Shown here: in pieces, positions 1-64,000 of the stretch
Layout of the letters: each line of letters begins with the position of its first letter
Position numbering within the stretch: position 1 is the first letter of the stretch
Origin: Spirochaetia bacterium
Lineage (GTDB): Bacteria > Spirochaetota > Spirochaetia > SZUA-6 > Bin103
DNA length: 64,000 nucleotides
NCBI GenBank assembly: GCA_965203905.1
Contig: CBDBDQ010000005.1
Span: forward strand, 2,912,001 to 2,976,000
Direction: 5' to 3'
The notes under the pieces: model-generated
What the model was told of the DNA's origin: nothing
Database searches by the model: none
What the model saw: only the letters and a program-made list of their open reading frames with translations
Translations under genes and position numbers: made by a program

Positions 1-1
1 G

Positions 2-622
2 CACCTGTTCGACTTCGCCTGCCAACTGTTCGGAGCGCCGCTCTGGTGCCAGTCGCTCATTACCACCGACGGCCGGCCGGCCACGCCGGACGACCTGGTC
101 GAGGGGCCGTTCGGGATGGGCCCCACCGCCGGCAACGGCCTCGCCGCACAGTTTCAGTTCCCGGACTGCACCGTGGAGTTCGTCTCCTACTGGGCCAGCC
201 GCACGGGCTGGCAGCACGGCGAGTCCCTGCCCTACGGCGCGGAGGTGCACGGCACCGCCGGCACGCTGTGCCTGCCCGGACCCACCATTGAGGGCCCCGA
301 CCTGTACCTGCACCCCTTCACCCACTCCCGCGGCCCCACCTGGGGCAACCCGCACCCCGCGCTCGCCGGCGCCCCGCAGTGGCAGGTGCTGGCGCACGAG
401 GAGGTCCAGTCGCGCCAGAAGTGGGTGAATGCGCACCACCGCATGGCGCGCTCCCTGCTCGACCTGCTCGACGGCCGGCAGCCGGAGTACGAGCTGTGCA
501 TCGGCCAGGCCGCCCGCCTGCTGGTGGAGATGGCGACCGCGGTGCGGCTGGCGCACATCCGCGGCGCACGCGTCGCCTTCCCGGTCACCGAAGCCGGCAA
601 CCCGTTCGAGAACTGGAGCTGA
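2..622 (+). CDS. Gfo/Idh/MocA-family oxidoreductase, C-terminal part (5' end outside window)
   Basis: Frame open from nt 2 (HLFDFACQLFGAP...), 'AEVHGTAGTL' motif, continuous with ORF 116..622. Confidence 0.65.
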   Translation, partial: HLFDFACQLFGAPLWCQSLITTDGRPATPDDLVEGPFGMGPTAGNGLAAQFQFPDCTVEFVSYWASRTGWQHGESLPYGAEVHGTAGTLCLPGPTIEGPDLYLHPFTHSRGPTWGNPHPALAGAPQWQVLAHEEVQSRQKWVNAHHRMARSLLDLLDGRQPEYELCIGQAARLLVEMATAVRLAHIRGARVAFPVTEAGNPFENWS

Positions 623-639
623 TCTGCCATGATGCGGCC

Positions 640-1569
640 ATGAAGCTGATCTACGCGTTTCGTGGGCGCATCTTCTTTCCCTTTTACCACAAGAAGCCGT
701 TTCCCGTGTTCCTGCCTCCACCGGAAGTGCGCACCCGGTGGTTGAGCAAGGTGCGCGACATCGGCTTCGAGGGGCTGGAGCTTGGCCTCGATGACCTGAT
801 CGACAGGAGCGACGCCGAAGTCGACGACCTGGGCCGGGAGCTGCGCGATGCCGGCCTGCCCTGTCTCGGCATCCGCGGCGGCGGCGGGCTGCACCATCCG
901 CGGGTCGCGAGGCAGAACCGCGCCCGCCTGGAACGCGGCATCGACCTGGCGGCGCGGATCGGGGCCGGCGTCCTCAACACGCTGACCAACGCGCCGCTGG
1001 AGCCCGACCTGCCGGGCGCCGGCAGCGGCTGGGGAGGGCTGGTGTCGCAGAACTCCAGCCGGGGGGCGAGCGAGTCGGACTACCGCTGCAACGCCGAGGG
1101 GCTCGCCGCGGTCGCGGAGCGGGCCGCCGACCTGGGCGTAGCGATCAGCATCGAGCTGCACCAGAACACCATCTGCGACAACAGTTGGTCGCTGATCCAC
1201 CTGCTGGAGCTGATCGACCGGCCCAACGTGGGCGCCAATCCCGACCTGGGCAACGTCTACTGGACCTACGAGACTCCGGAGGAGAGCTGCGAGGAAGCGA
1301 TCCTGGCCCTCGCTCCGCATGCCAACTACTGGCACATGAAGAACCTGCTGCGGGTCCCGCTGCCCGGGATGCAGCGCGCGGTGTACCTGCGCCGCCCGAT
1401 CCCGGACGGCGAGATCAACTACCGCTTCGCGGTGGCCGCCATGCTCGACGCGGGCTACGACGGCTGCTTCGGGGTGGAGGGCATGATCGCCGGCGACCAG
1501 CTTACCGACGACGCCCGCAGCTACCGCCGCATCAGGAGCCTGATCAAAGAGACTCAAGGCGTCCCGTAG
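640..1569 (+). CDS. Sugar phosphate isomerase/epimerase (xylose isomerase-like TIM barrel)
   Basis: GFEGLEL, ISIELH, NPDLGN, WHMKN, GVEG metal-binding motifs; ATG at 640. Confidence 0.85.
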   Translation: MKLIYAFRGRIFFPFYHKKPFPVFLPPPEVRTRWLSKVRDIGFEGLELGLDDLIDRSDAEVDDLGRELRDAGLPCLGIRGGGGLHHPRVARQNRARLERGIDLAARIGAGVLNTLTNAPLEPDLPGAGSGWGGLVSQNSSRGASESDYRCNAEGLAAVAERAADLGVAISIELHQNTICDNSWSLIHLLELIDRPNVGANPDLGNVYWTYETPEESCEEAILALAPHANYWHMKNLLRVPLPGMQRAVYLRRPIPDGEINYRFAVAAMLDAGYDGCFGVEGMIAGDQLTDDARSYRRIRSLIKETQGVP

Positions 1570-1727
1570 CATCCGGCCCGGCCCGCGCAACCGCCGCCGG
1601 AAGTGGCCGAAGCTACCAGCCTATGCCCTGGTCCGAAAGTGGCGGCCACCGTGCACTGCCCCCATGCGCTGTTTTCATGGCCAGAGGCCGAAGAAGGGCA
1701 GCAATGATGATTGGCAGCACCCGCACG

Positions 1728-1999
1728 ATCGGGATGCGCGGATCAACATTCTCAAGCGGATGCTGATCCATGTCTGGGCGTTCAACCTGAGCCTGATCAT
1801 GCGCCGGTCGTTCGGCTACGGCACACCCCGTGGTCTCGCGAGCGCGCTCTCGCGCCTACTCGTTTGCGGTCGCCATCACCTCCAGCGCATCTGCCATCAC
1901 CTGCGGAGGATGATTCAAATCCTCATATCGACCCGTTCGGCTCAGCCGTCTCTCACCGGCACCGCCCTCGCTGGCCGGTGCTTCGCCACGGGCTGCTAG
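1728..1999 (+). mobile_element. IS transposase C-terminal remnant (IS1182/IS5-like) with right end
   Basis: NILKRMLIHVWAFNLSLIMRRSFGYGTPRGL resembles a DDE transposase C-terminus; ends TTCGCCACGGGCTGCTAG, an IS-end-like sequence with CTAG. Confidence 0.55.
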
Positions 2000-2005
2000 T
2001 GCTGG

Positions 2006-2517
2006 TTGACTTCTTCCCGCAATCTGGGATACCGTCAAAAGAAGGCGACGTTGAGCCAGGTGCCCAAGCAACGCCAGCTGCTGACGAAGATTCCGTATCA
2101 GGCCAGCGAGCGCCGGGCGCGGGAAAAGAAGCGGGTGTTTCAGAACTGGTGTCTTGGTCACGGCTATGAGCGGGCCGCCGAGCTGATCGACGAGAACTGG
2201 GAGCAGATGGTGAGTTTCTACCGGTTCCCGCGCGGCCACTGGCGGCACCAACAAGCGACCAACGTGGTGGAGTCGCCGTTTGCGGCGTTGCGGCTGCGCA
2301 CGGACGCGGCGAAACGATTCAAGAAGGTCGCCAACGCGACCGCCGTGGTATGGAAGATGTTGTTGGTCGCCGAACGCAAGTTCCGGCGACTCAACTCGCC
2401 TGAGCTACTGCCGGCCGTAGCCGCCGGGCAGCAGTATCACGACGGCCTACTGATCAGAGGAGGCTAAGACCAAGAGGCTGCCGCCTGATCTGTTTACACG
2501 CCTATTGACGGAACCTC
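2006..2517 (+). mobile_element. IS256-family transposase C-terminal fragment plus right inverted repeat
   Basis: FYRFPRGHWRH..TNVVESPFAALRLRT motif; terminal TACACGCCTATTGACGGAACCTC at 2495-2517. Confidence 0.85.
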
Positions 2518-2635
2518 CCGCAATTCAAATCTAGTTATAGCGTGCTTCCGGGTTCTGTGTGGGTGTAGTGTACCAAGCGCTCGTCGGTATCGAGCGTCGT
2601 GGTACTCGAGTTGCAAAACCGTTGGAGGACCAAAC

Positions 2636-4357
2636 ATGTTCAAAGGAAACCAAACCTGCCTTGCAATCTTGATTTTCGCGCTTTCGGTATCTTCCGTCTT
2701 TGCCGAAGGTTCACAAGAGCAGGAAGCCGTCGAAGTGGAGGAAGGCGTACCCACATACGGTGGGACGCTTACCTATTATGAGAGGGACCATTCGACCGAA
2801 CCAGAAAGCCCGGGCATTGCTAATGCTGCTTATTTCTCACTCACTTGGCTCTGCCACATTCAAGAGAAGCCAGTGCTTGGCGATCTGGAGAAATACGGGC
2901 CCAGAGGCAGCGGTGAAACCAATTTTCAGGTGACTGCGCTTATTCCCGAGAGGTTCCAAAGAGGTCACTTAATCGAAAGTTGGGAGATTACTCCTGACGA
3001 GATAACCTGGCACGTACGTCCAGGAATCCATTGGGCGGCGGACAACGTCGATTGGATGGAAAACAGGGAACTAACTGCGGAGGACCTCGCCCTTGACATA
3101 ATCGCCTTCTGGAAATCTCCATGGGGCGGAAGGTTCGAGGGAATACTAGCTGATGTATACGCCACGGATAGATACACCTTAGTGATCGAATTCGAAAACT
3201 ATTCTGGTCAGCTTATGTATTACCTGAGTTATGAGGATCGTGCGATATATAGTCCACCCGAATTGGAAGCCAATGGTCCTGATAAGTGGGAAAATCAGGT
3301 TGGCACTGGACCGTTCATGTTCGAAGAGTATGTCATTGGTTCTCATATGAGCTTCGTAAGGAATCCCAATTACTGGAAAACGACAACCATTGACGGTGTG
3401 GAATATCAACTACCGTTTGCAGACAGGCTGGTCGCGCCCATCATTCCCGATGTGTCTACCCAAATGGCCGCCCTGCGAACAGGGACGATTGACATGTATG
3501 GGTTCGCTCCTGTCTCGACTTTCAATACCTTGGACAGGGTGCCCGAGCTGAAAAACGCCAAGTATTCGGATGTAGGGTTTGGCGTGATGTTAAGGAATGA
3601 CGAGCCACCTTTCAATGATGTAAACGTTCGCCGAGCTATGATGCTTGGCACAGACCTGAAAGCCTTCGCCAGATTCGGGCAGGCAGGAGACCTGCCAGCA
3701 CACTGGTGGCCGAGCCACTCGGGGAATCCTGACGTTTACACGCCACAGGAAGAGCTGAATGAGGACAGCCAAACACTGTACGAGTATGACCCAGAAACAG
3801 CTAGGCAGATGCTGGCAGACGCGGGCTACCCCAATGGCTTTGAGATCGATTATTTCATTACGCCTAAAATTCCGCCACTGGGGTCCGAAGATCTCGCGGC
3901 TCTGGTTAAAGACAGTTGGGCTAAGATTGGTGTTGAGGTCAACATAAGGTCTTTCGATTCCACTACCTTTACGATGTATCGACAGACGAACTCCTATACC
4001 GACGCTATGCAGCTTGGTACGCAGGTCGGAAACCCACTTAATGTGATCGCTGACATAGGCACGATAGGCGGAGAATTCAACGTTGCTCGGTATCGCAACG
4101 AGCTTGTTGATGAGCTGGTGACCGAGGCGAAGGCGGAGATGGATTTCGTGCAGCGAGACCGGCTACTGAAAGAGGCAAGTGTCCACATAATCGATGAGGT
4201 CCCGTTTGTGCCTCTCTACCTTGCGCCGCAGGGCCACTATTGGTGGCCGTGGCTGAGAAACTACTTTGGCGAACTTAGTATTAGCGACGGGTTTTTGACT
4301 GAAATCCTACCCTACATCTGGATTGACCAAGACCTAAAGGCAGATATGGGGTTTTAG
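2636..4357 (+). CDS. ABC transporter substrate-binding protein, family 5 (Dpp/Opp-like)
   Basis: Signal peptide, PTYGGTL, VGTGPFM, RNPNYW, PFNDVNVRRAM; RBS GGAGG. Confidence 0.9.
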   Translation: MFKGNQTCLAILIFALSVSSVFAEGSQEQEAVEVEEGVPTYGGTLTYYERDHSTEPESPGIANAAYFSLTWLCHIQEKPVLGDLEKYGPRGSGETNFQVTALIPERFQRGHLIESWEITPDEITWHVRPGIHWAADNVDWMENRELTAEDLALDIIAFWKSPWGGRFEGILADVYATDRYTLVIEFENYSGQLMYYLSYEDRAIYSPPELEANGPDKWENQVGTGPFMFEEYVIGSHMSFVRNPNYWKTTTIDGVEYQLPFADRLVAPIIPDVSTQMAALRTGTIDMYGFAPVSTFNTLDRVPELKNAKYSDVGFGVMLRNDEPPFNDVNVRRAMMLGTDLKAFARFGQAGDLPAHWWPSHSGNPDVYTPQEELNEDSQTLYEYDPETARQMLADAGYPNGFEIDYFITPKIPPLGSEDLAALVKDSWAKIGVEVNIRSFDSTTFTMYRQTNSYTDAMQLGTQVGNPLNVIADIGTIGGEFNVARYRNELVDELVTEAKAEMDFVQRDRLLKEASVHIIDEVPFVPLYLAPQGHYWWPWLRNYFGELSISDGFLTEILPYIWIDQDLKADMGF

Positions 4358-4454
4358 GTAGTGGTAGCTATCGCTGGGGCTTCGGCAGTTCCCGATATGG
4401 GAGAGGGGTAGGGACCTATAAGGGGGGCTTTCACAGCGGCTGAGCGAAGGCGGT

Positions 4455-5432
4455 ATGCGTGCTTACGTAATCAGAAGGTTGTTGCTAGTCATACCCACTG
4501 TGCTCGTTGTCAGTGTAGTGATCTTCTACCTGGTCGACTTGCTTCCAGGTGATATAATATCCGCGATGCGGACAGCCGATTTCGGCAGCACACTCGACAT
4601 GTCTGCTATTGAGGAGGCGTTGGGGCTGAATGCCCCAGCGCTCACCCGGTATGGACGCTGGCTCGGGGTCGCGCCGCAGGCGGACGGCGAGTTCAGTGGT
4701 ATTCTTCAGGGTGAGCTTGGGCTTTCCTGGTGGCGACGGATGCCCGTGCTTGAACTCCTGTCCACTAAATGGCCGGTAACCCTTGAGCTTGGCCTCCTGT
4801 CTCTAGCCATCAGCCAAATAATTGCCTTGCCCATAGGTATATATTCCGCGCTACGGCAGGACACCTGGGGTGACTATCTCGGCCGCACTTTCGCCATATT
4901 GTGTATCTCTGTCCCTGGTTTCTGGTTGGGGACCATGGTGATGGTCTTACCGGCAATCTGGTGGGGCTACATGCCGCCGATAATGCTTATCCCCTTTACC
5001 GAGGACCCAATTGCCAACCTGAGAATGTTCATAATCCCCGCTACCATTCTGGCGATGGCTATGGGCGGAATGGTCATGAGGATGACCCGAACGATGATGC
5101 TGGAGGTGCTGCGGCAGGACTACATAAGGACGGCGTGGGCAAAGGGCCTCAAGGAAAGGGTAATCGTGATGCGACATGCCCTGAAGAATGCGCTAATCCC
5201 GGTAGTCACCATAATAGGGATTCAGATACCGTTTCTAATTGGCGGTACGGTTGTCATAGAGCAGATATTTAGCCTGCCGGGGATGGGCCGCCTGATAGTA
5301 GATGCTATCAATCAGCGGGATTACCCGCTGATTAGCGGTACCGCGCTGCTTTTTACAGTCGTTTTGGTATTAGTCAACCTAGTCATTGATCTGTCCTACG
5401 CCTATTTGGACCCCAGAGTTCATTATGGATAG
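4455..5432 (+). CDS. ABC peptide/nickel permease (DppB/OppB-like)
   Basis: DYIRTAWAKGL EAA loop, RHALKNA, multiple TM segments. Confidence 0.92.
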   Translation: MRAYVIRRLLLVIPTVLVVSVVIFYLVDLLPGDIISAMRTADFGSTLDMSAIEEALGLNAPALTRYGRWLGVAPQADGEFSGILQGELGLSWWRRMPVLELLSTKWPVTLELGLLSLAISQIIALPIGIYSALRQDTWGDYLGRTFAILCISVPGFWLGTMVMVLPAIWWGYMPPIMLIPFTEDPIANLRMFIIPATILAMAMGGMVMRMTRTMMLEVLRQDYIRTAWAKGLKERVIVMRHALKNALIPVVTIIGIQIPFLIGGTVVIEQIFSLPGMGRLIVDAINQRDYPLISGTALLFTVVLVLVNLVIDLSYAYLDPRVHYG

Positions 5433-6363
5433 CGGGAAGATCGGCGAAGGTCGTGGTGTGAAGACCAGCGAGAGATCAGTGGTCGCTCAGAAAAGGAAAC
5501 ACTCCTGGCTGGTCGGTTCCTTGATAAAGCTGATAAAAGAGAAGAGACTCGGTGCTGCTGGCGGTATTGTGACCCTATTTCTGCTGCTGATCGGGATTTT
5601 TGCGGACTTCCTTGCCCCCTATGGTATGAACGAGACCTGGGTGGGAGATTTCATAGCACCGCCATCAGCCGAATTCTGGTTGGGGACGGATAATGTGGGG
5701 CGAGACTTGCTGTCGCGGGTCATCTTTGGGGCCCGTGTCTCGGTGATAGTGGGATTGGGTTCCTCTACCATGGCTACCGCCATTTCTTTAGTCATTGGTA
5801 TGGTGAGTGGCTATATTGGCGGCAAGCTTGACCTGCTAGTGCAGAGGATCGTTGATATATGGATGGTCTTGCCTGGGCTGATCATCATGATGATTATGAT
5901 AACTATCATCGGGCCAGGTGTGTGGCAGATAATCATCGTTATAGGGATAACATCAGGTGTGCCCGGTTCCAGAATAGTGAGAAGTGCGGTGATCGGTGTT
6001 AAGGAGAATGACTATGTAGGGGTGGCGGTGGCGATCGGCTGTCGCGCCAGCAGAATACTTGTCCGGCACATCCTCCCTAATATTCTGGCGCCCACAATCA
6101 TCGTGTTTACCACGCGCGTGCCGAATGCGATTCTGGTTGAGGCTAGCTTGAGCTTCCTCGGCTTTGGCATACCTCCCCCGACTCCCAGCTGGGGCGGCAT
6201 GCTTAGTGGCACTGGGCGTGCCTTCATGTTCGATGCCCCATGGATGGTCATATGGCCCGGTCTGGCCCTAGCCACAGTGGTCTATGCTATAAATATGTTT
6301 GGCGATGCGGTAAGGGATCTGTTGGATCCGAAGTTGAGGGGAGCGTCGGACGCTATGGGCTGA
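5425..6363 (+). CDS. ABC peptide/nickel permease (DppC/OppC-like)
   Basis: WLGTDNVGRDLLSRVIFGAR, RHILPN, LSFLGFG..PSWG. Confidence 0.92.
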   Translation: MDSGKIGEGRGVKTSERSVVAQKRKHSWLVGSLIKLIKEKRLGAAGGIVTLFLLLIGIFADFLAPYGMNETWVGDFIAPPSAEFWLGTDNVGRDLLSRVIFGARVSVIVGLGSSTMATAISLVIGMVSGYIGGKLDLLVQRIVDIWMVLPGLIIMMIMITIIGPGVWQIIIVIGITSGVPGSRIVRSAVIGVKENDYVGVAVAIGCRASRILVRHILPNILAPTIIVFTTRVPNAILVEASLSFLGFGIPPPTPSWGGMLSGTGRAFMFDAPWMVIWPGLALATVVYAINMFGDAVRDLLDPKLRGASDAMG

Positions 6364-6450
6364 CATTGCAGAGAAGATAGAGTTGCCATCGCGGTGGAGG
6401 TCTACATATCCGGAACTGCTCGTGGCACACAACGATAGTAGGAGCTGATT

Positions 6451-7287
6451 GTGCTTGGAGACCTTGCAGGTAGGGTAGCCTTCATAACGGGGGCAAGTCA
6501 GGGGATAGGCCGAAGCATCTGTCTGATCATGGCAGCGCAAGGGGCTGACATAGTTGCGGCGGATATAGACACGGAAGGGGCCCGTGAGGTAGCCACGGAG
6601 ATAGAGATGCTAGGTCGCAAGCCCTTGGTGGTGCAACTGGACGTTGCCCAGCGGGACTCAGCGGTCGCCGCTGTCAAGCAGGCTCTGGATGCCTTCGGCA
6701 ACGTTGACATCTTGGTCAACAACGCCTCGGTTGTGTCTGCCCCCAACAGCACGTCTCATGAAGACGGTATGGATACGGATGAGGATTGGCGCGTCGTCTT
6801 CGCCGTGAACGTGTTGGGCCCGATACATTGCTGTGAGGCCGTCATACCGCATATGAGGGAAAGGCGGTACGGAAAGATAATCAACATCGGTTCCGTTGCA
6901 GCACACGCCGGCCGTCCCCCACGGGTAGCAGGGATGGGATACCCGAATGCCTACCCGGTGAGCAAAGCGGCACTCCTCAGATATACCAAAGCGCTTGTTC
7001 ACCAGGTCTCTGCATTCAACATCAACGTGAACGCAATCTGCCCTTCAATGGTATGGACACCAAGCGTGCGCCGGTCGATCGAAGAGATGATCCGCCTGAG
7101 CCCCGAACTAGCCAACAAGGACCCGCACGATGTGTACCTGGATATGCGCCGCGCAGAGGTACCGCTAGGCCGCGAGCAGGCACCAGAGGAGATTGCCAAG
7201 ATGGCGGCGTTCCTTGCTTCGGAAGACGCGCGTAACGTGACGGGACAATGCATACACGTGGACGGAGGGATGATATTGCGCGACTAA
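6451..7287 (+). CDS. Short-chain dehydrogenase/reductase
   Basis: TGASQGIG, NNA, YPVSK catalytic YxxxK. Confidence 0.9.
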   Translation: MLGDLAGRVAFITGASQGIGRSICLIMAAQGADIVAADIDTEGAREVATEIEMLGRKPLVVQLDVAQRDSAVAAVKQALDAFGNVDILVNNASVVSAPNSTSHEDGMDTDEDWRVVFAVNVLGPIHCCEAVIPHMRERRYGKIINIGSVAAHAGRPPRVAGMGYPNAYPVSKAALLRYTKALVHQVSAFNINVNAICPSMVWTPSVRRSIEEMIRLSPELANKDPHDVYLDMRRAEVPLGREQAPEEIAKMAAFLASEDARNVTGQCIHVDGGMILRD

Positions 7288-7348
7288 AGTTCAATATCAC
7301 GGCAAACCCGCATCGAACGATAGCATTTGGCAAAATGGAGGTGATGAC

Positions 7349-8434
7349 TTGGCCAACCGAATTGCAGTACTAGGAGCCGGGGCTGTTGGCAGTTGCATCG
7401 GGGCCTACCTCGCACTGGAAGGCCATGATGTGACGTTGATAGACCAGTGGCCGGAGCATGTGGACAGGATGAAGCGCGACGGTCTCACGGTGAGGGATCC
7501 GGAGAAAGAGTTCACCGTGCCGGTCAAGGCCTTACACTTGTGCGAGGTAAGCGGCCTTCAGGACCAGTTCGATATAGTTTTCCTGGCGGTCAAGTCCTAC
7601 GACACCCTTTGGTCGACACACTTCATCGCACCATACCTGAAGCCCACGGGGCTTATGCTCTCCGCGCAGAACGGTATGAACGACGAGGTGGTGGCTGGTG
7701 TTGTCGGTTTCGACCGCACCGCGGGATGCGTGGTGCAGTTGGGGGCGGCAACGTACGAGCCGGGTTATGTTGTCCGCACCGAACCTATCAATGTTCACAC
7801 TTTTGCCGTTGGGGAACTTGCTGGTGCAGCGACGCCGCGGGTGCGCAACGTAGCCGACTCCTTGAGGGCTGCGGGCCCGAGCGAGGTGACGAGCAACATT
7901 GAAGGGGCACGGTGGTCCAAGATGGTAGTCAATTGCATGGGCAATGCTCTGGCCGGTCTGCTGGGACCTGCGGCATCCTCACTGACCCTGGAGCAGCAGG
8001 AGCTTGCCGCCCTTGTCAGGATGGTGCTCGGCAGGGAGGTAGTGTTGGTAGCGCAGAAGCTTGGGGTGGAGGTCGAGCCGATATATGGCGTTTCCGTTCA
8101 GGAGTTTGCCGAAGCAACCACACCTGACGCGCTGACGGCCTTGAGGGCCAAGCTGGAATCGGGCTCGCGTGATAGAAGCCTGACCCCCGACCAAGCGCGT
8201 TTGCTGGGCGTGCCACCACGCGCATCCCTGCTGCAGGATGTGATCAAGGGGAGGCGGACGGAAATAGATTATCTCAACGGTTACGTTGTGCACCGAGGCC
8301 GAGAGGTAGGAGTATTCATACCGTTAAACCAGGCAATGGTAGAGCTGGTGAAGCAGGTGGAGCGCGGAGAGGCGCAGCCCGGACCATCGAACCTGCAGCA
8401 ACTTGAGCACCACTTGGCATTCCAGGTCCATTAA
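7349..8434 (+). CDS. Ketopantoate reductase-family (PanE/ApbA) oxidoreductase
   Basis: GAGAVG, AVKSYD, QNG, WSKMVVN, SLLQDV..GRRTEIDYLNG. Confidence 0.88.
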   Translation: MANRIAVLGAGAVGSCIGAYLALEGHDVTLIDQWPEHVDRMKRDGLTVRDPEKEFTVPVKALHLCEVSGLQDQFDIVFLAVKSYDTLWSTHFIAPYLKPTGLMLSAQNGMNDEVVAGVVGFDRTAGCVVQLGAATYEPGYVVRTEPINVHTFAVGELAGAATPRVRNVADSLRAAGPSEVTSNIEGARWSKMVVNCMGNALAGLLGPAASSLTLEQQELAALVRMVLGREVVLVAQKLGVEVEPIYGVSVQEFAEATTPDALTALRAKLESGSRDRSLTPDQARLLGVPPRASLLQDVIKGRRTEIDYLNGYVVHRGREVGVFIPLNQAMVELVKQVERGEAQPGPSNLQQLEHHLAFQVH

Positions 8435-8450
8435 ACGAAGGAGAAAAAAG

Positions 8451-9167
8451 ATGCATAGCAACAAAATATTGGCCAAGGTCAAGGCCGGTGAGAAGGCGGT
8501 GGGGCTGCAAATACCGTTTTGCAGTCCTGACTTGGTGGAACTTATGGGGATAACCGGGATCGATTATGTTTTCGTGGATTGCGAACACGGTTCCTTCTCC
8601 TTGAGTGATGTCGAGACGATGTGCCGGGCGGCGGAGCTGGCCGGGATAACTCCTGTCGTGCGCGTGGTCGATGTCGAGCCCAGCACCATTTTGCGCTTCA
8701 TCGTCAGGGGTGCCATGGGGATTATCGGTCCCCATATAAGAACCAAGGCTCAGGCCGAGCAACTGGTGGGAGCATGCCTTTTCGCACCCCGGGGTATGCG
8801 CAGTTACGGCAATGCCCGTGGCGATTACTACGGCACCCCCGACTCAGCCAGTGAGCATATGCGCCGCGCGAACGAAGAGATGTTTATCTGTGGAATGATC
8901 GAGGAGGAGGAAGGGTTCGACAACTTGCCGGAGATTCTGACCGTAGACGGGCTGGACTTTTTCAAGTTCGGTGTACATGACATCTCGCTGGATATGAAAC
9001 TGCCTGGTCAGTTCGACCATCCGAAAGTCAAACAAGCGATCGAGGGGGCAACGCAGCAGATACGTGCCGCAGGCAAAATGGTGACCGACGACGTGATGTG
9101 GGAAGATACCGTATCGGACCTGTTCCTGGGTGCAGCGAGGGAATTCGCTATCAGGGGTAGGACCTGA
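8451..9167 (+). CDS. HpcH/HpaI-family aldolase
   Basis: DYVFVDCEHG, P.G.RS, MIE; RBS AAGGAG before ATG 8451. Confidence 0.85.
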   Translation: MHSNKILAKVKAGEKAVGLQIPFCSPDLVELMGITGIDYVFVDCEHGSFSLSDVETMCRAAELAGITPVVRVVDVEPSTILRFIVRGAMGIIGPHIRTKAQAEQLVGACLFAPRGMRSYGNARGDYYGTPDSASEHMRRANEEMFICGMIEEEEGFDNLPEILTVDGLDFFKFGVHDISLDMKLPGQFDHPKVKQAIEGATQQIRAAGKMVTDDVMWEDTVSDLFLGAAREFAIRGRT

Positions 9168-9212
9168 AACCAACAATAGTCAACAACGTGAGCAATCGTT
9201 AATGCGGATAGC

Positions 9213-10187
9213 GTGCGGCGCATGAAGTCCGTGCTCGTGAACCAGGCCATGGCCGAGGGGATGGATGAGGTGTTCGGCCCGCGCGACGACATCGAAGTCC
9301 GGGTGGTCGAGGAACAGACCGAAAGTGCGCTGCTGCGCCACCTCCCCGGCGCGCACGGGCTGGTGCTGGGGTCGGCGCCGATGACCGAGCGCGTGATCGA
9401 GATTGCGCGCGGTACGCTGAAGGTGGTGGCGCGCCGGGGCGTGGGATACGACAACGTGGACGTGGCGGCGCTCACGAGAGCCGGTATTCCGCTTACCGTG
9501 GTGGGCACCGCCAACTCGGTGTCGGTTGCCGAGCACGCCCTGCACCTGATGCTGGCGCTCGCCAAGCAGAGCCACGTGCAGGACGTGCGGCTGCGCACGG
9601 CAACCTGGAACGACGCGCGCCTGGTGCGTCCGGTGGATCTCGCCGGGCGCCGCGTGCTGGTGCTCGGCCTGGGCCGCATCGGACGCCTGCTGGCGGCTCG
9701 GCTGCGGGCGATGGAGATGGAGGTGCTGGTGCACGACCCGTTCGTGGCCGACGCCGAGATTGCGGCCGCCGGCGCCACCGCGACCGCCGACTGGCGCGCG
9801 GCGCTGCCGGAGATCGACTTCCTCACCGTGAACTGCCCCAAGACTCCCGAGACCACCGGCATGGTGGGCGCCGCCGAGCTGGCGGCGATGAAGACCACCG
9901 CCTTCGTGGTCAACACCGCGCGCGGCGGCATCATCGACGAGGCGGCGCTGCACGCGGCGCTGCGCGACCGCGCCATCGGCGGCGCCGGCATCGACGCGTT
10001 CGACCAGGAACCGGCGCCGCCCGACCACCCGCTGTTCGAGCTGGACAACGCCATCTTCACGCCGCACGTGGCCGGGCTGACCACCGAGGCGGTGTACCGG
10101 ATGAACGTGCGCGCCGCCCGCAACGTGGTCGACGCGTGCGACGGCGTCCTCGACCCGGAGTACGTAGTGAACCGCGAAGTCCTGTAG
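9213..10187 (+). CDS. D-isomer-specific 2-hydroxyacid dehydrogenase (SerA-like)
   Basis: RRGVGYDNVD, GLGRIG, VNTARG, FDQEP, TPHVAG. Confidence 0.92.
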   Translation: MRRMKSVLVNQAMAEGMDEVFGPRDDIEVRVVEEQTESALLRHLPGAHGLVLGSAPMTERVIEIARGTLKVVARRGVGYDNVDVAALTRAGIPLTVVGTANSVSVAEHALHLMLALAKQSHVQDVRLRTATWNDARLVRPVDLAGRRVLVLGLGRIGRLLAARLRAMEMEVLVHDPFVADAEIAAAGATATADWRAALPEIDFLTVNCPKTPETTGMVGAAELAAMKTTAFVVNTARGGIIDEAALHAALRDRAIGGAGIDAFDQEPAPPDHPLFELDNAIFTPHVAGLTTEAVYRMNVRAARNVVDACDGVLDPEYVVNREVL

Positions 10188-10326
10188 TCGATGCAGCCAG
10201 CCGGACGCTTGTTGCGACGTATTTGCCGCGCGTGGTAGGTTCGCCGGCGATGCTGGCGGCGGACCACCGCGGACGAGCGCGAACGTGTGGCAGCCGCCGG
10301 CGGCAGGACCAACAGGAGGAACAGGA

Positions 10327-12006
10327 ATGAATCGAATCAGGACCAGTCTGCTGGTGGCGGCCGCGATGCTGCTGGCGGCGGCGCCGCTGGCGCTGGCGGG
10401 CGGCGAGGAGGAGGCGTCGGGCGCCGGCGCGAGCACCATTCCCGCCGGCTACTTCGGCACCTACGAGCCGGCCATCGACATGGAGTGGATCAAGAGCACG
10501 TGGCAGTCCGCGCGTGAGCGGGTCAACAACGATCTCGAACCGGCCACCGGGGAGACCTTCGAGGACAACCGCTGGACGCGGGCGATGCGCGACGAGTTGG
10601 GCATCAATGTGACCTACAAGTGGGTCGTGGACGGTGCGCAGGCGCAGGAGAAGCTGAAGCTGGCCATGGCATCGGGCGACCTGCCCGACGTGATCACCCT
10701 GGAGGGCGCCCAGCGCCTGGTGGACTTCCAGCAGCTTGCCGAGGCGGATCTGCTGGCCGACATGACCGACGTGTGGGAGCAGTACGCGTCGCCGCTCGCC
10801 AAGGAGGTGGTGGGCGCCGACGGGCAGGTGATCTTCAACGCCGTCAGCCACGGCGGACGCATGAAGGGCATCCCCGGCCCCTCGGCGGGACTGGATTCCT
10901 ACAGCTACTTCTGGGTGCGCCAGGACTGGCTGGACAACCTGGGGCTGGAGCCGCCGCGCACCACCGACGACCTCTTGGAGATGGCGCGCGCCTTTACCCA
11001 CGACGATCCGGACGGCAACGGCGAGGACGACACCTTCGCGATGATGCTGGACAAGGGCCTGTGGTACCGGTCGGAGGGCTTCTTCTGGTCGTTCGGCGCC
11101 TATCCCGACGCTTGGCTGGAAGCCCCCGGCGGCGGCCTGATGTTCGGCGCCATCCAGCCGGAGGTGAAGGACGCGCTGGCCGCGCTGCGCCACATGCACG
11201 CCGACGGTCAGCTCGACCCGGAGTGGGCGGTAAAGGATGGCGCCAAGGCCAACGAGGCGTTCGCCCGCAACGCCGTGGGCATCTCCTACGGCGGCCACTG
11301 GATCTCCTACGACTTCCTGCCCGGCTGGGAGAACGACAACAGCATCGACTGGAGCGTGTACCCGCAGCCGGGCGTGGACGGCATGACCCCGAAGGGTGAG
11401 CTGGAGCTGGGCATGGCGCGGATCTACGCGGTGAGCAAGGACTACGCGCACCCCGAGGCGGTGGTGAAGGCGTACAACCTGTACTGGGAGAAGCTGTACG
11501 GCGAGACCGGCGACTACGAGTACTGGGGCAACGACGATATCATGGACGGCATCTGGTGGATCGGGCCGTTCGCCGCCTTCCACCCGTGGGTCAACATCCC
11601 GCCCTACTACGACATCCAGGCGGTATACGCGGGCGACAAGGACCCCGCGGAGCTCACGGGCGTGTCGCTGGACTACTACAACAACACCGAGAACAACCCC
11701 CACCCGGCCCAGCAGTGGGCGTGGCAGGAGATGTTCACCGATCCGGCGACCTCGCCGTTCGGCCACATCACCCGGCGCGTGGACGAGGGCAGCCTGTTCG
11801 TCGACAACTTCGTCGCCGCGCCGACCCCGACCATGGTGGACCGCTGGGGCACCCTGGAGGAGTTGAAGATCACCACCTTCACCCGCATCATCGTCGGCGA
11901 CCTGGACCTGGAGAGCGGGTTCGCGGAGTTCGTCGAGGACTGGAAGAAGCTGGGCGGCGACCAGATCACCGCAGAGGTGAGCGACTGGCACCGCGCCAAC
12001 CAGTAG
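10327..12006 (+). CDS. Carbohydrate ABC substrate-binding protein (LplA-like)
   Basis: Signal peptide plus AGGEEE, ASGDLPD, WVRQDWLDNLGLEPP; RBS AGGAGG. Confidence 0.9.
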   Translation: MNRIRTSLLVAAAMLLAAAPLALAGGEEEASGAGASTIPAGYFGTYEPAIDMEWIKSTWQSARERVNNDLEPATGETFEDNRWTRAMRDELGINVTYKWVVDGAQAQEKLKLAMASGDLPDVITLEGAQRLVDFQQLAEADLLADMTDVWEQYASPLAKEVVGADGQVIFNAVSHGGRMKGIPGPSAGLDSYSYFWVRQDWLDNLGLEPPRTTDDLLEMARAFTHDDPDGNGEDDTFAMMLDKGLWYRSEGFFWSFGAYPDAWLEAPGGGLMFGAIQPEVKDALAALRHMHADGQLDPEWAVKDGAKANEAFARNAVGISYGGHWISYDFLPGWENDNSIDWSVYPQPGVDGMTPKGELELGMARIYAVSKDYAHPEAVVKAYNLYWEKLYGETGDYEYWGNDDIMDGIWWIGPFAAFHPWVNIPPYYDIQAVYAGDKDPAELTGVSLDYYNNTENNPHPAQQWAWQEMFTDPATSPFGHITRRVDEGSLFVDNFVAAPTPTMVDRWGTLEELKITTFTRIIVGDLDLESGFAEFVEDWKKLGGDQITAEVSDWHRANQ

Positions 12007-12086
12007 AGCGTTGTAACCGCAGACGGATCGCCGCCGTGAGCCGGCCGGTCGCCTGACCGGCGCGGCGGCGAATCCTCGATTCCGCC

Positions 12087-12986
12087 GTGGCCTCCAGACG
12101 CACCAACACGCTCCCCTATCACCTCATGCTGCTGCCGGGCGTGCTGCTGGTGCTGGTGTTTTCCTACGTCCCGATCTACGGCGTCGTCATCGCCTTTCAG
12201 CGCTTCATCCCCGCGCGCGGCATGTTCGGGGACCAGACCTGGGTGGGGTTGGGCAACTTCGACTACCTGCTGGCCCTGCCGACCGTGTGGCAGGTATTCG
12301 CCAACACGCTGATCATCGCCATCCTCAAGATCGCCGGCGGCACCGTGCTGCCGATCGTGGTGTCGCTGCTGCTCAACGAGGTGCGCAGCGGGCTGTTCCG
12401 GCGCAGCGTGCAGACCATCATCTACTTTCCCTACTTCATCTCCTGGATCGTGTTCGGCGGCATCATGGTGGACCTGCTGTCGCCCAACGACGGCATCGTG
12501 AACCAGGTGATCGTGGCGCTCGGGTTCGAGCCGGCCTACTTCCTGGGGGACGTGGACCTGTTCCGCGGCTCCCTGGTGGTCACCGACGTGTGGAAGACCT
12601 TCGGCTTCATCACGGTGATCTACCTGGCCGCCATCACCTCGATCGACCCGACCCTGTACGAGGTGGCGTCGATCGACGGTGCCGGCCGCTGGCAGAAGGC
12701 GTGGCACATCACGATTCCGGGCATGGGCATGGTGATCGTGCTGCTGATGGTGCTCAACCTGGGCAACATCCTCAACGCCGGTTTCGAGCAGGTGTTCGTG
12801 CTGTACAGCCCGCTGGTGTACGAGACCGGCGACATCATCGATACCCTGGTCTACCGTCTCGGCCTGCTGCAGGCGCAGTTCGGGGTGGCCACCGCGGTGG
12901 GGCTGCTGAAGGGCGTGATCTCGTTCGGCCTGATCTCCGCCTCCTACTACATCGCCTACCGGTTCTTCTCCTACCGGCTGTTCTGA
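12087..12986 (+). CDS. Carbohydrate ABC permease (LplB-like)
   Basis: LYEVASIDGAGRWQ..WHIT.P EAA motif. Confidence 0.92.
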   Translation: MASRRTNTLPYHLMLLPGVLLVLVFSYVPIYGVVIAFQRFIPARGMFGDQTWVGLGNFDYLLALPTVWQVFANTLIIAILKIAGGTVLPIVVSLLLNEVRSGLFRRSVQTIIYFPYFISWIVFGGIMVDLLSPNDGIVNQVIVALGFEPAYFLGDVDLFRGSLVVTDVWKTFGFITVIYLAAITSIDPTLYEVASIDGAGRWQKAWHITIPGMGMVIVLLMVLNLGNILNAGFEQVFVLYSPLVYETGDIIDTLVYRLGLLQAQFGVATAVGLLKGVISFGLISASYYIAYRFFSYRLF

Positions 12987-13897
12987 TGGCTGTGGTCGCC
13001 CGCTCCCTGGCCTTGCGGCCGCGCCGCCCGCGGCTGTCGGCGTTCTCGGTGGTCAACGGCATCGTGCTGTCGCTGGTCGCCGCCACTTGCCTGTTCCCGA
13101 TGATTCACATGGTGGCGGTGTCGTTCAGCACCCGCGCCCTGGTGCTGGCCGGCGAGGTGGTGTTCTGGCCGCGCGGATTCAACACCGCCTCCTACGCCTG
13201 GGTGCTGCTGCAGGGCGGGTTCTGGACCTCCCTGTGGGTGTCGGCGCAGCGCATGGTGGTGGGGATTGCCATCAACGTGGTGCTGGTGCTGCTGCTGGCG
13301 TTCCCGCTGTCCAAGGAGAAGCACGAGTTCCGCGCCCGCGCCCTGTACGTGTGGTTCTTCTTTTTCACCATGCTGTTCGAGGGCGGGCTGATCCCGCTCT
13401 ATATGACGGTGGCGACGCTGGGCCTGCTGGATACCATCTGGGCACTGGTGCTGCCGCGCGGGGTGCAGGTGTTCCTGGTATTGCTGATGCTCAACTTCTT
13501 CCGCCAGGTGCCCGGGGAGCTGCAGGACGCGGCGGAGATCGACGGCGCCGGCAAGTGGCGCATCCTGTGGCAGGTGTACGTGCCGGTGTCGCTGCCGGCG
13601 ATCGCCACCATCACGCTGTTCTCCGGCGTGTTCCACTGGAATTCGTGGTTCGACGGTCTGATCTACGCCAACCACCCGGACCGCTACCCGGTGCAGACCT
13701 ACCTGCAGATCCTGCTGCGCGGCGACATCCTGTCGCAGGCGACGTCGCTGAGCGAGATCTCGGAGATCTACCACCTCTCCAACCGCACCGTGCGGTCGGC
13801 CTACATCGTGATCGGCATCGTCCCGATCCTGGCGCTGTACCCGTTCCTGCAGCGCTACTTCATCAAGGGCATCGTGATCGGCAGCGTGAAGGGATAG
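12986..13897 (+). CDS. Carbohydrate ABC permease (LplC-like)
   Basis: TGATG coupling at 12984-12988; ELQDAAEIDGA; YPFLQRYFIKG. Confidence 0.92.
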   Translation: MAVVARSLALRPRRPRLSAFSVVNGIVLSLVAATCLFPMIHMVAVSFSTRALVLAGEVVFWPRGFNTASYAWVLLQGGFWTSLWVSAQRMVVGIAINVVLVLLLAFPLSKEKHEFRARALYVWFFFFTMLFEGGLIPLYMTVATLGLLDTIWALVLPRGVQVFLVLLMLNFFRQVPGELQDAAEIDGAGKWRILWQVYVPVSLPAIATITLFSGVFHWNSWFDGLIYANHPDRYPVQTYLQILLRGDILSQATSLSEISEIYHLSNRTVRSAYIVIGIVPILALYPFLQRYFIKGIVIGSVKG

Positions 13898-13915
13898 TCG
13901 ACGGCGCGAAGAGAA

Positions 13916-13989
13916 CGGGGACGACGGGATTTGAACCCGTGGCCTCCGGCTTGACAAGCCGGCGCGATAACCATCTACGCCACGCCCAC
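13916..13989 (-). tRNA. tRNA-Asp(GTC), CCA not encoded
   Basis: Minus strand folds as a cloverleaf: acceptor GTGGGCG/CGTCCCC, D-arm GCG..CGC, anticodon arm CCGGC-TTGTCAA-GCCGG, T-arm ACGGG-TTCAAAT-CCCGT, discriminator G. Confidence 0.92.
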
Positions 13990-14005
13990 TGGTTGGAAGG
14001 CGATC

Positions 14006-14035
14006 AATATAGGATCCGTGGCAACCGGACGTCAA
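14006..14035 (-). promoter_or_regulatory. Sigma70-type promoter of tRNA-Asp
   Basis: TTGACG-N18-TATATT, 16 nt upstream of the tRNA 5' end. Confidence 0.65.
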
Positions 14036-14142
14036 CTTTCGCTTCGTCGTGTTCGTCGTGGGTCACAAGGACATCTCCCGTTACCCAACCGTGGGCCGCA
14101 GGCCTGCTCCGTCTATGATCGGACGCGCGTGCAGCGCCGCGG

Positions 14143-15017
14143 TTACGTCGCCGCGGTCCGGCTCCGTACCGCCTCCAGGTTCAGCACCTGCATCGTCTCG
14201 TCTCCCATCGCCAACGCGTAGATCCCGTGCCGCGTCAGGTAGGTCACCAGGTCTTCCGGTATGCTCAGCGACGAGAACGCCGGCACGATCGGGACTGTCT
14301 CATATTCGGGATAGTACAGCCGGAATTCGCCGCTGCGCAGAAACTCTACGAACGCTCGCGCATACGAACGCACGCCTGGGGGCGAGGCGACGACTTGGTC
14401 TCGTTCAGCAACACCGCCCGCGTCCCGACGTAGAGCGCGTCGAACTCCCGCGTGCGGGAGCGGTCGTCGCTCCGCGTCACGGCCTGGCGCGTGGTGAAGC
14501 GTACCAGCTCGCCGCAGCCGAACACCTCGCGCGCCAGGCGCCGGACGCTCGGCGCCACGATGTCTTCCACCACCGTACCCATCTTGTTGGCCAGCTCGCC
14601 CCACCGCTTGTTCATCTCCCGCCGTTCGCGGGCGGCCTCCTCGCGGTCCTGAGCGGCTATCGCGCGTTCGCGCTCGCGTTCGCGGGCGGCTTCCTCGCGG
14701 TCCTGGGCGGCCATCGAGCGTTCGCGGGCGGCTTCCTCACGTTCGCGGACTCCCTCCTGCACATAGTGCTGGACGATACGCTCGAGGCGCGCGATAGACT
14801 CGTCGGTCCGTGCGACGGACTCGTTGGTCCGCGCGATAGACTCGTCGGTCCGTGCGACGGACTCATTGGTCCGCGCGATAGACTCGTCGGTCCGTACGAC
14901 GGACTCGTTGGTCCGCGCGATAGACTCGTCCGTGTGAGCCATGAAGCGGGCCAGGATGGACTCCAGATTGGCCACCCGCTCTTCGACCGCCCCTGTCCGT
15001 TGTGCAAGCGTAGCCAT
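14143..15017 (-). pseudogene. Coiled-coil plus PD-(D/E)XK nuclease-like protein (DUF3782-like), frameshifted near 14370
   Basis: Heptad repeats, RWGELANKMGTVVEDIV, REFDALYV...LNETKS (ExD..ExK); C-terminus (YARAFVEF...GIYALAMGD) lies in another frame. Confidence 0.7.
14791..14937. repeat. Coding tandem repeat, 7 x 21 nt (42-nt superperiod)
   Basis: Alternating GCGATAGACTCGTCGGTCCGT / GCGACGGACTCGTTGGTCCGC units encoding TDESIAR/TNESVAR. Confidence 0.95.
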
Positions 15018-15221
15018 GGTGCCCCTGTCTGCCTCAGGGTAGCCCTGGGGCGGCTGCAGGACAAGTGCACCGGGGAGTGAGTGCGCCGGGCAGCATCAAT
15101 CGGGGCGGCGCGCGTGATGTGGCCGCCAGGCGCATCGCGGCAGCGTTCTCAGGCGCTTCAGTCGAAGGGTATCTTAATCGGCAGCGTGAGGGGATAATTG
15201 CTGACAAGAAGGAGGCGGGAA

Positions 15222-16103
15222 ATGACCGACAGACAGGCGGTGCGGCCGGCGGTGGCCGCGGATGACTGGGACCGCCTGGCCGTGGCGCCGCTGCCAGAGC
15301 TGGACGGCGAGTATCCGCTCAGCGAGGCGCAGGTCGCGGGCTTCTGGGAGAACGGCTTCATCGTCCTGGAAGAGGTGCTCGACCGGGCCGAGATCAATGC
15401 CTACGGCGAGGCGATCCGCGACGTGGCGATGGCCCACTTCCGCGCCCGCAACCTGGCGCTGTCGTTCGGCGGCGCCTTCCTGCAGCAGCTCAACCTGCGC
15501 TACTGCTCGGACGCGGTACGCAGCTTCGTGCTCAGCCCGCGCTTCGGGCGCATCGCCAGCCGCCTGCTGCGCGCGCCCGCTGTGCGCCTGTACCACGAGC
15601 AGGCGCTGTTCAAGCCGCCCGGCGGCACCGACTCGCACTGGCACCAGGACCAGTACTACTTCCCGTTCGACGACACCTTCACCATGGGCCTGTGGATGCC
15701 GCTGGTGGACTGCTCGCTGGACATGGGCCCGCTGCGCTTCGTGGCCGGCTCCCACAAGTACGGCAACCTGGAGGGCATGTCGATCAGCGAGGAGTCGAAA
15801 CGCTTCTTCGACGACTTCATCGAGCGCGAGGGGCTGGAGGTGGTGCAGGTGCCGGGGCTCAAGGCGGGCGACTGCTCCATCCACCTGGGCTGGACCGTGC
15901 ACGGCGCGCCGGCCAACCGCACCGACAAGGTGCGCGAGGCGATGACCGCCAACTACTTTCCCGACGGCGCCCGCATCACCGACATGTCGCGCTCGCCGGA
16001 CGGGCTGCGTTTTGTCGGTGGCCTGCTGCCCGGCCAGCTCGCCAACAGCGTGATGAACCCGATCGTGTTCTCGGAAAACGGGTCGGAGGCGGACGCGAAA
16101 TGA
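15222..16103 (+). CDS. Phytanoyl-CoA dioxygenase (PhyH) family Fe(II)/2OG oxygenase
   Basis: WHQD, GSH, distal H (TVHGAPAN) and R; RBS GGAGG. Confidence 0.92.
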   Translation: MTDRQAVRPAVAADDWDRLAVAPLPELDGEYPLSEAQVAGFWENGFIVLEEVLDRAEINAYGEAIRDVAMAHFRARNLALSFGGAFLQQLNLRYCSDAVRSFVLSPRFGRIASRLLRAPAVRLYHEQALFKPPGGTDSHWHQDQYYFPFDDTFTMGLWMPLVDCSLDMGPLRFVAGSHKYGNLEGMSISEESKRFFDDFIEREGLEVVQVPGLKAGDCSIHLGWTVHGAPANRTDKVREAMTANYFPDGARITDMSRSPDGLRFVGGLLPGQLANSVMNPIVFSENGSEADAK

Positions 16104-17623
16104 CCGGCCAGTGGAGCGCCGAGCAGGCCAACAAGTGGTTCGCCTCGATCCCGTTGCCGTTCGGCTGCAACTTCCTGCCGAGCACGGCGGTGAACAGCAC
16201 CGAGATGTGGCAGGCGGAGACCTTCGACGCCGCGACCATCGAGCGCGAGCTGCAGCTCGCCGCAGGGCTCGGCTACAACACGGTGCGCGTGTTCCTGCAG
16301 TTCATGGTCTGGGAGGCCGACCCGGCCGGCCACAACGAGCGCCTGGAAACCTTCTTGCGGCTGGCTGACGCGGCCGGCATCAGCATGATGCCGATCCTGT
16401 TCGACGACTGCCGCTTCGACGACCGCGACCCCTACCCGGGGCGCCAGGACGACCCCAAGCCGGGGGTGCACAACAGCCGCTGGACGCCGAGCCCCGGCTA
16501 TGCCACCGCCGACGACCCCTCACGCTGGGCGCAACTCGAAGCCTACGTCAGCGACGTGGTCGGGGCCTTCGGCAGCGACCGCCGGGTGCTGGTGTGGGAT
16601 CTGTACAACGAGCCGGGCGGGGATCGCCCCAAGGAGAGCCTGCCGCTGGTGGAGGCGGCATTCCGCTGGGCGCGCGCCGCCGATCCGCGGCAGCCGCTGA
16701 CCGTGGGCTCGTTCTTCTGGCACGACTACATGACCGAGATCCGGCTGTGCGGGGAACGCAACTCCGACGTGGTGTCGTTCCACAGCTACGGCAACCTGCA
16801 CGAGGTGCGCGAGCGCCTCGACGAACTGGAGCAGTACGGGCGCCCCGTGCTGTGCACCGAGTGGCTGGCGCGCCACCACGGCTCCAAGTTCGCCAGCCAC
16901 CTGCCGCTGTTCCGCGAGCGCAACGTCGGCGTCTACCAGTGGGGCCTGGTGGCAGGCCGCACCCAGACCTGGCTGCACTGGTACACCCGCTACAGCCCGG
17001 AGCCGGAGGGCGAGCCGCGCCTGTGGCTGCACGACGTGATACGGCCCGACGGCTCGCTATTCGACCCGGCCGAGGCCGACGCGCTGCGCGAACACGCCGG
17101 CCAGGACCTGGCACTGGAGCCGGTGCCGATGACCGCGCAACTCATGGCCCACCTGGAGGAGCTGGGACTGATCATCCGCCTGCGCCCCGGCGGCCACGAC
17201 CTGGCGGCGCAGCCGGGCGAGACGCTGGGCGAGTCGATATACGAGACCGCCGACCGCTACGGCCCGCACAAGCTGATCGCCGTCACCGTGAACCGCGCCG
17301 AGTTCGCCGCCTTCGGCAGCCACCCCGACAACGAGGAGTTCCTGCTGCTCGGCAACCCCGACAGCCAGCCGATGTACCTCGCCGTGGCCCTGTGCCTGCG
17401 CGAAGAGTTCGAGGACAAGCTGAAGACCGGCCGCCTGACCGCCGCCGACCTGGTGATGATCGAGTGCCGCTACAACGACCCCGAGGTGAGCTTCTTCGTG
17501 ATGCGCGCCGACGTCCCCCACGGCGAGGCGATCGTCCCGGCAGCGGGCAAGCCGCCCCCCAGCTTTTACGTCACCGAATCCCGCGACCTGCCCCTGGACC
17601 TCATCGACCTCCGCAAGTACCGC
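15687..17623 (+). repeat. Copy 1 of a ~1.94-kb direct repeat (phyH 3' half plus GH-cupin gene)
   Basis: Near-identical to 24151..26088; part also matches 21028..21640. Confidence 0.95.
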
Positions 17624-17641
17624 CTCCGGGTCGCACGCTGA
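16100..17641 (+). CDS. GH5-like (clan GH-A) glycoside hydrolase fused to a C-terminal cupin-like domain
   Basis: NTVRVFL, WDLYNEP acid/base, SFHSY, CTEW nucleophile; C-domain HPDNEE...PHGE; ATGA overlap with phyH. Confidence 0.82.
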   Translation: MTGQWSAEQANKWFASIPLPFGCNFLPSTAVNSTEMWQAETFDAATIERELQLAAGLGYNTVRVFLQFMVWEADPAGHNERLETFLRLADAAGISMMPILFDDCRFDDRDPYPGRQDDPKPGVHNSRWTPSPGYATADDPSRWAQLEAYVSDVVGAFGSDRRVLVWDLYNEPGGDRPKESLPLVEAAFRWARAADPRQPLTVGSFFWHDYMTEIRLCGERNSDVVSFHSYGNLHEVRERLDELEQYGRPVLCTEWLARHHGSKFASHLPLFRERNVGVYQWGLVAGRTQTWLHWYTRYSPEPEGEPRLWLHDVIRPDGSLFDPAEADALREHAGQDLALEPVPMTAQLMAHLEELGLIIRLRPGGHDLAAQPGETLGESIYETADRYGPHKLIAVTVNRAEFAAFGSHPDNEEFLLLGNPDSQPMYLAVALCLREEFEDKLKTGRLTAADLVMIECRYNDPEVSFFVMRADVPHGEAIVPAAGKPPPSFYVTESRDLPLDLIDLRKYRLRVAR

Positions 17642-17986
17642 CCTCACGGTAGCGGCGTCGTTGTGGCTGAGTGCTCTCACCGTTACCAGGGCTATAGCCG
17701 CAATCCTGAACCTGAGGACCGGCCTATCGATCCGCGCTACCCGGCAGACCTCTCCCAGGCTTGATCCCGTTCCGTAGAAGTGATACATATGATACATCAC
17801 TAACGTGACCGATGTGATCGAACGAATCCATAGCCCCTACACGTTGTGCAAAGGGATAGCATTCTGCGCCGAAAACGAATACGGGATCCTGATGCTGGTC
17901 TATCCCGGCGTGAGTCAGTCATACGCTACGCCCACTTTGATGTCGTCCCATCCTCACATTATGGTTCGTCAAGGAAGTAACTTATA

Positions 17987-19648
17987 GTGGTTTTCAAGGA
18001 ACATCAGACGCCACGTAAGCTTCGTGGTGGATACTACACACCACCTGAGCTTACAGACTTTCTCTGCCGCTGGGTAGCAAGGATTCGTCCAACCTCCCTC
18101 CTTGAACCAAGTTGTGGAGATGGGGCGTTCTTCGATAGCATTTCACGTCACCTCGATAATCCGTCTTTAGTCGCATTTGAGATAGACGACGGCGAGGCGG
18201 TACGAGCGCGTCAGAAAGCAAGCACTAATGGATTGACTCGAACAACGATCGAGACCAAGGATTTCCTTGGTTGGGCGTCGGAGGCGCTTCTGAACAAGAG
18301 TGCTGTATTCGACGCTATAGTCGGGAACCCTCCATTTATCCGCTATCAGTATCTCCCGCCTCGGTTCCAGCAACGTGCTGAGTTGGTATTCCGAGTGTTG
18401 GACTGCAAATTTACGCGACACACTAACGCTTGGGTGCCATTCGTGCTGGCGTCGTTAGCCTTGCTTCGGCCCGGTGGACGCATAGGGCTTGTAGTACCAG
18501 CAGAGATCATTCATGTCATGCACGCTCAATCTTTGCGAACTTATCTCGCTAGGAATTGCCAGCGTGTCGTAATCGTCGATCCAGAGGAACTCTGGTTTCC
18601 AGACACTCTTCAAGGTGCAGTCTTACTCCTTGCGGAGAAGCGTCGTGATTCTTGGGATCATGTAGAGGGAGTCGGGATCTACACTGTTCGAGGCATGGAG
18701 TTCGTAAACGATGATCCCGATCGGGTTTTCTATGGTGCTCAGACTAGCAATGGGAGGTCTATTCACGGTAAGTGGACTACCGCCCTTGTGGAACCTTACA
18801 TGCGTACGCTGCTAGACGCCTTGGCTGAGAACGAGGCCGTGCGACGTTTCGAGGATATCGCCGACGTAGATGTTGGGATAGTGACGGGAGCAAACAAGTT
18901 CTTTCTTGTGCCGGACGAGACGATCCGCACGTATGGTTTGGAGCAGTGGGCGCATCCGATGTTTGGACGGAGCGAACACTGTCCCGGCGTTATTTATGAT
19001 AATCAGCAGCACCAAGCGAACGCTGCACGGGGCAGTGCGACGAATTTCCTGTGGTTCCCCGACTCGGAGATCGAGAGCCATTCTGGGGCGCTAGCCTATG
19101 TCCGCAAGGGAGAAAACAGCCGACTTCATGTGCGCTATAAGTGTCGTATACGAAATCCTTGGTACAGCGTTCCATCGGTATATTCGACAGAGATTGGGAT
19201 GCTGAAGCGGGCACACAATACACCGCGGCTGATACTTAACAGCTTACGGGCATATACAACAGACACGGCGTACCGGGTGCGTATAAAGCAAGGCAGCAGC
19301 GAACAGCTCGTATATTGCTTTGTGAATGCACTTACCGCGCTGACGGCCGAACTCGTGGGGCGACACTACGGCGGTGGCGTACTTGAGCTTGTCCCGTCCG
19401 AGATCGAGAACCTATGGATCCCATTGCCATCCATAGTCGACGTGAATCTGGTGTTGTTGGATAGAATAGTTCGCACCTCGTCAATCGAGTCAGTTCTTGA
19501 GCAGCAGTCGAGACATGTTCTCGGCGCAATCGGCCTTCGCCCATACGAACAAGACGAACTACTCAGTTCATGGAAGAAACTCCGAGATCGACGCCACCGA
19601 AACATGTCTGGAGAACAAGACCGTACACCTAATCTATTTCCAGCGTGA
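17987..19648 (+). CDS. N6-adenine DNA methyltransferase, gamma class (Eco57I/TaqI-like), Type II R-M
   Basis: GGYYTP, LLEPSCGDGAF (motif I), VGNPPF (motif IV), GRHYGGGVLELVPSE; lower GC. Confidence 0.92.
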   Translation: MVFKEHQTPRKLRGGYYTPPELTDFLCRWVARIRPTSLLEPSCGDGAFFDSISRHLDNPSLVAFEIDDGEAVRARQKASTNGLTRTTIETKDFLGWASEALLNKSAVFDAIVGNPPFIRYQYLPPRFQQRAELVFRVLDCKFTRHTNAWVPFVLASLALLRPGGRIGLVVPAEIIHVMHAQSLRTYLARNCQRVVIVDPEELWFPDTLQGAVLLLAEKRRDSWDHVEGVGIYTVRGMEFVNDDPDRVFYGAQTSNGRSIHGKWTTALVEPYMRTLLDALAENEAVRRFEDIADVDVGIVTGANKFFLVPDETIRTYGLEQWAHPMFGRSEHCPGVIYDNQQHQANAARGSATNFLWFPDSEIESHSGALAYVRKGENSRLHVRYKCRIRNPWYSVPSVYSTEIGMLKRAHNTPRLILNSLRAYTTDTAYRVRIKQGSSEQLVYCFVNALTALTAELVGRHYGGGVLELVPSEIENLWIPLPSIVDVNLVLLDRIVRTSSIESVLEQQSRHVLGAIGLRPYEQDELLSSWKKLRDRRHRNMSGEQDRTPNLFPA

Positions 19649-20783
19649 AGTGGTCCGTCTCTTGGTACAGATACATCGATCGTCCGATAAGATCTTCTTT
19701 GGCAATCATATTCCGCACCTCGCCCCAGTGTAGCTGTGTCATGCTGTTTCCTTGACTATACGTCCGAGTGTCGGTGCGAGTATTGTGAGAGACCCGTAGG
19801 TTGAATATACCGTAATCGACATTACGTACAACAATCCTGAATCTAGCATCCGCGCGTTCGTAGTGCGTGAGCGTAGCGTCGATTATCCACGGCAAGCTTG
19901 AGAACACATCGTCTCGAAAATAGTGTCGTTGATCGATTCCCTCGATAGCTCCTTTCGAGAATAGCATTGATCCAGTGGGATTGGTGCTCGATGCAGTTGG
20001 TATATTTAGGTCTCGACGTGTGAGCGGGTTACTCTGCCACACAAGTTTCGAACGTAGCCTCGCATCAGAATCTCCTATGAGTTCCGCATCTTCAGGCGAC
20101 TGGTCCATTCTTTTTCTGCGGAAAGGAAACGCCGGCGTCTTGAGCGGCATTCTATTCAGCACATCTATCTCTGAGTAACTCGATCGCATTGTATGCTCTG
20201 GTGCAGGATCTGCCATCTCATCGACCACACGACCAGAATCAAAAAAACGCCGGATATCTTTGATATCGGAAATCAGACAAACGTGATCAGTGTACTCTGC
20301 CACAAGTTGTTGAAACACACCTTCGAGCTTCGAAGAAACGGCAGCGTCGCTATCGTTACATAACTCTAGCGTCAACGCAAGGCTAGCCTCTACATTTGAA
20401 ACTAGTCCGCCGAAAGTTAGGTTAGCACTACCAACTACTATGCGTGCTTCCTCACGGTTCCGCGCATAGTATACCTTAGGATGGAAGACGATGTTGCGAG
20501 ATCCGGTGTCGACAGTGTAAGTCCGGCAGCCTATGTCCATGCTCAATCTGAGCGCCTGTGCCGAAGTTATTCCGTTTCGAATACCCGCAAATACCGTTGT
20601 CGACTCTGCGATGGGTTCTATCGTGTCTTGCAGGATGGAGAGACCAGCCTTCGTCATGAACGCAGTGCTCAGCACTATCATCTGCGGCTCTGGAAGAGAT
20701 AGCAGGCTTTTTAGTAGGGCTAGGTGATTGTCGTGGACGACACCCTGTAGGAGGAACTTGGTCTTAGGCACTTTCGCTGACAC
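19629..20783 (-). CDS. PLD (HKD)-family restriction endonuclease, BfiI/NgoFVII-like N-domain
   Basis: FHPKVY...VVGSANLT.GGL..NVEAS; convergent with and overlapping the MTase by 20 nt. Confidence 0.8.
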   Translation of the reverse strand: MSAKVPKTKFLLQGVVHDNHLALLKSLLSLPEPQMIVLSTAFMTKAGLSILQDTIEPIAESTTVFAGIRNGITSAQALRLSMDIGCRTYTVDTGSRNIVFHPKVYYARNREEARIVVGSANLTFGGLVSNVEASLALTLELCNDSDAAVSSKLEGVFQQLVAEYTDHVCLISDIKDIRRFFDSGRVVDEMADPAPEHTMRSSYSEIDVLNRMPLKTPAFPFRRKRMDQSPEDAELIGDSDARLRSKLVWQSNPLTRRDLNIPTASSTNPTGSMLFSKGAIEGIDQRHYFRDDVFSSLPWIIDATLTHYERADARFRIVVRNVDYGIFNLRVSHNTRTDTRTYSQGNSMTQLHWGEVRNMIAKEDLIGRSMYLYQETDHFTLEID

Positions 20784-21027
20784 GATGGTTCGGTACGGAT
20801 TTATACAATAGTGTCGGCATTGGGCCCTGCGGAGGTTAGCCGTTTACTCGCTACTCTCGGCCGCATGTAATTTCGGCTATCTTCAGGATAGGACGAAACC
20901 GTGCGGGGCGTAGAGACAACGTACAGGAATGCGCGTTAACGTAGCAATCAGGTCAGGGCCTACGAACAGCGTGCGGGTGGCCTGATGCGTTTGCGTCGAA
21001 GAAATTGAAACTGGACCGACTCTGACC

Positions 21028-21640
21028 GTGCCGTCGTTCCACAGCTACGGCGCCCCCAAGGAGGTGCGCGGGCACCTCGACAAGCTGGAGGAGTACGGTT
21101 GCCCCGCCGCAGTACATGGAGCGGCGGCGCGGCACCACGGCGCCAAGTTTCGCAGCCACGCGCCACTGTTCCGCGAACGCAACGTCTGCATCTACCAACT
21201 GGGATTGGTGGCGGGGCGCACGTAGGCGTTGCTTTCACTGTGGTACACCCGCTACAGCCCGGAGCCGGGGCGCGAGCCGCGCTTGTGGCTGCACGACGTG
21301 ATGCGGTCCGACGGCTACTGCTCTACCCCGGCCGAGGCCGCCGCCCTGCGCCAACACCCCCGGCGAGGGCCTCGGCGCTGGAGCCGATGTCGATAACGCC
21401 GAAGCTGCTGGAGCACCCAGAAAAGCTTCAGATTGATCAACCGCCTATGGCCCCGTCGGCCACGACGTGGCCGCACAGCTGGGCGAGGCCCTCGGCTACG
21501 AAACTGCCGATCGCTAACGGCATGCGCATACTTATAGCCGCGACCGTGAACCACGCCGAGCTCGCCGCATCAAGCACTACCCCGACACCGAGAAGTGCAT
21601 GCTGATCGGAGTCCCGACAGCCAGCCGAGATACCCTGTCG
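21028..21640 (+). pseudogene. Degenerate internal/3' fragment of the GH-cupin gene (third copy)
   Basis: SFHSYG..EVR, HHGAKF.SH.PLFRERNV, WYTRYSPEP, LWLHDV match about 16770-17390, with many indels and stops. Confidence 0.9.
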
Positions 21641-21838
21641 TGACGATAGTGCGGTCGACGCCCCTATGACGATCTAGTGTAGTCCGCGAACAGAACCTGC
21701 GCCACTCACGCCTGTCCCGCCAACGCACACTATGAGCGTCACAGTCCATCACGGACGCTCCTTGCTTGCGACGCCACCGGCTGCTTTATTGTCGTAACAC
21801 CTACCACTGTCCCAACAAAATCGCAACAAGGCAAGTCA

Positions 21839-24015
21839 ATGACCAGTATCACCGTTTCCCTCAAGAATTGCTACGGTATTCGTAAGCTTGATCACCGATT
21901 CGACTTCCGCGACCGAGACGCATATTCTATATACGCTCCGAACGGCTCTATGAAGTCCTCTTTTGCCCAGACTTTCAAGGATCTTGCCGAAGGAACATCA
22001 TCTTGCGACAGGATTTTCCCGTCACGCGAAACGACGCGTCTGATTATAGATGAAACAGGCACGGAAATATCAAACGAACAAATCCTCGTCCTACCGCCAT
22101 ACGACGAGTTTTTAGCCACAACGAAAAGACCTCCACTCTACTCGTAAACAACACCCTCCGCCAAGAATACGAACTACTGCACGCGGACATCGAGAAGTCG
22201 AAGACTGATTTCCTATCTGCTATGAAGGACCAGTCAAGATCAAGGAAGCCGCTCGAGGCCGAAATCGCGCTGACCTTCACGAAAGGAAATGATGAAGAAT
22301 CTTTCTACGTCGCTCTTGAACGCATTGCTCCTGAGATAGAAGACCAGTCCCACGCACCATTTGCCGACGTTCCCTACGACATAGTATTTGATCCCAAGGT
22401 ACTCGAAGCACTCGCGTCAAGCGATTTACGATCCGCTATCGAAGACTACATTACTCGCTATAATCAGGTAATTGAGTCTTCCAAATACTTTGCTCAGGGT
22501 ATCTTCGAACATTACAACGCAGCTCAGATTGCCAAGAACCTTGCTTCCAATGGGTTCTTCAGTGCCCGACACACAGTTACTCTAAACGCTACCAAAAAAA
22601 TGGTGATATCCTCCAAGAAGCAGCTCGAGGACCTAGTCGCGGGTGAGCTATCTGAGATCACAAAAGACAGCCAGCTGAAGAAACGTTTCGCGGCTGTCCG
22701 AAAACAGTTGGAACGCAACCTGCAACTACGTCAGTTCCAGCGATACCTGTGTTCCAACGTCCTACTTCTCCCACACCTTTCTAACGTGGAGCTTTTTAGG
22801 GAACAAGTGTGGAAGTCATATTTCAAAGCTAAGGAGCCTGTATACGCCGAACTCCTGTCAAAGTACAGGATGGTCAAGGCTCGTCGTAAGGAAATCGAAC
22901 AGGAGGCACAGAAAGAGCAAACGCTGTGGGAAGACGCGATCCATCTCTTCAACGATCGATTTTTTGTACCCTTCACGCTCTACGCCAAGAACAAAGCGGC
23001 CGTGATGTTGCGGGGCGAAGACGACCTTGAGCTCGGGTATAGGTTTCGGGACGGCAATGATGAGGTCGAGGTGCCGCGCGACGAGCTGATGAAAACCCTT
23101 AGTCAGGGCGAGAAGAAGGCTCTCTATATTCTAAACATAATTTTCGAGATAGAAGTTCGTCGGAAGAACCAACAAGAGACACTATTCGTGGTTGACGACA
23201 TAGCAGATTCCTTTGACTATAAGAACAAGTACGCTATCATACAATACCTTCAGGATGTCTCGGATGTGCCGAATTTTCGACAGATCATATTGACGCACAA
23301 CTTCGACTTCTTTAGGACGATTAGCAGTCGGTTCGTGGGTTACGCCGGATGTCTGACGGCAACGAAGTCGAGTGACGGGGTGGCGCTGTCCCAGGCGTTT
23401 GGGATTCGGAACCCGTTTCTGCGTGATTGGAAGCACGAGTTCTTCGTTGATCCCAAGAAGCGGATCGCATCGATCTCGTTCATGCGCAACCTTGTCGAGC
23501 ACGTATTCGGCGAGTCGGATCCAAACTACTTACGACTGACATCGCTTCTACATTGGAAGACTGACTCGCTAGCCATAACACAGTCAGATCTGGATAGGAT
23601 CTACGCGAATGTTTTTTCTTCAAACGGGTCGCGGTTCACGAACGGAAATGAACCCGTGGTTGATATGATCAAGAGGGAGGCGAACGATTGCCTCAGCGCG
23701 CGTTCCGGAATCAATTTCGAAAACAAGATCGTGCTCTCGATCGCCATTAGATTGAGCTCGGAGCGTTTCATGGCTGGCATGATTAGTGACTCTGTGTTTC
23801 TCGCCGAACTTGGAAGGAATCAAACGAATGCTCTCTTGAAGAGGTTCATACAAGATTTTGGATACCGTGACGAACAGATACGCATATTGAGGAAGGTCAT
23901 GCTCATGACGCCAGAGCATATACACCTTAACGCGTTTATGTATGAGCCTATTCTCGATATGTCAGATGATTCGCTGAGAGCATTGTACCGTGAAGTACAG
24001 AACCTGTCGCTTTGA
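21839..24015 (+). pseudogene. SMC/Rad50-like ABC ATPase (RloC/AAA_13-like architecture), split by a 1-nt frameshift in T5 at 22109-22113
   Basis: Walker A-like YAPNGSMKS, coiled coil, LSQGEKKAL signature, VVDDIADSFD Walker B/D-loop, ILTHN; the frame continuing FSHNEKTSTLLVN is the frame of ORF 22222..24015. Confidence 0.8.
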
Positions 24016-24150
24016 TTTGAGCGGGTCTTGACTCGCCTGCAACCGGTGATGGTTCCGGTGGGATGCACGATCTGGTGCACTCTCTATTGGTTGAAAGAGG
24101 GGATGGTTGGCGCGGCCCGGAGTGAGTCCGTGGCTCAATGTGGCACGAAT

Positions 24151-24567
24151 GGCCTGTGGATGCCGCTGGTGGACTGCTCGCTGGACATGGGCCCGCTGCG
24201 CTTCGTGGCCGGCTCCCACAAGTACGGCAACCTGGAAGGCATGTCGATCAGCGAGGAGTCGAGACGCTTCTTCGACGACTTCATCGAGCGCGAGGGGCTG
24301 GAGGTGGTGCAGGTGCCCGGTCTCAAGGCGGGCGACTGCTCCATCCACCTGGGCTGGACCGTGCACGGCGCGCCGGCAAACCGCACCGACAAGGTGCGCG
24401 AGGCGATGACCGCCAACTACTTTCCCGACGGCGCCCGCATCACCGACATGTCGCGCTCGCCGGACGGGCTGCGTTTTGTCGGTGGCCTGCTGCCGGGCCA
24501 GCTCGCCAACGGCGCCATGAACCCGATCGTGTATTCCGAGAAGGGCGCGGAGGCTCAGACCAAGTGA
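24151..24567 (+). pseudogene. 5'-truncated copy of phyH
   Basis: Identity to 15687 onward begins abruptly at GGCCTGTGGATGCC; lacks HxD. Confidence 0.92.
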
Positions 24568-26163
24568 AGGAGCAGTGGAGCGCCGAGCAGGCCAACGAGT
24601 GGTTCGCGTCGATCCCGTTGCCGTTCGGCTGCAACTTCCTGCCGAGCACGGCGGTGAACAGCACCGAGATGTGGCAGGCGGAGACCTTCGACGCCGCCAC
24701 CATCGAGCGCGAGCTGCAGCTCGTTGGCCGGGCTCGGCTACAACACGGTGCGCGTGTTCCTGCAGTTCATGGTGTGGGAGGCCGACCCGGCCGGCCACAA
24801 CGAGCGCCTGGAGATTTTCTTGAGGTTGGCCGACGTGGCCGGCATCACGATGATGCCGATCCTGTTCGACGACTGCCGCTTCGACGACCGCGACCCCTAC
24901 CCGGGGCGCCAGGACGACCCCAAGCCGGGGGTGCACAACAGCCGCTGGACACCGAGCCCCGGCTACGTCACCGCCGATGACCCCTCACGCTGGCCGCAAC
25001 TCGAAGCCTACGTCAGCGACGTGGTCGGAGCTTTTGCCAGCGACCGCCGGGTGCTGGTGTGGGACCTGTACAACGAGCCGGGCGGGGACCGCCCCAAGGA
25101 GAGCCTGCCGCTGGTGGAGGCGGCATTCCGCTGGGCGCGCGCCGCCGATCCGCGGCAGCCGCTGACCGTGGGCTCGTTCTTCTGGCACGACTACATGACC
25201 GAGATCCGGCTGTGCGGGGAACGCAACTCCGACGTGGTGTCGTTCCACAGCTACGGCAACCTGCACGAGGTGCGCGAGCGCCTCGACGAGCTGGCGCGCT
25301 ACGGCCGCCCGCTGCTGTGCACGGAGTGGCTGGCGCGCCACCACGGCTCCAAGTTCGCCAGCCACCTGCCGTTGTTCCGCGAGCGCAACGTCGGCGTCTA
25401 CCAGTGGGGCCTGGTGGCAGGCCGCACCCAGACCTGGCTGCACTGGTACACCCGCTACAGCCCGGAGCCGGAGGGCGAGCCGCGCCTGTGGCTGCACGAC
25501 GTGATTCGGCCCGACGGCTCGCTGTTCGACCCGACCGAGGCCATCGTGCTGCGCGAACACGCCGGCGAGGACCTGGCACTGGAGCCGGTGCCGATGACCG
25601 CGCAACTCATGGCCCACCTGGAGGAGCTGGGACTGGTCATCCGCCTGCGCCCCGGCGGCCACGACCTGGCGGCGCAGCCGGGCGAGACGCTGGGCGAGTC
25701 GATCTACGAGACCGCCGACCGCTACGGCCCGCACAAGCTGATCGCCGTCACCGTGAACCGCGCCGAGTTCGCCGCCTTCGGCAGCCACCCCGACAACGAG
25801 GAGTTCCTGCTGCTCGGCAACCCCGACAGCCAGCCGATGTACCTCGCCGTGGCCCTGTGCCTGCGCGAGGAATTCGAGGAAAAGGTCAAGACCGGCCGCC
25901 TGTCAGCCTCCGACTTGGTGATGATCGAGTGCCGCTACAACGACCCCGAGGTGAGCTTCTTCGTGATGCGCGCCGACGTCCCCCACGGCGAGGCGATCGT
26001 CCCGGCAGCGGGCAAGCCGCCCCCCAGCTTCTACGTCACCGAATCCCGCGACCTTCCCCTGGACCTCATCGACCTCCGCAAGTACCGCATGCGTATAACG
26101 ATCACCCGAGTCTCGCAACGCCCCGTACCACTTCCCACCCTCAGCGACCACTCCAGCACGTAG
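24564..26163 (+). pseudogene. Second GH-cupin copy with +1 frameshift near 24724 and a different C-tail
   Basis: GTG start 24564; CAGCTCGTTGGCCGGG versus CAGCTCGCCGCAGGG in copy 1; homology ends at 26088. Confidence 0.88.
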
Positions 26164-26523
26164 CGCTTCAAGCACCGTCATTACGGGCTTTGACCGAACT
26201 GCGGTCGCGCATACGACGCAGGTAGGAGGGGTCACCTGGGCCGCACCGGCCTCCACCTCCCAAAGCACAGAGGCCGATTTGGTCGAACCGGACAGCGCCC
26301 ATCCCCCTCCGACCCTCCCAACCGCGGCTGCTGACGCACCTCCTTACGGACCGCCACCATAGTCACCGTCCGATCGAAACGAAGCGATGTGAAGCAGCTG
26401 GGCACGATGCTACCCGTCATCGCACTCCAGAACCGGCACACTCCACTCGCAACGCCCCATACCATAGCTTGCACCATGCTAGGCGTCGATCTATCCTATG
26501 CCATACGGAGGACGCAAATCGCA

Positions 26524-28953
26524 ATGACCGTGGCCGATGAAAGCCCAGAACTACTACTTAGCATTCCCCAGTCCGAGAAAATAAAACGGCTGTCCAACAT
26601 GTCAGAGCAGGACTTTCGCGACAAGATCGTTCGGCCCCTGTTCCTTATGTTAGGATACCAAGACGGACGCGAATTGCACGGCCCCGACGAGCAAGGGAAA
26701 GATATCCTATTTGTCGAAGAAGACAAGCTCGGCGGAAAACGGATCATATGTGTGCAAACAAAAAAGGGAAAGATCACCATGGCGTCAAGACACTCTGAAA
26801 ACATACAGGACGTCATTACACAACTTCGCATGGCGTTGAATACTCGCGTATCACACCTTGAGAGCAGACAGCAATACTATCCTCATGACGTCTTTCTTTG
26901 TACCAGCGGGATCATCAATACGAACGCACGTCGTCATATAGTAACCGAACTGGACCGGGACCGACGGATAGAATTCCTGGATGCGCAATCGATAGTCAAT
27001 CTCGTCGACCAGAAATGCCCACAACTATGGCAGGGAATTAGTGCTGATATCTTCGCGCACTACGATACGATTCGCAAGCATGTCGAGTACAATACGTCGG
27101 ATATTATCGATCCGGGAGCGGCTAACGATGCTACTTTCGTGCAGCTTACATTTTATCGCGAAATAGAGAAGCCAGTAAAGAAGGGTGGCAATGTCCGTAG
27201 TGGACTTGAGTTCGAAGAAAAGAAGATCCATGACCTCATACACCAAGACGCTGCCACGGTGCTGATTGTCGGTGATGCCGGCAGCGGAAAGAGCACGGCT
27301 CTGTGGCGCATCGCGTATGAGATTGTGCGTCAAGACCGTGGCAGGGGATACCGAATCCCAATACTCCTGTTCTCCCGCGACCTTTCGCACAAGATCTCGA
27401 GTACTGAAGATGTGGTCGCCGAAATGCAGCGTCTATCGTGCGAGTTTTCATCGGTCAAGCAGGATCTCTTCCAATCGCGAGACATCGCCGAGGGTCGCAT
27501 CACGCTCCTAGTCGACGGAGTAGATGAGATTGCTGACTCCGTACGGCGCAATAGACTCGTACAAATCTTGTGTGAATTCCGAACCAAGTATCCGAGATGT
27601 TCGGTAATTGTAACAACGCGGCCAGACGGGAAGACCAAACAGTACTTCCGGGAGCACCGCCTAAAGATCTACAACGTGGCGCCTATCAGTTGGCGCCAAG
27701 TGAGAAGGATCATCACGCAGGTGCTGGCCGCCCGGCGCTTCACAGAGGGACAGTTGGAGAGTATCACGAGTGGCGCCCACAACGTCTTGCGACAGATAGA
27801 GGAAGTCCACGGCTTCCAGATTACTCCGCTCCTGGCCACAGTGTATGCCGCATCGGCGGACTACTCGCGGAGTGATATCCCTGCAAATATCACTGAGCTC
27901 TTCAAGAAGTACACTGAACTCATGTTGGGTCGATGGGATGAGCAGAAGGGGCTGTCACAGCAGTACCGCGCACCGTTAAAGGACTTTATCCTCAAGAAGG
28001 TCGCCTATGAGATGCACCGCAACAGATTACTGTACGTCACACGAGAGAACTTTACCGCGATGGTGAAGGAGCTTTTGACCGAGCGGGGCCATAGATTGGA
28101 GACACAGGAGATCGAAGACGAGCTGCTTGGCCGATCGCGTCTGTTGCGAGTGAGGCGCGAGGGCGTTGGATTTGCACACGTTCTCTTACAAGAGTTCTTC
28201 GCGGGTCGCTCAATGCCACCTAACATGGTCGAATCATACGTCAGTGACTCATGGTGGACTAAATCCATTGTATTCCATTATGGTGAGAACCCGGAACATG
28301 CTGGACATCTCCGCAAAGTTCAACAGAACGTGATGCAACGTAAGGATCAGAGTACGGTGTCGTATCGTGCTATCGGATTGGGTCTTCAAGCAGCGTACTT
28401 GTCGTTGCTGTCCGATAAGGTAGCGATCTGGTTGAATGTCGTCGCAAAATTGTCGGAATTCATGGCGACATATTTCGAAGATGGTGGACAACGGAGGTTG
28501 TTTCCGCTGACGGAGATGACTGTGAGCTACCTAGGGCTTCGTGACGCGGTGGCCTTTTCTTCGTTGTCAGACAAGGACGTTAGATCTCAGGTATTGGAGC
28601 ACTTTCGTAATCGGTACAAGAAGCCCGACCATGATGTGACCGAAGCTATGCACTTTTGGTATGTCATCGCTTTGCTAGAGAGCGGATTTACAGAGCAGGC
28701 TGAGGAAATGCTGAGCCGTTACAGATTTTGCGATCTGAGATACTACTTGTGGATTGTGATGGGTGCAAGGTTTATTGAGAAAATCCTTCCGGTTAGTCGA
28801 GAACAGAAAGAGACAGCACGGAGGATTCAACAGAACTATGAAGATCATGTTCGTGAGAATATGAAAGAATTAATGCGAGAGTTTCACGATTCCATGCTAC
28901 TTGAAATGAAGGGCGAGAGAGTTGTAGAGGTTCCTGACCAAGCGGACGAGTGA
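26524..28953 (+). CDS. Mrr-like restriction endonuclease fused to NACHT/STAND NTPase (bacterial NLR-related defence protein)
   Basis: SEQDF...HGPDEQGKDI...VQTKKG nuclease; GDAGSGKS, LLVDGVDE, VTTR, ITPLLA, FAHVLLQEFF; RBS GGAGG. Confidence 0.85.
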   Translation: MTVADESPELLLSIPQSEKIKRLSNMSEQDFRDKIVRPLFLMLGYQDGRELHGPDEQGKDILFVEEDKLGGKRIICVQTKKGKITMASRHSENIQDVITQLRMALNTRVSHLESRQQYYPHDVFLCTSGIINTNARRHIVTELDRDRRIEFLDAQSIVNLVDQKCPQLWQGISADIFAHYDTIRKHVEYNTSDIIDPGAANDATFVQLTFYREIEKPVKKGGNVRSGLEFEEKKIHDLIHQDAATVLIVGDAGSGKSTALWRIAYEIVRQDRGRGYRIPILLFSRDLSHKISSTEDVVAEMQRLSCEFSSVKQDLFQSRDIAEGRITLLVDGVDEIADSVRRNRLVQILCEFRTKYPRCSVIVTTRPDGKTKQYFREHRLKIYNVAPISWRQVRRIITQVLAARRFTEGQLESITSGAHNVLRQIEEVHGFQITPLLATVYAASADYSRSDIPANITELFKKYTELMLGRWDEQKGLSQQYRAPLKDFILKKVAYEMHRNRLLYVTRENFTAMVKELLTERGHRLETQEIEDELLGRSRLLRVRREGVGFAHVLLQEFFAGRSMPPNMVESYVSDSWWTKSIVFHYGENPEHAGHLRKVQQNVMQRKDQSTVSYRAIGLGLQAAYLSLLSDKVAIWLNVVAKLSEFMATYFEDGGQRRLFPLTEMTVSYLGLRDAVAFSSLSDKDVRSQVLEHFRNRYKKPDHDVTEAMHFWYVIALLESGFTEQAEEMLSRYRFCDLRYYLWIVMGARFIEKILPVSREQKETARRIQQNYEDHVRENMKELMREFHDSMLLEMKGERVVEVPDQADE

Positions 28954-29468
28954 CGCGAATGGGACAATTGGGTTTTGGGAATCGTACCGTCGCCATTCCA
29001 TGCCGCTCGCGAGACGACGCGGCCGATCAGGTCCAGCTTGAGCACACCTGCACGATACGCGGTGCGACGCGATCTAGCTCACGCGGGGACATGAACCGCG
29101 CAACAAGCCCGCGGTGTCGGCAAGGCCAACGACGGCGGCGTCGCGCGGGTGCGGAATGGCGTCGCTGAACAGTATCGCCATGATCCGTCGCCTACGTCCC
29201 GGTCTGTCGCGGGGTCGCCGGTCGGGTAGCGTTGCGGCGGAAATACCCACAGGAACCGCCCCTCGCGACGATGGAGGTTGCCACGGTCGACGAGACGTTT
29301 CAATACACGGGCCCCGATGAGATGCGCCTGATCTGCTTGCGGATAGTGCAAGGGTTCGGGTAGGCTGTGCTTGTTGAACAACAAGCAACGAAGGCTGGCC
29401 TCGTGCTACCGTCTTCACGGATCCGGTGTCGGTCACCGCAGCGGGCGAGAGCGTGCTTGTGCACCTCC

Positions 29469-29790
29469 ACGAGCAACACCATGACCTACAAGGGGTATGC
29501 GGCCCGGATCGAGTATGACGACGACGGAATGTTTACGGGACGGATCGCAGGAATACGGGAAGGTGTGGGTTCCATGCCGATTCGGTGGAGGGCCTGAGAC
29601 AAGCCTTCCACGAAGCAGTCGAGGATTACCTCGCGATCTGCGCCAAGATAGGCAAGGAGCCCCCAGAAGGCGTACTCGGTCCGGGTTCCGTGTCAACCCG
29701 GAAACGCACCGCAAGGCTGCTCTGGCGGCTGAACTGTTCGGCAAGAGTCTGAACCTGGGCCGAAGAGGTGCCGGAGCGCGCCGCGGCTGA
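29469..29790 (+). pseudogene. hicB: HicB-family antitoxin remnant
   Basis: TMTYKGYAARIEYD..FTGRIAGI / FHEAVEDYL..C.KIGKEPQKAYS / RVNPETHRKAALAAE..GKSLN spread across frameshifts. Confidence 0.85.
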
Positions 29791-29848
29791 GGGGTAGGCG
29801 CCGATCTCAACGATCTCACGCCCACGAGTGTGCTTGCTTGGCGTCCCT

Positions 29849-29991
29849 TTCGCTATCGAAGCACGGTACGGAGCCGGTCGATGGCTGCCTGCAGTGTCTC
29901 GAGGGAGCGGCAGAGGGCGAATCGCAGGTAGCGCTCGCCCTGGCGTCCGGTAGTGTAGAAGTTGTCGCCCGGTACCGTGGCCACCCCAGCC
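29849..29991 (-). repeat. Diverged copy of the aminotransferase 3' end
   Basis: GVATVPGDNFYTTGRQGERYLRFALCRSLETLQAAIDRL versus 37701..37844. Confidence 0.92.
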
Positions 29992-31239
29992 CGCAGGAGC
30001 CCTCGGCGGCAGACCGCGAGGGCTTCTGCCAACACCGTCGCGCTGCCCCTCATTTTCACATCGCCCTGATGCACAGCGGCAGAGGCCAAGTCGTAGGCGT
30101 TCCGCAGACTGTCCCAAACACGGCGCCTGTCAGCGGGGTCTTCGCCGACGAGCCACGCCCCCGACGCCGCAAGACGGAACTTCAACTCCTGCTGGGGTTT
30201 CTCGGGTAGGAACAACGATTCAAGCGCGATACGGAGATCCAATGAACCGATCAGGGCGCCTGCGAGTATTGTCTTTTGCCATTTTCCATCGAGACACAGC
30301 CACGCGAATGCGAGCGTCCGCACGATGCAGTTGTCCGACAAGAAACCCAAGATTCTCCGCTGAGACATCTCGGATACCCTCGACGTCCACTTCGATACGG
30401 CCTTCGCGAGTCTCAAGGTCTTTCGATTCGCCCTTGAAGTGCCGCAGATGGCCAAGCGATCCGCGACCACGTATCCTGTGCTTTGCGAGGGCGTAATACT
30501 CACCGTAGTCATCCCAGGTTAGCCCCCGATCGACAAACATGTCACATTCCAGCGACAACGCTTCGCGGATGGTTTCCAGCGTGACCTGCGGAATCAGCGA
30601 CGGCCGCAAGTACCCCGTCTTTGGGCTCGGGCTTGACGGTCGGAAAAGTGCGGGCCTCGTTTCAGCAGCGATTGAGATAAGACACTGACCCAAGTAGTCG
30701 GTTCGGGGCCTCCCATGGTGGACAGGCAACCCGCCTGGAAGTTCCTGGGTGGACAATGCAAGAGGAATGATGTCAACGCCCTCGATCGGAGACAGCCTCC
30801 GAGTCAACGTTATGGGGACAACGGTACAAGTACGGTAGTTCATCGGCGCTCCACCCACCCAATCTGCGATCAGCCCCGCCACCCGCTCACATCCAGTCAC
30901 CGCAGCGCATCTGGTCAGCGAATCGGCGAGTTCCTCGAACGAAGAATACTGGGCCTCGGTATACAATTCCTCCTTCTCGACTTTCACCACGCCCCCACGA
31001 TCGCCTCCCATTGGGAAAGCGTGGCCAACACTGTCAGTCGAGTGATCTATGTAATCGTGCAGGAGTCTTCGCAGTGCTTCTGCAAGGCCGTTCCGAGAAT
31101 TCCGTCTCCATTCGAACCATGGGTATGTGACCGCGCGCAACTGAGTTGTACTCCGATCTCGACCGTTCGTAGAGCTCGCGAAGGGCCTTAGCGTCGAGCG
31201 TCTCCTCCGGGCGGCCAGCGCAACTCGAGACGCTTCCAT
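29992..31239 (-). pseudogene. Apea-like HEPN domain protein, frameshifted near 30240 and 3'-joined to the aminotransferase tail
   Basis: AVSRW...DRFI|DLRIALESLFL..QELKFRLA..GAW...AYDLASAAVHQG. Confidence 0.7.
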
Positions 31240-31639
31240 CAGGATGCTCTATATCGACCCGTCCGAGATCGAATGTTGCGCTTGAGAGTGCCCGGCGGAG
31301 GGCTTTTTTCGAGATCTTCGCTGGTAACGGTCATTTGGCGACTCTTTGTAGAGGCCAGTTCAGTCGGTTCCGGAGTCATCGACAGTACACACGGGTCCGT
31401 GAAGTGTGATCACGACGCCGCAGTCGTGAGAGCATGTGAGTGGAGATTGAACCATCCACGTAGCGAAGGTGCGCATCGAAGACGCCGAAAAGCAAGAGCC
31501 TCCGAGGAGGGCCCGCTCCGTGCGGTCAAAACCGCAAGGGGTGTTGCCCAAACCTAATTGCACTCGCGCCCAAGATCAAGCTCGATAGAGGTTCGCCTCT
31601 ACGATTCGCGACGCGCGGTAGTCGTCTGTGGTTCGGCAA

Positions 31640-33001
31640 TCATGCCGAGGTGATCTTGCGTCGGGCGAATGTCACGCCGATGCCGACTGCCAGCGGCAGG
31701 AGGGCGAGGAGGATCAGGGCGCCGGCCGGTGAGGATCGGTTCAGCAGCCGGATGCGGCGCATCGAGCCATCGATGATGGCCCCGTGGCTGTCGATCAGCG
31801 CGACCCGGATGCGGGCGCCGTACCGTTCCAGGTCGATGTGAAACGCCGCCAGGCTCGGCTCGCGATCGACGTGCGTGCCCTCGGGGTCGAACGGGACGAT
31901 CCGGTATCCGTGTGAGGTGGCCCGCTCCTGCTCCACGAAGTAGGGAAGCTTGTCGATGGGCGTCATGGCCCCCGAGCCCAGAACGGCAATTCGGAGGTCG
32001 GGGATCTCCTGGACGAAGACACGACGTCTCATCCCGGGACTCCCCGTGGCGTCGTTCCGCAACAGCTTCTCGTAGTGGAGATCGATGAACTCGTGCTGGT
32101 GGTACGCTACCAGGTAGAGATCGCTCGATCCGTCGACGTAGATGACCGAGTCGCGTGAGTTCGACTCGACGGGGCGGTTCCACTTGTCCCCCGGAATCAC
32201 CTCGTAGCCGACGGTGGGCTCGCCGAATCGTCCGAATGCCACGATGGTCTTTTCCGATCCTTCCAGCACTTTTCCATCTCCCCTGACGAGCCGTGTCCGG
32301 TAGGTGCCGGCCGGGAGATTCACCACGAATGCGCGGTCGACGCGAACCGGGGCCGCCGCGTACTCCTCCGGGAACGCGGGCCCGGTCGGAGCCACAAGAC
32401 CGCCTATCACTTCTTCCAACCTGGCGGTGTCGCCGCCCTTTTGCTGCTGTTCTTCGATTCGCCTCGCCAGCTCGGCCACCATGTACTCGTAGGTGGCGCG
32501 ATCGAGCCGGTAGGCATCCAGGGCTTCGCGGTACCTACGGAGCTTGTCCGTATAGTCGAAGTGGACGCGGTGAGCTTCCGGCCCGGTGGCGGTGCGCCAG
32601 CGGGCAGCGCCGTCTCCGCGCAGGTTGTAGTAGGTGTAGTCCTCCATCGAGAAGGACTGTGCCTCGCCGCCTCGTCCTGAGATTACGAGGAAACCATCCA
32701 CAGCCTCGTCGAGGAGGGTGGTGTCGGTCCTCAGCGCGCCGTCGGTCGGACGGAAGAACACGAACGTCTTGCGGAGGGCAAGGAAGTTGTCGGTGTCCGC
32801 CAGCAGGTAGATGGTGTCGGAAGACTCGGCGCTGAAGGTCCGGGAGTAGCCGCTTCCGTTGAATACGATCAAGGAGTGGATGAGTTGCTCGTGGCGGTCG
32901 TGGCTGTCTGCCTGTGCGGCAGTAACGAGGACTGTGGCGGCGGCGATCACGGCGAGCAGAGCCACGCATACGGCGGGCCTCACGGTCGGCTCACGTTCCA
33001 C
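31640..33001 (-). CDS. Hypothetical exported protein with signal peptide, coiled coil and C-terminal TM anchor
   Basis: 453-aa ORF, N-terminal hydrophobic segment, C-terminal ALILLALLPLAVGIGVTFARRK; overlaps upstream gene. Confidence 0.75.
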   Translation of the reverse strand: MEREPTVRPAVCVALLAVIAAATVLVTAAQADSHDRHEQLIHSLIVFNGSGYSRTFSAESSDTIYLLADTDNFLALRKTFVFFRPTDGALRTDTTLLDEAVDGFLVISGRGGEAQSFSMEDYTYYNLRGDGAARWRTATGPEAHRVHFDYTDKLRRYREALDAYRLDRATYEYMVAELARRIEEQQQKGGDTARLEEVIGGLVAPTGPAFPEEYAAAPVRVDRAFVVNLPAGTYRTRLVRGDGKVLEGSEKTIVAFGRFGEPTVGYEVIPGDKWNRPVESNSRDSVIYVDGSSDLYLVAYHQHEFIDLHYEKLLRNDATGSPGMRRRVFVQEIPDLRIAVLGSGAMTPIDKLPYFVEQERATSHGYRIVPFDPEGTHVDREPSLAAFHIDLERYGARIRVALIDSHGAIIDGSMRRIRLLNRSSPAGALILLALLPLAVGIGVTFARRKITSA

Positions 33002-33795
33002 GAGGTGTGCAGGTAGAAGTCGAACCGGTCGGCGTACTGTGCCAGGTATGCCGACAATGAAACCGGCTCGCTACCGGTCCACGCGGCGGTCACGATGGCC
33101 GCCACCTCGTCGCGCTCGATGGCGAGCGGATCGGGCACTATCACCAGATAGTCGATCACCAACGACGCAGCGCCGCGGTCTTCGATCTGTTCGAGTGGGA
33201 TGCGCGCCCGATACCGCGCCAAAGCCTTCCGGGACGGATCCCAGCTCCAGTCGATCTCTCCGGCAAACAGGGTCTTTCCGCGGGTCACGCCGGAGGTTTG
33301 CGTCGAAATGCGCGCGCCGATCCACAGGTCGAGCGCAGGGTGGTGGATGACCGCCGGTCCCTCGCCGCTGAGCGGCCAGAAGGTGGCGTGCAACTCCGAT
33401 TCCGAGAGCTCGTCGGATACGATGAAGTGCGACAGGCCGGGAATCCGCAATCCGGTCATGTCGATCGGCTCGTCGATGCGGTTGCTGCCGCGCCGGAGCG
33501 TGACCGGCACGCTCACGGAGCGGTAGTCGGGCGCCGACACCTCAAGCGTCGCCTCCCCGGGGTGGAGCCGCGAGAACACCAGCGTATTTCCGTCTCCCGC
33601 GTACCAGGTGCGCAGGAACCGGTCCTGGAGCGTCGCGGTGGCGTTCCAGACCGCCCCCGTGCTGACCCGATCCCTGATGCGAAACTCGAGCGTCGTTTCA
33701 AACGGAGCCCAGGAGACAAGCGCAACCAGCGCGGCCACCGTGCCCGCGGCCGCAACCGCAATGGCGACCACAAGCGTGAGTCGGCGCCGGCCCAT
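32980..33795 (-). CDS. Hypothetical membrane-anchored protein with carboxypeptidase-regulatory/PEGA-like beta domain
   Basis: N-terminal TM; RLHPGEATLEVSAPDYRSVSVPVTL; TAATG coupling to the permease. Confidence 0.7.
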   Translation of the reverse strand: MGRRRLTLVVAIAVAAAGTVAALVALVSWAPFETTLEFRIRDRVSTGAVWNATATLQDRFLRTWYAGDGNTLVFSRLHPGEATLEVSAPDYRSVSVPVTLRRGSNRIDEPIDMTGLRIPGLSHFIVSDELSESELHATFWPLSGEGPAVIHHPALDLWIGARISTQTSGVTRGKTLFAGEIDWSWDPSRKALARYRARIPLEQIEDRGAASLVIDYLVIVPDPLAIERDEVAAIVTAAWTGSEPVSLSAYLAQYADRFDFYLHTSWNVSRP

Positions 33796-34637
33796 TACTC
33801 CTTGATGCTGCCCGCCATCAAGCCGCTCAGGATCCGCTTCTCGAAGATTACCACGAATATCACGATCGGGGCGATGATGAGCATGCCCATCGCGCTGATC
33901 AGGTCCCAGGGCTCCACGCGGTGCGTAGTGACGGAAATCGGCACCTTGGTGATCCCGATCGCCAGCGGGACGATCTTCCGGATCGTGAATATGAGCGGAA
34001 TGAAGAACTCGTTCATGGCGATGATGAAGTTGATGATCGCCACCGTCGCGATCGCCGGTTTCAGCAATGGCGAGATGATCCTGACGATGATCGTCGCCAT
34101 GCCCGCGCCGTCCACCTCCGCCGCCTCCTCTATGGTAACCGGAATCTGCTTTATGAAACCGGTCATCACGGCGACGGCGAACGGCACCATGTGGCTGGTA
34201 TACAGGAGCACCAGGCCGAGGTAGGTGTCGACCAGCCCGAGCGCCCTTACGAAGACGTACATCGGGATGACGGAAATGATGAAAGGCACCATCGTCGAGA
34301 AAATGACGAAACCGAAGGCCAGCATTACCAGCTTGTTGTTGAAGCGCGCGAACGCGTACCCCGCCATGGTACAGACGACCATGGTCAGCGCCAGCGAGAG
34401 TGCCGTGATCACCGCGGTTGAGAGCGACATCGACACGATATCCATGGAAGTGAACAGCCGCTGATAGCTCTCCAGGGTCAACGTCAGCGGGAAGTAGTCG
34501 ACCGGCGAAGAAAACAGCTTGGCTTGCGGCTTGAGCGAGGAGATCAGGATCCAGTACATCGGCCACAGCACGGAAAAAGCGACGGCCAGCGTGACGGTTA
34601 TGAGCAGCGCCTTGTGCAGAGCCCGCCTGCTGGTCAT
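33795..34637 (-). CDS. Carbohydrate ABC permease (MalG-like)
   Basis: IEEAAEVDGAG EAA motif; GLMAGSIKE end. Confidence 0.92.
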   Translation of the reverse strand: MTSRRALHKALLITVTLAVAFSVLWPMYWILISSLKPQAKLFSSPVDYFPLTLTLESYQRLFTSMDIVSMSLSTAVITALSLALTMVVCTMAGYAFARFNNKLVMLAFGFVIFSTMVPFIISVIPMYVFVRALGLVDTYLGLVLLYTSHMVPFAVAVMTGFIKQIPVTIEEAAEVDGAGMATIIVRIISPLLKPAIATVAIINFIIAMNEFFIPLIFTIRKIVPLAIGITKVPISVTTHRVEPWDLISAMGMLIIAPIVIFVVIFEKRILSGLMAGSIKE

Positions 34638-35509
34638 CAGTAGTCCACCCGCCGGTAGTACACGATGCCGACAACGCCGGCTACCGCCATGATGACGAAC
34701 AGCGCGGCCGCGATCGAAGAGGCGTAACCGATGCTCAAGTTCTTGAACGCTTCCTCGTACATGCGAAACGCCAACAGCGAGGTGGACGATCCCGGACCTC
34801 CGCGCGTCATCGCATACACGATGTCGAAGCTCGACAGCCGCCATATGATGAAGAACAGCGAAACAATGATCAGCGTCCGCTTTATGTGCGGCAGAGTGAT
34901 GCGAACCAGCAGCGTGGTGGGACCCGCTCCGTCGATCTTGGCGGACTCGTACAGCTCGGTTGGCACGTTCTGCAAGCCGGCCAGCGTGAGTATGGCAAAA
35001 AAGGAAACGTTCTTCCAGAAATCGACCGCAATGATTGCGGCCTGTGCGCCTACCGGCGACACCAGCCAGTCGTAGCGAAAGTCGGCGGCGAAACGGCGCA
35101 CGAGGTCGTTCACGATTCCATACACGTCGTTGAACGCCCAGCGCGCCGCGATGCCGGCTACGATCATCGGCAGAGCCCAGGGAATGAGAGCCGTGGTGCG
35201 CAGAAACCTGCGGCCTCCGAACTGCACGTTGAGCAGATGGGCGAGGGCGATGCCGCCGAGCAGCATCAGGACGATGGATACGACGGTAAAGACGAAGGTA
35301 AAGGAAAAGGCGTTGCCGATCTTCGGATCGGTAACGAGGTAGGTAACGTTGCGGAAGCCGATGAACTCGTTGATCCGAAGCAGAAAGCTGTAATCTCGCA
35401 GGCTGTACCAGAAGATCGAGAAGGTGGGATACGCGGTGGTGGCAAGCCGAATCACCAGCACCGGCAGAATGAGCAGCCAGGCGATGAGCAACTTTCTCCG
35501 TTTCAGCAC
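34637..35509 (-). CDS. Carbohydrate ABC permease (MalF-like)
   Basis: ELYESAKIDGAG, MTRGGPG, GYASSIA. Confidence 0.92.
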   Translation of the reverse strand: MLKRRKLLIAWLLILPVLVIRLATTAYPTFSIFWYSLRDYSFLLRINEFIGFRNVTYLVTDPKIGNAFSFTFVFTVVSIVLMLLGGIALAHLLNVQFGGRRFLRTTALIPWALPMIVAGIAARWAFNDVYGIVNDLVRRFAADFRYDWLVSPVGAQAAIIAVDFWKNVSFFAILTLAGLQNVPTELYESAKIDGAGPTTLLVRITLPHIKRTLIIVSLFFIIWRLSSFDIVYAMTRGGPGSSTSLLAFRMYEEAFKNLSIGYASSIAAALFVIMAVAGVVGIVYYRRVDY

Positions 35510-35597
35510 CGTTGTCCCCCCGGTACACAGGTACGCCCTCCCGCGCGATGCGGAAGGGCGCACGCTTCCAAGTGACGCTGCCTGCGAAGTGTCGGCG

Positions 35598-36803
35598 CTA
35601 GCGACCGCCCAACAGCCTGTCGAGCTCCCTGTTGGCTCTCTTCACCGCCTCGTCCCGGTCGATGTTCTGGTTGAGGTACTCGTACAGCGAATTTTCGGTG
35701 CTGTCCAATATGTCGCTCATGCGGCCAGCCATCGGCCTGGGCCACAGCTTGCCACGGGCGTTCATGTCCTTGAGGATCGGAACGGCGGGCCACTTCTCCG
35801 GATCGTTGAAGACCGGATCTTCCAACGAATCGCTTCTGAGTGGCACGGCGTTGCCGACCATTTTTGCCACGGCGCTGGCAGCCTCCTCCGAAACCAGGTA
35901 TCCCAACACCTTCTTGGCAGCGTCCTTGCGCTCCGAAGCGGAGGTGAGGACGTACAGCCAGGCGCCCATGAGCGTGATGTCGCTGTCCGGATCGTCCGAC
36001 CACTTCGGCGTTTCCGTGACGATCAGCTCGGAGCCGTACTTGCCCTGGCCTACCGCTACGCTGACGATCCAGTCCCAGGTTATGGTGCTGGCGAGCTTGC
36101 CATCCAGCAGCTTCTGTGCCAGCGCTCCGTAGTCATCCGCCAGAATCGCCCGCGGTGCGACCTCGTAGGTATTGATCATGTCGTGCATCAGCTTGATCGC
36201 TTCCTGGGTGCCCGGGTTGTCCCAGTCGAAGTAGTCACCGCCGTGGACGTAGATGATGTACTGGAGGAAGTTGGTTATGTAGCCCTTGGTCCAACCGTCA
36301 CCAAATCCGAACACGTCATCCTTGGTGAGCGCCTGGATCAGTTCCAGGTAGTCCTCACCGGTGGTCGGAATGGCCAGGCCGGCTGCATCGAGTTGCCTCT
36401 TGTTGAGGTACATCGGGAACCAGCTGAACCCATGTGGCACCCCGACGATGTTGCCCTCGTAGGTCGCCATCAGGTCCATGTAGGCCTTGGGAAATGCGGC
36501 GAGATCGTCGGCGCTGAAAATGTCGTTGAGCGACTCGAAGAACCCGCCCAGGATATTGCCGTAGGTGATGTATTCGTCGATATCGAACAGGTCGATGCTG
36601 GTGTCACCGGAGGACAGCAGCGTGGCGACCTTGGTTTGATAGTCGGTGAACGAAGGTGCCTGGATCATCTCGATGTCGACGCCGGTGGCCGCGGTGATGA
36701 GCCCTTCCAACTCGCTCCAGTCCTCCTGCCCGGCCGGGAGACCCCACTTGTTACATGGTCACGGTCACGTCCTCTGCCTGGGCTGCCTCTCCCTCCGCAC
36801 CAC
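35598..36803 (-). pseudogene. Sugar ABC substrate-binding protein lacking its signal peptide and frameshifted near 36752
   Basis: Upstream frame GAEGEAAQAEDVTVTM then ATGTAACAAG (apparent 1-nt loss) before KWGLPAGQEDW; no start or signal upstream. Confidence 0.7.
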
Positions 36804-36896
36804 AGCGGCCAGCGTCGGACACCGCTCGATGCGGTCGGCTCCTCGGGGCCGCCTTCGCGGAGGGGTTTGAGCTGGACGGGCGCGTAGAACGTCCGG

Positions 36897-37595
36897 TCAG
36901 AAGTCGATGCCGCGCTGGGCCTTGATGCCGACTTGGAAGGGGTGCTTCACTTCCACCATCTCACTGACCAGGTCGGCGTATTCGATCAGTTCGGGTGCGG
37001 CGCCGCGGCCGGTCAACACCACGTGGGTGCGGTCGGCGCGCGCCTCCAGGCAGTCGACGATTTCCGCGGCCGGCAGGTAGTCGTAGCTTGCCACCACGTT
37101 GATCTCGTCGAGCACCACCAGGTCGAACTGCCCGTCGGTGATCAGATCGCGCGCGATGTCGAGCCCGGCGCGGGCGGTGGCGATGTCGAGTTCGCGGTTC
37201 TGGGTGTCCCAGGTGAACCCCTGGCCGGTAGTGCGCCACTCCACCTGCTCCGGGAAGCGGCTGAAGAAGTGCCGCTCGCCGGTCTGCCACTTGCCCTTGA
37301 TGAACTGCACGATTGCCACGCGCTGGCCCCAGCCGAGGGCGCGCGCGGCCACCCCGAAGGCGGCGCTCGACTTGCCCTTGCCGTTGCCGGTGTGCACCAG
37401 CACCAGCCCGCGTTCCGGATTCACGGCACGCGCCACCTTGGCACGCTGCTCGGCCTTCAGCCGCCGCATGCGCTCGGCATGCTCCCGGTCGGCAACGCCG
37501 CCGCCCGACGCTCGGCGTTGTCCGCCCGGTTGCACGGCCGTTGTGCTTGATGCAACCTCATCGCCGCGTGTCGCTGCGCCGTCACTATCTGTCAT
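36897..37595 (-). CDS. cobO: Cob(I)alamin adenosyltransferase
   Basis: HTGNGKGKSSAAFG, VQFIKG, GFTW, VVLDE, VLTGR, KHPF..G.KAQRGIDF. Confidence 0.95.
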   Translation of the reverse strand: MTDSDGAATRGDEVASSTTAVQPGGQRRASGGGVADREHAERMRRLKAEQRAKVARAVNPERGLVLVHTGNGKGKSSAAFGVAARALGWGQRVAIVQFIKGKWQTGERHFFSRFPEQVEWRTTGQGFTWDTQNRELDIATARAGLDIARDLITDGQFDLVVLDEINVVASYDYLPAAEIVDCLEARADRTHVVLTGRGAAPELIEYADLVSEMVEVKHPFQVGIKAQRGIDF

Positions 37596-37705
37596 CTCGC
37601 TCCCACTCCTTCTTCGACTACACTACCCTTCGAGGGATCAGTGTACCGTAAGCCGCCTGGAGCTGGCCGGCGGGGGCAAATCGACCAAGCCTCGCCCACC
37701 TTCGC

Positions 37706-39010
37706 TTAGCGAAGTCCTGTATGGAGCCGTTCGATGGCCGCCTGCAGCGATTCCAGCGAGCGGCAAAAGGCGAACCGCAGGTAGCGCTCGCCCTCGCGTC
37801 CGGTGGTGTAGAAGTTGTCGCCCGGCACCGTGGCCACTCCCGCCTGCTCGATGAGAAACATGGCGGCCTGCGTCGGGGGCCTCTGCGCCAGTGCCGGCAC
37901 GCTGCGGTAGTCCGCGAACAGGTAGTAGGCGCCCTCCGGGGGCGTCACCGCAAACCCGATGTCACGCAGGCCATTGACCAGCAGGTCGCGCTTCTGGCGA
38001 TAGCCTGCCGCGATGCCGGCGAAGAACGATCGCGGCTGGCGCAGGAGCGACACCGCCCCCCTCTGCAGCGGCGTCGGCGCCTGCACCACGAGGTTGTCGT
38101 GGACGGCGCGCAGCGCCGGCGTGCGCTCCGGCGGCGTGATCACCCAGCCGACGCGCCACCCGGTCGCGCGCCCGGTCTTGGAGATCGAGTTCACCACCAG
38201 CGTTCGTTCCGCCATCCCTTCGCACAGCGACAGACAAAGGTGGCGATGGCCCTCGAACGTGATGTGCTCGTAGATCTCGTCGGTGATGGCGAACCGGTTG
38301 TGGGTCCGGCACAGTTCCGCGATGAACTCCAGGTCCTCCGCGTCCAGCACCTTGCCGGTCGGGTTCTGCGGGGTGTTCACGACCACCGCCTTGACCGCCG
38401 GATCGGACAGCGCGGTGCGTAACTCGTCGCGGTCCAGCCGCCAAGTTCCGGCGCCGCAGTCCTCGCGCAAGGTCACGAAGCGGGGCACGAGCCCGAAGAT
38501 CGCCGCCTGCGACGGGTACAGCTCGTGATAGGGCTGCATAACCACGACGCCGTCGCCCGGGTCGAGCAGCGAGCAGAATGCGGCCGCCATGCCCTCGCTG
38601 GCCCCGAGCACCACCGTGACCTGCTCCTCGGGGTCGGGCCGGTAGCCGTAGCAGGTCTGCGTGTAGTCGGCGATCGCGTGGCGCAGCTCCGGGATCCCGA
38701 ACGGATAGGAATACTGGTTGAGTTCGTCGCGGGGGCCGCGCCACCGCTCGAACAGCTCCTTCACGGTGCGGTCGAGCGCGTCGGCGCCGGCGGTCGCGTT
38801 CGCGTCCAGGAGCTCGCGCACGGTCATCGACTCCACGCGGCGCGCACCCTCCCCGGTGCCGCCGAGCAGCGCCGCCACCCCGCTCCACACCATGTCCCAG
38901 GCCGGCGTCTCATCGGTAAACCCCTGCGCCAGGTTCACCGCCCCGTGCGCCGCCGCGAGCCGCGTCATGCGGCGGATCACCGTCTCCTTGATCTGCGTCA
39001 CCTGCTCCAC
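37706..39010 (-). CDS. PLP-dependent class I/II aminotransferase
   Basis: NLAQGF, NTPQNPTG, DEIYE, SISKT..TGWRVG, YLRFAFC. Confidence 0.93.
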   Translation of the reverse strand: MEQVTQIKETVIRRMTRLAAAHGAVNLAQGFTDETPAWDMVWSGVAALLGGTGEGARRVESMTVRELLDANATAGADALDRTVKELFERWRGPRDELNQYSYPFGIPELRHAIADYTQTCYGYRPDPEEQVTVVLGASEGMAAAFCSLLDPGDGVVVMQPYHELYPSQAAIFGLVPRFVTLREDCGAGTWRLDRDELRTALSDPAVKAVVVNTPQNPTGKVLDAEDLEFIAELCRTHNRFAITDEIYEHITFEGHRHLCLSLCEGMAERTLVVNSISKTGRATGWRVGWVITPPERTPALRAVHDNLVVQAPTPLQRGAVSLLRQPRSFFAGIAAGYRQKRDLLVNGLRDIGFAVTPPEGAYYLFADYRSVPALAQRPPTQAAMFLIEQAGVATVPGDNFYTTGREGERYLRFAFCRSLESLQAAIERLHTGLR

Positions 39011-39214
39011 CCCAGCAATCTACCACGCCGCAATCGCTCGCTCAGACCAGTGGCCGGAGCCTGTAACCATACCGGCGCGAACAGGCAAGACCTCATGCGG
39101 CATCTCGAAGACGGGGACGCCGTGTTGTCCGCCCATCGGTAAGCCTTGCCCGCGCCCGCGCGACCCGTCGTCGTCTTGCCGCCGAGCGGCATCGGGTCCG
39201 CATCGTTGCAGCCC

Positions 39215-39365
39215 GACAGCCGCTCGGCGTTGTTCCGGACGATGTTGGGGCGGTAATCCGCCGGCAGGGCGTTCATCACACGTGCACGGCGTCGTAGTCC
39301 CAGTGCGGGTGGCCGCGGGAGTAGAGCAGGCAGTTGCCGCCGTCGATCATCTCGACGATGCGTGT
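39215..39365 (-). pseudogene. Amidohydrolase_2 C-terminal remnant
   Basis: LLYSRGHPHWDYD...ALPADYRPNIVRNNAERL resembles the FSTDYPHWD...ENA motif. Confidence 0.45.
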
Positions 39366-39509
39366 AAAATGTGTGTGTTCTTGGTCGATACATAGATGTC
39401 GGTTTGATAAATTGAGATAGAATTCGCCGCAGCACACAACGGACGGCCCGGCACCGCGATCCGGCGCCCGGTGAGCCGCGATGCGTGCCGAACGGGAGAA
39501 GGAGGAATC

Positions 39510-41852
39510 TTGACACAGTCCGACGACGCGAGGCGGGAGCACCAGGCGCTGCGGGGGCCCATCGCCACCCTCAACGCCGCCATCCTGCGCATCAACGCGA
39601 CCCTCGACCTCGACACCGTGCTCGGCGAAGTGGTGGAGGGCGCCCGCGCCCTCACCGGCGCCCGCTACGGCGTCATCGTCGCCGTCGACGAAGAGGGCGC
39701 GCCCCAGGACCCGGTCTTCTCGGGCCTCTCTCCGGAGGAGGAGCGGGAACTGCTCGCCTGGCCCGGCCGCGAGCCCCTGTTCGAGCATCTCCGGACGCTG
39801 CCGGGTCCGTTGCGGCTCGCCGATCTTCCGGGCTACGTCCGGGCGCTCGGCATCGACTCTGCCTGGACCTTCTCCCGGACCTTCCAGGGCACGCCGATGC
39901 GCCACCGGGGCGTGGAGGCGGGCGGCTTCTTCCTCGCGGAAAAGGCCGACGGCGAAGCGTTCACCGACGCGGACGAGGAGGTGCTGACGCTGTTCGCCTC
40001 CCAGGCCGCCTCGGCGATCGCCAACGCGCGCACCCACCGCAGCGAGCGGCGCGCGCGGGCCGACCTGGAGGCCCTGGTCGAGACCTCGCCGGTGGGCGTC
40101 GTGGTCTTCGATGCGAAGAGCGGCCGTCCGGTGTTCTTCAACCGCGAGATGCGGCGGATCGTGGAGAGCCTGCGCATGCCCGGCCATCCGCCCGAGCAGC
40201 TCCTGGAGGTGATGTCCTTCCACCGCGCCGACGGGCGCGAGGTGTCCTTGAGCGAGTTTCCCATCGCGCAGCAGCTCAACAGTGGCCAGACGCTGCGTGC
40301 CGAGGAAGTGGTGCTCTCGGTGCCGGATGGACGCAGCGTCAGGACGCTGATCAACGCCACCCCGATCCCGGCCGAAGGGGACGCCATCGGCTCGGTCGTG
40401 GTGACCGTTCAGGATCTTGCGCCGCTCGACGAGATCGAGCGCATGCGGACCGAGTTCCTGGGCCTGGTGAGCCACGAGCTGCGCGAGCCGCTCGCCGCCA
40501 TCAAGGGCTCGGCGGTGACGCTGATGGAGGAGGCGTCGGCGCTCGACCCGGCCGAGATGCGCGAGTTCCACCGGCTCATCGTCGAGCAGGCCGACCACAT
40601 GCGCGGCTTGATCGGCGATCTGCTCGATGCCGGGCGCATCGAGGCGGGCACGCTCTCGGTGGCACCCGAGCCCTCGGAGGTGGCCGACCTGGTGGAGCGC
40701 GCGCGCAGCACGTTTCTGAGCGGAGGCGCGCGGCATGGCGTGCTCATCGACCTTCCGCCGGACCTGCCCCGGGTGATGACCGACCGGCGGCGCATCGTGC
40801 AGGTGCTGAACAACCTGCTCGCCAACGCCGCACGCCACGCTCCGGAGTCGTCCGCCATTCGGATCTCGGCGCTGCGCGAGGACGCCCATGTCGCGGTCGC
40901 GGTCTCCGACGAGGGCCGCGGCCTGGCGCCGGAGCGACTGGCGCACCTGTTCCGCAAGCACCTTCCCCCCGAGAGCGGCGGACCGGGGGACAGGACGCCG
41001 GGTCAGGGCCTGGGTCTCGCGATCTGCAAGGGCCTGGTGGAGGCGCATGGCGGGCGCATCCACGCCGAGAGCGCCGGTCCCGGCCGGGGTACGACCATCG
41101 TCTTCACCGTGCCGGTGGCCGACGAAGCCGGCGCCGCGCCGGGACCGTCGCGCCCGCCCCGCGAAGGTGCCGAGCCCGACCGCATCCTCGTGGTCGACGA
41201 CGACCCCCGCACGCTGCGCCTGGTGCGCGACGCACTCTCGGCGGAGGGCTACGCGCCCGTGGTCACCGGCGATCACCACGAGCTGGCGCGCATCCTGCGC
41301 GCGGAGAGGCCGGCGCTCGCCGTGCTCGACCTGGTGCTGCCCGGCGCCGACGGCATCGAGCTGATGGGGCAGATTGCCGAGCTCTCCGACCTGCCGGTCA
41401 TCTTCATCTCGGCCTATGGCCGCGACGAGACCGTCGCGAGGGCGCTCGATGCCGGCGCAGCAGACTACATCGTCAAGCCCTTCTCGCCGACCGAGCTCAC
41501 CGCACGGGTGCGGGCGGCGTTGCGAAGGCGCCAGCGGCCGGCGCCGTTCGTGCTGGGCGAGCTCGCGATCGACTACGAGAGCCGCCGCGTCACGGTAGCG
41601 GGCCGCGCGGTGGACCTCACCGCGACCGAGCACGCGCTCCTGCGGGTTCTGTCGCTCAACGCCGGACGGGTGGTCCCCTACGACAAGCTGCTGCGCCAGG
41701 TGTGGGGCGGGCGGGAATACGCCGGCCCGAACCTGGTGCGCATCTTCGTCAGGAACCTCCGCCGCAAGCTCGGCGAGGACGCCGAGCGCCCGGCCTGGAT
41801 CTTCAACCAGCGCGGCGTCGGATACCGCATGCCGGACCCCGACGAACCGTGA
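39510..41852 (+). CDS. Hybrid sensor: GAF-PAS-HisKA-HATPase-receiver-OmpR winged helix
   Basis: SHELREPL, NLLANA, DEGRG, GLGLAIC, LVVDDD, LDL.LP..DG, DYIVKPF, LTATE..LL, RNLRRKL, RGVGYR; RBS GGAGG plus TTG. Confidence 0.92.
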   Translation: MTQSDDARREHQALRGPIATLNAAILRINATLDLDTVLGEVVEGARALTGARYGVIVAVDEEGAPQDPVFSGLSPEEERELLAWPGREPLFEHLRTLPGPLRLADLPGYVRALGIDSAWTFSRTFQGTPMRHRGVEAGGFFLAEKADGEAFTDADEEVLTLFASQAASAIANARTHRSERRARADLEALVETSPVGVVVFDAKSGRPVFFNREMRRIVESLRMPGHPPEQLLEVMSFHRADGREVSLSEFPIAQQLNSGQTLRAEEVVLSVPDGRSVRTLINATPIPAEGDAIGSVVVTVQDLAPLDEIERMRTEFLGLVSHELREPLAAIKGSAVTLMEEASALDPAEMREFHRLIVEQADHMRGLIGDLLDAGRIEAGTLSVAPEPSEVADLVERARSTFLSGGARHGVLIDLPPDLPRVMTDRRRIVQVLNNLLANAARHAPESSAIRISALREDAHVAVAVSDEGRGLAPERLAHLFRKHLPPESGGPGDRTPGQGLGLAICKGLVEAHGGRIHAESAGPGRGTTIVFTVPVADEAGAAPGPSRPPREGAEPDRILVVDDDPRTLRLVRDALSAEGYAPVVTGDHHELARILRAERPALAVLDLVLPGADGIELMGQIAELSDLPVIFISAYGRDETVARALDAGAADYIVKPFSPTELTARVRAALRRRQRPAPFVLGELAIDYESRRVTVAGRAVDLTATEHALLRVLSLNAGRVVPYDKLLRQVWGGREYAGPNLVRIFVRNLRRKLGEDAERPAWIFNQRGVGYRMPDPDEP

Positions 41853-42550
41853 TCGGTGGGCGCGCCCGAACACGCCGGCTCGGGCGCGTGGGCTCGATCG
41901 AACCGACGACAACCAGACCCCCTTGAGTCGAAGCCGCTCACCCACCTGCCGGGCGCTTCGTCAGCGACGACTGGCACGACAGCGAAGCGGACCTGCTGTT
42001 CTCGGTGGAACGGGAAGGCGGCGACGAGGTGCCGGTGCTGCTGTACGTGCTGCTGGAGCATCAGTCGACGCCGGACCGGTGGATGCCGTTGCGGATGCTG
42101 AACTACTGCACGCAGGTATGGGTCGCGTGGCAGTACAGACACCGGCAGGCGGAGCGGTTGCCGCTGATCGTGCCGCTGGTATTCTATCAGGGAGGGGAGC
42201 GCTGGGAGTACGTGCGGGAGTTCGCGGAGTTGGTAGCGGATGCGGAGGACTGGCGGTGGGTGCCGAGGTTCGAGCATCTGCTGATCGACCAGACCGAGCA
42301 GAGCCCGGACTCGGTGTCGGGGTCGGTGGGAGCGAAGCTGCTGCAGATCCTGATGATGGCGAGGTTTCGCAAAGCGGCCGACGAGTTGCTGGAGCGGGCG
42401 ACGCGGATGATGGGGGACCTGTACCGCACCAAGGGGTTCGCCGCGGTGGCGCGGCACGTGGAGTACGTGCTGGCGACGCAGCCGGAGGAAAACCGGAAGT
42501 ACTTTGCCGAGGAGTTGCGGAGGAACGTGCCGGGACCGGGAGGAGACCTG

Positions 42551-42814
42551 ATGAACTACGTTGAGGAGTTGATCGAGCAGGGCCGAAAGGAAGGCCTACA
42601 GGAAGGCCGACGGGAGGGCCGACGGGAAGGCCGACAGGAAGGCCGGCAGGAAGGCCGGCAGGAAGGCCAGGTCCGAACGATCGAGGGCTTCCTGCGACAG
42701 GACTTGCCGTGGTCCGCGATCGAGGCGGCTACCGGGATCGACGAGGCTGCGTTCCGGCGCCTGAAGCAGGAACTGGACACGGCTGACGGCGGCGCACGCC
42801 GCCAACCGGACTGA
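42551..42814 (+). CDS. Putative intragenic small Rpn protein (RpnS-like)
   Basis: GGAGGAG-N5-ATG in frame; MNYVEELIEQG followed by EGR(R/Q) repeats. Confidence 0.6.
   Translation: MNYVEELIEQGRKEGLQEGRREGRREGRQEGRQEGRQEGQVRTIEGFLRQDLPWSAIEAATGIDEAAFRRLKQELDTADGGARRQPD
42589..42670 (+). repeat. 12-nt coding tandem repeat (EGRR/EGRQ)
   Basis: GAAGGCCGACGG/GAAGGCCGGCAG-type units, about 7 copies. Confidence 0.9.
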
Positions 42815-42840
42815 TACGCCAAAGACCACGGACGACGGTC

Positions 42841-43503
42841 ATGCACAGCAGTTTTCTCCGGGGATCCGACTTCCGCATCACGCTTCGGGGGGAGGAGGTG
42901 TCCCACGCCCAGTTCTTCCGCGACCTCAGCGCGACCGATCGGTTGGGAGTGCTGGCCCCCGGCGGTGTCGACGGCCTGGGCGCGTGTCTGCTGCTGCTGG
43001 CCCACACCACCGCGTTCTACGACCGTTATCGCGGGACGGGCGACGACTTCTTCGCCTACCCCGACCACTACACGTTTCAGCGGCGGACTCCGCCCGCCTC
43101 CTACTCGATGCTCGATGTCTGGCCCCGACACAAGAACGTGCCGGTCGCCAAAGATGTTGGGGAGACGCTCGACGCGATCCTGGACCGGGCGATCAACGTG
43201 CTCGTGGTCCCGGCCGGGAGTGCTGGAGCCGCCGAGTTCGCACCGGTGCAGATGGCCAGCGCCCGCCGCACCATCCGGCGCTGCTACACGTACTCGGCGA
43301 CCGGGTCGACCGAGCAGCCCACGCTCACGGTGGCCTGCGGCCGCCCCGAGCCTGCCGCGTGGGCCGGCGCCGTGATCGACTCCCTGCCGCCCGACGACAG
43401 CGCCGCGCGCCGCCACTGGCTCCGAGCCGTCGCGGGCGGCTCGATTCCGGAGCAGTCGTTCAGAGAGGTCTCGGTGGAGCAGGCGCTCGCCCTGATCATC
43501 TGA
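42841..43503 (+). CDS. Hypothetical protein
   Basis: 220-aa ORF with host-like codon usage; TAFYD..R..FFAYPD..DVWP.HK looks like a conserved motif set. Confidence 0.75.
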   Translation: MHSSFLRGSDFRITLRGEEVSHAQFFRDLSATDRLGVLAPGGVDGLGACLLLLAHTTAFYDRYRGTGDDFFAYPDHYTFQRRTPPASYSMLDVWPRHKNVPVAKDVGETLDAILDRAINVLVVPAGSAGAAEFAPVQMASARRTIRRCYTYSATGSTEQPTLTVACGRPEPAAWAGAVIDSLPPDDSAARRHWLRAVAGGSIPEQSFREVSVEQALALII

Positions 43504-43622
43504 GTGCCCGGGTCGACCTGATATGGCTGTGGAGCCGATCAGCGTCATCGTGAGCTGCGCTCCACCGCGCACCGCGCCTTGCGGAGCCGACACCATGCGC
43601 AGCTTGCAGTAGACTCCCGGTC

Positions 43623-44010
43623 ATGTCGGCATATCTCGAGTTCGAAGTCTCTCTGCTGGACATCGAACCGCGCATCTGGCGGCGCTTTCAGCTCGACGCG
43701 ACCGACACGTTCGGTGAGATGCATCAGGCGATCCAGGACAGTTTCGACTGGGACGGCGACCACATGTGGGACTTCTGTACGACGGGCCGGGACCGGCGGG
43801 TGCTGGCCGGCCCCGGGGCGTACGACTTGGGCTATGAGACGGACGAGATTCCCGATGCATGGTCGGTGAAGCTCACGCAGCATTTCAGGCGGGTGTCGAT
43901 GACTTGCCGGTATACCTACGATTTCGGGGATTCCTGGGTCCATGCCGTGACGTTGCGGCAACGAGTGACGAGCGCGGAACGATTCCAGCGCCGCCTTGTC
44001 GCCGGCTGCG
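43623..44010 (+). pseudogene. Plasmid pRiA4b ORF-3 family protein, C-terminally truncated
   Basis: PRIWRRF, MHQAIQDSFDW.GDH, YTYDFGDSW.H; the CPPED motif is absent and the frame runs on to 44189. Confidence 0.75.
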
Positions 44011-44163
44011 CGCGGCGCCGGACTGGACCGCGACCAGGATCGGTGGCGGACTACGCGCCGGGCTCGATCGTTGAGCCCAACGTCGAGCGCGCCCTCCTCG
44101 CGATTACGGTACCTGCCTCGACAGGTACCCTGAGCTGGGCTACCGTCGGGCCGAGGATCTGCC

Positions 44164-44946
44164 GTGAGTGCCGTTCCCAGCTCGGATGAGCGCTACTCGT
44201 TCGAGACCGACGGGTACCTGGTGGTCGAGTCGTTGCTCGGTTCCGAGCACGTGGCTCGGTTGCGCGAGGCGTTGCAGCGGGCGATCGCGCGGCGCCGGGA
44301 GCTGGAGCGGCGCGGGACACCGCACTTCGCGCGGCCGGGTGACGAGCATGCGGGCAGCACCCGGATCTTCTACCTGCTGGCCGATGATCCGCTGTTCCTG
44401 GAGCTGGCCGACCATCCGCCGGCGATGCCGTACATTCGCGCCCTGCTCAACCAGAACAAGCCCCACTTCCACGCCTCCGACGCGTTCTGGGAGGAGGGGA
44501 CGCACACCGCTCCCGCGCGCTGGCACATCGACGGCCCCGACAACGGCTTCCGCAACCTGCGGCCGCGGGTGCCGATGCTGGAGCTGAAGATCGGCTACTT
44601 CCTGTCCGACATGACGCTGCCGGACCAGGGCAACCTGATGGTGGTGCCCGGCTCGCACAAGACCGACTTCGAGCCCACGGCGGAAGCGCTCAGCGGCTTC
44701 GATACCTTTCCCGGCGCCACCCAGGTGTGCTGCCCGGCCGGATCCTGCGTGATCTTCCACAACGCGCTGTGGCATACGCGTGGTCCCGCGACCCGCGCCG
44801 ACGGACGCCGCATCATGCTCTACTACGCCTACGAGCACCCGTGGATGATCGGCAGCCCCGAGCACACCGCCTATCCGCGCGAGTTCTGCGCCGGACTATC
44901 CGCCGCCCGCCGCAAGCTGTTCCACGACTTCCTGTTCCGGTCCTGA
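44164..44946 (+). CDS. PhyH-family dioxygenase
   Basis: FETDGYL, WHID, VVPGSH, LWH, R. Confidence 0.9.
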   Translation: MSAVPSSDERYSFETDGYLVVESLLGSEHVARLREALQRAIARRRELERRGTPHFARPGDEHAGSTRIFYLLADDPLFLELADHPPAMPYIRALLNQNKPHFHASDAFWEEGTHTAPARWHIDGPDNGFRNLRPRVPMLELKIGYFLSDMTLPDQGNLMVVPGSHKTDFEPTAEALSGFDTFPGATQVCCPAGSCVIFHNALWHTRGPATRADGRRIMLYYAYEHPWMIGSPEHTAYPREFCAGLSAARRKLFHDFLFRS

Positions 44947-45028
44947 AGGGCTGCGGCGCGCTCGCGGCGGCCTCGATCCCGAGGCGGCTCCGAGCACCTG
45001 CAATCCCAGACGGCTTGCGGCGGCTTAC

Positions 45029-46537
45029 TTACTTTCGGCACTTGCCGGAGACGTCCGCCCGGCAATACTCCTGCACCTCTTCCTCGAGTGTGTCGTACCC
45101 CGCATTTCGATAGGTGGTAACGTACTCGTCCCAGGCGGCGTCCAGATCGAGCTCGCCGATGATGAACTTGGTGAAGTATTCGTCACGAATCTTGGACAGC
45201 TCCGGTGCGGCACGCTGAAAGGTCTCGGACACGAAGCCGATCACGTACGGTGAGACGCCGTAGCGTTGTCCCCAGGCTATGAGCTCTTCCTGACGTTCCT
45301 TCTCGATCGAGTAGTCGGGAATCCAGTCGGGCATGATATTTGAGAACCAGCGCCACTTCGAGATCGGATCCGACTCGCTGCCCGTATCCTTGGCTAGCTC
45401 CTCCCGGTTCACGACGATGTTCCCGTCGCTGGCGCGGTTCCAGTGGACCCCCTCGATACCGTAGAAGTTGAACAGGTCACCCTCGTCCGAGAACAGAAAG
45501 TCCCACAGCGCAAGAATCCGATCCGGATGGTCGGCGGTACTTGCCACGAGCATGTCTACGGTGCCGAACGGAGATACGGGCCGGTTGTTGTGCGGACCGA
45601 CCGATCCCTTGGGCGGAAAGGCGACGAACACGTCGGCTCCCGGAATGCTCTTCTCGGTCAACCCGACCATCTCGTCGTAGAAGTAGTTGGCCTCGACGTG
45701 AACCGGAATCGCCGCTACTTTCCCCGTGGTGAACTTCTCGCGGAACTTGCCGAAGTCGGTGAGAATCACGAACTCCGGATCGAGCACGCCGTCGGCATAG
45801 AACCGGCGGATAAGACGCAGCCCTTCCTTCCACTCGTCGGAAATCGACATGTCGACATAGCGGCCGTCCTTCCACTTCCAGGCGGGATGGTCCATTCCGA
45901 TGTCCGTATGCGCTCCATAGAAATAGTGGTTGCCGAAGTAGAGGCCGAACGACACGTACCCGGGAATGCCCTCGCCATCGTGTACGACCTTCAACACTTC
46001 GCCGAACTGTTCGACGGTCTCGGGAATCGGCTGGTTGTACTTGTCCAATAGATCCTTGCGGTAGTAGAAGCCGGTGGTATGGTGAAAATAGCGCTTTGGT
46101 ACGACGTAGTTCTTGCCGTCCCAAAGGGAGAACCGGCTGGCCTCCGGTTGTGCCAGGTAAGCCGTTAGGTTCGGATAGTCGGCCAGCATCGGGGTCAGAT
46201 CCTGGACCATGCCGCCGTCGATGAGCTGGCGCACGATGCGGGCGCCCCCGGTCGTGGGGCCTCGTACCTGGATCAGATCCGCCAAGTCACCGCTGGTCAT
46301 ATCGAGCTGCAGCTTCTGCGCATATTCGGCGATCGGCTGTACGATGATCTCGAAGTCCATGTTGAACTTGTCGTTGATGTACTCAAGCATGCGTCCCTTG
46401 GGCGGGGGAACTCCGTCGGTCCAATAGGCGGTGACGTGAACCCGCTCACCAGCGGCCGCCTCACCCTCTCCTCCGGCCCACGCGCCGGTACTGCACGCCA
46501 ATCCGGCAATGACTGCGAGCAAGATCGCTCTTCTCAT
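45029..46537 (-). CDS. Carbohydrate ABC substrate-binding protein (orphan)
   Basis: Signal plus AGGEGE, SGDLAD, YYRKDLLDK, KFIIGE. Confidence 0.9.
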   Translation of the reverse strand: MRRAILLAVIAGLACSTGAWAGGEGEAAAGERVHVTAYWTDGVPPPKGRMLEYINDKFNMDFEIIVQPIAEYAQKLQLDMTSGDLADLIQVRGPTTGGARIVRQLIDGGMVQDLTPMLADYPNLTAYLAQPEASRFSLWDGKNYVVPKRYFHHTTGFYYRKDLLDKYNQPIPETVEQFGEVLKVVHDGEGIPGYVSFGLYFGNHYFYGAHTDIGMDHPAWKWKDGRYVDMSISDEWKEGLRLIRRFYADGVLDPEFVILTDFGKFREKFTTGKVAAIPVHVEANYFYDEMVGLTEKSIPGADVFVAFPPKGSVGPHNNRPVSPFGTVDMLVASTADHPDRILALWDFLFSDEGDLFNFYGIEGVHWNRASDGNIVVNREELAKDTGSESDPISKWRWFSNIMPDWIPDYSIEKERQEELIAWGQRYGVSPYVIGFVSETFQRAAPELSKIRDEYFTKFIIGELDLDAAWDEYVTTYRNAGYDTLEEEVQEYCRADVSGKCRK

Positions 46538-46977
46538 GGCTCTCCTCCTGACCCGATCTCGGGTCGTCTGCCCATCAGCGATACCGTGTGACCCCTCTGC
46601 GGCAAGAGTCGCACCGTCCCCAACCGCACACCTTATCCGTCCTCCCGCCCACGTGCAAGGTTGCGTTGTGTGGGGTGCGGAGGGTATGCACTGCGCGTCG
46701 GTTTACCGGAGTAGGCGTGCCGACTCCTGCTGGGTTCGCGACCATGCACGTATCGGCGAGGAACCGGGCAAGGTTCGTCGGCGCGCTGCGGCGACGGGTC
46801 CCTCAGGGAACGCTGGCGGCACCGCGGGCAGCGGCCCACCATCCGGGCGCAGGCTTAGCGCCAGAACAGGGTAGCAGTTCCTTTCCCCGGGGCGCGGACT
46901 GCCAGTGGAAGAGGCGAGGGTGGGTACCACATCTTGGTGGGAGGCGCAGTCCGGGGTTGCAGCGGCGAGTGGAACCG

Positions 46978-47859
46978 CTACTCGGCTTCCGGGGTTGGTT
47001 GCTCCGCGAGCAGGGTGCGCAGGTGGTCGCGGAACAGGATGGTTTCGCTGAGGTTGTCGACGCGGTTGCAGTTCTCCCACTCGGTCCACACGTACTCCAG
47101 GCCCAGGTAGCCGCGGTACCCGGTGGCGTGCATCACCTGCACGATGCGGGCGAAGTCGATGGTGTTGTCGCGCATCGAGGCCTGCAGGGCGCCGCGGCGG
47201 GCGCCGCGCACGTGGAAGTGGCTGGCGTGGGCGAGCAGCGGCTCGACCTCGCGGTCGGGAATGCCGGCGCGGGCGAAGTGGCCGTAGTCCACGGTGAAGG
47301 TGAGGTCCGGCACTGCCTCGACCAGGCGCAGGGCGGCGGCGGGGCGCGCGGCGACCGAGCCGAGGTGCGGCTCCACGCCCATGACGATCCCGGCGGCGCG
47401 GGACCGTTCCACCCGCCACGCCAGTTCGGCGTGGGCACGGGCCAGGGAGTCGGCCCGTGGCTCATCGTCGGCGAACGGCACCCCCGGACCGATGGAGACG
47501 TGAGCCGCGCCGCAGGCGGCGGCGTACTCCAGGGCGCGCTCGAACCAGTCGCGGGCGCGGCGCCGGCGCTCCGCCAGCGGGTGGTTGATGGCGTAGGAGC
47601 GGCCGTCGTTGTCCACCTGCAGGAACACGTCGGCCGCGCACAGGCCGTGAGCGTCGAGGCGCGCGCGCAATGCCCGCGCCGCGCGGCCGGTGTCCTGGAA
47701 CTCGGTGGAGGGCTGCAGGTGGGAGCGGTCCTCGAACAGGCCGATGTCGACCGCCGGAATCTCCAGCGCGGCGATCAGTGCCAGCACCCGGTCGTGGGGC
47801 AGCAGGGGAAAGGTGAAGTCGGCACAGGCCAGCTCCAGGCGTGGTGGGGGGATGGTCAT
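46978..47859 (-). CDS. Sugar phosphate isomerase/epimerase (TIM barrel)
   Basis: GVEPH, VDYGH, HFHVR, GYRGYLGLEY; start at ATG 47859. Confidence 0.85.
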   Translation of the reverse strand: MTIPPPRLELACADFTFPLLPHDRVLALIAALEIPAVDIGLFEDRSHLQPSTEFQDTGRAARALRARLDAHGLCAADVFLQVDNDGRSYAINHPLAERRRRARDWFERALEYAAACGAAHVSIGPGVPFADDEPRADSLARAHAELAWRVERSRAAGIVMGVEPHLGSVAARPAAALRLVEAVPDLTFTVDYGHFARAGIPDREVEPLLAHASHFHVRGARRGALQASMRDNTIDFARIVQVMHATGYRGYLGLEYVWTEWENCNRVDNLSETILFRDHLRTLLAEQPTPEAE

Positions 47860-48929
47860 GCCACCCTCACGTCGGCGCCGGTGCGCGCGGCCTCGCAGGC
47901 GGCCTCGATCAGCTTCATGGCGCTCCATCCCAGGGCGGCCGGCGAGCGGTTGGGCGCCGCGCCCGCCACCACGTCGACCAGGTTCTCGGCCGGTGCGTGC
48001 AGCGGGTAGCTCGCCTCCTCGGCGAGCGGGGGGTAGTCCTGCGTTGCGCCGCCAGCGCGGTACAGGCGCATGGTGCCGTGCCACAGCTCCAGGAACAACA
48101 TCGCCTCGGTGCCGAACACGCGCACCTCGAAGGTGCGCTCGGCGGGCATCGGCGCCCCGGTGCTGGCAATCGAGACCAGGGTGCCGCCGTCCCAGGTAGC
48201 GTTGATCGAATCGTACACGTCGACCCGGGTGTCGTAGTTGTCGAACCGTGCGAACACGGCGCGCGGGTCGCGACCGGTGAGGAACGCCAGGTAGGCGCCG
48301 ACGTGCGACACCTGGGTGTAGATCTGCCCCCCGCCGCTCACCGCCGGGTCGGCGAATGCGCCCGGTTCCGGGGGCAGGTATGGGGGCTGGCTCTCGAGGG
48401 TGTCGCTGCCGGTGAAGATCTCCTCCCACGGCAGTCCGCGGTAGATGCCGAGGCAGAAGTTGGTCATCAGCACGCTGATCAGCTTGATGTCGCCGAGGGC
48501 GCCGGAGCGGACCAGTTGCTGCGCCGCGGCGGCGTGGGCGGTGTAGTGCCACGGCCCGCTCAGCAGGAAGTGCACTCCCCGGCGCTCCGCCAGGGCCACC
48601 AGCTCGCCCGCCTCGGCGGCGGTGATGGTCATCGGCTTCTCGATCAGCACGTGCAGCCCGCGCTGCAGCGCCGCCATGGCCTGTGCATGGTGGACGTTGG
48701 GCGTGGAGCTGATCACCACCGCGTCGAGCGGTTCGCGGTCGAGCGCCTCTTCCAGCGAGGCGGCGGCACGGGGAACGCCGAAGTCGCGGGCGATGCGCTG
48801 CGCCAGCGTCCGGTCGCGGTGGTGCACGCAGCGCAGCTCCGCTTGCGGGTGGCGCAACAGCGCCGGGATGTGCGCCGTGGTACCCCACCAGCCGGCGCCG
48901 ATCACCGCGCAGCGAACCCGTTTCGGCAT
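47856..48929 (-). CDS. Gfo/Idh/MocA oxidoreductase
   Basis: AVIGAGWWG, DAVVISSTP..H, HVLIEKP. Confidence 0.9.
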   Translation of the reverse strand: MPKRVRCAVIGAGWWGTTAHIPALLRHPQAELRCVHHRDRTLAQRIARDFGVPRAAASLEEALDREPLDAVVISSTPNVHHAQAMAALQRGLHVLIEKPMTITAAEAGELVALAERRGVHFLLSGPWHYTAHAAAAQQLVRSGALGDIKLISVLMTNFCLGIYRGLPWEEIFTGSDTLESQPPYLPPEPGAFADPAVSGGGQIYTQVSHVGAYLAFLTGRDPRAVFARFDNYDTRVDVYDSINATWDGGTLVSIASTGAPMPAERTFEVRVFGTEAMLFLELWHGTMRLYRAGGATQDYPPLAEEASYPLHAPAENLVDVVAGAAPNRSPAALGWSAMKLIEAACEAARTGADVRVA

Positions 48930-48991
48930 GCCGGACAGGGTGAGCGGGAGCAGGGATCGCGTCAAGGAACCATCCGGCCGGCCACACGCAT

Positions 48992-49020
48992 TTGACGATC
49001 TCCGGCGCGCGTGCTAAGCC
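48992..49020 (+). promoter_or_regulatory. Possible sigma70 promoter
   Basis: TTGACG-N17-TAAGCC with extended TG, upstream of 49066. Confidence 0.4.
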
Positions 49021-49065
49021 CACACAGAACCCAGTGATCTGAGTCACGAGGAGGTACTCAAGACC

Positions 49066-50406
49066 ATGACCCGAACCTGGACCATTCGTGCCGTACTGCT
49101 GTGCGGCGCCCTGCTGCTGGCGGCGCCGCTGCTGGTGAGCGCCGCACCGGCCGACGAGGCGCCGGAGGCGGCCAGCGGCGACATGCCCTACGCCGGCCAG
49201 TCGATCCGGGTGCTGCACGACAAGCGGCCCAACACCGCCAACCTGCTGGACCTGCTGCCGGAATTCGAAGAAGCCACCGGCATCTCGGTAACGGTCGACA
49301 TCATGCCGGAGAGCGAGGTGTTCGCCAAAGAACAGGTGGAGCTGAGCCAGCAGGTCGGCACCTACGACGTGATGCAGTACATCTGGCTGTTCCAGCCCGG
49401 TTGGGAACGGGCCGGCTGGATGATCGACCTGAACCCCTACATCGCGGACGCCGGCAAGAACTTCCCCGGCTGGGCGCGCGCCGACTTCGACGACTCGGTG
49501 CTCGGCATCCTGTCGGTGAACGACAAGCAGCTCGGCATCCCCTTCATCAGCTTCACCAACGGCTTGTTGTACAACGACATCATCTTCAAGAAATACGACG
49601 TGGAAGTGCCCACCACGCTGGAGGAGTTCGAAGCCGTGGCGGCCATGCTGACGCGCGAGGATCCCGAGCTGGGCCAGATCTACGGCTACATGGCGCGCGG
49701 TGGGCGGCGCGGCACCGAGGACACCAACTCCTGGATCCAGGTGCTCAACCTGTTCGGCGGCAAGTTCTTCGACGACGACTGGAACTGCGCCCTGAACGCG
49801 CCGGAGGCGGTGGCGTCGCTGGAGTGGTACGTGCGCATGGTCGAGAACTACGCACCGCCGGGGGCCAAGCGCGCCGGCTGGACCGAGGTGGTGACCGAGT
49901 TCACCCAGGGCCGGGTGGCCATGATCATGGAAGGCTTCGTGGTGTGGGAGCAGTACAACGACCCCGAGCAGTCCAAGATCGCCGGCCACGTCGGCTTGGC
50001 GCAGTTGCCCGACAGTCCCGAGCACGGACTGGCGGTCGGCGGCGCCTGGGGACTCGGCATCCCCAACACGGCCAAGAACAAGGACGCCGCATGGCAGTAC
50101 ATCCAGTGGCTCACCAGCACGCCGGTGGCCAGCCGACTGTTCCTGGCCACCACCCGCGAGGCCAACCTGGCGGTCTACAGCGTGTCCCCGAACGCGCCCG
50201 GCGCCCCGCCCATGAACGACGTGGTCGGCAAGATCTTCGCCGACACCGACCCCGCGGGGTATCCGCCGATCACCAACTGGAACGAGGTCTCCGACAAGAT
50301 CGGCCTGATGTTCTCCAACGCCCTTTCGGGCGAGATGGGCGCGCAGCAGGCGGCCGACGAGGCGTGCGAGGCGATCGATCCGCTCATGGAGAGGGCAGGC
50401 TACTGA
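49066..50406 (+). CDS. Sugar ABC substrate-binding protein
   Basis: Signal peptide, FEEATGISV, GGAWGLGIP..AKNKDAAWQYIQW. Confidence 0.92.
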   Translation: MTRTWTIRAVLLCGALLLAAPLLVSAAPADEAPEAASGDMPYAGQSIRVLHDKRPNTANLLDLLPEFEEATGISVTVDIMPESEVFAKEQVELSQQVGTYDVMQYIWLFQPGWERAGWMIDLNPYIADAGKNFPGWARADFDDSVLGILSVNDKQLGIPFISFTNGLLYNDIIFKKYDVEVPTTLEEFEAVAAMLTREDPELGQIYGYMARGGRRGTEDTNSWIQVLNLFGGKFFDDDWNCALNAPEAVASLEWYVRMVENYAPPGAKRAGWTEVVTEFTQGRVAMIMEGFVVWEQYNDPEQSKIAGHVGLAQLPDSPEHGLAVGGAWGLGIPNTAKNKDAAWQYIQWLTSTPVASRLFLATTREANLAVYSVSPNAPGAPPMNDVVGKIFADTDPAGYPPITNWNEVSDKIGLMFSNALSGEMGAQQAADEACEAIDPLMERAGY

Positions 50407-50448
50407 CCCGCCCCGACCGGCTGAGCTACAAAACCTGAGCGCGCGTCA

Positions 50449-51390
50449 ATGCCACGCGCGTCCGGCACCGGCGCCTCCGCCCCGGCGGGGGGCGCCGGTC
50501 GCCGCCGGCGGCTGTCCCGGGCCTGGATCCCCTGGCTGCTGCTGGCCCCGACCCTCGTCGTCCTGGTTCCCTTTCCCATCTACCTGCTGGCGACCATCGT
50601 CCGCAACTCGCTGTTCGACTGGACCCTCACCATGCCGTGGCTGGGCCAGTTGTTCGTGGGGCTGGGCAACTTCAGAACCATCCTCGGTGACGCCGCCTCG
50701 CTGCAGAGCATACTGACGGCGCTGGTCTTCACCCTCGGCACCCTGGCCGCCGAGCTCACGCTGGGCATCGGCGTGGGACACCTGCTGATCCGCGAGACCC
50801 GGCTGATGTCGACCCTGCGCGGCTTCATCCTGCTGCCGCTGGTGATCACCCCGGTGGTGGTGGGCCTGTTGTGGCGGATGATGTACCAGGGGGACCTCGG
50901 CATCATCACCTATCTTCTGGGTGTCCTCGGGTTTCCCAAGATGACCATCCTCGCCCACCTGCAACTGGCGTTGCCGGCGGTGATCGTGGTTTCCATCTGG
51001 CAGTATGCTCCGTTCCTGATCCTGGTCACGGTGGCCGGTCTCAAGGCGCTGCCCACCGAACCGTTCGAGGCGGCGCTGATCGACGGCGCCAGCGGCTGGC
51101 AGGTGTTTCGTCTCATCACCATTCCGCTGTTGCGCCCGCTGCTCTACATCGCGTTGTTGATCCGCTTCATCGATGCATTCAAGCAGTTCGACCTGATCTA
51201 CATCATGACCGGCGGCGGTCCCGGCATCCGTACGGAAACCATCAGCATGCACATCTTTCGCGAGGGTTTCCTGGTGTTCCACATGGGCTACGCCGCGGCG
51301 CTGACCATCGTCCTGATTTTCGTGGTCAACCTGTTCGCCATTCTCTACTTCACCACCGCCGCGCGCGGCACGAGGACCGGTGTGACGTGA
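50449..51390 (+). CDS. Carbohydrate ABC permease
   Basis: PFEAALIDGAS, MTGGGPG, GYAAA. Confidence 0.92.
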   Translation: MPRASGTGASAPAGGAGRRRRLSRAWIPWLLLAPTLVVLVPFPIYLLATIVRNSLFDWTLTMPWLGQLFVGLGNFRTILGDAASLQSILTALVFTLGTLAAELTLGIGVGHLLIRETRLMSTLRGFILLPLVITPVVVGLLWRMMYQGDLGIITYLLGVLGFPKMTILAHLQLALPAVIVVSIWQYAPFLILVTVAGLKALPTEPFEAALIDGASGWQVFRLITIPLLRPLLYIALLIRFIDAFKQFDLIYIMTGGGPGIRTETISMHIFREGFLVFHMGYAAALTIVLIFVVNLFAILYFTTAARGTRTGVT

Positions 51391-52217
51391 TTCACCGCGC
51401 GTCCAGCCGCCCCGGCCAGTGGTTTCGCGGCACCGCCATCGTGCTGGTGATGGTGTTCTTCATGTTCCCGATCGTGTGGCTGTTCATGACCGCGTTCAAG
51501 ACCCCCATTGACGCGTTCTCGATACCGCCGAAGGTGTTCTTCGCACCTACCTGGGACAACTTCGTCGCCGTGTTCCGGCAGCACAACTTCTTTCTCTACT
51601 ACCGCAACACGGTGGTGATCGCGGTCGTCTCGACGCTGCTCTCCATGCTCGCCGGGACGCTGGGAGCCTACGCCCTGTCGCGCTTCGAGTTCCGCGGCAA
51701 GGGGGCGGTGGCCGGGCTCATCCTGGGCAGCCGCTTCGCGCCGCCGATCGCCATCATCCTGCCGGTGTTCGTGCTGGTGCGCGACCTGAAGCTGCTCGAT
51801 ACCTATTACCCGCTGATCGCCCTCTACACGCTGGCGAACCTGTCGTTCGTGGTGTGGCTGATGCGTTCCTTCTTCGACGACGTACCGATCGAGATCGACG
51901 AGTCGGCACGCGTGGACGGCTGCACCACCCTGGGGATTCTGTGGCGCATGGTGCTGCCGCTGGCGCGCGGCGGACTGGCGACCACCGCCATCTTCTGCAC
52001 CATCCTGTCCTGGAACGAGTTCCTGTGGGCGCTGCTGCTCACCTACGGCAACGCCACCACGCTGCCGGTCACCATGAACGCCTTCATCATGGAGAGCGGC
52101 ATCGCCTGGGGCCAGATGGCCGCCGCCTCGGCCCTGGTGACCGTGCCGCTGCTGGCGTTCGCGCTGCTCATCCAGAAACAGTTCATCCGCGGCCTCACCT
52201 TCGGCGCCGTCAAATGA
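51387..52217 (+). CDS. Carbohydrate ABC permease
   Basis: EIDESARVDGC, WNEF, GLTFGAVK; GTGA overlap. Confidence 0.92.
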   Translation: MIHRASSRPGQWFRGTAIVLVMVFFMFPIVWLFMTAFKTPIDAFSIPPKVFFAPTWDNFVAVFRQHNFFLYYRNTVVIAVVSTLLSMLAGTLGAYALSRFEFRGKGAVAGLILGSRFAPPIAIILPVFVLVRDLKLLDTYYPLIALYTLANLSFVVWLMRSFFDDVPIEIDESARVDGCTTLGILWRMVLPLARGGLATTAIFCTILSWNEFLWALLLTYGNATTLPVTMNAFIMESGIAWGQMAAASALVTVPLLAFALLIQKQFIRGLTFGAVK

Positions 52218-52345
52218 CCGGCCTGGCGGAGCCTCCGTGGAATCCGGTATTGGGAGAACGTGTTGCGGCAATTGACCAGGAACAGTAAGCTCGTGAGGCA
52301 ACGCGAACGCAGCGATACTGGCTGCAACATCTGCACAAATCGGAG

Positions 52346-52573
52346 ATGAGCGATATGACACTGACGGCGGTCTTCGTGAAGGTGCCGGAAGGATACATAG
52401 GATTCGTTGAGGAATTGCCGGGAGCCAATACGCAGGGGACAACGCTGCAAGAAGCCCGAGACAATATTCGAGAAGCAATTGCGATGACATTTGAGGCCAA
52501 TAGAATTCTAGCCCAAGAGTCTCTCAATGAAACGCAGGAAGTGATTCGAGAGCCTGTAAACATGCAGGCATGA
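52346..52573 (+). CDS. hicB: HicB-family antitoxin (short, no DNA-binding domain)
   Basis: GYIGFVEELPGANTQG.TL.EAR.N..EAI. Confidence 0.9.
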   Translation: MSDMTLTAVFVKVPEGYIGFVEELPGANTQGTTLQEARDNIREAIAMTFEANRILAQESLNETQEVIREPVNMQA

Positions 52574-52755
52574 AGAGGCGAGATCTCATTCGTCATCTCG
52601 AAGAAAACGGTTGCGAATTCTTGAGAGAAGGAAGCAACCATACCATGTACGTCAACCGGATGGCGCAGAGAGTTTCGGCGGTGCCGCGACATCGGGAACT
52701 GAACAGGTTCATCGCGCTCAAGATCTGTAGAGATCTGGAAATCCGGCCGCCGTAA
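52570..52755 (+). CDS. hicA: HicA-family mRNA interferase
   Basis: MKRRDLIRHLE..GC..LREGSNH, VPRH.E; ATGA coupling. Confidence 0.92.
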   Translation: MKRRDLIRHLEENGCEFLREGSNHTMYVNRMAQRVSAVPRHRELNRFIALKICRDLEIRPP

Positions 52756-52801
52756 GTGGCAGGCGAGTGGGGTAAGCGAGGTCGACGGATCAGCCTCCGG
52801 A

Positions 52802-53908
52802 CTAAACCGCCGGCGGTTCGACGCCCAGCGTTTCCGCGACCCGTGCGGTGCGCTCCCAGTTGGCCTCTTCGATGGCGACGGTGTCCGTGTGCTGGGCCGC
52901 GCTGCGTGCCTCCAACTCGCCCGGGTAGAGGATCTCGTCGTGGCCGTCCATCAGCCGCGCCGACTTGACATGCGGAACCAGGGCGCCGACCTCGCGTTGG
53001 TAGAACTCTTCGCCGCAGAACGCGGCCGGGTCCAGGAACAGGGCCAGGAAGCCGTTGGCCACCCGGTCGATGCCCGTGGTGCTGCAGCCGGCGCCGGTCA
53101 GGGCGCCCGCCAGCACGTCGCCGAACATGGCCAGGCAGTAGCCCTTGTGGCCGCCGAAGGGCAGCAGGGCGCCGCCGCGGTAGTCGGCCGGGTCGGTGGA
53201 GGGCTGTCCCTGGGCGTTCACCAGGTGGCCCGGTGCCAGTTGCTCGCCGCGCGCGGCGGCGACGTCGACCTTGCCGGCGGCGATGGAGGAGGTGGCGATG
53301 TCCATCATCAATGGCGCGGTCGGCGTGGCGGGGGCGGCGCCTGGTGCAGTGTCCGCGGACCCGGCGGAGGACGCGGCGTCCGTGGACGCAGAGGCGGCCG
53401 CGGGCAGCGGGGCGCCGGCTGCCAGCGGGTTGGCCCCGAGACGGCGCTCGGCGCCACCGAAGGGCGCGGTCACCAGCCCGCCGCCGTGGGTGTTGGTAAA
53501 CGAGAAGCACACCAGTCCCGCGGCCGCCGCCTGCTCCATGAACTCGCCCATGCGGCCCAGGTGTCCGGAGCGCTTGATGGTCAGCACGCAGTGGCCGTCG
53601 CGCGCCTGCTCGATCGCCCAGTCGGTCGCCAGCCGCCCCACGTACTGGCCGAAGCCGAAGTGGCCGTCCACCTGCACCACGTGCGGCCGGTCGCCGTAAC
53701 GTTCCGGCTCGCCTGCCGGCCGCGTCCAGCCGCGGTCGATCCAGTCGCAGTACTGGCTGACACGGATGAAGCCGTGCGAAGCATGGCCGCGCTGGTTGGA
53801 CAGCACCAGCGACTCGGCCACCACGTCCGCGATGTGCTCCGGTGTGCCCTTGGCCCGCAGGATGGCGGCCACGTAGCCGCGCAGGGCAGCGACGCCGCAC
53901 GCTACCAT
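52802..53908 (-). CDS. Ldh_2 family (malate/L-lactate/sulfolactate-like) dehydrogenase
   Basis: GHASHG, DGHFGFGQ, HLGRMG, GANPLA, DIATS, GGHKGY, PGE. Confidence 0.92.
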   Translation of the reverse strand: MVACGVAALRGYVAAILRAKGTPEHIADVVAESLVLSNQRGHASHGFIRVSQYCDWIDRGWTRPAGEPERYGDRPHVVQVDGHFGFGQYVGRLATDWAIEQARDGHCVLTIKRSGHLGRMGEFMEQAAAAGLVCFSFTNTHGGGLVTAPFGGAERRLGANPLAAGAPLPAAASASTDAASSAGSADTAPGAAPATPTAPLMMDIATSSIAAGKVDVAAARGEQLAPGHLVNAQGQPSTDPADYRGGALLPFGGHKGYCLAMFGDVLAGALTGAGCSTTGIDRVANGFLALFLDPAAFCGEEFYQREVGALVPHVKSARLMDGHDEILYPGELEARSAAQHTDTVAIEEANWERTARVAETLGVEPPAV

Positions 53909-53910
53909 CG

Positions 53911-54672
53911 TCAGGCGGGGCGCGCCGGTGGCGGCGCCAGGCGGTTGAACCCCATCGTGTCGCTGCCGTGGATCACCTGCAGGGTGTGATCCTCCGAGTC
54001 GTACTCCAGCACCTTGACGATGGGGATGATCGCCCGTACCGCCAGCCCGATGCGGCGCAGGTCCGAGTGGTTGGCCTCCGAGTGGTGCAGGGTGCGTTCG
54101 TTGAACAGGATGAACTCGCCCGGCTGCATCTCCAGGTCGGTGAGATCGCGCGCATCGTAGTAGCCGGCGTCGGCCATCTCGTTGAACTGCACGTCGGGGG
54201 TGGCCTCGATGTGCGGGACGATGCTGCGGTGGGAGCCGGGGATCACCTGCAGGTTGCCGTTCTGCCGGGTGGAGGGATCCACCGCGATCCAGGCGGAGAC
54301 GATCACCGGTGGCTCCAGCGGCCAGTAGTTGAAGTCCTGGTGCCAGGGGATCGCCTTGCTGCCGCGGTTCTTGACGAAGAAGTTGGTGCGCCACAGCAGC
54401 AGGTCGGGTCCGTACAGGCAGGCCATCCGCTCCACGATCTCCGGGCGGGTGGCCAGGTCGTACACGGCGCGGCTGTCCAGGTGACGGTTGTGCACGTGGT
54501 TGCCGCGCGCCGGTTCGCTGTCCAGGACCTGCTCGATGGCGGGACGCACCTCCGCCATCTCGGCGGGGGAGCACAGCGTATAGGGACCGAGATACCCGTC
54601 GCGGCGAAAGCGCGCCATCTCGGCGGCGGATAGCACAGCGGGTGCCGTAGTGGGTGCTGTCGATATTGCCAT
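53911..54672 (-). CDS. PhyH-family dioxygenase
   Basis: PWHQD, VIPGSH, LHHS.AN.S..RR. Confidence 0.92.
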   Translation of the reverse strand: MAISTAPTTAPAVLSAAEMARFRRDGYLGPYTLCSPAEMAEVRPAIEQVLDSEPARGNHVHNRHLDSRAVYDLATRPEIVERMACLYGPDLLLWRTNFFVKNRGSKAIPWHQDFNYWPLEPPVIVSAWIAVDPSTRQNGNLQVIPGSHRSIVPHIEATPDVQFNEMADAGYYDARDLTDLEMQPGEFILFNERTLHHSEANHSDLRRIGLAVRAIIPIVKVLEYDSEDHTLQVIHGSDTMGFNRLAPPPARPA

Positions 54673-54696
54673 TACCGCTCCTTGCTCGCCCTGGCG

Positions 54697-55551
54697 TTAC
54701 CGCTCGGCCTCGATCCAGTCCGATCCCTGGGCCTGCAGCCGGTCGCGGAGGTCCGCTTCGAGCCGTTGCACCACCGCGGCGGAATTGGTGGCGGCCGCGC
54801 CACGGTCGGCGATCAGGTTGTGGCCGGTAACGGCAGCCGATTCGTCCGAGGCGAGGAACAGCAGCACCTCGGCGACCTGCTCGGGCAGGGCCGGGCTGCC
54901 GAGCGGATAGAGGTGCTGCTGGCGCCGCACTTCGGCCGGGTTGTGCTCCAGCATGGCGAGCTTCTTCTCCGTGAGCATGCGTGCCGGGCAGACCACGTTG
55001 GCGCGGATCCCTTGCGGGCCGTAGGCCGCTGCCAGGTGCTGGGTGAAGCTGATCATCCCCGCCTTGGCCGGGCCGTACGAAGAGATGCCGGTGTTGCCGA
55101 ACAGCGCCGTGTTGGACGACACGTTGACGATGCTGCCGCCGCCCTGGCGGATCATCACCGGAATCACCTGTTGGCAGAACAGGAAGGGAGCGGTCAGGTG
55201 GCAGAAGATGCCCTCTTCCCAGTCCCGCAGGCGGACCTCGTCGATACGTCCTCCTGGGTTGTCGATGATGGCGTTGTTCACCAGCACGTCGATGCGCTCG
55301 TGGCGCTGCAGGGTGAACTGCACCAGATCGTTGATGTCGTCCCGGCTCATGACGTCGCACACGCGGTAGTCGATCTGGCCGCTCAGCGCCTGAGCCTGGT
55401 GCAGCACCGCCTCGGCGTGCGCAGGCGTACGTCCGCGGTCGCAGATGACCACCGTGGCGCCCTCGCGCGCGAACAGCAGCGCCGCGGCCTTGCCCAGTCC
55501 CAGGGTGGCACCGGTGATGATCGCGACCTTCCCCGCCAGTCTCCCAGCCAT
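54697..55551 (-). CDS. Short-chain dehydrogenase/reductase
   Basis: TGATLGLG, NNA, YGPAK. Confidence 0.92.
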   Translation of the reverse strand: MAGRLAGKVAIITGATLGLGKAAALLFAREGATVVICDRGRTPAHAEAVLHQAQALSGQIDYRVCDVMSRDDINDLVQFTLQRHERIDVLVNNAIIDNPGGRIDEVRLRDWEEGIFCHLTAPFLFCQQVIPVMIRQGGGSIVNVSSNTALFGNTGISSYGPAKAGMISFTQHLAAAYGPQGIRANVVCPARMLTEKKLAMLEHNPAEVRRQQHLYPLGSPALPEQVAEVLLFLASDESAAVTGHNLIADRGAAATNSAAVVQRLEADLRDRLQAQGSDWIEAER

Positions 55552-55570
55552 ACGAACTACCGGGCCGTCC

Positions 55571-55882
55571 CTACTCCTGCTCGGCCTTCTGGATGAACTT
55601 CTGCTTGGCGTAGTCGCTCACGCCCTCGGCGGCCTTGGCCGCCTGCTCCCACTCGCCCCGTTTCTCGTGGTAGTGCATCGCCTTGTAGGACTCGGGATCC
55701 TCGGCCAGCTCGCCGGTGGTGCCGATGCTCGGCGAGGCGAAGCTGTGGGTGGCGTAGTCGCGCGGCGCTGCGGCGCCGCAGGAAGGGCACTGCGAGCGCG
55801 CCACCTCGTCGCTGTTGACGTTGAGCAGCAGCTTTTCGAACACCTGCTCGCAGGCACTGCATCGATAGACATATACCGGCAT
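55571..55882 (-). CDS. FmdB-family zinc-ribbon protein with C-terminal extension
   Basis: MPVYVYRCSAC...FE...CPSCG. Confidence 0.85.
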   Translation of the reverse strand: MPVYVYRCSACEQVFEKLLLNVNSDEVARSQCPSCGAAAPRDYATHSFASPSIGTTGELAEDPESYKAMHYHEKRGEWEQAAKAAEGVSDYAKQKFIQKAEQE

Positions 55883-56091
55883 GATTCCAAACCTGTATTC
55901 GAACGTACGGCAGCCTACCACGGCCCCGCTGCGTGCGTCAGCGCACCCGCCACCGCCGAGTCATACGGTCACACGCGAGGACTATCCCGCGCTGCGCGAC
56001 AAGCCGGGCGGCAAATAGACAGTTGCTCCCGCTGCCCTCGGACCGACGCCCGACGGCCCAACCGCCCAACTCGCACCCCGGCGAGCGCCGT

Positions 56092-57681
56092 TCACGTGGC
56101 CCCGTCTGGCGGCGGCGCGTACTCCCGATGCCGGAAACGGTGGTGCGCAGCACAATGGAGCCTCAAGTTCGGTGGCTCGGCGCTGCCGCCGAGCGCGAAG
56201 GGAACGATGTGGTCAAGCTCCAGCAGGAAGCGGGACCCGCAGCGCCGCCCACTGTGCGGATCGACGTAACTGCAGCAGCCACCGTCGCGGCGCCACACCT
56301 CGCGCTTCACTGGTGCCGGGATGTAGCGGGATCGGCGCGCCCGGTGGGGCGGCTGCGCGCTGCCTCCGGACGGGCCGGATGCCTCAGGCTGCGGCCGCGA
56401 ACGGCCATCGAGCTGCGCCGCCCCTGCACGCTGCGCCGTTCCTACCCGCTTCGCTGGCGAAGGAGCGTTGCGACCGCGATCCGCCGCTGCCCGCGCGGTC
56501 GGCCTGCTCTGGTCTGCCGGCGGCGTCGGTACGGTGGCGCGGGACCCACTATCTGCCACCAACTTCGCCGCCGAAGGAGCGGTGCCGGGCGCCGCGACCG
56601 GTGGCTTGGCACTCACCGGGGTGCTGCCGTCGCAAGTCTCGCGCCCCGACGGCGGCGCGGACAGCGCTGCCACCGCCGAGGTGCCGGCGCCGCCACTCCC
56701 GCGCGCGGCTTCCTCTGCGGACAGCGCTGCCGGCGCCGGGGTGCTGCCACCGGCGCTCGTGCCCTCCGGCGGCGTCGGCACTCCGGGTTGCTCTTGCGCG
56801 CCCCGCTTCGCCGGCGAAGCCGCCCCGTCTGCCGGCCCTTGCTGCGCCGTCGGCTCCGGCGCCTGGCCCGCGCTTGCCTCCCGGCGCCCACCTCTGCGCC
56901 CGCGCGGCGGCCGCCCCGGGTCGTAGCGCTGCAGGCCGTCCTGCACCAGCCGCTCCACCAGTTGCCCCAGCGTCAGGTGCGGGTCCACGTGCGACAGCAG
57001 TGCCCGTAGCTGCTCGATCCCGCACTGACACGCAGAGTCGATCACCACCTTCAACTCCCAGCGGCCCGCGCCCAGCGCCCGCATGCGGTCGGCCGGCCAC
57101 GCCAGCTCGGGAGCCACCCCGGCCAACAACTGCTTCACCTCGCGGGTGCTCTTGCCGCTCGCCTGCGCTACCAGCTCCTGCCGCTGCGCCGCGTTCAGCG
57201 CCGGCACCGGTCGCGCTGGCGCCGCTGCCCCGGTCCCCGAAGCCCCCACCTCCGGCGCCGTCCCCGTGCCGAGCGGCAGCAGCTCCGGTGCCGCGGGTGC
57301 CGCGCCGGGGTCCACGGCGGTGGTCGCCGTGCGCTGCAGGAGATCGAAGGTGTTCTGCAACTGCGCCGCCGCGCTCAGGGTGAGCGAGCCGTCCTGCAGC
57401 CGTTCGCGTGACCCGGCGGTATCGGAGCACAGGCGCATGGCTTTGATACGGCGCCAGGCGGCGCCTTCGCTGTAGCCCAGTTCGCGTACCGCGTAGTCGA
57501 ACAGGCTGGAGAACCCGAGGCGCAGGTGCAGGTGGCGCGCGTGGATCTCACGCAGGTGATCGAGGACGGCAAGCTGCAGCGCCTGCTCGTGCAGGACGAG
57601 GGACCTGGTATGCGCCAGCAGCACCTGGTCGGGGAGCCCGGAGAGCGAGGAGGAGAAGCCGGTAGCGATCGCGGCAGCCAT
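56092..57681 (-). CDS. HNH endonuclease with helical (DUF222-like) N-domain and Ala/Pro-rich linker
   Basis: GFSSLFDYAVRELGYSEGAAWRRI; RYIPA.VKREVWRRDGGCC...C...LELDHI.PFALGG...NLRLHC.AHH. Confidence 0.88.
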   Translation of the reverse strand: MAAAIATGFSSSLSGLPDQVLLAHTRSLVLHEQALQLAVLDHLREIHARHLHLRLGFSSLFDYAVRELGYSEGAAWRRIKAMRLCSDTAGSRERLQDGSLTLSAAAQLQNTFDLLQRTATTAVDPGAAPAAPELLPLGTGTAPEVGASGTGAAAPARPVPALNAAQRQELVAQASGKSTREVKQLLAGVAPELAWPADRMRALGAGRWELKVVIDSACQCGIEQLRALLSHVDPHLTLGQLVERLVQDGLQRYDPGRPPRGRRGGRREASAGQAPEPTAQQGPADGAASPAKRGAQEQPGVPTPPEGTSAGGSTPAPAALSAEEAARGSGGAGTSAVAALSAPPSGRETCDGSTPVSAKPPVAAPGTAPSAAKLVADSGSRATVPTPPADQSRPTARAAADRGRNAPSPAKRVGTAQRAGAAQLDGRSRPQPEASGPSGGSAQPPHRARRSRYIPAPVKREVWRRDGGCCSYVDPHSGRRCGSRFLLELDHIVPFALGGSAEPPNLRLHCAAHHRFRHREYAPPPDGAT

Positions 57682-58142
57682 GGCGTAAATATAAGCATGA
57701 CTGAGAGATGCCCGGTTGCGGCGAGTCCCGGACCGGCACCTGGAAGGGCTCAGGCCGGCGCTGGCGGGGTGCTGGAGGGCCTGGAGGGCGTGGCGGGATG
57801 TTCGAAGGGTCGGAGGGGCCGGAACGTGCGTCAGGGGGCCGTCACGAGCGGCGCCAAACCCGTCAAGTGCTCAGCGCACCTTTTTGGCACTTTTTTCGCA
57901 GAATCCTGCACCGCGGCGGCGACGTGGCAGCAACGCATCGGCGGAGACCGGCGCGTTGCGTGTCGGCGGCTACCCACTCATTCCTGGACATATTGTACAG
58001 ATAACAAATCCACTCACCCGAAGGCGGCGATCCCCAGGGATGGGCTGTCGTTCGGCATGGGATGGCCCTGCACCGCCGCCCCGCCGCACACCGCCGCGGA
58101 CCGCTTCCTGAACATGGGTACAGGATGCAACGCGGCGTTGCA

Positions 58143-59330
58143 CTACTGATCGAACGGGTTGCCCATGAATCGCTCGAAGTGGAGCTGCTCCGGGTGAATC
58201 CCGATGGACACCCCGTAATCGCGGGCGGCTCGTATGCTCTCCGGTTCCGCTTCGCTCATCTCCATTACCTTGCCGGGATACGCCACCTTGATCACCCGTT
58301 CGCGCTCGACATGGAAGTACCAGCCGGGCGAGCGTAGCCGCGCCGCGACCTTCCGCATCAGGGAGTCTACGTCCCGGTCCGCGACTTCGACATCGCAGAA
58401 CGTGAACTCGCCGCGGGATCCCTCCCGCTCCAGCCGGCGTTTCGATCTGCCCGTGACCTGGACCAGATCCCAGATTCCCCGGTCGTTCTCCAGCGACTCC
58501 GGGATCAGCACCCCTTTCCACTTCATTTTGCTGCTTCCTCCTGCGCGTCGCACCGCACGTGGCTGGATAGCGATGGACATGCGCACCTCGGCGCCACCGT
58601 CGAACCGCGCCACCGCGCTGCTGCCCGGCGCCACGGGCCGCGGCTCGGTGAGCGAGCCGGTCAGGATCACCGCTCCCGCCGGCAGGGCGATGCCGCGGCG
58701 ACCGAGGCTGTTCACCAGCCAGGCCACCACGTCCAGAGGGTCGCGCCGCCAGGCGCCGGTGTAGGCCGATACCGGATCGCCGCCGTCGACCCGCAGCTCC
58801 ACGGCCACCTGCATCAGGTCGCGCTCGCGCCAGTCGGGCAGCGGCGTCCCGATCACCGCGCCGCCGCTGTTGCCGCTGTCGGCGACCTCGGCAAGCGCGT
58901 CCGGCGGCGTGGCATAACGCGACTGGGTGAGATCGAACGCGGCCACCAACTCGCTCACCGCCGCGAGCGCCGCGGGCTCGTAAGGCCTGCCCTGCGGCGG
59001 AAGCTCGGCGAGCGTGCGGAACGCGAACTCGGTCTCGAGGTTCGCGGCGGGGAAGTCGGCCGCCGGCAACGTCGCGGCATTCGGGTACACGCGCGGCCCG
59101 AACAACGGCCCCGGTATCGGCTGATCCAGGGAGCGCTGACGCATGATGGCAGGAGTCGCGGCGCCGACCTTCCAGCCCACCACCGGCAGGCCGAGGAGTT
59201 CGGTCACGGCGTCCTGGATGGCATACGCCTCGTCCCGGCCGCGCGGCCGGGCAGCGCCAAGGTCCCGGATCGGTTCACCGGATCGCCAGGCGTCAGCCAG
59301 TCGCCGCGCCGCGATGTCGGTGCGCCCCAT
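58143..59330 (-). CDS. 2-keto-4-pentenoate hydratase (FAA hydrolase fold) read in frame into a 127-aa hypothetical protein (58143..58526)
   Basis: AYAIQ, GWKVGA, ETEFAF, ADSGN.G, ILTGS; internal GGAGG plus ATG at 58526. Confidence 0.8.
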   Translation of the reverse strand: MGRTDIAARRLADAWRSGEPIRDLGAARPRGRDEAYAIQDAVTELLGLPVVGWKVGAATPAIMRQRSLDQPIPGPLFGPRVYPNAATLPAADFPAANLETEFAFRTLAELPPQGRPYEPAALAAVSELVAAFDLTQSRYATPPDALAEVADSGNSGGAVIGTPLPDWRERDLMQVAVELRVDGGDPVSAYTGAWRRDPLDVVAWLVNSLGRRGIALPAGAVILTGSLTEPRPVAPGSSAVARFDGGAEVRMSIAIQPRAVRRAGGSSKMKWKGVLIPESLENDRGIWDLVQVTGRSKRRLEREGSRGEFTFCDVEVADRDVDSLMRKVAARLRSPGWYFHVERERVIKVAYPGKVMEMSEAEPESIRAARDYGVSIGIHPEQLHFERFMGNPFDQ

Positions 59331-59337
59331 CGGCGAG

Positions 59338-60219
59338 CTACGCGGCGTACGGGTCTCCCGGTGTGTGCCGGCGCCGCACCGGGCGCTCTTCGAGCCAGTC
59401 CTCCAGGGCGGCCACCCGCTCCGGGTGCCTGCGGCTGCGCGCGAGGAAGCCGACGCCCATGGTCAGCATCGGGTCCTGGCTGGTCGGCTGGTAGCGCAGG
59501 TCGACGGCCCAGCGCACGTGGTCAGAGCGGTTGGGGGTGGAGGAGTGGATGCAGCGGTCGTTGAACAGGATGGCGTCTCCCTTCCGTACCGGCAGCGGCA
59601 GGGGCTGCTTCTCCTTGCCGATATGCTCGGCGTCCACCTCCAGGTAACCCGTGCCGGTTACCTGCTCGTGGTGATAGGAGAGCACCTTCTGGCGGTGGGT
59701 CTGCGGCATGATGTGCAGGCAGCCGTTCTCCAGGGTTGCATCGACCAGCGGCACCCACACCGTGATCACCGGGTTGGCGCTGGCCTGCGGCCAGTACGAC
59801 TTGTCCTGGTGCCACGGCACCGCCCCGGCAGCAACCTTCGGCACCTTGGGCCGCGTGTTGTACACCGGGTTGGCGAAGATCTCGCCGCCGATCGGCGACT
59901 CCACGGCATCGAGAATGACCGGGTTGGCCATCAGCTCGAAATAGCCGGGATCGCGGTCCCGCCAACTGCGGCCGAACTTCAAGAACTCTGCGTCGCTGCG
60001 GCCCGCGAACAGCTCCGCCAGGCGGGACTCGAACGGGCTGTCCCGACGCGCGTCGTCGATCAGGCCATGCGCCAACAGGTCCGCCGCGATCAGGTCAACC
60101 TTGCGCTCCATCGCCGCCCGCGCGGGTCGCAGGTCGGCGTCGCTCAACAGTTGCTCCAGGACCAGGTATCCCTCGCGGTCATAGAAGGCCAGTTGCCCGG
60201 GTGTCAGTCTGCCATGCAT
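59338..60219 (-). CDS. PhyH-family dioxygenase
   Basis: PWHQD, ENGCL, IHSS.PN.S..VRW..DLRY. Confidence 0.92.
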   Translation of the reverse strand: MHGRLTPGQLAFYDREGYLVLEQLLSDADLRPARAAMERKVDLIAADLLAHGLIDDARRDSPFESRLAELFAGRSDAEFLKFGRSWRDRDPGYFELMANPVILDAVESPIGGEIFANPVYNTRPKVPKVAAGAVPWHQDKSYWPQASANPVITVWVPLVDATLENGCLHIMPQTHRQKVLSYHHEQVTGTGYLEVDAEHIGKEKQPLPLPVRKGDAILFNDRCIHSSTPNRSDHVRWAVDLRYQPTSQDPMLTMGVGFLARSRRHPERVAALEDWLEERPVRRRHTPGDPYAA

Positions 60220-60536
60220 GGGAGTGTCGCCATTGGGTACGCGCCGCAGCCCGCCTGTCAAACGGAATCGGCGTATCGGGAGGGCGGCATAGGCACAGTG
60301 CCGCTGAGCGGTAGCGGTTCAGAGTGACACCGTCAAGCCGCAACGCTTTGCGTGTCGCGAGTCCACTACCGCCCCGGTTTGGCCCCGATGGCCCGATGGC
60401 GCCGAGTGTTGCCGAAGTCGCGCACAAGCGGTAGAAACCCACAGGCTGCCGTAGGCATACCGGGATGCGCGAGGTGCGGACCTGCCGCGGACACTACTCG
60501 AAGACCTGGAGTGAGCTGCTGCAAAAGGGAGATGGA

Positions 60537-61586
60537 ATGGATGGAGCAGTCCATGTGACCCGAGCCGTGAGAAGCATCGTGTTCAGCGGCGTCGGGCACG
60601 TGATCGCCGAGGAAACTCGGCAGAGATTCGACGTGGGGCCGCAAGACGTCCTGATCGAAACCCACTACTCGTGTATCAGCGCGGGGACCGAGTTGGCCAA
60701 GCTCTCCGGACTGCAGACCATCGGATTCCCGGCGCACATCGGGAACCGGGCCGTCGGCAGGGTCCTGGAAGTGGGAAGCGAGGTGAACGGCGTCCGGCAG
60801 GGGAATCTGGTGTACAGCCACCTGCACCACACGAGCCACAGTCTGGGGGCTCACCTGGTCTGCCGATTGCCCGATGAACTCGACAGGCCTGCGGCAGCCA
60901 CCTTGGGCTTGGCACTCGTGGCCATGACGGGCGTCCAGACCGCCGGTGCCGAGCTCGGTGATACCGCGGTGGTGGTCGGCGCCGGGCTCGTGGGCCAGTT
61001 CGCAGCCCAACTGCTCGAACGCTCCGGCGTGCGTACGATTCTGGTGGATCTGAAGCCGGGACGGCTCGCCGTAGCCCATGCCTGTGGAGTAACTTACACC
61101 GTGGACGCCTCCGCGGACGATTCCATTGCCGCAGTCATGGAGTTGACGGATGGCGAGGGCGCAGAGGTTGTTTTGGAATGTACCGGGGAGCCCGCCGCGG
61201 TCGAGAGGGTTCCTGGACACGCGCGCCGCGGCGGCACCGTGGTCCTGGTTGGCTCTCCACGAGGCCCCTACCGGGGCGATCTTACCGCCTTCCTCCAGCG
61301 GTTTCATCTTTGGAGAGATCACGGAGATCTGACCCTCAAAGGAGCCCATGAGTGGAAGGTCCCGTTGTACTCGGATGGCCACGGCAAGCACAGCATGGAG
61401 CGCAACTGCCGGATCCTTGCTCGGCTCGTGCTCGAGGGAACTCTGCAACTCGACCCACTGGTCTCGCGGGTCTATGACCCCCGGACCCCCTCCGAGGCGT
61501 ATCGAGAACTGCGGGAGAATGGAGAGCAGATTCTCGGGGCCGTGTTCGACTGGAGACCCGGCTGTACTGCAGAAGGCGGTGATTGA
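60537..61586 (+). CDS. Zinc-binding/MDR-family dehydrogenase
   Basis: SCISAGTE, VVGAGLVG, VLECTG; start uncertain (60537 or 60555). Confidence 0.88.
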   Translation: MDGAVHVTRAVRSIVFSGVGHVIAEETRQRFDVGPQDVLIETHYSCISAGTELAKLSGLQTIGFPAHIGNRAVGRVLEVGSEVNGVRQGNLVYSHLHHTSHSLGAHLVCRLPDELDRPAAATLGLALVAMTGVQTAGAELGDTAVVVGAGLVGQFAAQLLERSGVRTILVDLKPGRLAVAHACGVTYTVDASADDSIAAVMELTDGEGAEVVLECTGEPAAVERVPGHARRGGTVVLVGSPRGPYRGDLTAFLQRFHLWRDHGDLTLKGAHEWKVPLYSDGHGKHSMERNCRILARLVLEGTLQLDPLVSRVYDPRTPSEAYRELRENGEQILGAVFDWRPGCTAEGGD

Positions 61587-61742
61587 CGGGCGAAGGAAGA
61601 TCGCCCCGGCCTCAGTAGGGCGCACCTCCCGGCTGGGTGGGCTCCGCTGCGACTCCTGCTACCAGGTGCTGCCGGCACACCCGTCCGAACCATCGTCGTC
61701 TGGTCAGGCCGCGTGCGTCCCTTAGGTCGCGTCGCGGCTTGT

Positions 61743-61771
61743 TTGACAACCCACGGCGGACGCCGTAAGGT
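61743..61771 (+). promoter_or_regulatory. Sigma70-type promoter
   Basis: TTGACA-N17-TAAGGT upstream of 61837. Confidence 0.6.
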
Positions 61772-61836
61772 ACCCCATTGGGCTGTCCAACGACACGGGA
61801 CCGCATCGAAACCGTTGTATTAAGGAGAGAGGAGAC

Positions 61837-63849
61837 ATGCGCACGTACACGTCACCACTTATCGTGATCGTACTTCTCCAGATTCCGTTGCTGGCCTTCG
61901 CCGGCGCTCAGGAAGAGGAAGCGGGCGCCGCAGCAGAGCAGGCCACCGCGGTCGCCGGGGAAGGCGGCATCATATACCCCACGTTGGCGAACTACGAGGA
62001 GCTTACCGGCAGAACCATCGCCAACTACAATGAAGCCCCGATGCTGCAGGAGTTGGTGGCCGCGGGCGAGCTGCCGCCCGTGGAACAGCGTCTTCCGGAC
62101 GAAGTGCTGGTTGTCGAGCCGTTCTCTGAGATCGGCAAGTACGGCGGCACGCTGCGTCTCGGAGACATGACCACGGTGGCGGTGGACGCCGGAGGTTTGC
62201 GCCGACGCGGGCTATTCTGGTCGTATATGAACGGCTCCGAGTCGGTTCCCAACATGGCCACCGGGTACGAGTGGTCCGATGACGTGAAGACCATAACGAT
62301 ATTTCTGCGGCCGGGCCACAAGTGGTCTGACGGTGAGCCATTCACCACCGAGGACGTCAGGTTCTTTTTCGAAGATGTGCTGATGAACTCGGAGTTGACG
62401 CCTATTATCCCCCCACGATGGTCGCCTGAGGGAAAGCCGGTCAAGTTCATCAACGTCGACTCCCACACGTTTCGCCTCCAGTACCAGGTGCCGTACCCGA
62501 GGATATTCGACGTCTTCCAGCGAGGCACCTTTGGCGGCCAGAACTTCGTCCATGCGCCGATGCATGCCTTGGCGAAGTACCATCTCGGCCACAATTCGAA
62601 GGCCGCGGAACTGGCCACGGAAGAAGGCTTCGAGAACTGGATACAGCTGTACCGGAACCATGCCAGAAAGGGATGGTCATGGGATGAGGATCCGGAGATT
62701 CCCGTGCTCGCCGAGTGGGCCGCAGTCAGCGTCAGCACGGAACTGAAGGTGATGCAGCGAAACCCGTTCTTCCACTGGGTAGACACCGCGGGTAATCAGC
62801 TTCCGTACATCGACAGGATCGAAGATGTTCTGACCCGAGACAACGAGGTGCACAATCTGAGGATCATGTCGGGGGACATTGATCTGGCGGGATTCAGCAC
62901 CCATCCGGAAGACTTCCCGTTGCTGAAGGCTAACGAGGCGGAGGGCAACTACCGAGTAGAGTTGGCCCGCACGCTGCGTGGATCTGAAGCTGCCTTTTTT
63001 CCCAACCTGACGGCCAAGGATACGGTGCTGCGCGAGACCTTTCAAGATGTCCGGTTTCGCCGCGCGCTGTCTCTGGCCATCAACCGAGATGAGCTTAACG
63101 AGCTCGTGTATTTTGGACGAGCAGTTCCGCGACAGGCGGCGCTGCTTCCCGAGGTGAGTTACTACAAGGAGGAGTGGGGCACGGCCTACGCTCAGTATGA
63201 TCCGGAGGAAGCCAGGCGACTTCTGGATGAGATGGGACTCAAGACGGATGACGAAGGAGTCCTCCTGCGTCCCGACGGTACCAAGCTGAGCGCCGTGATA
63301 AATGTTGCCGTTACGGAAGGTTCCCAGGTAAAGGTGGCGGAGCTGGTAAGCCAGTACTGGGCGGAGATCGGATTCACCACGGTGGTAAAGCCGACGTCCA
63401 ATCCCGTGCTGCATCAATTGGTGGAGTCCAATGAGAGCGATATCACCGTGTTCCACCTCGATCGTGCTGGCGAATCGTTCGGTGCTCGCGGGAATCCCTA
63501 CTGGTCCTATCCCGGCGACTCCCAGTTCTGGACCGCATGGCCGTGGACCGTCTGGTTCAAGACTCACGGCGAGGCCGGCGAGGAACCACCGGAGAGTTGG
63601 AAGGCATGGATGAAGGACTGGGACGCCTGGTTCCAGACCGAGACCGGAAGCCCCGAGTACATGGAATTGGCCCACAAGGTGTATGACTTCGTGTCCAGCG
63701 AGCTGTTTGCAATCGGCACGGTTGGCATGTCCCCGTGGGTAATCGTCTACAACGAGGACCTGCGCAACACGCCTCCGTTTGCCACCTGGAGCTCGGATGT
63801 GGACTTCTGGGGTGCCTACATGCCGGCTCAGTTCTATTTCGATCGCTAG
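61837..63849 (+). CDS. ABC substrate-binding protein, family 5 (oligosaccharide-type)
   Basis: EAPML..LV.AGELPPVEQRLP, IGKYGG, KWSDGEPFT, GNQLPYID, FRRALSLAINR. Confidence 0.93.
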   Translation: MRTYTSPLIVIVLLQIPLLAFAGAQEEEAGAAAEQATAVAGEGGIIYPTLANYEELTGRTIANYNEAPMLQELVAAGELPPVEQRLPDEVLVVEPFSEIGKYGGTLRLGDMTTVAVDAGGLRRRGLFWSYMNGSESVPNMATGYEWSDDVKTITIFLRPGHKWSDGEPFTTEDVRFFFEDVLMNSELTPIIPPRWSPEGKPVKFINVDSHTFRLQYQVPYPRIFDVFQRGTFGGQNFVHAPMHALAKYHLGHNSKAAELATEEGFENWIQLYRNHARKGWSWDEDPEIPVLAEWAAVSVSTELKVMQRNPFFHWVDTAGNQLPYIDRIEDVLTRDNEVHNLRIMSGDIDLAGFSTHPEDFPLLKANEAEGNYRVELARTLRGSEAAFFPNLTAKDTVLRETFQDVRFRRALSLAINRDELNELVYFGRAVPRQAALLPEVSYYKEEWGTAYAQYDPEEARRLLDEMGLKTDDEGVLLRPDGTKLSAVINVAVTEGSQVKVAELVSQYWAEIGFTTVVKPTSNPVLHQLVESNESDITVFHLDRAGESFGARGNPYWSYPGDSQFWTAWPWTVWFKTHGEAGEEPPESWKAWMKDWDAWFQTETGSPEYMELAHKVYDFVSSELFAIGTVGMSPWVIVYNEDLRNTPPFATWSSDVDFWGAYMPAQFYFDR

Positions 63850-63858
63850 TGTGCTTGA

Positions 63859-63888
63859 GAGATCCCCCTGACCGGCCAGGGGGGTCTC
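63859..63888 (+). terminator. Intercistronic 12-bp stem-loop after the binding-protein gene
   Basis: GAGATCCCCCTG-ACCGGC-CAGGGGGGTCTC; no U-tract, so more likely an mRNA stabiliser than a terminator. Confidence 0.55.
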
Positions 63889-63925
63889 CTCAGTGTGCCG
63901 ATCGTCCTGCCAATCAGGGAGCAGC

Positions 63926-64000
63926 ATGACCGCCTATCTCGCGCGCCGATGCGCCTACATGATCGTCTCACTGTGGATCATGTCGATCCTTGCCTTCATT
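63926..64000 (+). CDS. ABC permease (DppB-like), runs out of window
   Basis: MTAYLARRCAYMIVSLWIMSILAFI after RBS GGGAG. Confidence 0.8.
   Translation, partial: MTAYLARRCAYMIVSLWIMSILAFI

Follow-up and report, generated by a model that had tools for sequence, protein, structure and literature searches.

A phyH-GH5 gene pair and its partial copies alternate with defence-type cargo in a spirochaete genome: possible additive import at a variable site

Long host repeats around defence genes, arrays of displaced gene modules and defence hotspots between core genes have each been described. Furuta, Abe & Kobayashi (2010) reported the insertion of R-M systems with long target duplication and suggested that such units could be amplified and released via the repeats (PMC2853133). 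The T6SS effector-immunity orphan arrays of V. cholerae were ascribed by Kirchberger et al. (2017) to homology-facilitated illegitimate recombination; that paper cites Rhs/CDI orphans alongside and likens the arrays to those of integrons (PMC5361080). In their account of the P. aeruginosa core defence hotspots cDHS1 and cDHS2, Johnson et al. (2023) proposed transfer via homologous recombination at the flanks and left open the question of how such hotspots are built (PMC10250203); the E. coli defence hotspots are named as a comparable core-flanked case (PMC10121019).

The window analysed here is the whole of a 64,000-nt stretch of a Spirochaetia genome (assembly GCA_965203905.1, contig CBDBDQ010000005.1, positions 2,912,001 to 2,976,000). 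Self-BLAST of the window revealed a phyH-GH5 array of three repeat copies, all on the + strand, with three matching pairs: copy 1 and copy 3 (15687–17623 and 24151–26088, 95.7% over 1938 columns), copy 1 and copy 2 (16761–17386 and 21019–21642, 77.1% over 637 columns), and copy 2 and copy 3 (21019–21642 and 25226–25851, 76.5%). A separate repeat search recovered the same repeat families. The stretches following copies 1, 2 and 3 (cargo 1, 17642–21018; cargo 2, 21643–24150, + strand; cargo 3, 26089–29464) have GC contents of 0.518, 0.496 and 0.521, against 0.693, 0.668 and 0.688 for the host copies themselves, i.e. the cargo is of foreign composition. An earlier note on this DNA had claimed three co-oriented host-gene copies, each preceding a different lower-GC cargo and with differing 5′ breakpoints, and had called for the window to be compared with itself; that comparison upheld both claims, the breakpoints being equivalent to 15687 and 16761.

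The head of the array is intact. It consists of a phyH gene of the phytanoyl-CoA dioxygenase family (15198–16103, + strand, 301 aa; Pfam PF05721, E 2.3e-30), within which the duplicated segment begins at 15687, and a GH5-like glycoside hydrolase gene, copy 1 (16100–17641, + strand, 513 aa; Pfam Cellulase over residues 45–261, 37.4 bits), the ATG of which overlaps the phyH stop. The native C-terminus and stop codon of this GH are kept, its orthologues show 87–92% identity, and in 12 relatives' loci the alignment of its 3′ end extends to the stop codon or close to it. Pfam lent no support to the cupin part formerly read here. Copy 2 (21019–21642, + strand), the equivalent of 16761–17386, is an internal GH piece that ends ∼255 nt short of the gene's 3′ end. 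Its decay is severe: stops and frameshifts interrupt it, 30 of 640 alignment columns are indels, and its substitutions number 44, 38 and 33 at third, first and second codon positions (chi-square P = 0.45). Copy 3 (24151–26088, + strand) is 5′-truncated: its phyH′ (24151–24567) lacks the first 489 nt, and its GH′, starting at 24564, bears a private 1-nt insertion at 24724. Homology in copy 3 ceases 18 nt before the GH stop, the open frame continuing to 26163. The 3′ ends of copies 1, 2 and 3 correspond to 17641, about 17386 and 17623. The former description of the copies as host gene ends needs correcting for copy 2, which is internal, and for copy 3 with its missing last 18 nt.

Cargo 1 contains an M.Eco57I-like type II methyltransferase gene (17987–19648, + strand; PADLOC MTase_II PDLC03267, full length, E 1.6e-188) and, convergent with it, a gene for a PLD-like candidate nuclease (19629–20783, − strand) with weak PLD/REase matches only. 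Cargo 2 was held to encode an ABC ATPase; an ATPase it is, of the candidate defence type PDC-S46, but the gene is broken by a frameshift, its two pieces lying in different frames on the + strand (21839–22147, PADLOC PDLC05023 profile positions 1–92, E 2.9e-32; and 22222–24015, profile positions 127–718, E 9.2e-214). Cargo 3 holds a gene joining an Mrr-like nuclease to a NACHT NTPase (26389–28953, + strand, GC 0.508; Pfam Mrr_cat at residues 69–182, NACHT at residues 290–447; weak Avs2/PDC-S60 matches); beyond it lies a fragment of a GPP34-like gene, rich in GC (29079–29384, − strand). The NACHT protein had no close relative in the database of genome contigs, and the cargo DNA gave no match above ∼66% in 23 other genomes of the family; no donor allele was found. 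No integrase or transposase family was found at Pfam E ≤ 0.01 in 17 main ORFs or in 75 further frames (stop-to-stop, at least 60 aa, within 17060–30518), and none of the 11 proteins tested matched a PHROG recombinase. The array is therefore without recognisable recombinase domains, as had been claimed.

To the right of the array lie a HicB-like antitoxin gene region (29465–29848, + strand; ORF 29497–29790; Pfam HicB) and an extra copy of an aminotransferase 3′ end (29849–29994, − strand; 85% to 37701–37847 by self-BLAST). Relatives lack this extra copy and have the sequence at the gene itself only. The gene, a conserved class I/II aminotransferase on the right side of the variable region (37706–39010, − strand; Pfam PF00155, E 8.2e-58), is found ∼10–13 kb or less from the GH gene or a GH remnant in 8 relatives' loci.

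Eleven of the 12 aligned relatives' loci share with copy 1 the stop-codon position, beyond which the sequences are unalike; the twelfth (G009) ends a few nucleotides later, and copy 3 departs 18 nt earlier. At this same place G007 has a GmrSD/Orf5-type nuclease, G010 has RadC, a Schlafen-type ATPase and type III R-M, and G004, G006, G008 and G009 have non-defence genes; in G001 an AbiLi-like ATPase is found ∼6 kb downstream. The site downstream of phyH-GH5 is a variable hotspot, its cargo often of defence type in the genus relatives, in agreement with the earlier prediction of different cargo at this locus. Empty-site forms were also found: in G004 an 85% match to 29467–29548 starts directly after the GH stop, and in a metagenome contig from a different study (X1) position 17641 is joined to 29465 with 11 nt between, the HicB-like gene being the native GH neighbour in such forms. 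The variable copy number that had also been predicted was not seen, the tandem array being absent from all 23 other family genomes examined; multiple matches there were adjacent pieces of one decayed gene, with one case on another contig.

The junctions were checked in an independent k-mer assembly of a public run, contigs of which covered 17599–24180 (6582 nt) and 26059–31771 (5713 nt) with 0 differences; every cargo/flank junction, including that of cargo 2 into mid-phyH, therefore exists in reads. Read depth was equal on both cargo blocks (∼9.1–9.3) and near that of neighbouring host bins (9.3–12), and the chromosome was assembled as a 7.8-Mb contig. Short-read k-mer contigs cannot phase a GH copy against its cargo, the last difference lying 33 nt from the junction.

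We put at about even the chances that the array arose by additive, homology-anchored import into an integrase-independent defence hotspot downstream of phyH-GH5; that the hotspot grew through addition, and not through replacement, is a proposition just as evenly balanced. The event order and recombination mechanism that we infer are as follows. In one lineage, the Mrr-NACHT cassette would have inserted between GH and its hicB-like neighbour, clipping the last 18 nt of GH, which would then have begun to decay while phyH was still intact. Another lineage would have carried an allele comprising intact phyH-GH, the R-M cassette, the old GH fragment and PDC-S46, which had presumably arisen through an earlier event of this type. 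The two alleles would then have been united in one chromosome, with homologous recombination making one junction within the common phyH-GH DNA or close by and an illegitimate event (24150/24151) inside phyH making the other, leaving an intact head copy and a 5′-truncated displaced copy.

Two topologies may be envisaged for this union. Flank and cargo could have formed a circle of 8,464 bp that entered by one Campbell-type crossover, or a linear piece could have entered by homology-facilitated illegitimate recombination. The final structure fits both equally. Of the homology-anchored, one-sided joining claimed in the earlier note, additive import is favoured by the copy-3 substitutions given below, but one-sidedness is not. 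A Ku gene is present, which makes end-joining or circularisation plausible. Campbell-type insertion-duplication, in which a circular molecule enters through one crossover, or as in specialised-transduction heterogenotes, has been described chiefly for phage lambda and laboratory constructs, and we know of no documented case in which it built a natural defence island. It too yields flank, cargo and flank copy; the circle is closed at one arbitrary point, and the first copy stays intact if the flank brings the 3′ end of the gene with it. Strict stacking with the newest unit on the left, as once suggested, predicts that the rightmost copy be the oldest pseudogene, yet decay is by far the most advanced in the middle copy. 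At least some of the array was therefore put together elsewhere and imported as a block, or else not every addition was leftward.

The substitutions separating copies 1 and 3 bear on these proposals. Of the 82 sites that distinguish the two, 49 are third codon positions (P = 9e-7 against 1/3). When changes were polarised by the three nearest relatives, a procedure that is noisy at fast sites and yielded small counts (14, 30 and 27 changes) on which several tests were tried, those of copy 3 split 10/2/2 over third, first and second codon positions in the dead phyH′ (P = 0.004; GC>AT in 4/14) and 13/9/8 in GH′ (GC>AT in 20/30), the GC>AT share differing between the two (Fisher P = 0.025), while those in the GH of copy 1 fell 18/6/3. 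The GH′ pattern looks like decay. Derived changes were similar in number on both branches (44 vs 34). These patterns suggest that copy 3 had an evolutionary history of its own, at a separate locus, until it joined the copy-1 block, which would favour additive, homology-anchored import. Speaking against such import are the lack of a donor allele and of any tandem array among the 23 other family genomes.

An unlikely alternative is in-situ insertion with long target duplication, in which the cargo would have been joined by two illegitimate junctions to the recipient's own DNA at two different points, e.g. on sister chromosomes; 15687–17641 would have been duplicated at insertion and then diverged in place, with an R-M addiction effect guarding the repeat against loop-out. 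Such insertion is documented for R-M types I–IV, with direct repeats that often span the stop codon and no mobility genes (PMC2853133), and it predicts, as is seen, that copies 1 and 3 be mutually closest (95.2%, vs at most 92.1% to any sampled species). It predicts the opposite, however, of the substitutions observed, since the changes in phyH′ are third-position and GC-preserving while those in the potentially intact GH′ are of decay type; nor do the two branches show the ∼2–3-fold excess expected of a copy neutral throughout, and the repeats of the published cases, as described there, reach at most ∼420 nt, against 1.9 kb here (PMC2853133).

Two more loci of the same genome have a similar architecture. 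At L069, 3.6 kb of low-GC cargo separates an intact thrC-metallophosphoesterase pair from a downstream, 5′-truncated copy, with 95.9% identity over 1598 nt. At L072, a type 1 BREX of 14 kb lies between DegT and a downstream DegT fragment, with 92.7% identity over 1041 nt. The L069 genes are single in all nine genus relatives matched; the L072 DegT segment had one match each in G004 and G006 and was not found in the other genus relatives matched. The truncated thrC′ of L069 shows a neutral pattern (3/5/3), and the whole truncated copy is uniformly more diverged, ∼3% further than its partner from every relative, a divergence that would fit in-situ duplication and decay as well as import. Across the window and genome, flank duplications vary in length (47, 146 and 262 nt, and 1.0–1.9 kb), as in-situ insertion would allow; the shorter, more diverged ones of the window, of 47 nt (77%) and 146 nt (85%), are ill suited to homologous recombination. 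Many tandem paralogous clusters are also present in this genome.

It is improbable that unequal crossing-over duplicated a phyH-GH-cargo unit, one cassette of which was then replaced by double crossover with relatives' alleles. The relatives' alleles of the hotspot do share the left flank and differ in cargo, which makes allele swapping plausible, and the tandem paralogous clusters just mentioned speak for duplication of this kind. More steps are required, however; the arbitrary, differing 5′ breakpoints inside genes (15687, 16761) and the truncation of copy 2 at both ends are left without explanation, and the cargo ends share no sequence for exchange (self-BLAST).

Somewhat more doubtful still is site-specific integration at the GH 3′ end by an integrase acting in trans or since lost, the copies being element-borne surrogate 3′ ends. 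Integration of phages and islands into the 3′ end of a gene yields an intact gene, cargo and a 5′-truncated gene copy, the order seen here, and cargo 1 starts exactly at the stop codon; against this, recombinase domains are absent from ∼12.5 kb, the breakpoints lie >1 kb apart, the three copies also end at different 3′ points, the repeats are kilobases long, and the boundaries share no short core, in keeping with the earlier claim that there is no convincing att pair.

The least probable explanation is that this metagenome-derived genome was misassembled or wrongly phased, or that a free circle of 8.46 kb was mistakenly threaded into the chromosome: the relatives' genomes are recorded as MAGs, two 95.7% copies are beyond phasing by k-mer contigs, and the runs X7 and X8, which contain the stretch, have millions of contigs each, at 90 to >99% identity and with GH forms bearing internal deletions, which points to several related organisms in these runs, but the 0-difference contigs over 6.6 and 5.7 kb, the equal depth and the 7.8-Mb contig all argue against it.

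The homology-anchored stacking favoured here is not new in kind, both R-M long target duplication and the T6SS orphan arrays being precedents (PMC2853133, PMC5361080). As in the former, lower-GC defence genes lie between long direct repeats of host DNA, the insert has no transposase or integrase, a relative has an empty site with one repeat, and the repeats extend to the stop codon, so that the host gene stays intact. The repeats are, however, 1.0–1.9 kb here and 30 to ∼420 nt in the cases described there; the copies here are 4–7% diverged, one with signs of having been a separate functional locus, and the cargo includes NACHT, PDC-S46 and BREX, in units that are stacked (PMC2853133). The T6SS arrays share with this one the intact conserved gene at the head, with older modules displaced downstream, and a formation from one homologous anchor and one illegitimate junction with no integrase; as they are described, their anchor is tied to the cargo (toxin and immunity gene), whereas here it is an unrelated metabolic pair, kilobase-long flank pieces are kept whole, and the order of decay breaks a simple newest-first rule (PMC5361080). 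With cDHS1 and cDHS2 the locus has in common a fixed site between conserved genes and variable, low-GC, defence-rich content with no obvious mobile element (PMC10250203). The published account of those hotspots describes no flank duplications; here, duplicated and truncated pieces of the flank remain as scars indicative of additive events.

The genome, of 7.99 Mb in five contigs, has 66% GC, and the window occupies 2.912-2.976 Mb on its contig of 7.79 Mb. Self-BLAST of the window matched 15687-17623 to 24151-26088 (95.7% over 1938 columns; copies 1 and 3) and 16761-17386 to 21019-21642 (77.1%; copies 1 and 2), bearing out the earlier note's claim that a host gene is repeated three times here; it also returned a third repeat pair which that note had missed (29849-29994 and 37701-37847, 85%). 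Reading from the left, copy 1 is composed of an intact phyH gene (15198-16103), specifying a PhyH dioxygenase, and a GH5-like gene of 513 aa (GH; 16100-17641) whose ATG overlaps the phyH stop codon. Behind it lies cargo 1, a putative R-M cassette of two convergent genes: a type II methyltransferase, matching its PADLOC profile over the full length (E 1.6e-188), and a candidate REase with weak matches to PLDc_2 (E 2e-4) and REase_II (E 3e-4). The GH fragment that constitutes copy 2 (21019-21642) separates this cassette from cargo 2, a PDC-S46 ATPase (21839-24015) spread over two frames that cover profile positions 1-92 and 127-718 of 719. Copy 3, made up of phyH′ (lacking the first 489 nt) and GH′, lies between PDC-S46 and cargo 3, a gene specifying an Mrr_cat-NACHT protein of 854 aa with Mrr_cat at residues 69-182 and NACHT at residues 290-447, the candidate N-terminal effector and central NTPase of a bacterial NACHT/Avs-like STAND defence protein; its C-terminal 400 aa, where such a protein would have its sensor, matched no family, and matches to Avs2 and PDC-S60 were weak. 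To its 3′ side there follow a GPP34-like fragment, a HicB-like gene (29467-29802) belonging to a multi-copy family (at least 11 family genomes match it at 73-83%, each in one to three places), and a 146-nt duplicate (29849-29994) of an aminotransferase gene's 3′-end, the gene itself being located 7.8 kb further on. The cargo has a GC content of 0.50-0.52, compared with 0.67-0.69 for the host copies, in agreement with the low GC reported for it earlier. A genome search found no GH copy beyond the array. Between the aminotransferase 3′-end copy and the gene are host-like CobA, an ABC transporter and two ORFs, part of which is syntenic in the relative G004; read along the aminotransferase gene, the order is again intact gene, insert and 5′-truncated copy.

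The copies differ greatly in their state of preservation. Since copy 2 equals 16761-17386, it lacks ∼255 nt of the GH 3′-end, and is thus an internal piece of GH rather than the host gene end it had been taken for. It shows 30 indel columns in 640, and its substitutions are spread evenly over the codon positions (44/38/33, P = 0.45). In copy 3, GH homology ends 18 nt short of the stop codon, and there is a 1-nt insertion at 24724, which neither copy 1 nor any of six relatives shows. The native end is kept by copy 1; the stop codon falls at a common aligned place in 11 of 12 relatives' loci, and a few nt later in G009. PDC-S46 has no single intact ORF over the 719-position profile and contains one frameshift near 22105-22150; its inactivation looks recent, judging from the very strong profile matches on either side of that single frameshift, unlike the old GH fragment immediately upstream.

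Contigs of a public sequencing run containing 96% of the sampled words covered 17599-24180 and 26059-31771 with 0 differences each; since they cross all cargo/flank junctions, including that joining cargo 2 to the middle of phyH, these junctions exist in reads. The run is possibly the source sample and hence not independent of the source, but it is independent of the assembler. Such k-mer contigs end 25-30 nt inside the repeat, while the copies last differ 33 nt away from the junction, so neither the phase between GH copy and cargo nor a loop-out product is readable from them. The many joints with sides of 20-29 nt found in public runs were not taken as evidence on the array, most likely deriving from other organisms or repeats. 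Over 13000-32000, runs X7 and X8 yielded contigs of related organisms with an internal GH deletion (24717 joined to 25785 or 17320, with 5 nt between), resembling the form seen in the relative G018.

The earlier note had seen no integrase or transposase inside the array, and this held when families of both were sought in 17 main ORFs and 75 further stop-to-stop frames of ≥60 aa between 17060 and 30518. No tyrosine or serine recombinase gene was found within 17642-30200, no PHROG recombinase matched any of 11 unexplained proteins, and the ORFs tested over 30.2-41.9 kb gave no recombinase match. The nearest mobility-type match was a YhgA-like gene (Transposase_31, PD-(D/E)XK) at 42005-42814, 13 kb downstream of the array. 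Nor was a common short att core detected: the array boundaries fall at different gene positions and have no sequence in common. The earlier note, too, had reported differing 5′ breakpoints and no convincing att pair. Upstream, the segment 13865-15211 contains a 1.3-kb insertion (13897-15164) that is missing in G007 and G008, a related insertion being present in G004 and G006. It contains a tRNA-Asp (13916-13989, minus strand) and an ORF (14346-15017, minus strand) rich in 21-nt tandem repeats. On its two sides stands an imperfect direct repeat of 47 nt (77%), in which the upstream permease gene's 3′-end and stop codon are duplicated. This tRNA was rejected as the integration site of the array, lying upstream of it and within a separate insertion.

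The site was compared with 23 other family genomes, in which 16 loci were aligned to the window. The GH or phyH-GH left flank was matched in 8 of 10 same-genus genomes (full-length in six, in pieces in G001 and G005), and a single full-length copy was present in seven relatives. In a second genus GH occurs as decayed pieces, G013 having in addition a full-length GH on another contig, with only the 3′ part of phyH beside it and in an unrelated context. The remnants in the second genus (L040-L048) differ from one another, being internal deletions, 3′ pieces or fragments of 80-340 nt, and adjoin a conserved block ending at the aminotransferase, which lies to the right in G004 and in seven second-genus genomes. 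At the 16 loci, homology to the window reaches the GH end and then ceases. Downstream of GH the contents differ, as the earlier note had predicted, and were of defence type in G007 (a GmrSD/Orf5-type nuclease), in G010 (RadC, a Schlafen-type ATPase and a type III R-M system) and, ∼6 kb downstream, in G001 (an AbiLi-like ATPase, with PRiA4_ORF3 before it); the others bore an HNH protein, a desaturase and a DDE transposase (G004), an aldo-keto reductase (G008), DUF4143 and an ABC transporter (G009) or DUF5131 (G006). The site behind phyH-GH is a core-gene-flanked hotspot with variable, defence-rich content. Two empty-site forms were found: in G004 an 85% match to 29467-29548 starts directly 3′ of the GH stop codon, and in a metagenome contig from another study (X1) 11 nt separate 17641 from 29465. 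Set against these forms, the window carries an insertion of 11.8 kb at 17642-29464. The variable copy number that had also been predicted was not borne out, none of the 23 other family genomes containing a tandem array; multiple GH matches in relatives were adjoining pieces of one decayed gene or, in G013, the copy on the second contig. A wider census of GH in metagenome contigs retained 80 loci, all with ≤55% identity and chiefly over the GH5 domain, and a GH scan of genome contigs returned only three close loci, all already among those compared. The cargo DNA (17642-29848) gave no match above ∼66% in 24 family genomes, and no close relative of the Mrr-NACHT protein was found in genome contigs.

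Copies 1 and 3 differ by one indel and 82 clustered site differences, 49 of them at third codon positions (P = 9e-7), and are mutually nearest (95.2%, versus ≤92.1% to any sampled species), a closeness that fits either duplication in place or an origin in separate lineages. The differences were polarised by the majority of the three nearest relatives. On the copy-3 branch, changes in phyH′ fell mainly at third codon positions (10/2/2 at positions 3/1/2; P = 0.004 versus 1/3) with 4 of 14 being GC>AT, while those in GH′ were distributed 13/9/8 with 20 of 30 GC>AT, a share that differs between the two genes (Fisher P = 0.025); for copy 1 GH the values were 18/6/3 and 12 of 27. These counts, which are small and imperfectly polarised and amount to moderate evidence, not proof, suggest that phyH′, although dead now, changed like a gene under selection, and that GH′, whose 3′ end was lost to the NACHT cassette, evolved in the manner of a pseudogene. 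Given this difference, the simplest reading would be that the copy-3 allele was once independent, with a working phyH and a damaged GH, and was later joined to the copy-1 block (intact phyH-GH, R-M cassette, GH fragment and PDC-S46).

Similar architecture was sought elsewhere in the genome. A survey of 703 local repeat matches gave 100 direct pairs with ≥88% identity lying 0.5-25 kb apart, of which 10, chosen for low-GC gaps, were inspected; an array-like arrangement was clear at two. At the first (L069, G000:C5:1094000-1106500), intact thrB, thrC and metallophosphoesterase genes precede 3.6 kb of low-GC DNA containing five ORFs, after which come a 5′-truncated thrC′ and metallophosphoesterase′ (95.9% over 1598 nt) and a DUF4145 gene. 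Each of the nine genus relatives giving a match has these genes once. Changes in the truncated thrC′ follow a neutral pattern (3/5/3), the truncated copy being ∼3% further from every relative. At the second (L072, G000:C5:880000-899999), an intact DegT aminotransferase gene stands before a type 1 BREX system of 14 kb, behind which comes a DegT fragment (92.7% over 1041 nt); the DegT segment had a single match in each of two relatives (G004 and G006). BrxA, BrxB, BrxC, a split PglX and BrxL are present, and no long ORF was found at the place expected for PglZ. Beside brxL there is a 227-nt element of MITE-like look, with 27 copies in G004. At L077, 262-nt repeats surround an ImmA/IrrE-DUF4411 pair. 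L074 (sulfatase) was rejected as a further case, its truncated copy lying upstream instead, as were L070, L071, L073 and L076, which are paralogous ABC-transporter/Uma2 clusters; tandem clusters of Uma2-family nuclease genes occur commonly in the rest of the genome (L073, L076).

The array is best read as an integrase-free defence hotspot grown by additive recombination, with duplicated flank scars left behind. To judge from the copies, producing it would take two or more duplicative events separated by a long time. Their order does not follow the earlier note's proposal, in which cassettes are stacked by left-anchored, one-sided illegitimate recombination on the host gene: stacking with the newest on the left predicts that copy 3 should be the oldest pseudogene, but copy 2 is far more decayed (30 indel columns versus 1). 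This points to one of two histories. Copy 2 and PDC-S46, perhaps with the R-M cassette too, may form an older composite that moved as a block; alternatively, the NACHT block may have been added on the right. The joining of the copy-3 allele to the copy-1 block would have truncated the phyH of copy 3, and the product would correspond to one illegitimate junction (24150|24151) plus one homologous exchange. It might have arisen by a single crossover between a resident phyH-GH and a circularised 8,464-bp fragment containing phyH′, GH, R-M, the GH fragment and PDC-S46, or from a linear fragment with a homology anchor at one end and illegitimate joining at the other. Both routes give an identical product and the data do not separate them; a Ku gene is present in the genome. 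That homology-anchored import of flank plus cargo built the array we consider about an even chance.

A serious rival is in situ insertion accompanied by a long duplication of the target, the repeats being made from the recipient's own target at the time of insertion. It is favoured by shorter and older flank duplications nearby, namely 47 nt (77%) bordering the insertion of 1.3 kb (13897-15164) and the aminotransferase piece of 146 nt, and also by the neutral changes of thrC′ at L069. As to whether the repeats derive from the recipient's target, copies 1 and 3 are indeed each other's closest sequences and the L069 copy is neutral, but the changes in phyH′ look selected. Rather unlikely, in our estimation, is the broader idea that each flank fragment plus defence cassette in this uncultured lineage is a recombination-addressed mobile module, which would loop out as a circle via its kb-long, slightly diverged repeats and re-enter relatives bearing the flank gene by a single crossover, so that islands would be built, shuffled and exchanged additively with no dedicated recombinase, in an integron-like economy driven by recombination enzymes of the host; the BREX and third-cargo loci would then be further products. 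Headful packaging would give units of one size, yet these measure 8,464, 5,155, 15,190 and 7,852 bp, and the idea was dropped for that reason.

Most core-gene-flanked, integrase-free hotspots bear no trace of the events that filled them, while the truncated, diverged flank copies described here are legible scars. They indicate that cassettes were added rather than swapped, give a relative order of events, and suggest that whole hotspot alleles from related lineages may merge. If general, the signature would be an intact gene and a 5′-truncated, few-percent-diverged copy of it enclosing a defence cassette, with no recombinase; complete genomes could be searched with it for such events, and their mechanism tested. 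The array is useful mainly since its scars render the building process testable.

Core defence hotspots that bear no mobile-element signature have been described, and the way in which they arise is treated as an open question (PMC10250203). A limited keyword search of the literature found no description of this exact pattern, whose absence from print is not claimed. In contrast to integrase-mediated tandem islands at gene 3′-ends, neither a recombinase gene nor a common att core was found in the array. Homology-facilitated illegitimate recombination has been proposed for T6SS immunity arrays and Rhs/CDI orphans (PMC5361080), and the earlier note's model is the same idea. Common to those orphan arrays and the present one are an intact head gene and displaced modules that each lie behind a piece of it. 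Here, however, copy 2 supplies only an internal piece of the head gene, age does not rise downstream (the middle copy being the most decayed), and the R-M, PDC-S46 and NACHT cargo is uncoupled from its PhyH dioxygenase and GH5 hydrolase anchor. The closest likeness in structure is to R-M insertion with long target duplication, for which Furuta 2010 considered R/M genes, an insert of <20 kb, direct repeats of >30 bp, an empty site and no mobility genes. In the array, a 6.5-kb insert with a methyltransferase and a candidate REase is flanked by a 1938-nt repeat at 95.7%, seven relatives have a single full-length copy, G004 and the X1 contig show the empty site, and no mobility genes were found; nearly all structural features are shared, but the repeats described there reach at most ∼420 nt in the part of that source available (PMC2853133). 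What is distinctive here is the kilobase scale and divergence of the flank copies, the use of an unrelated metabolic gene pair as the anchor, the mixed nature of the cargo (R-M, PDC-S46, NACHT and, elsewhere in the genome, BREX), and the substitution evidence pointing to the merging of two hotspot alleles.
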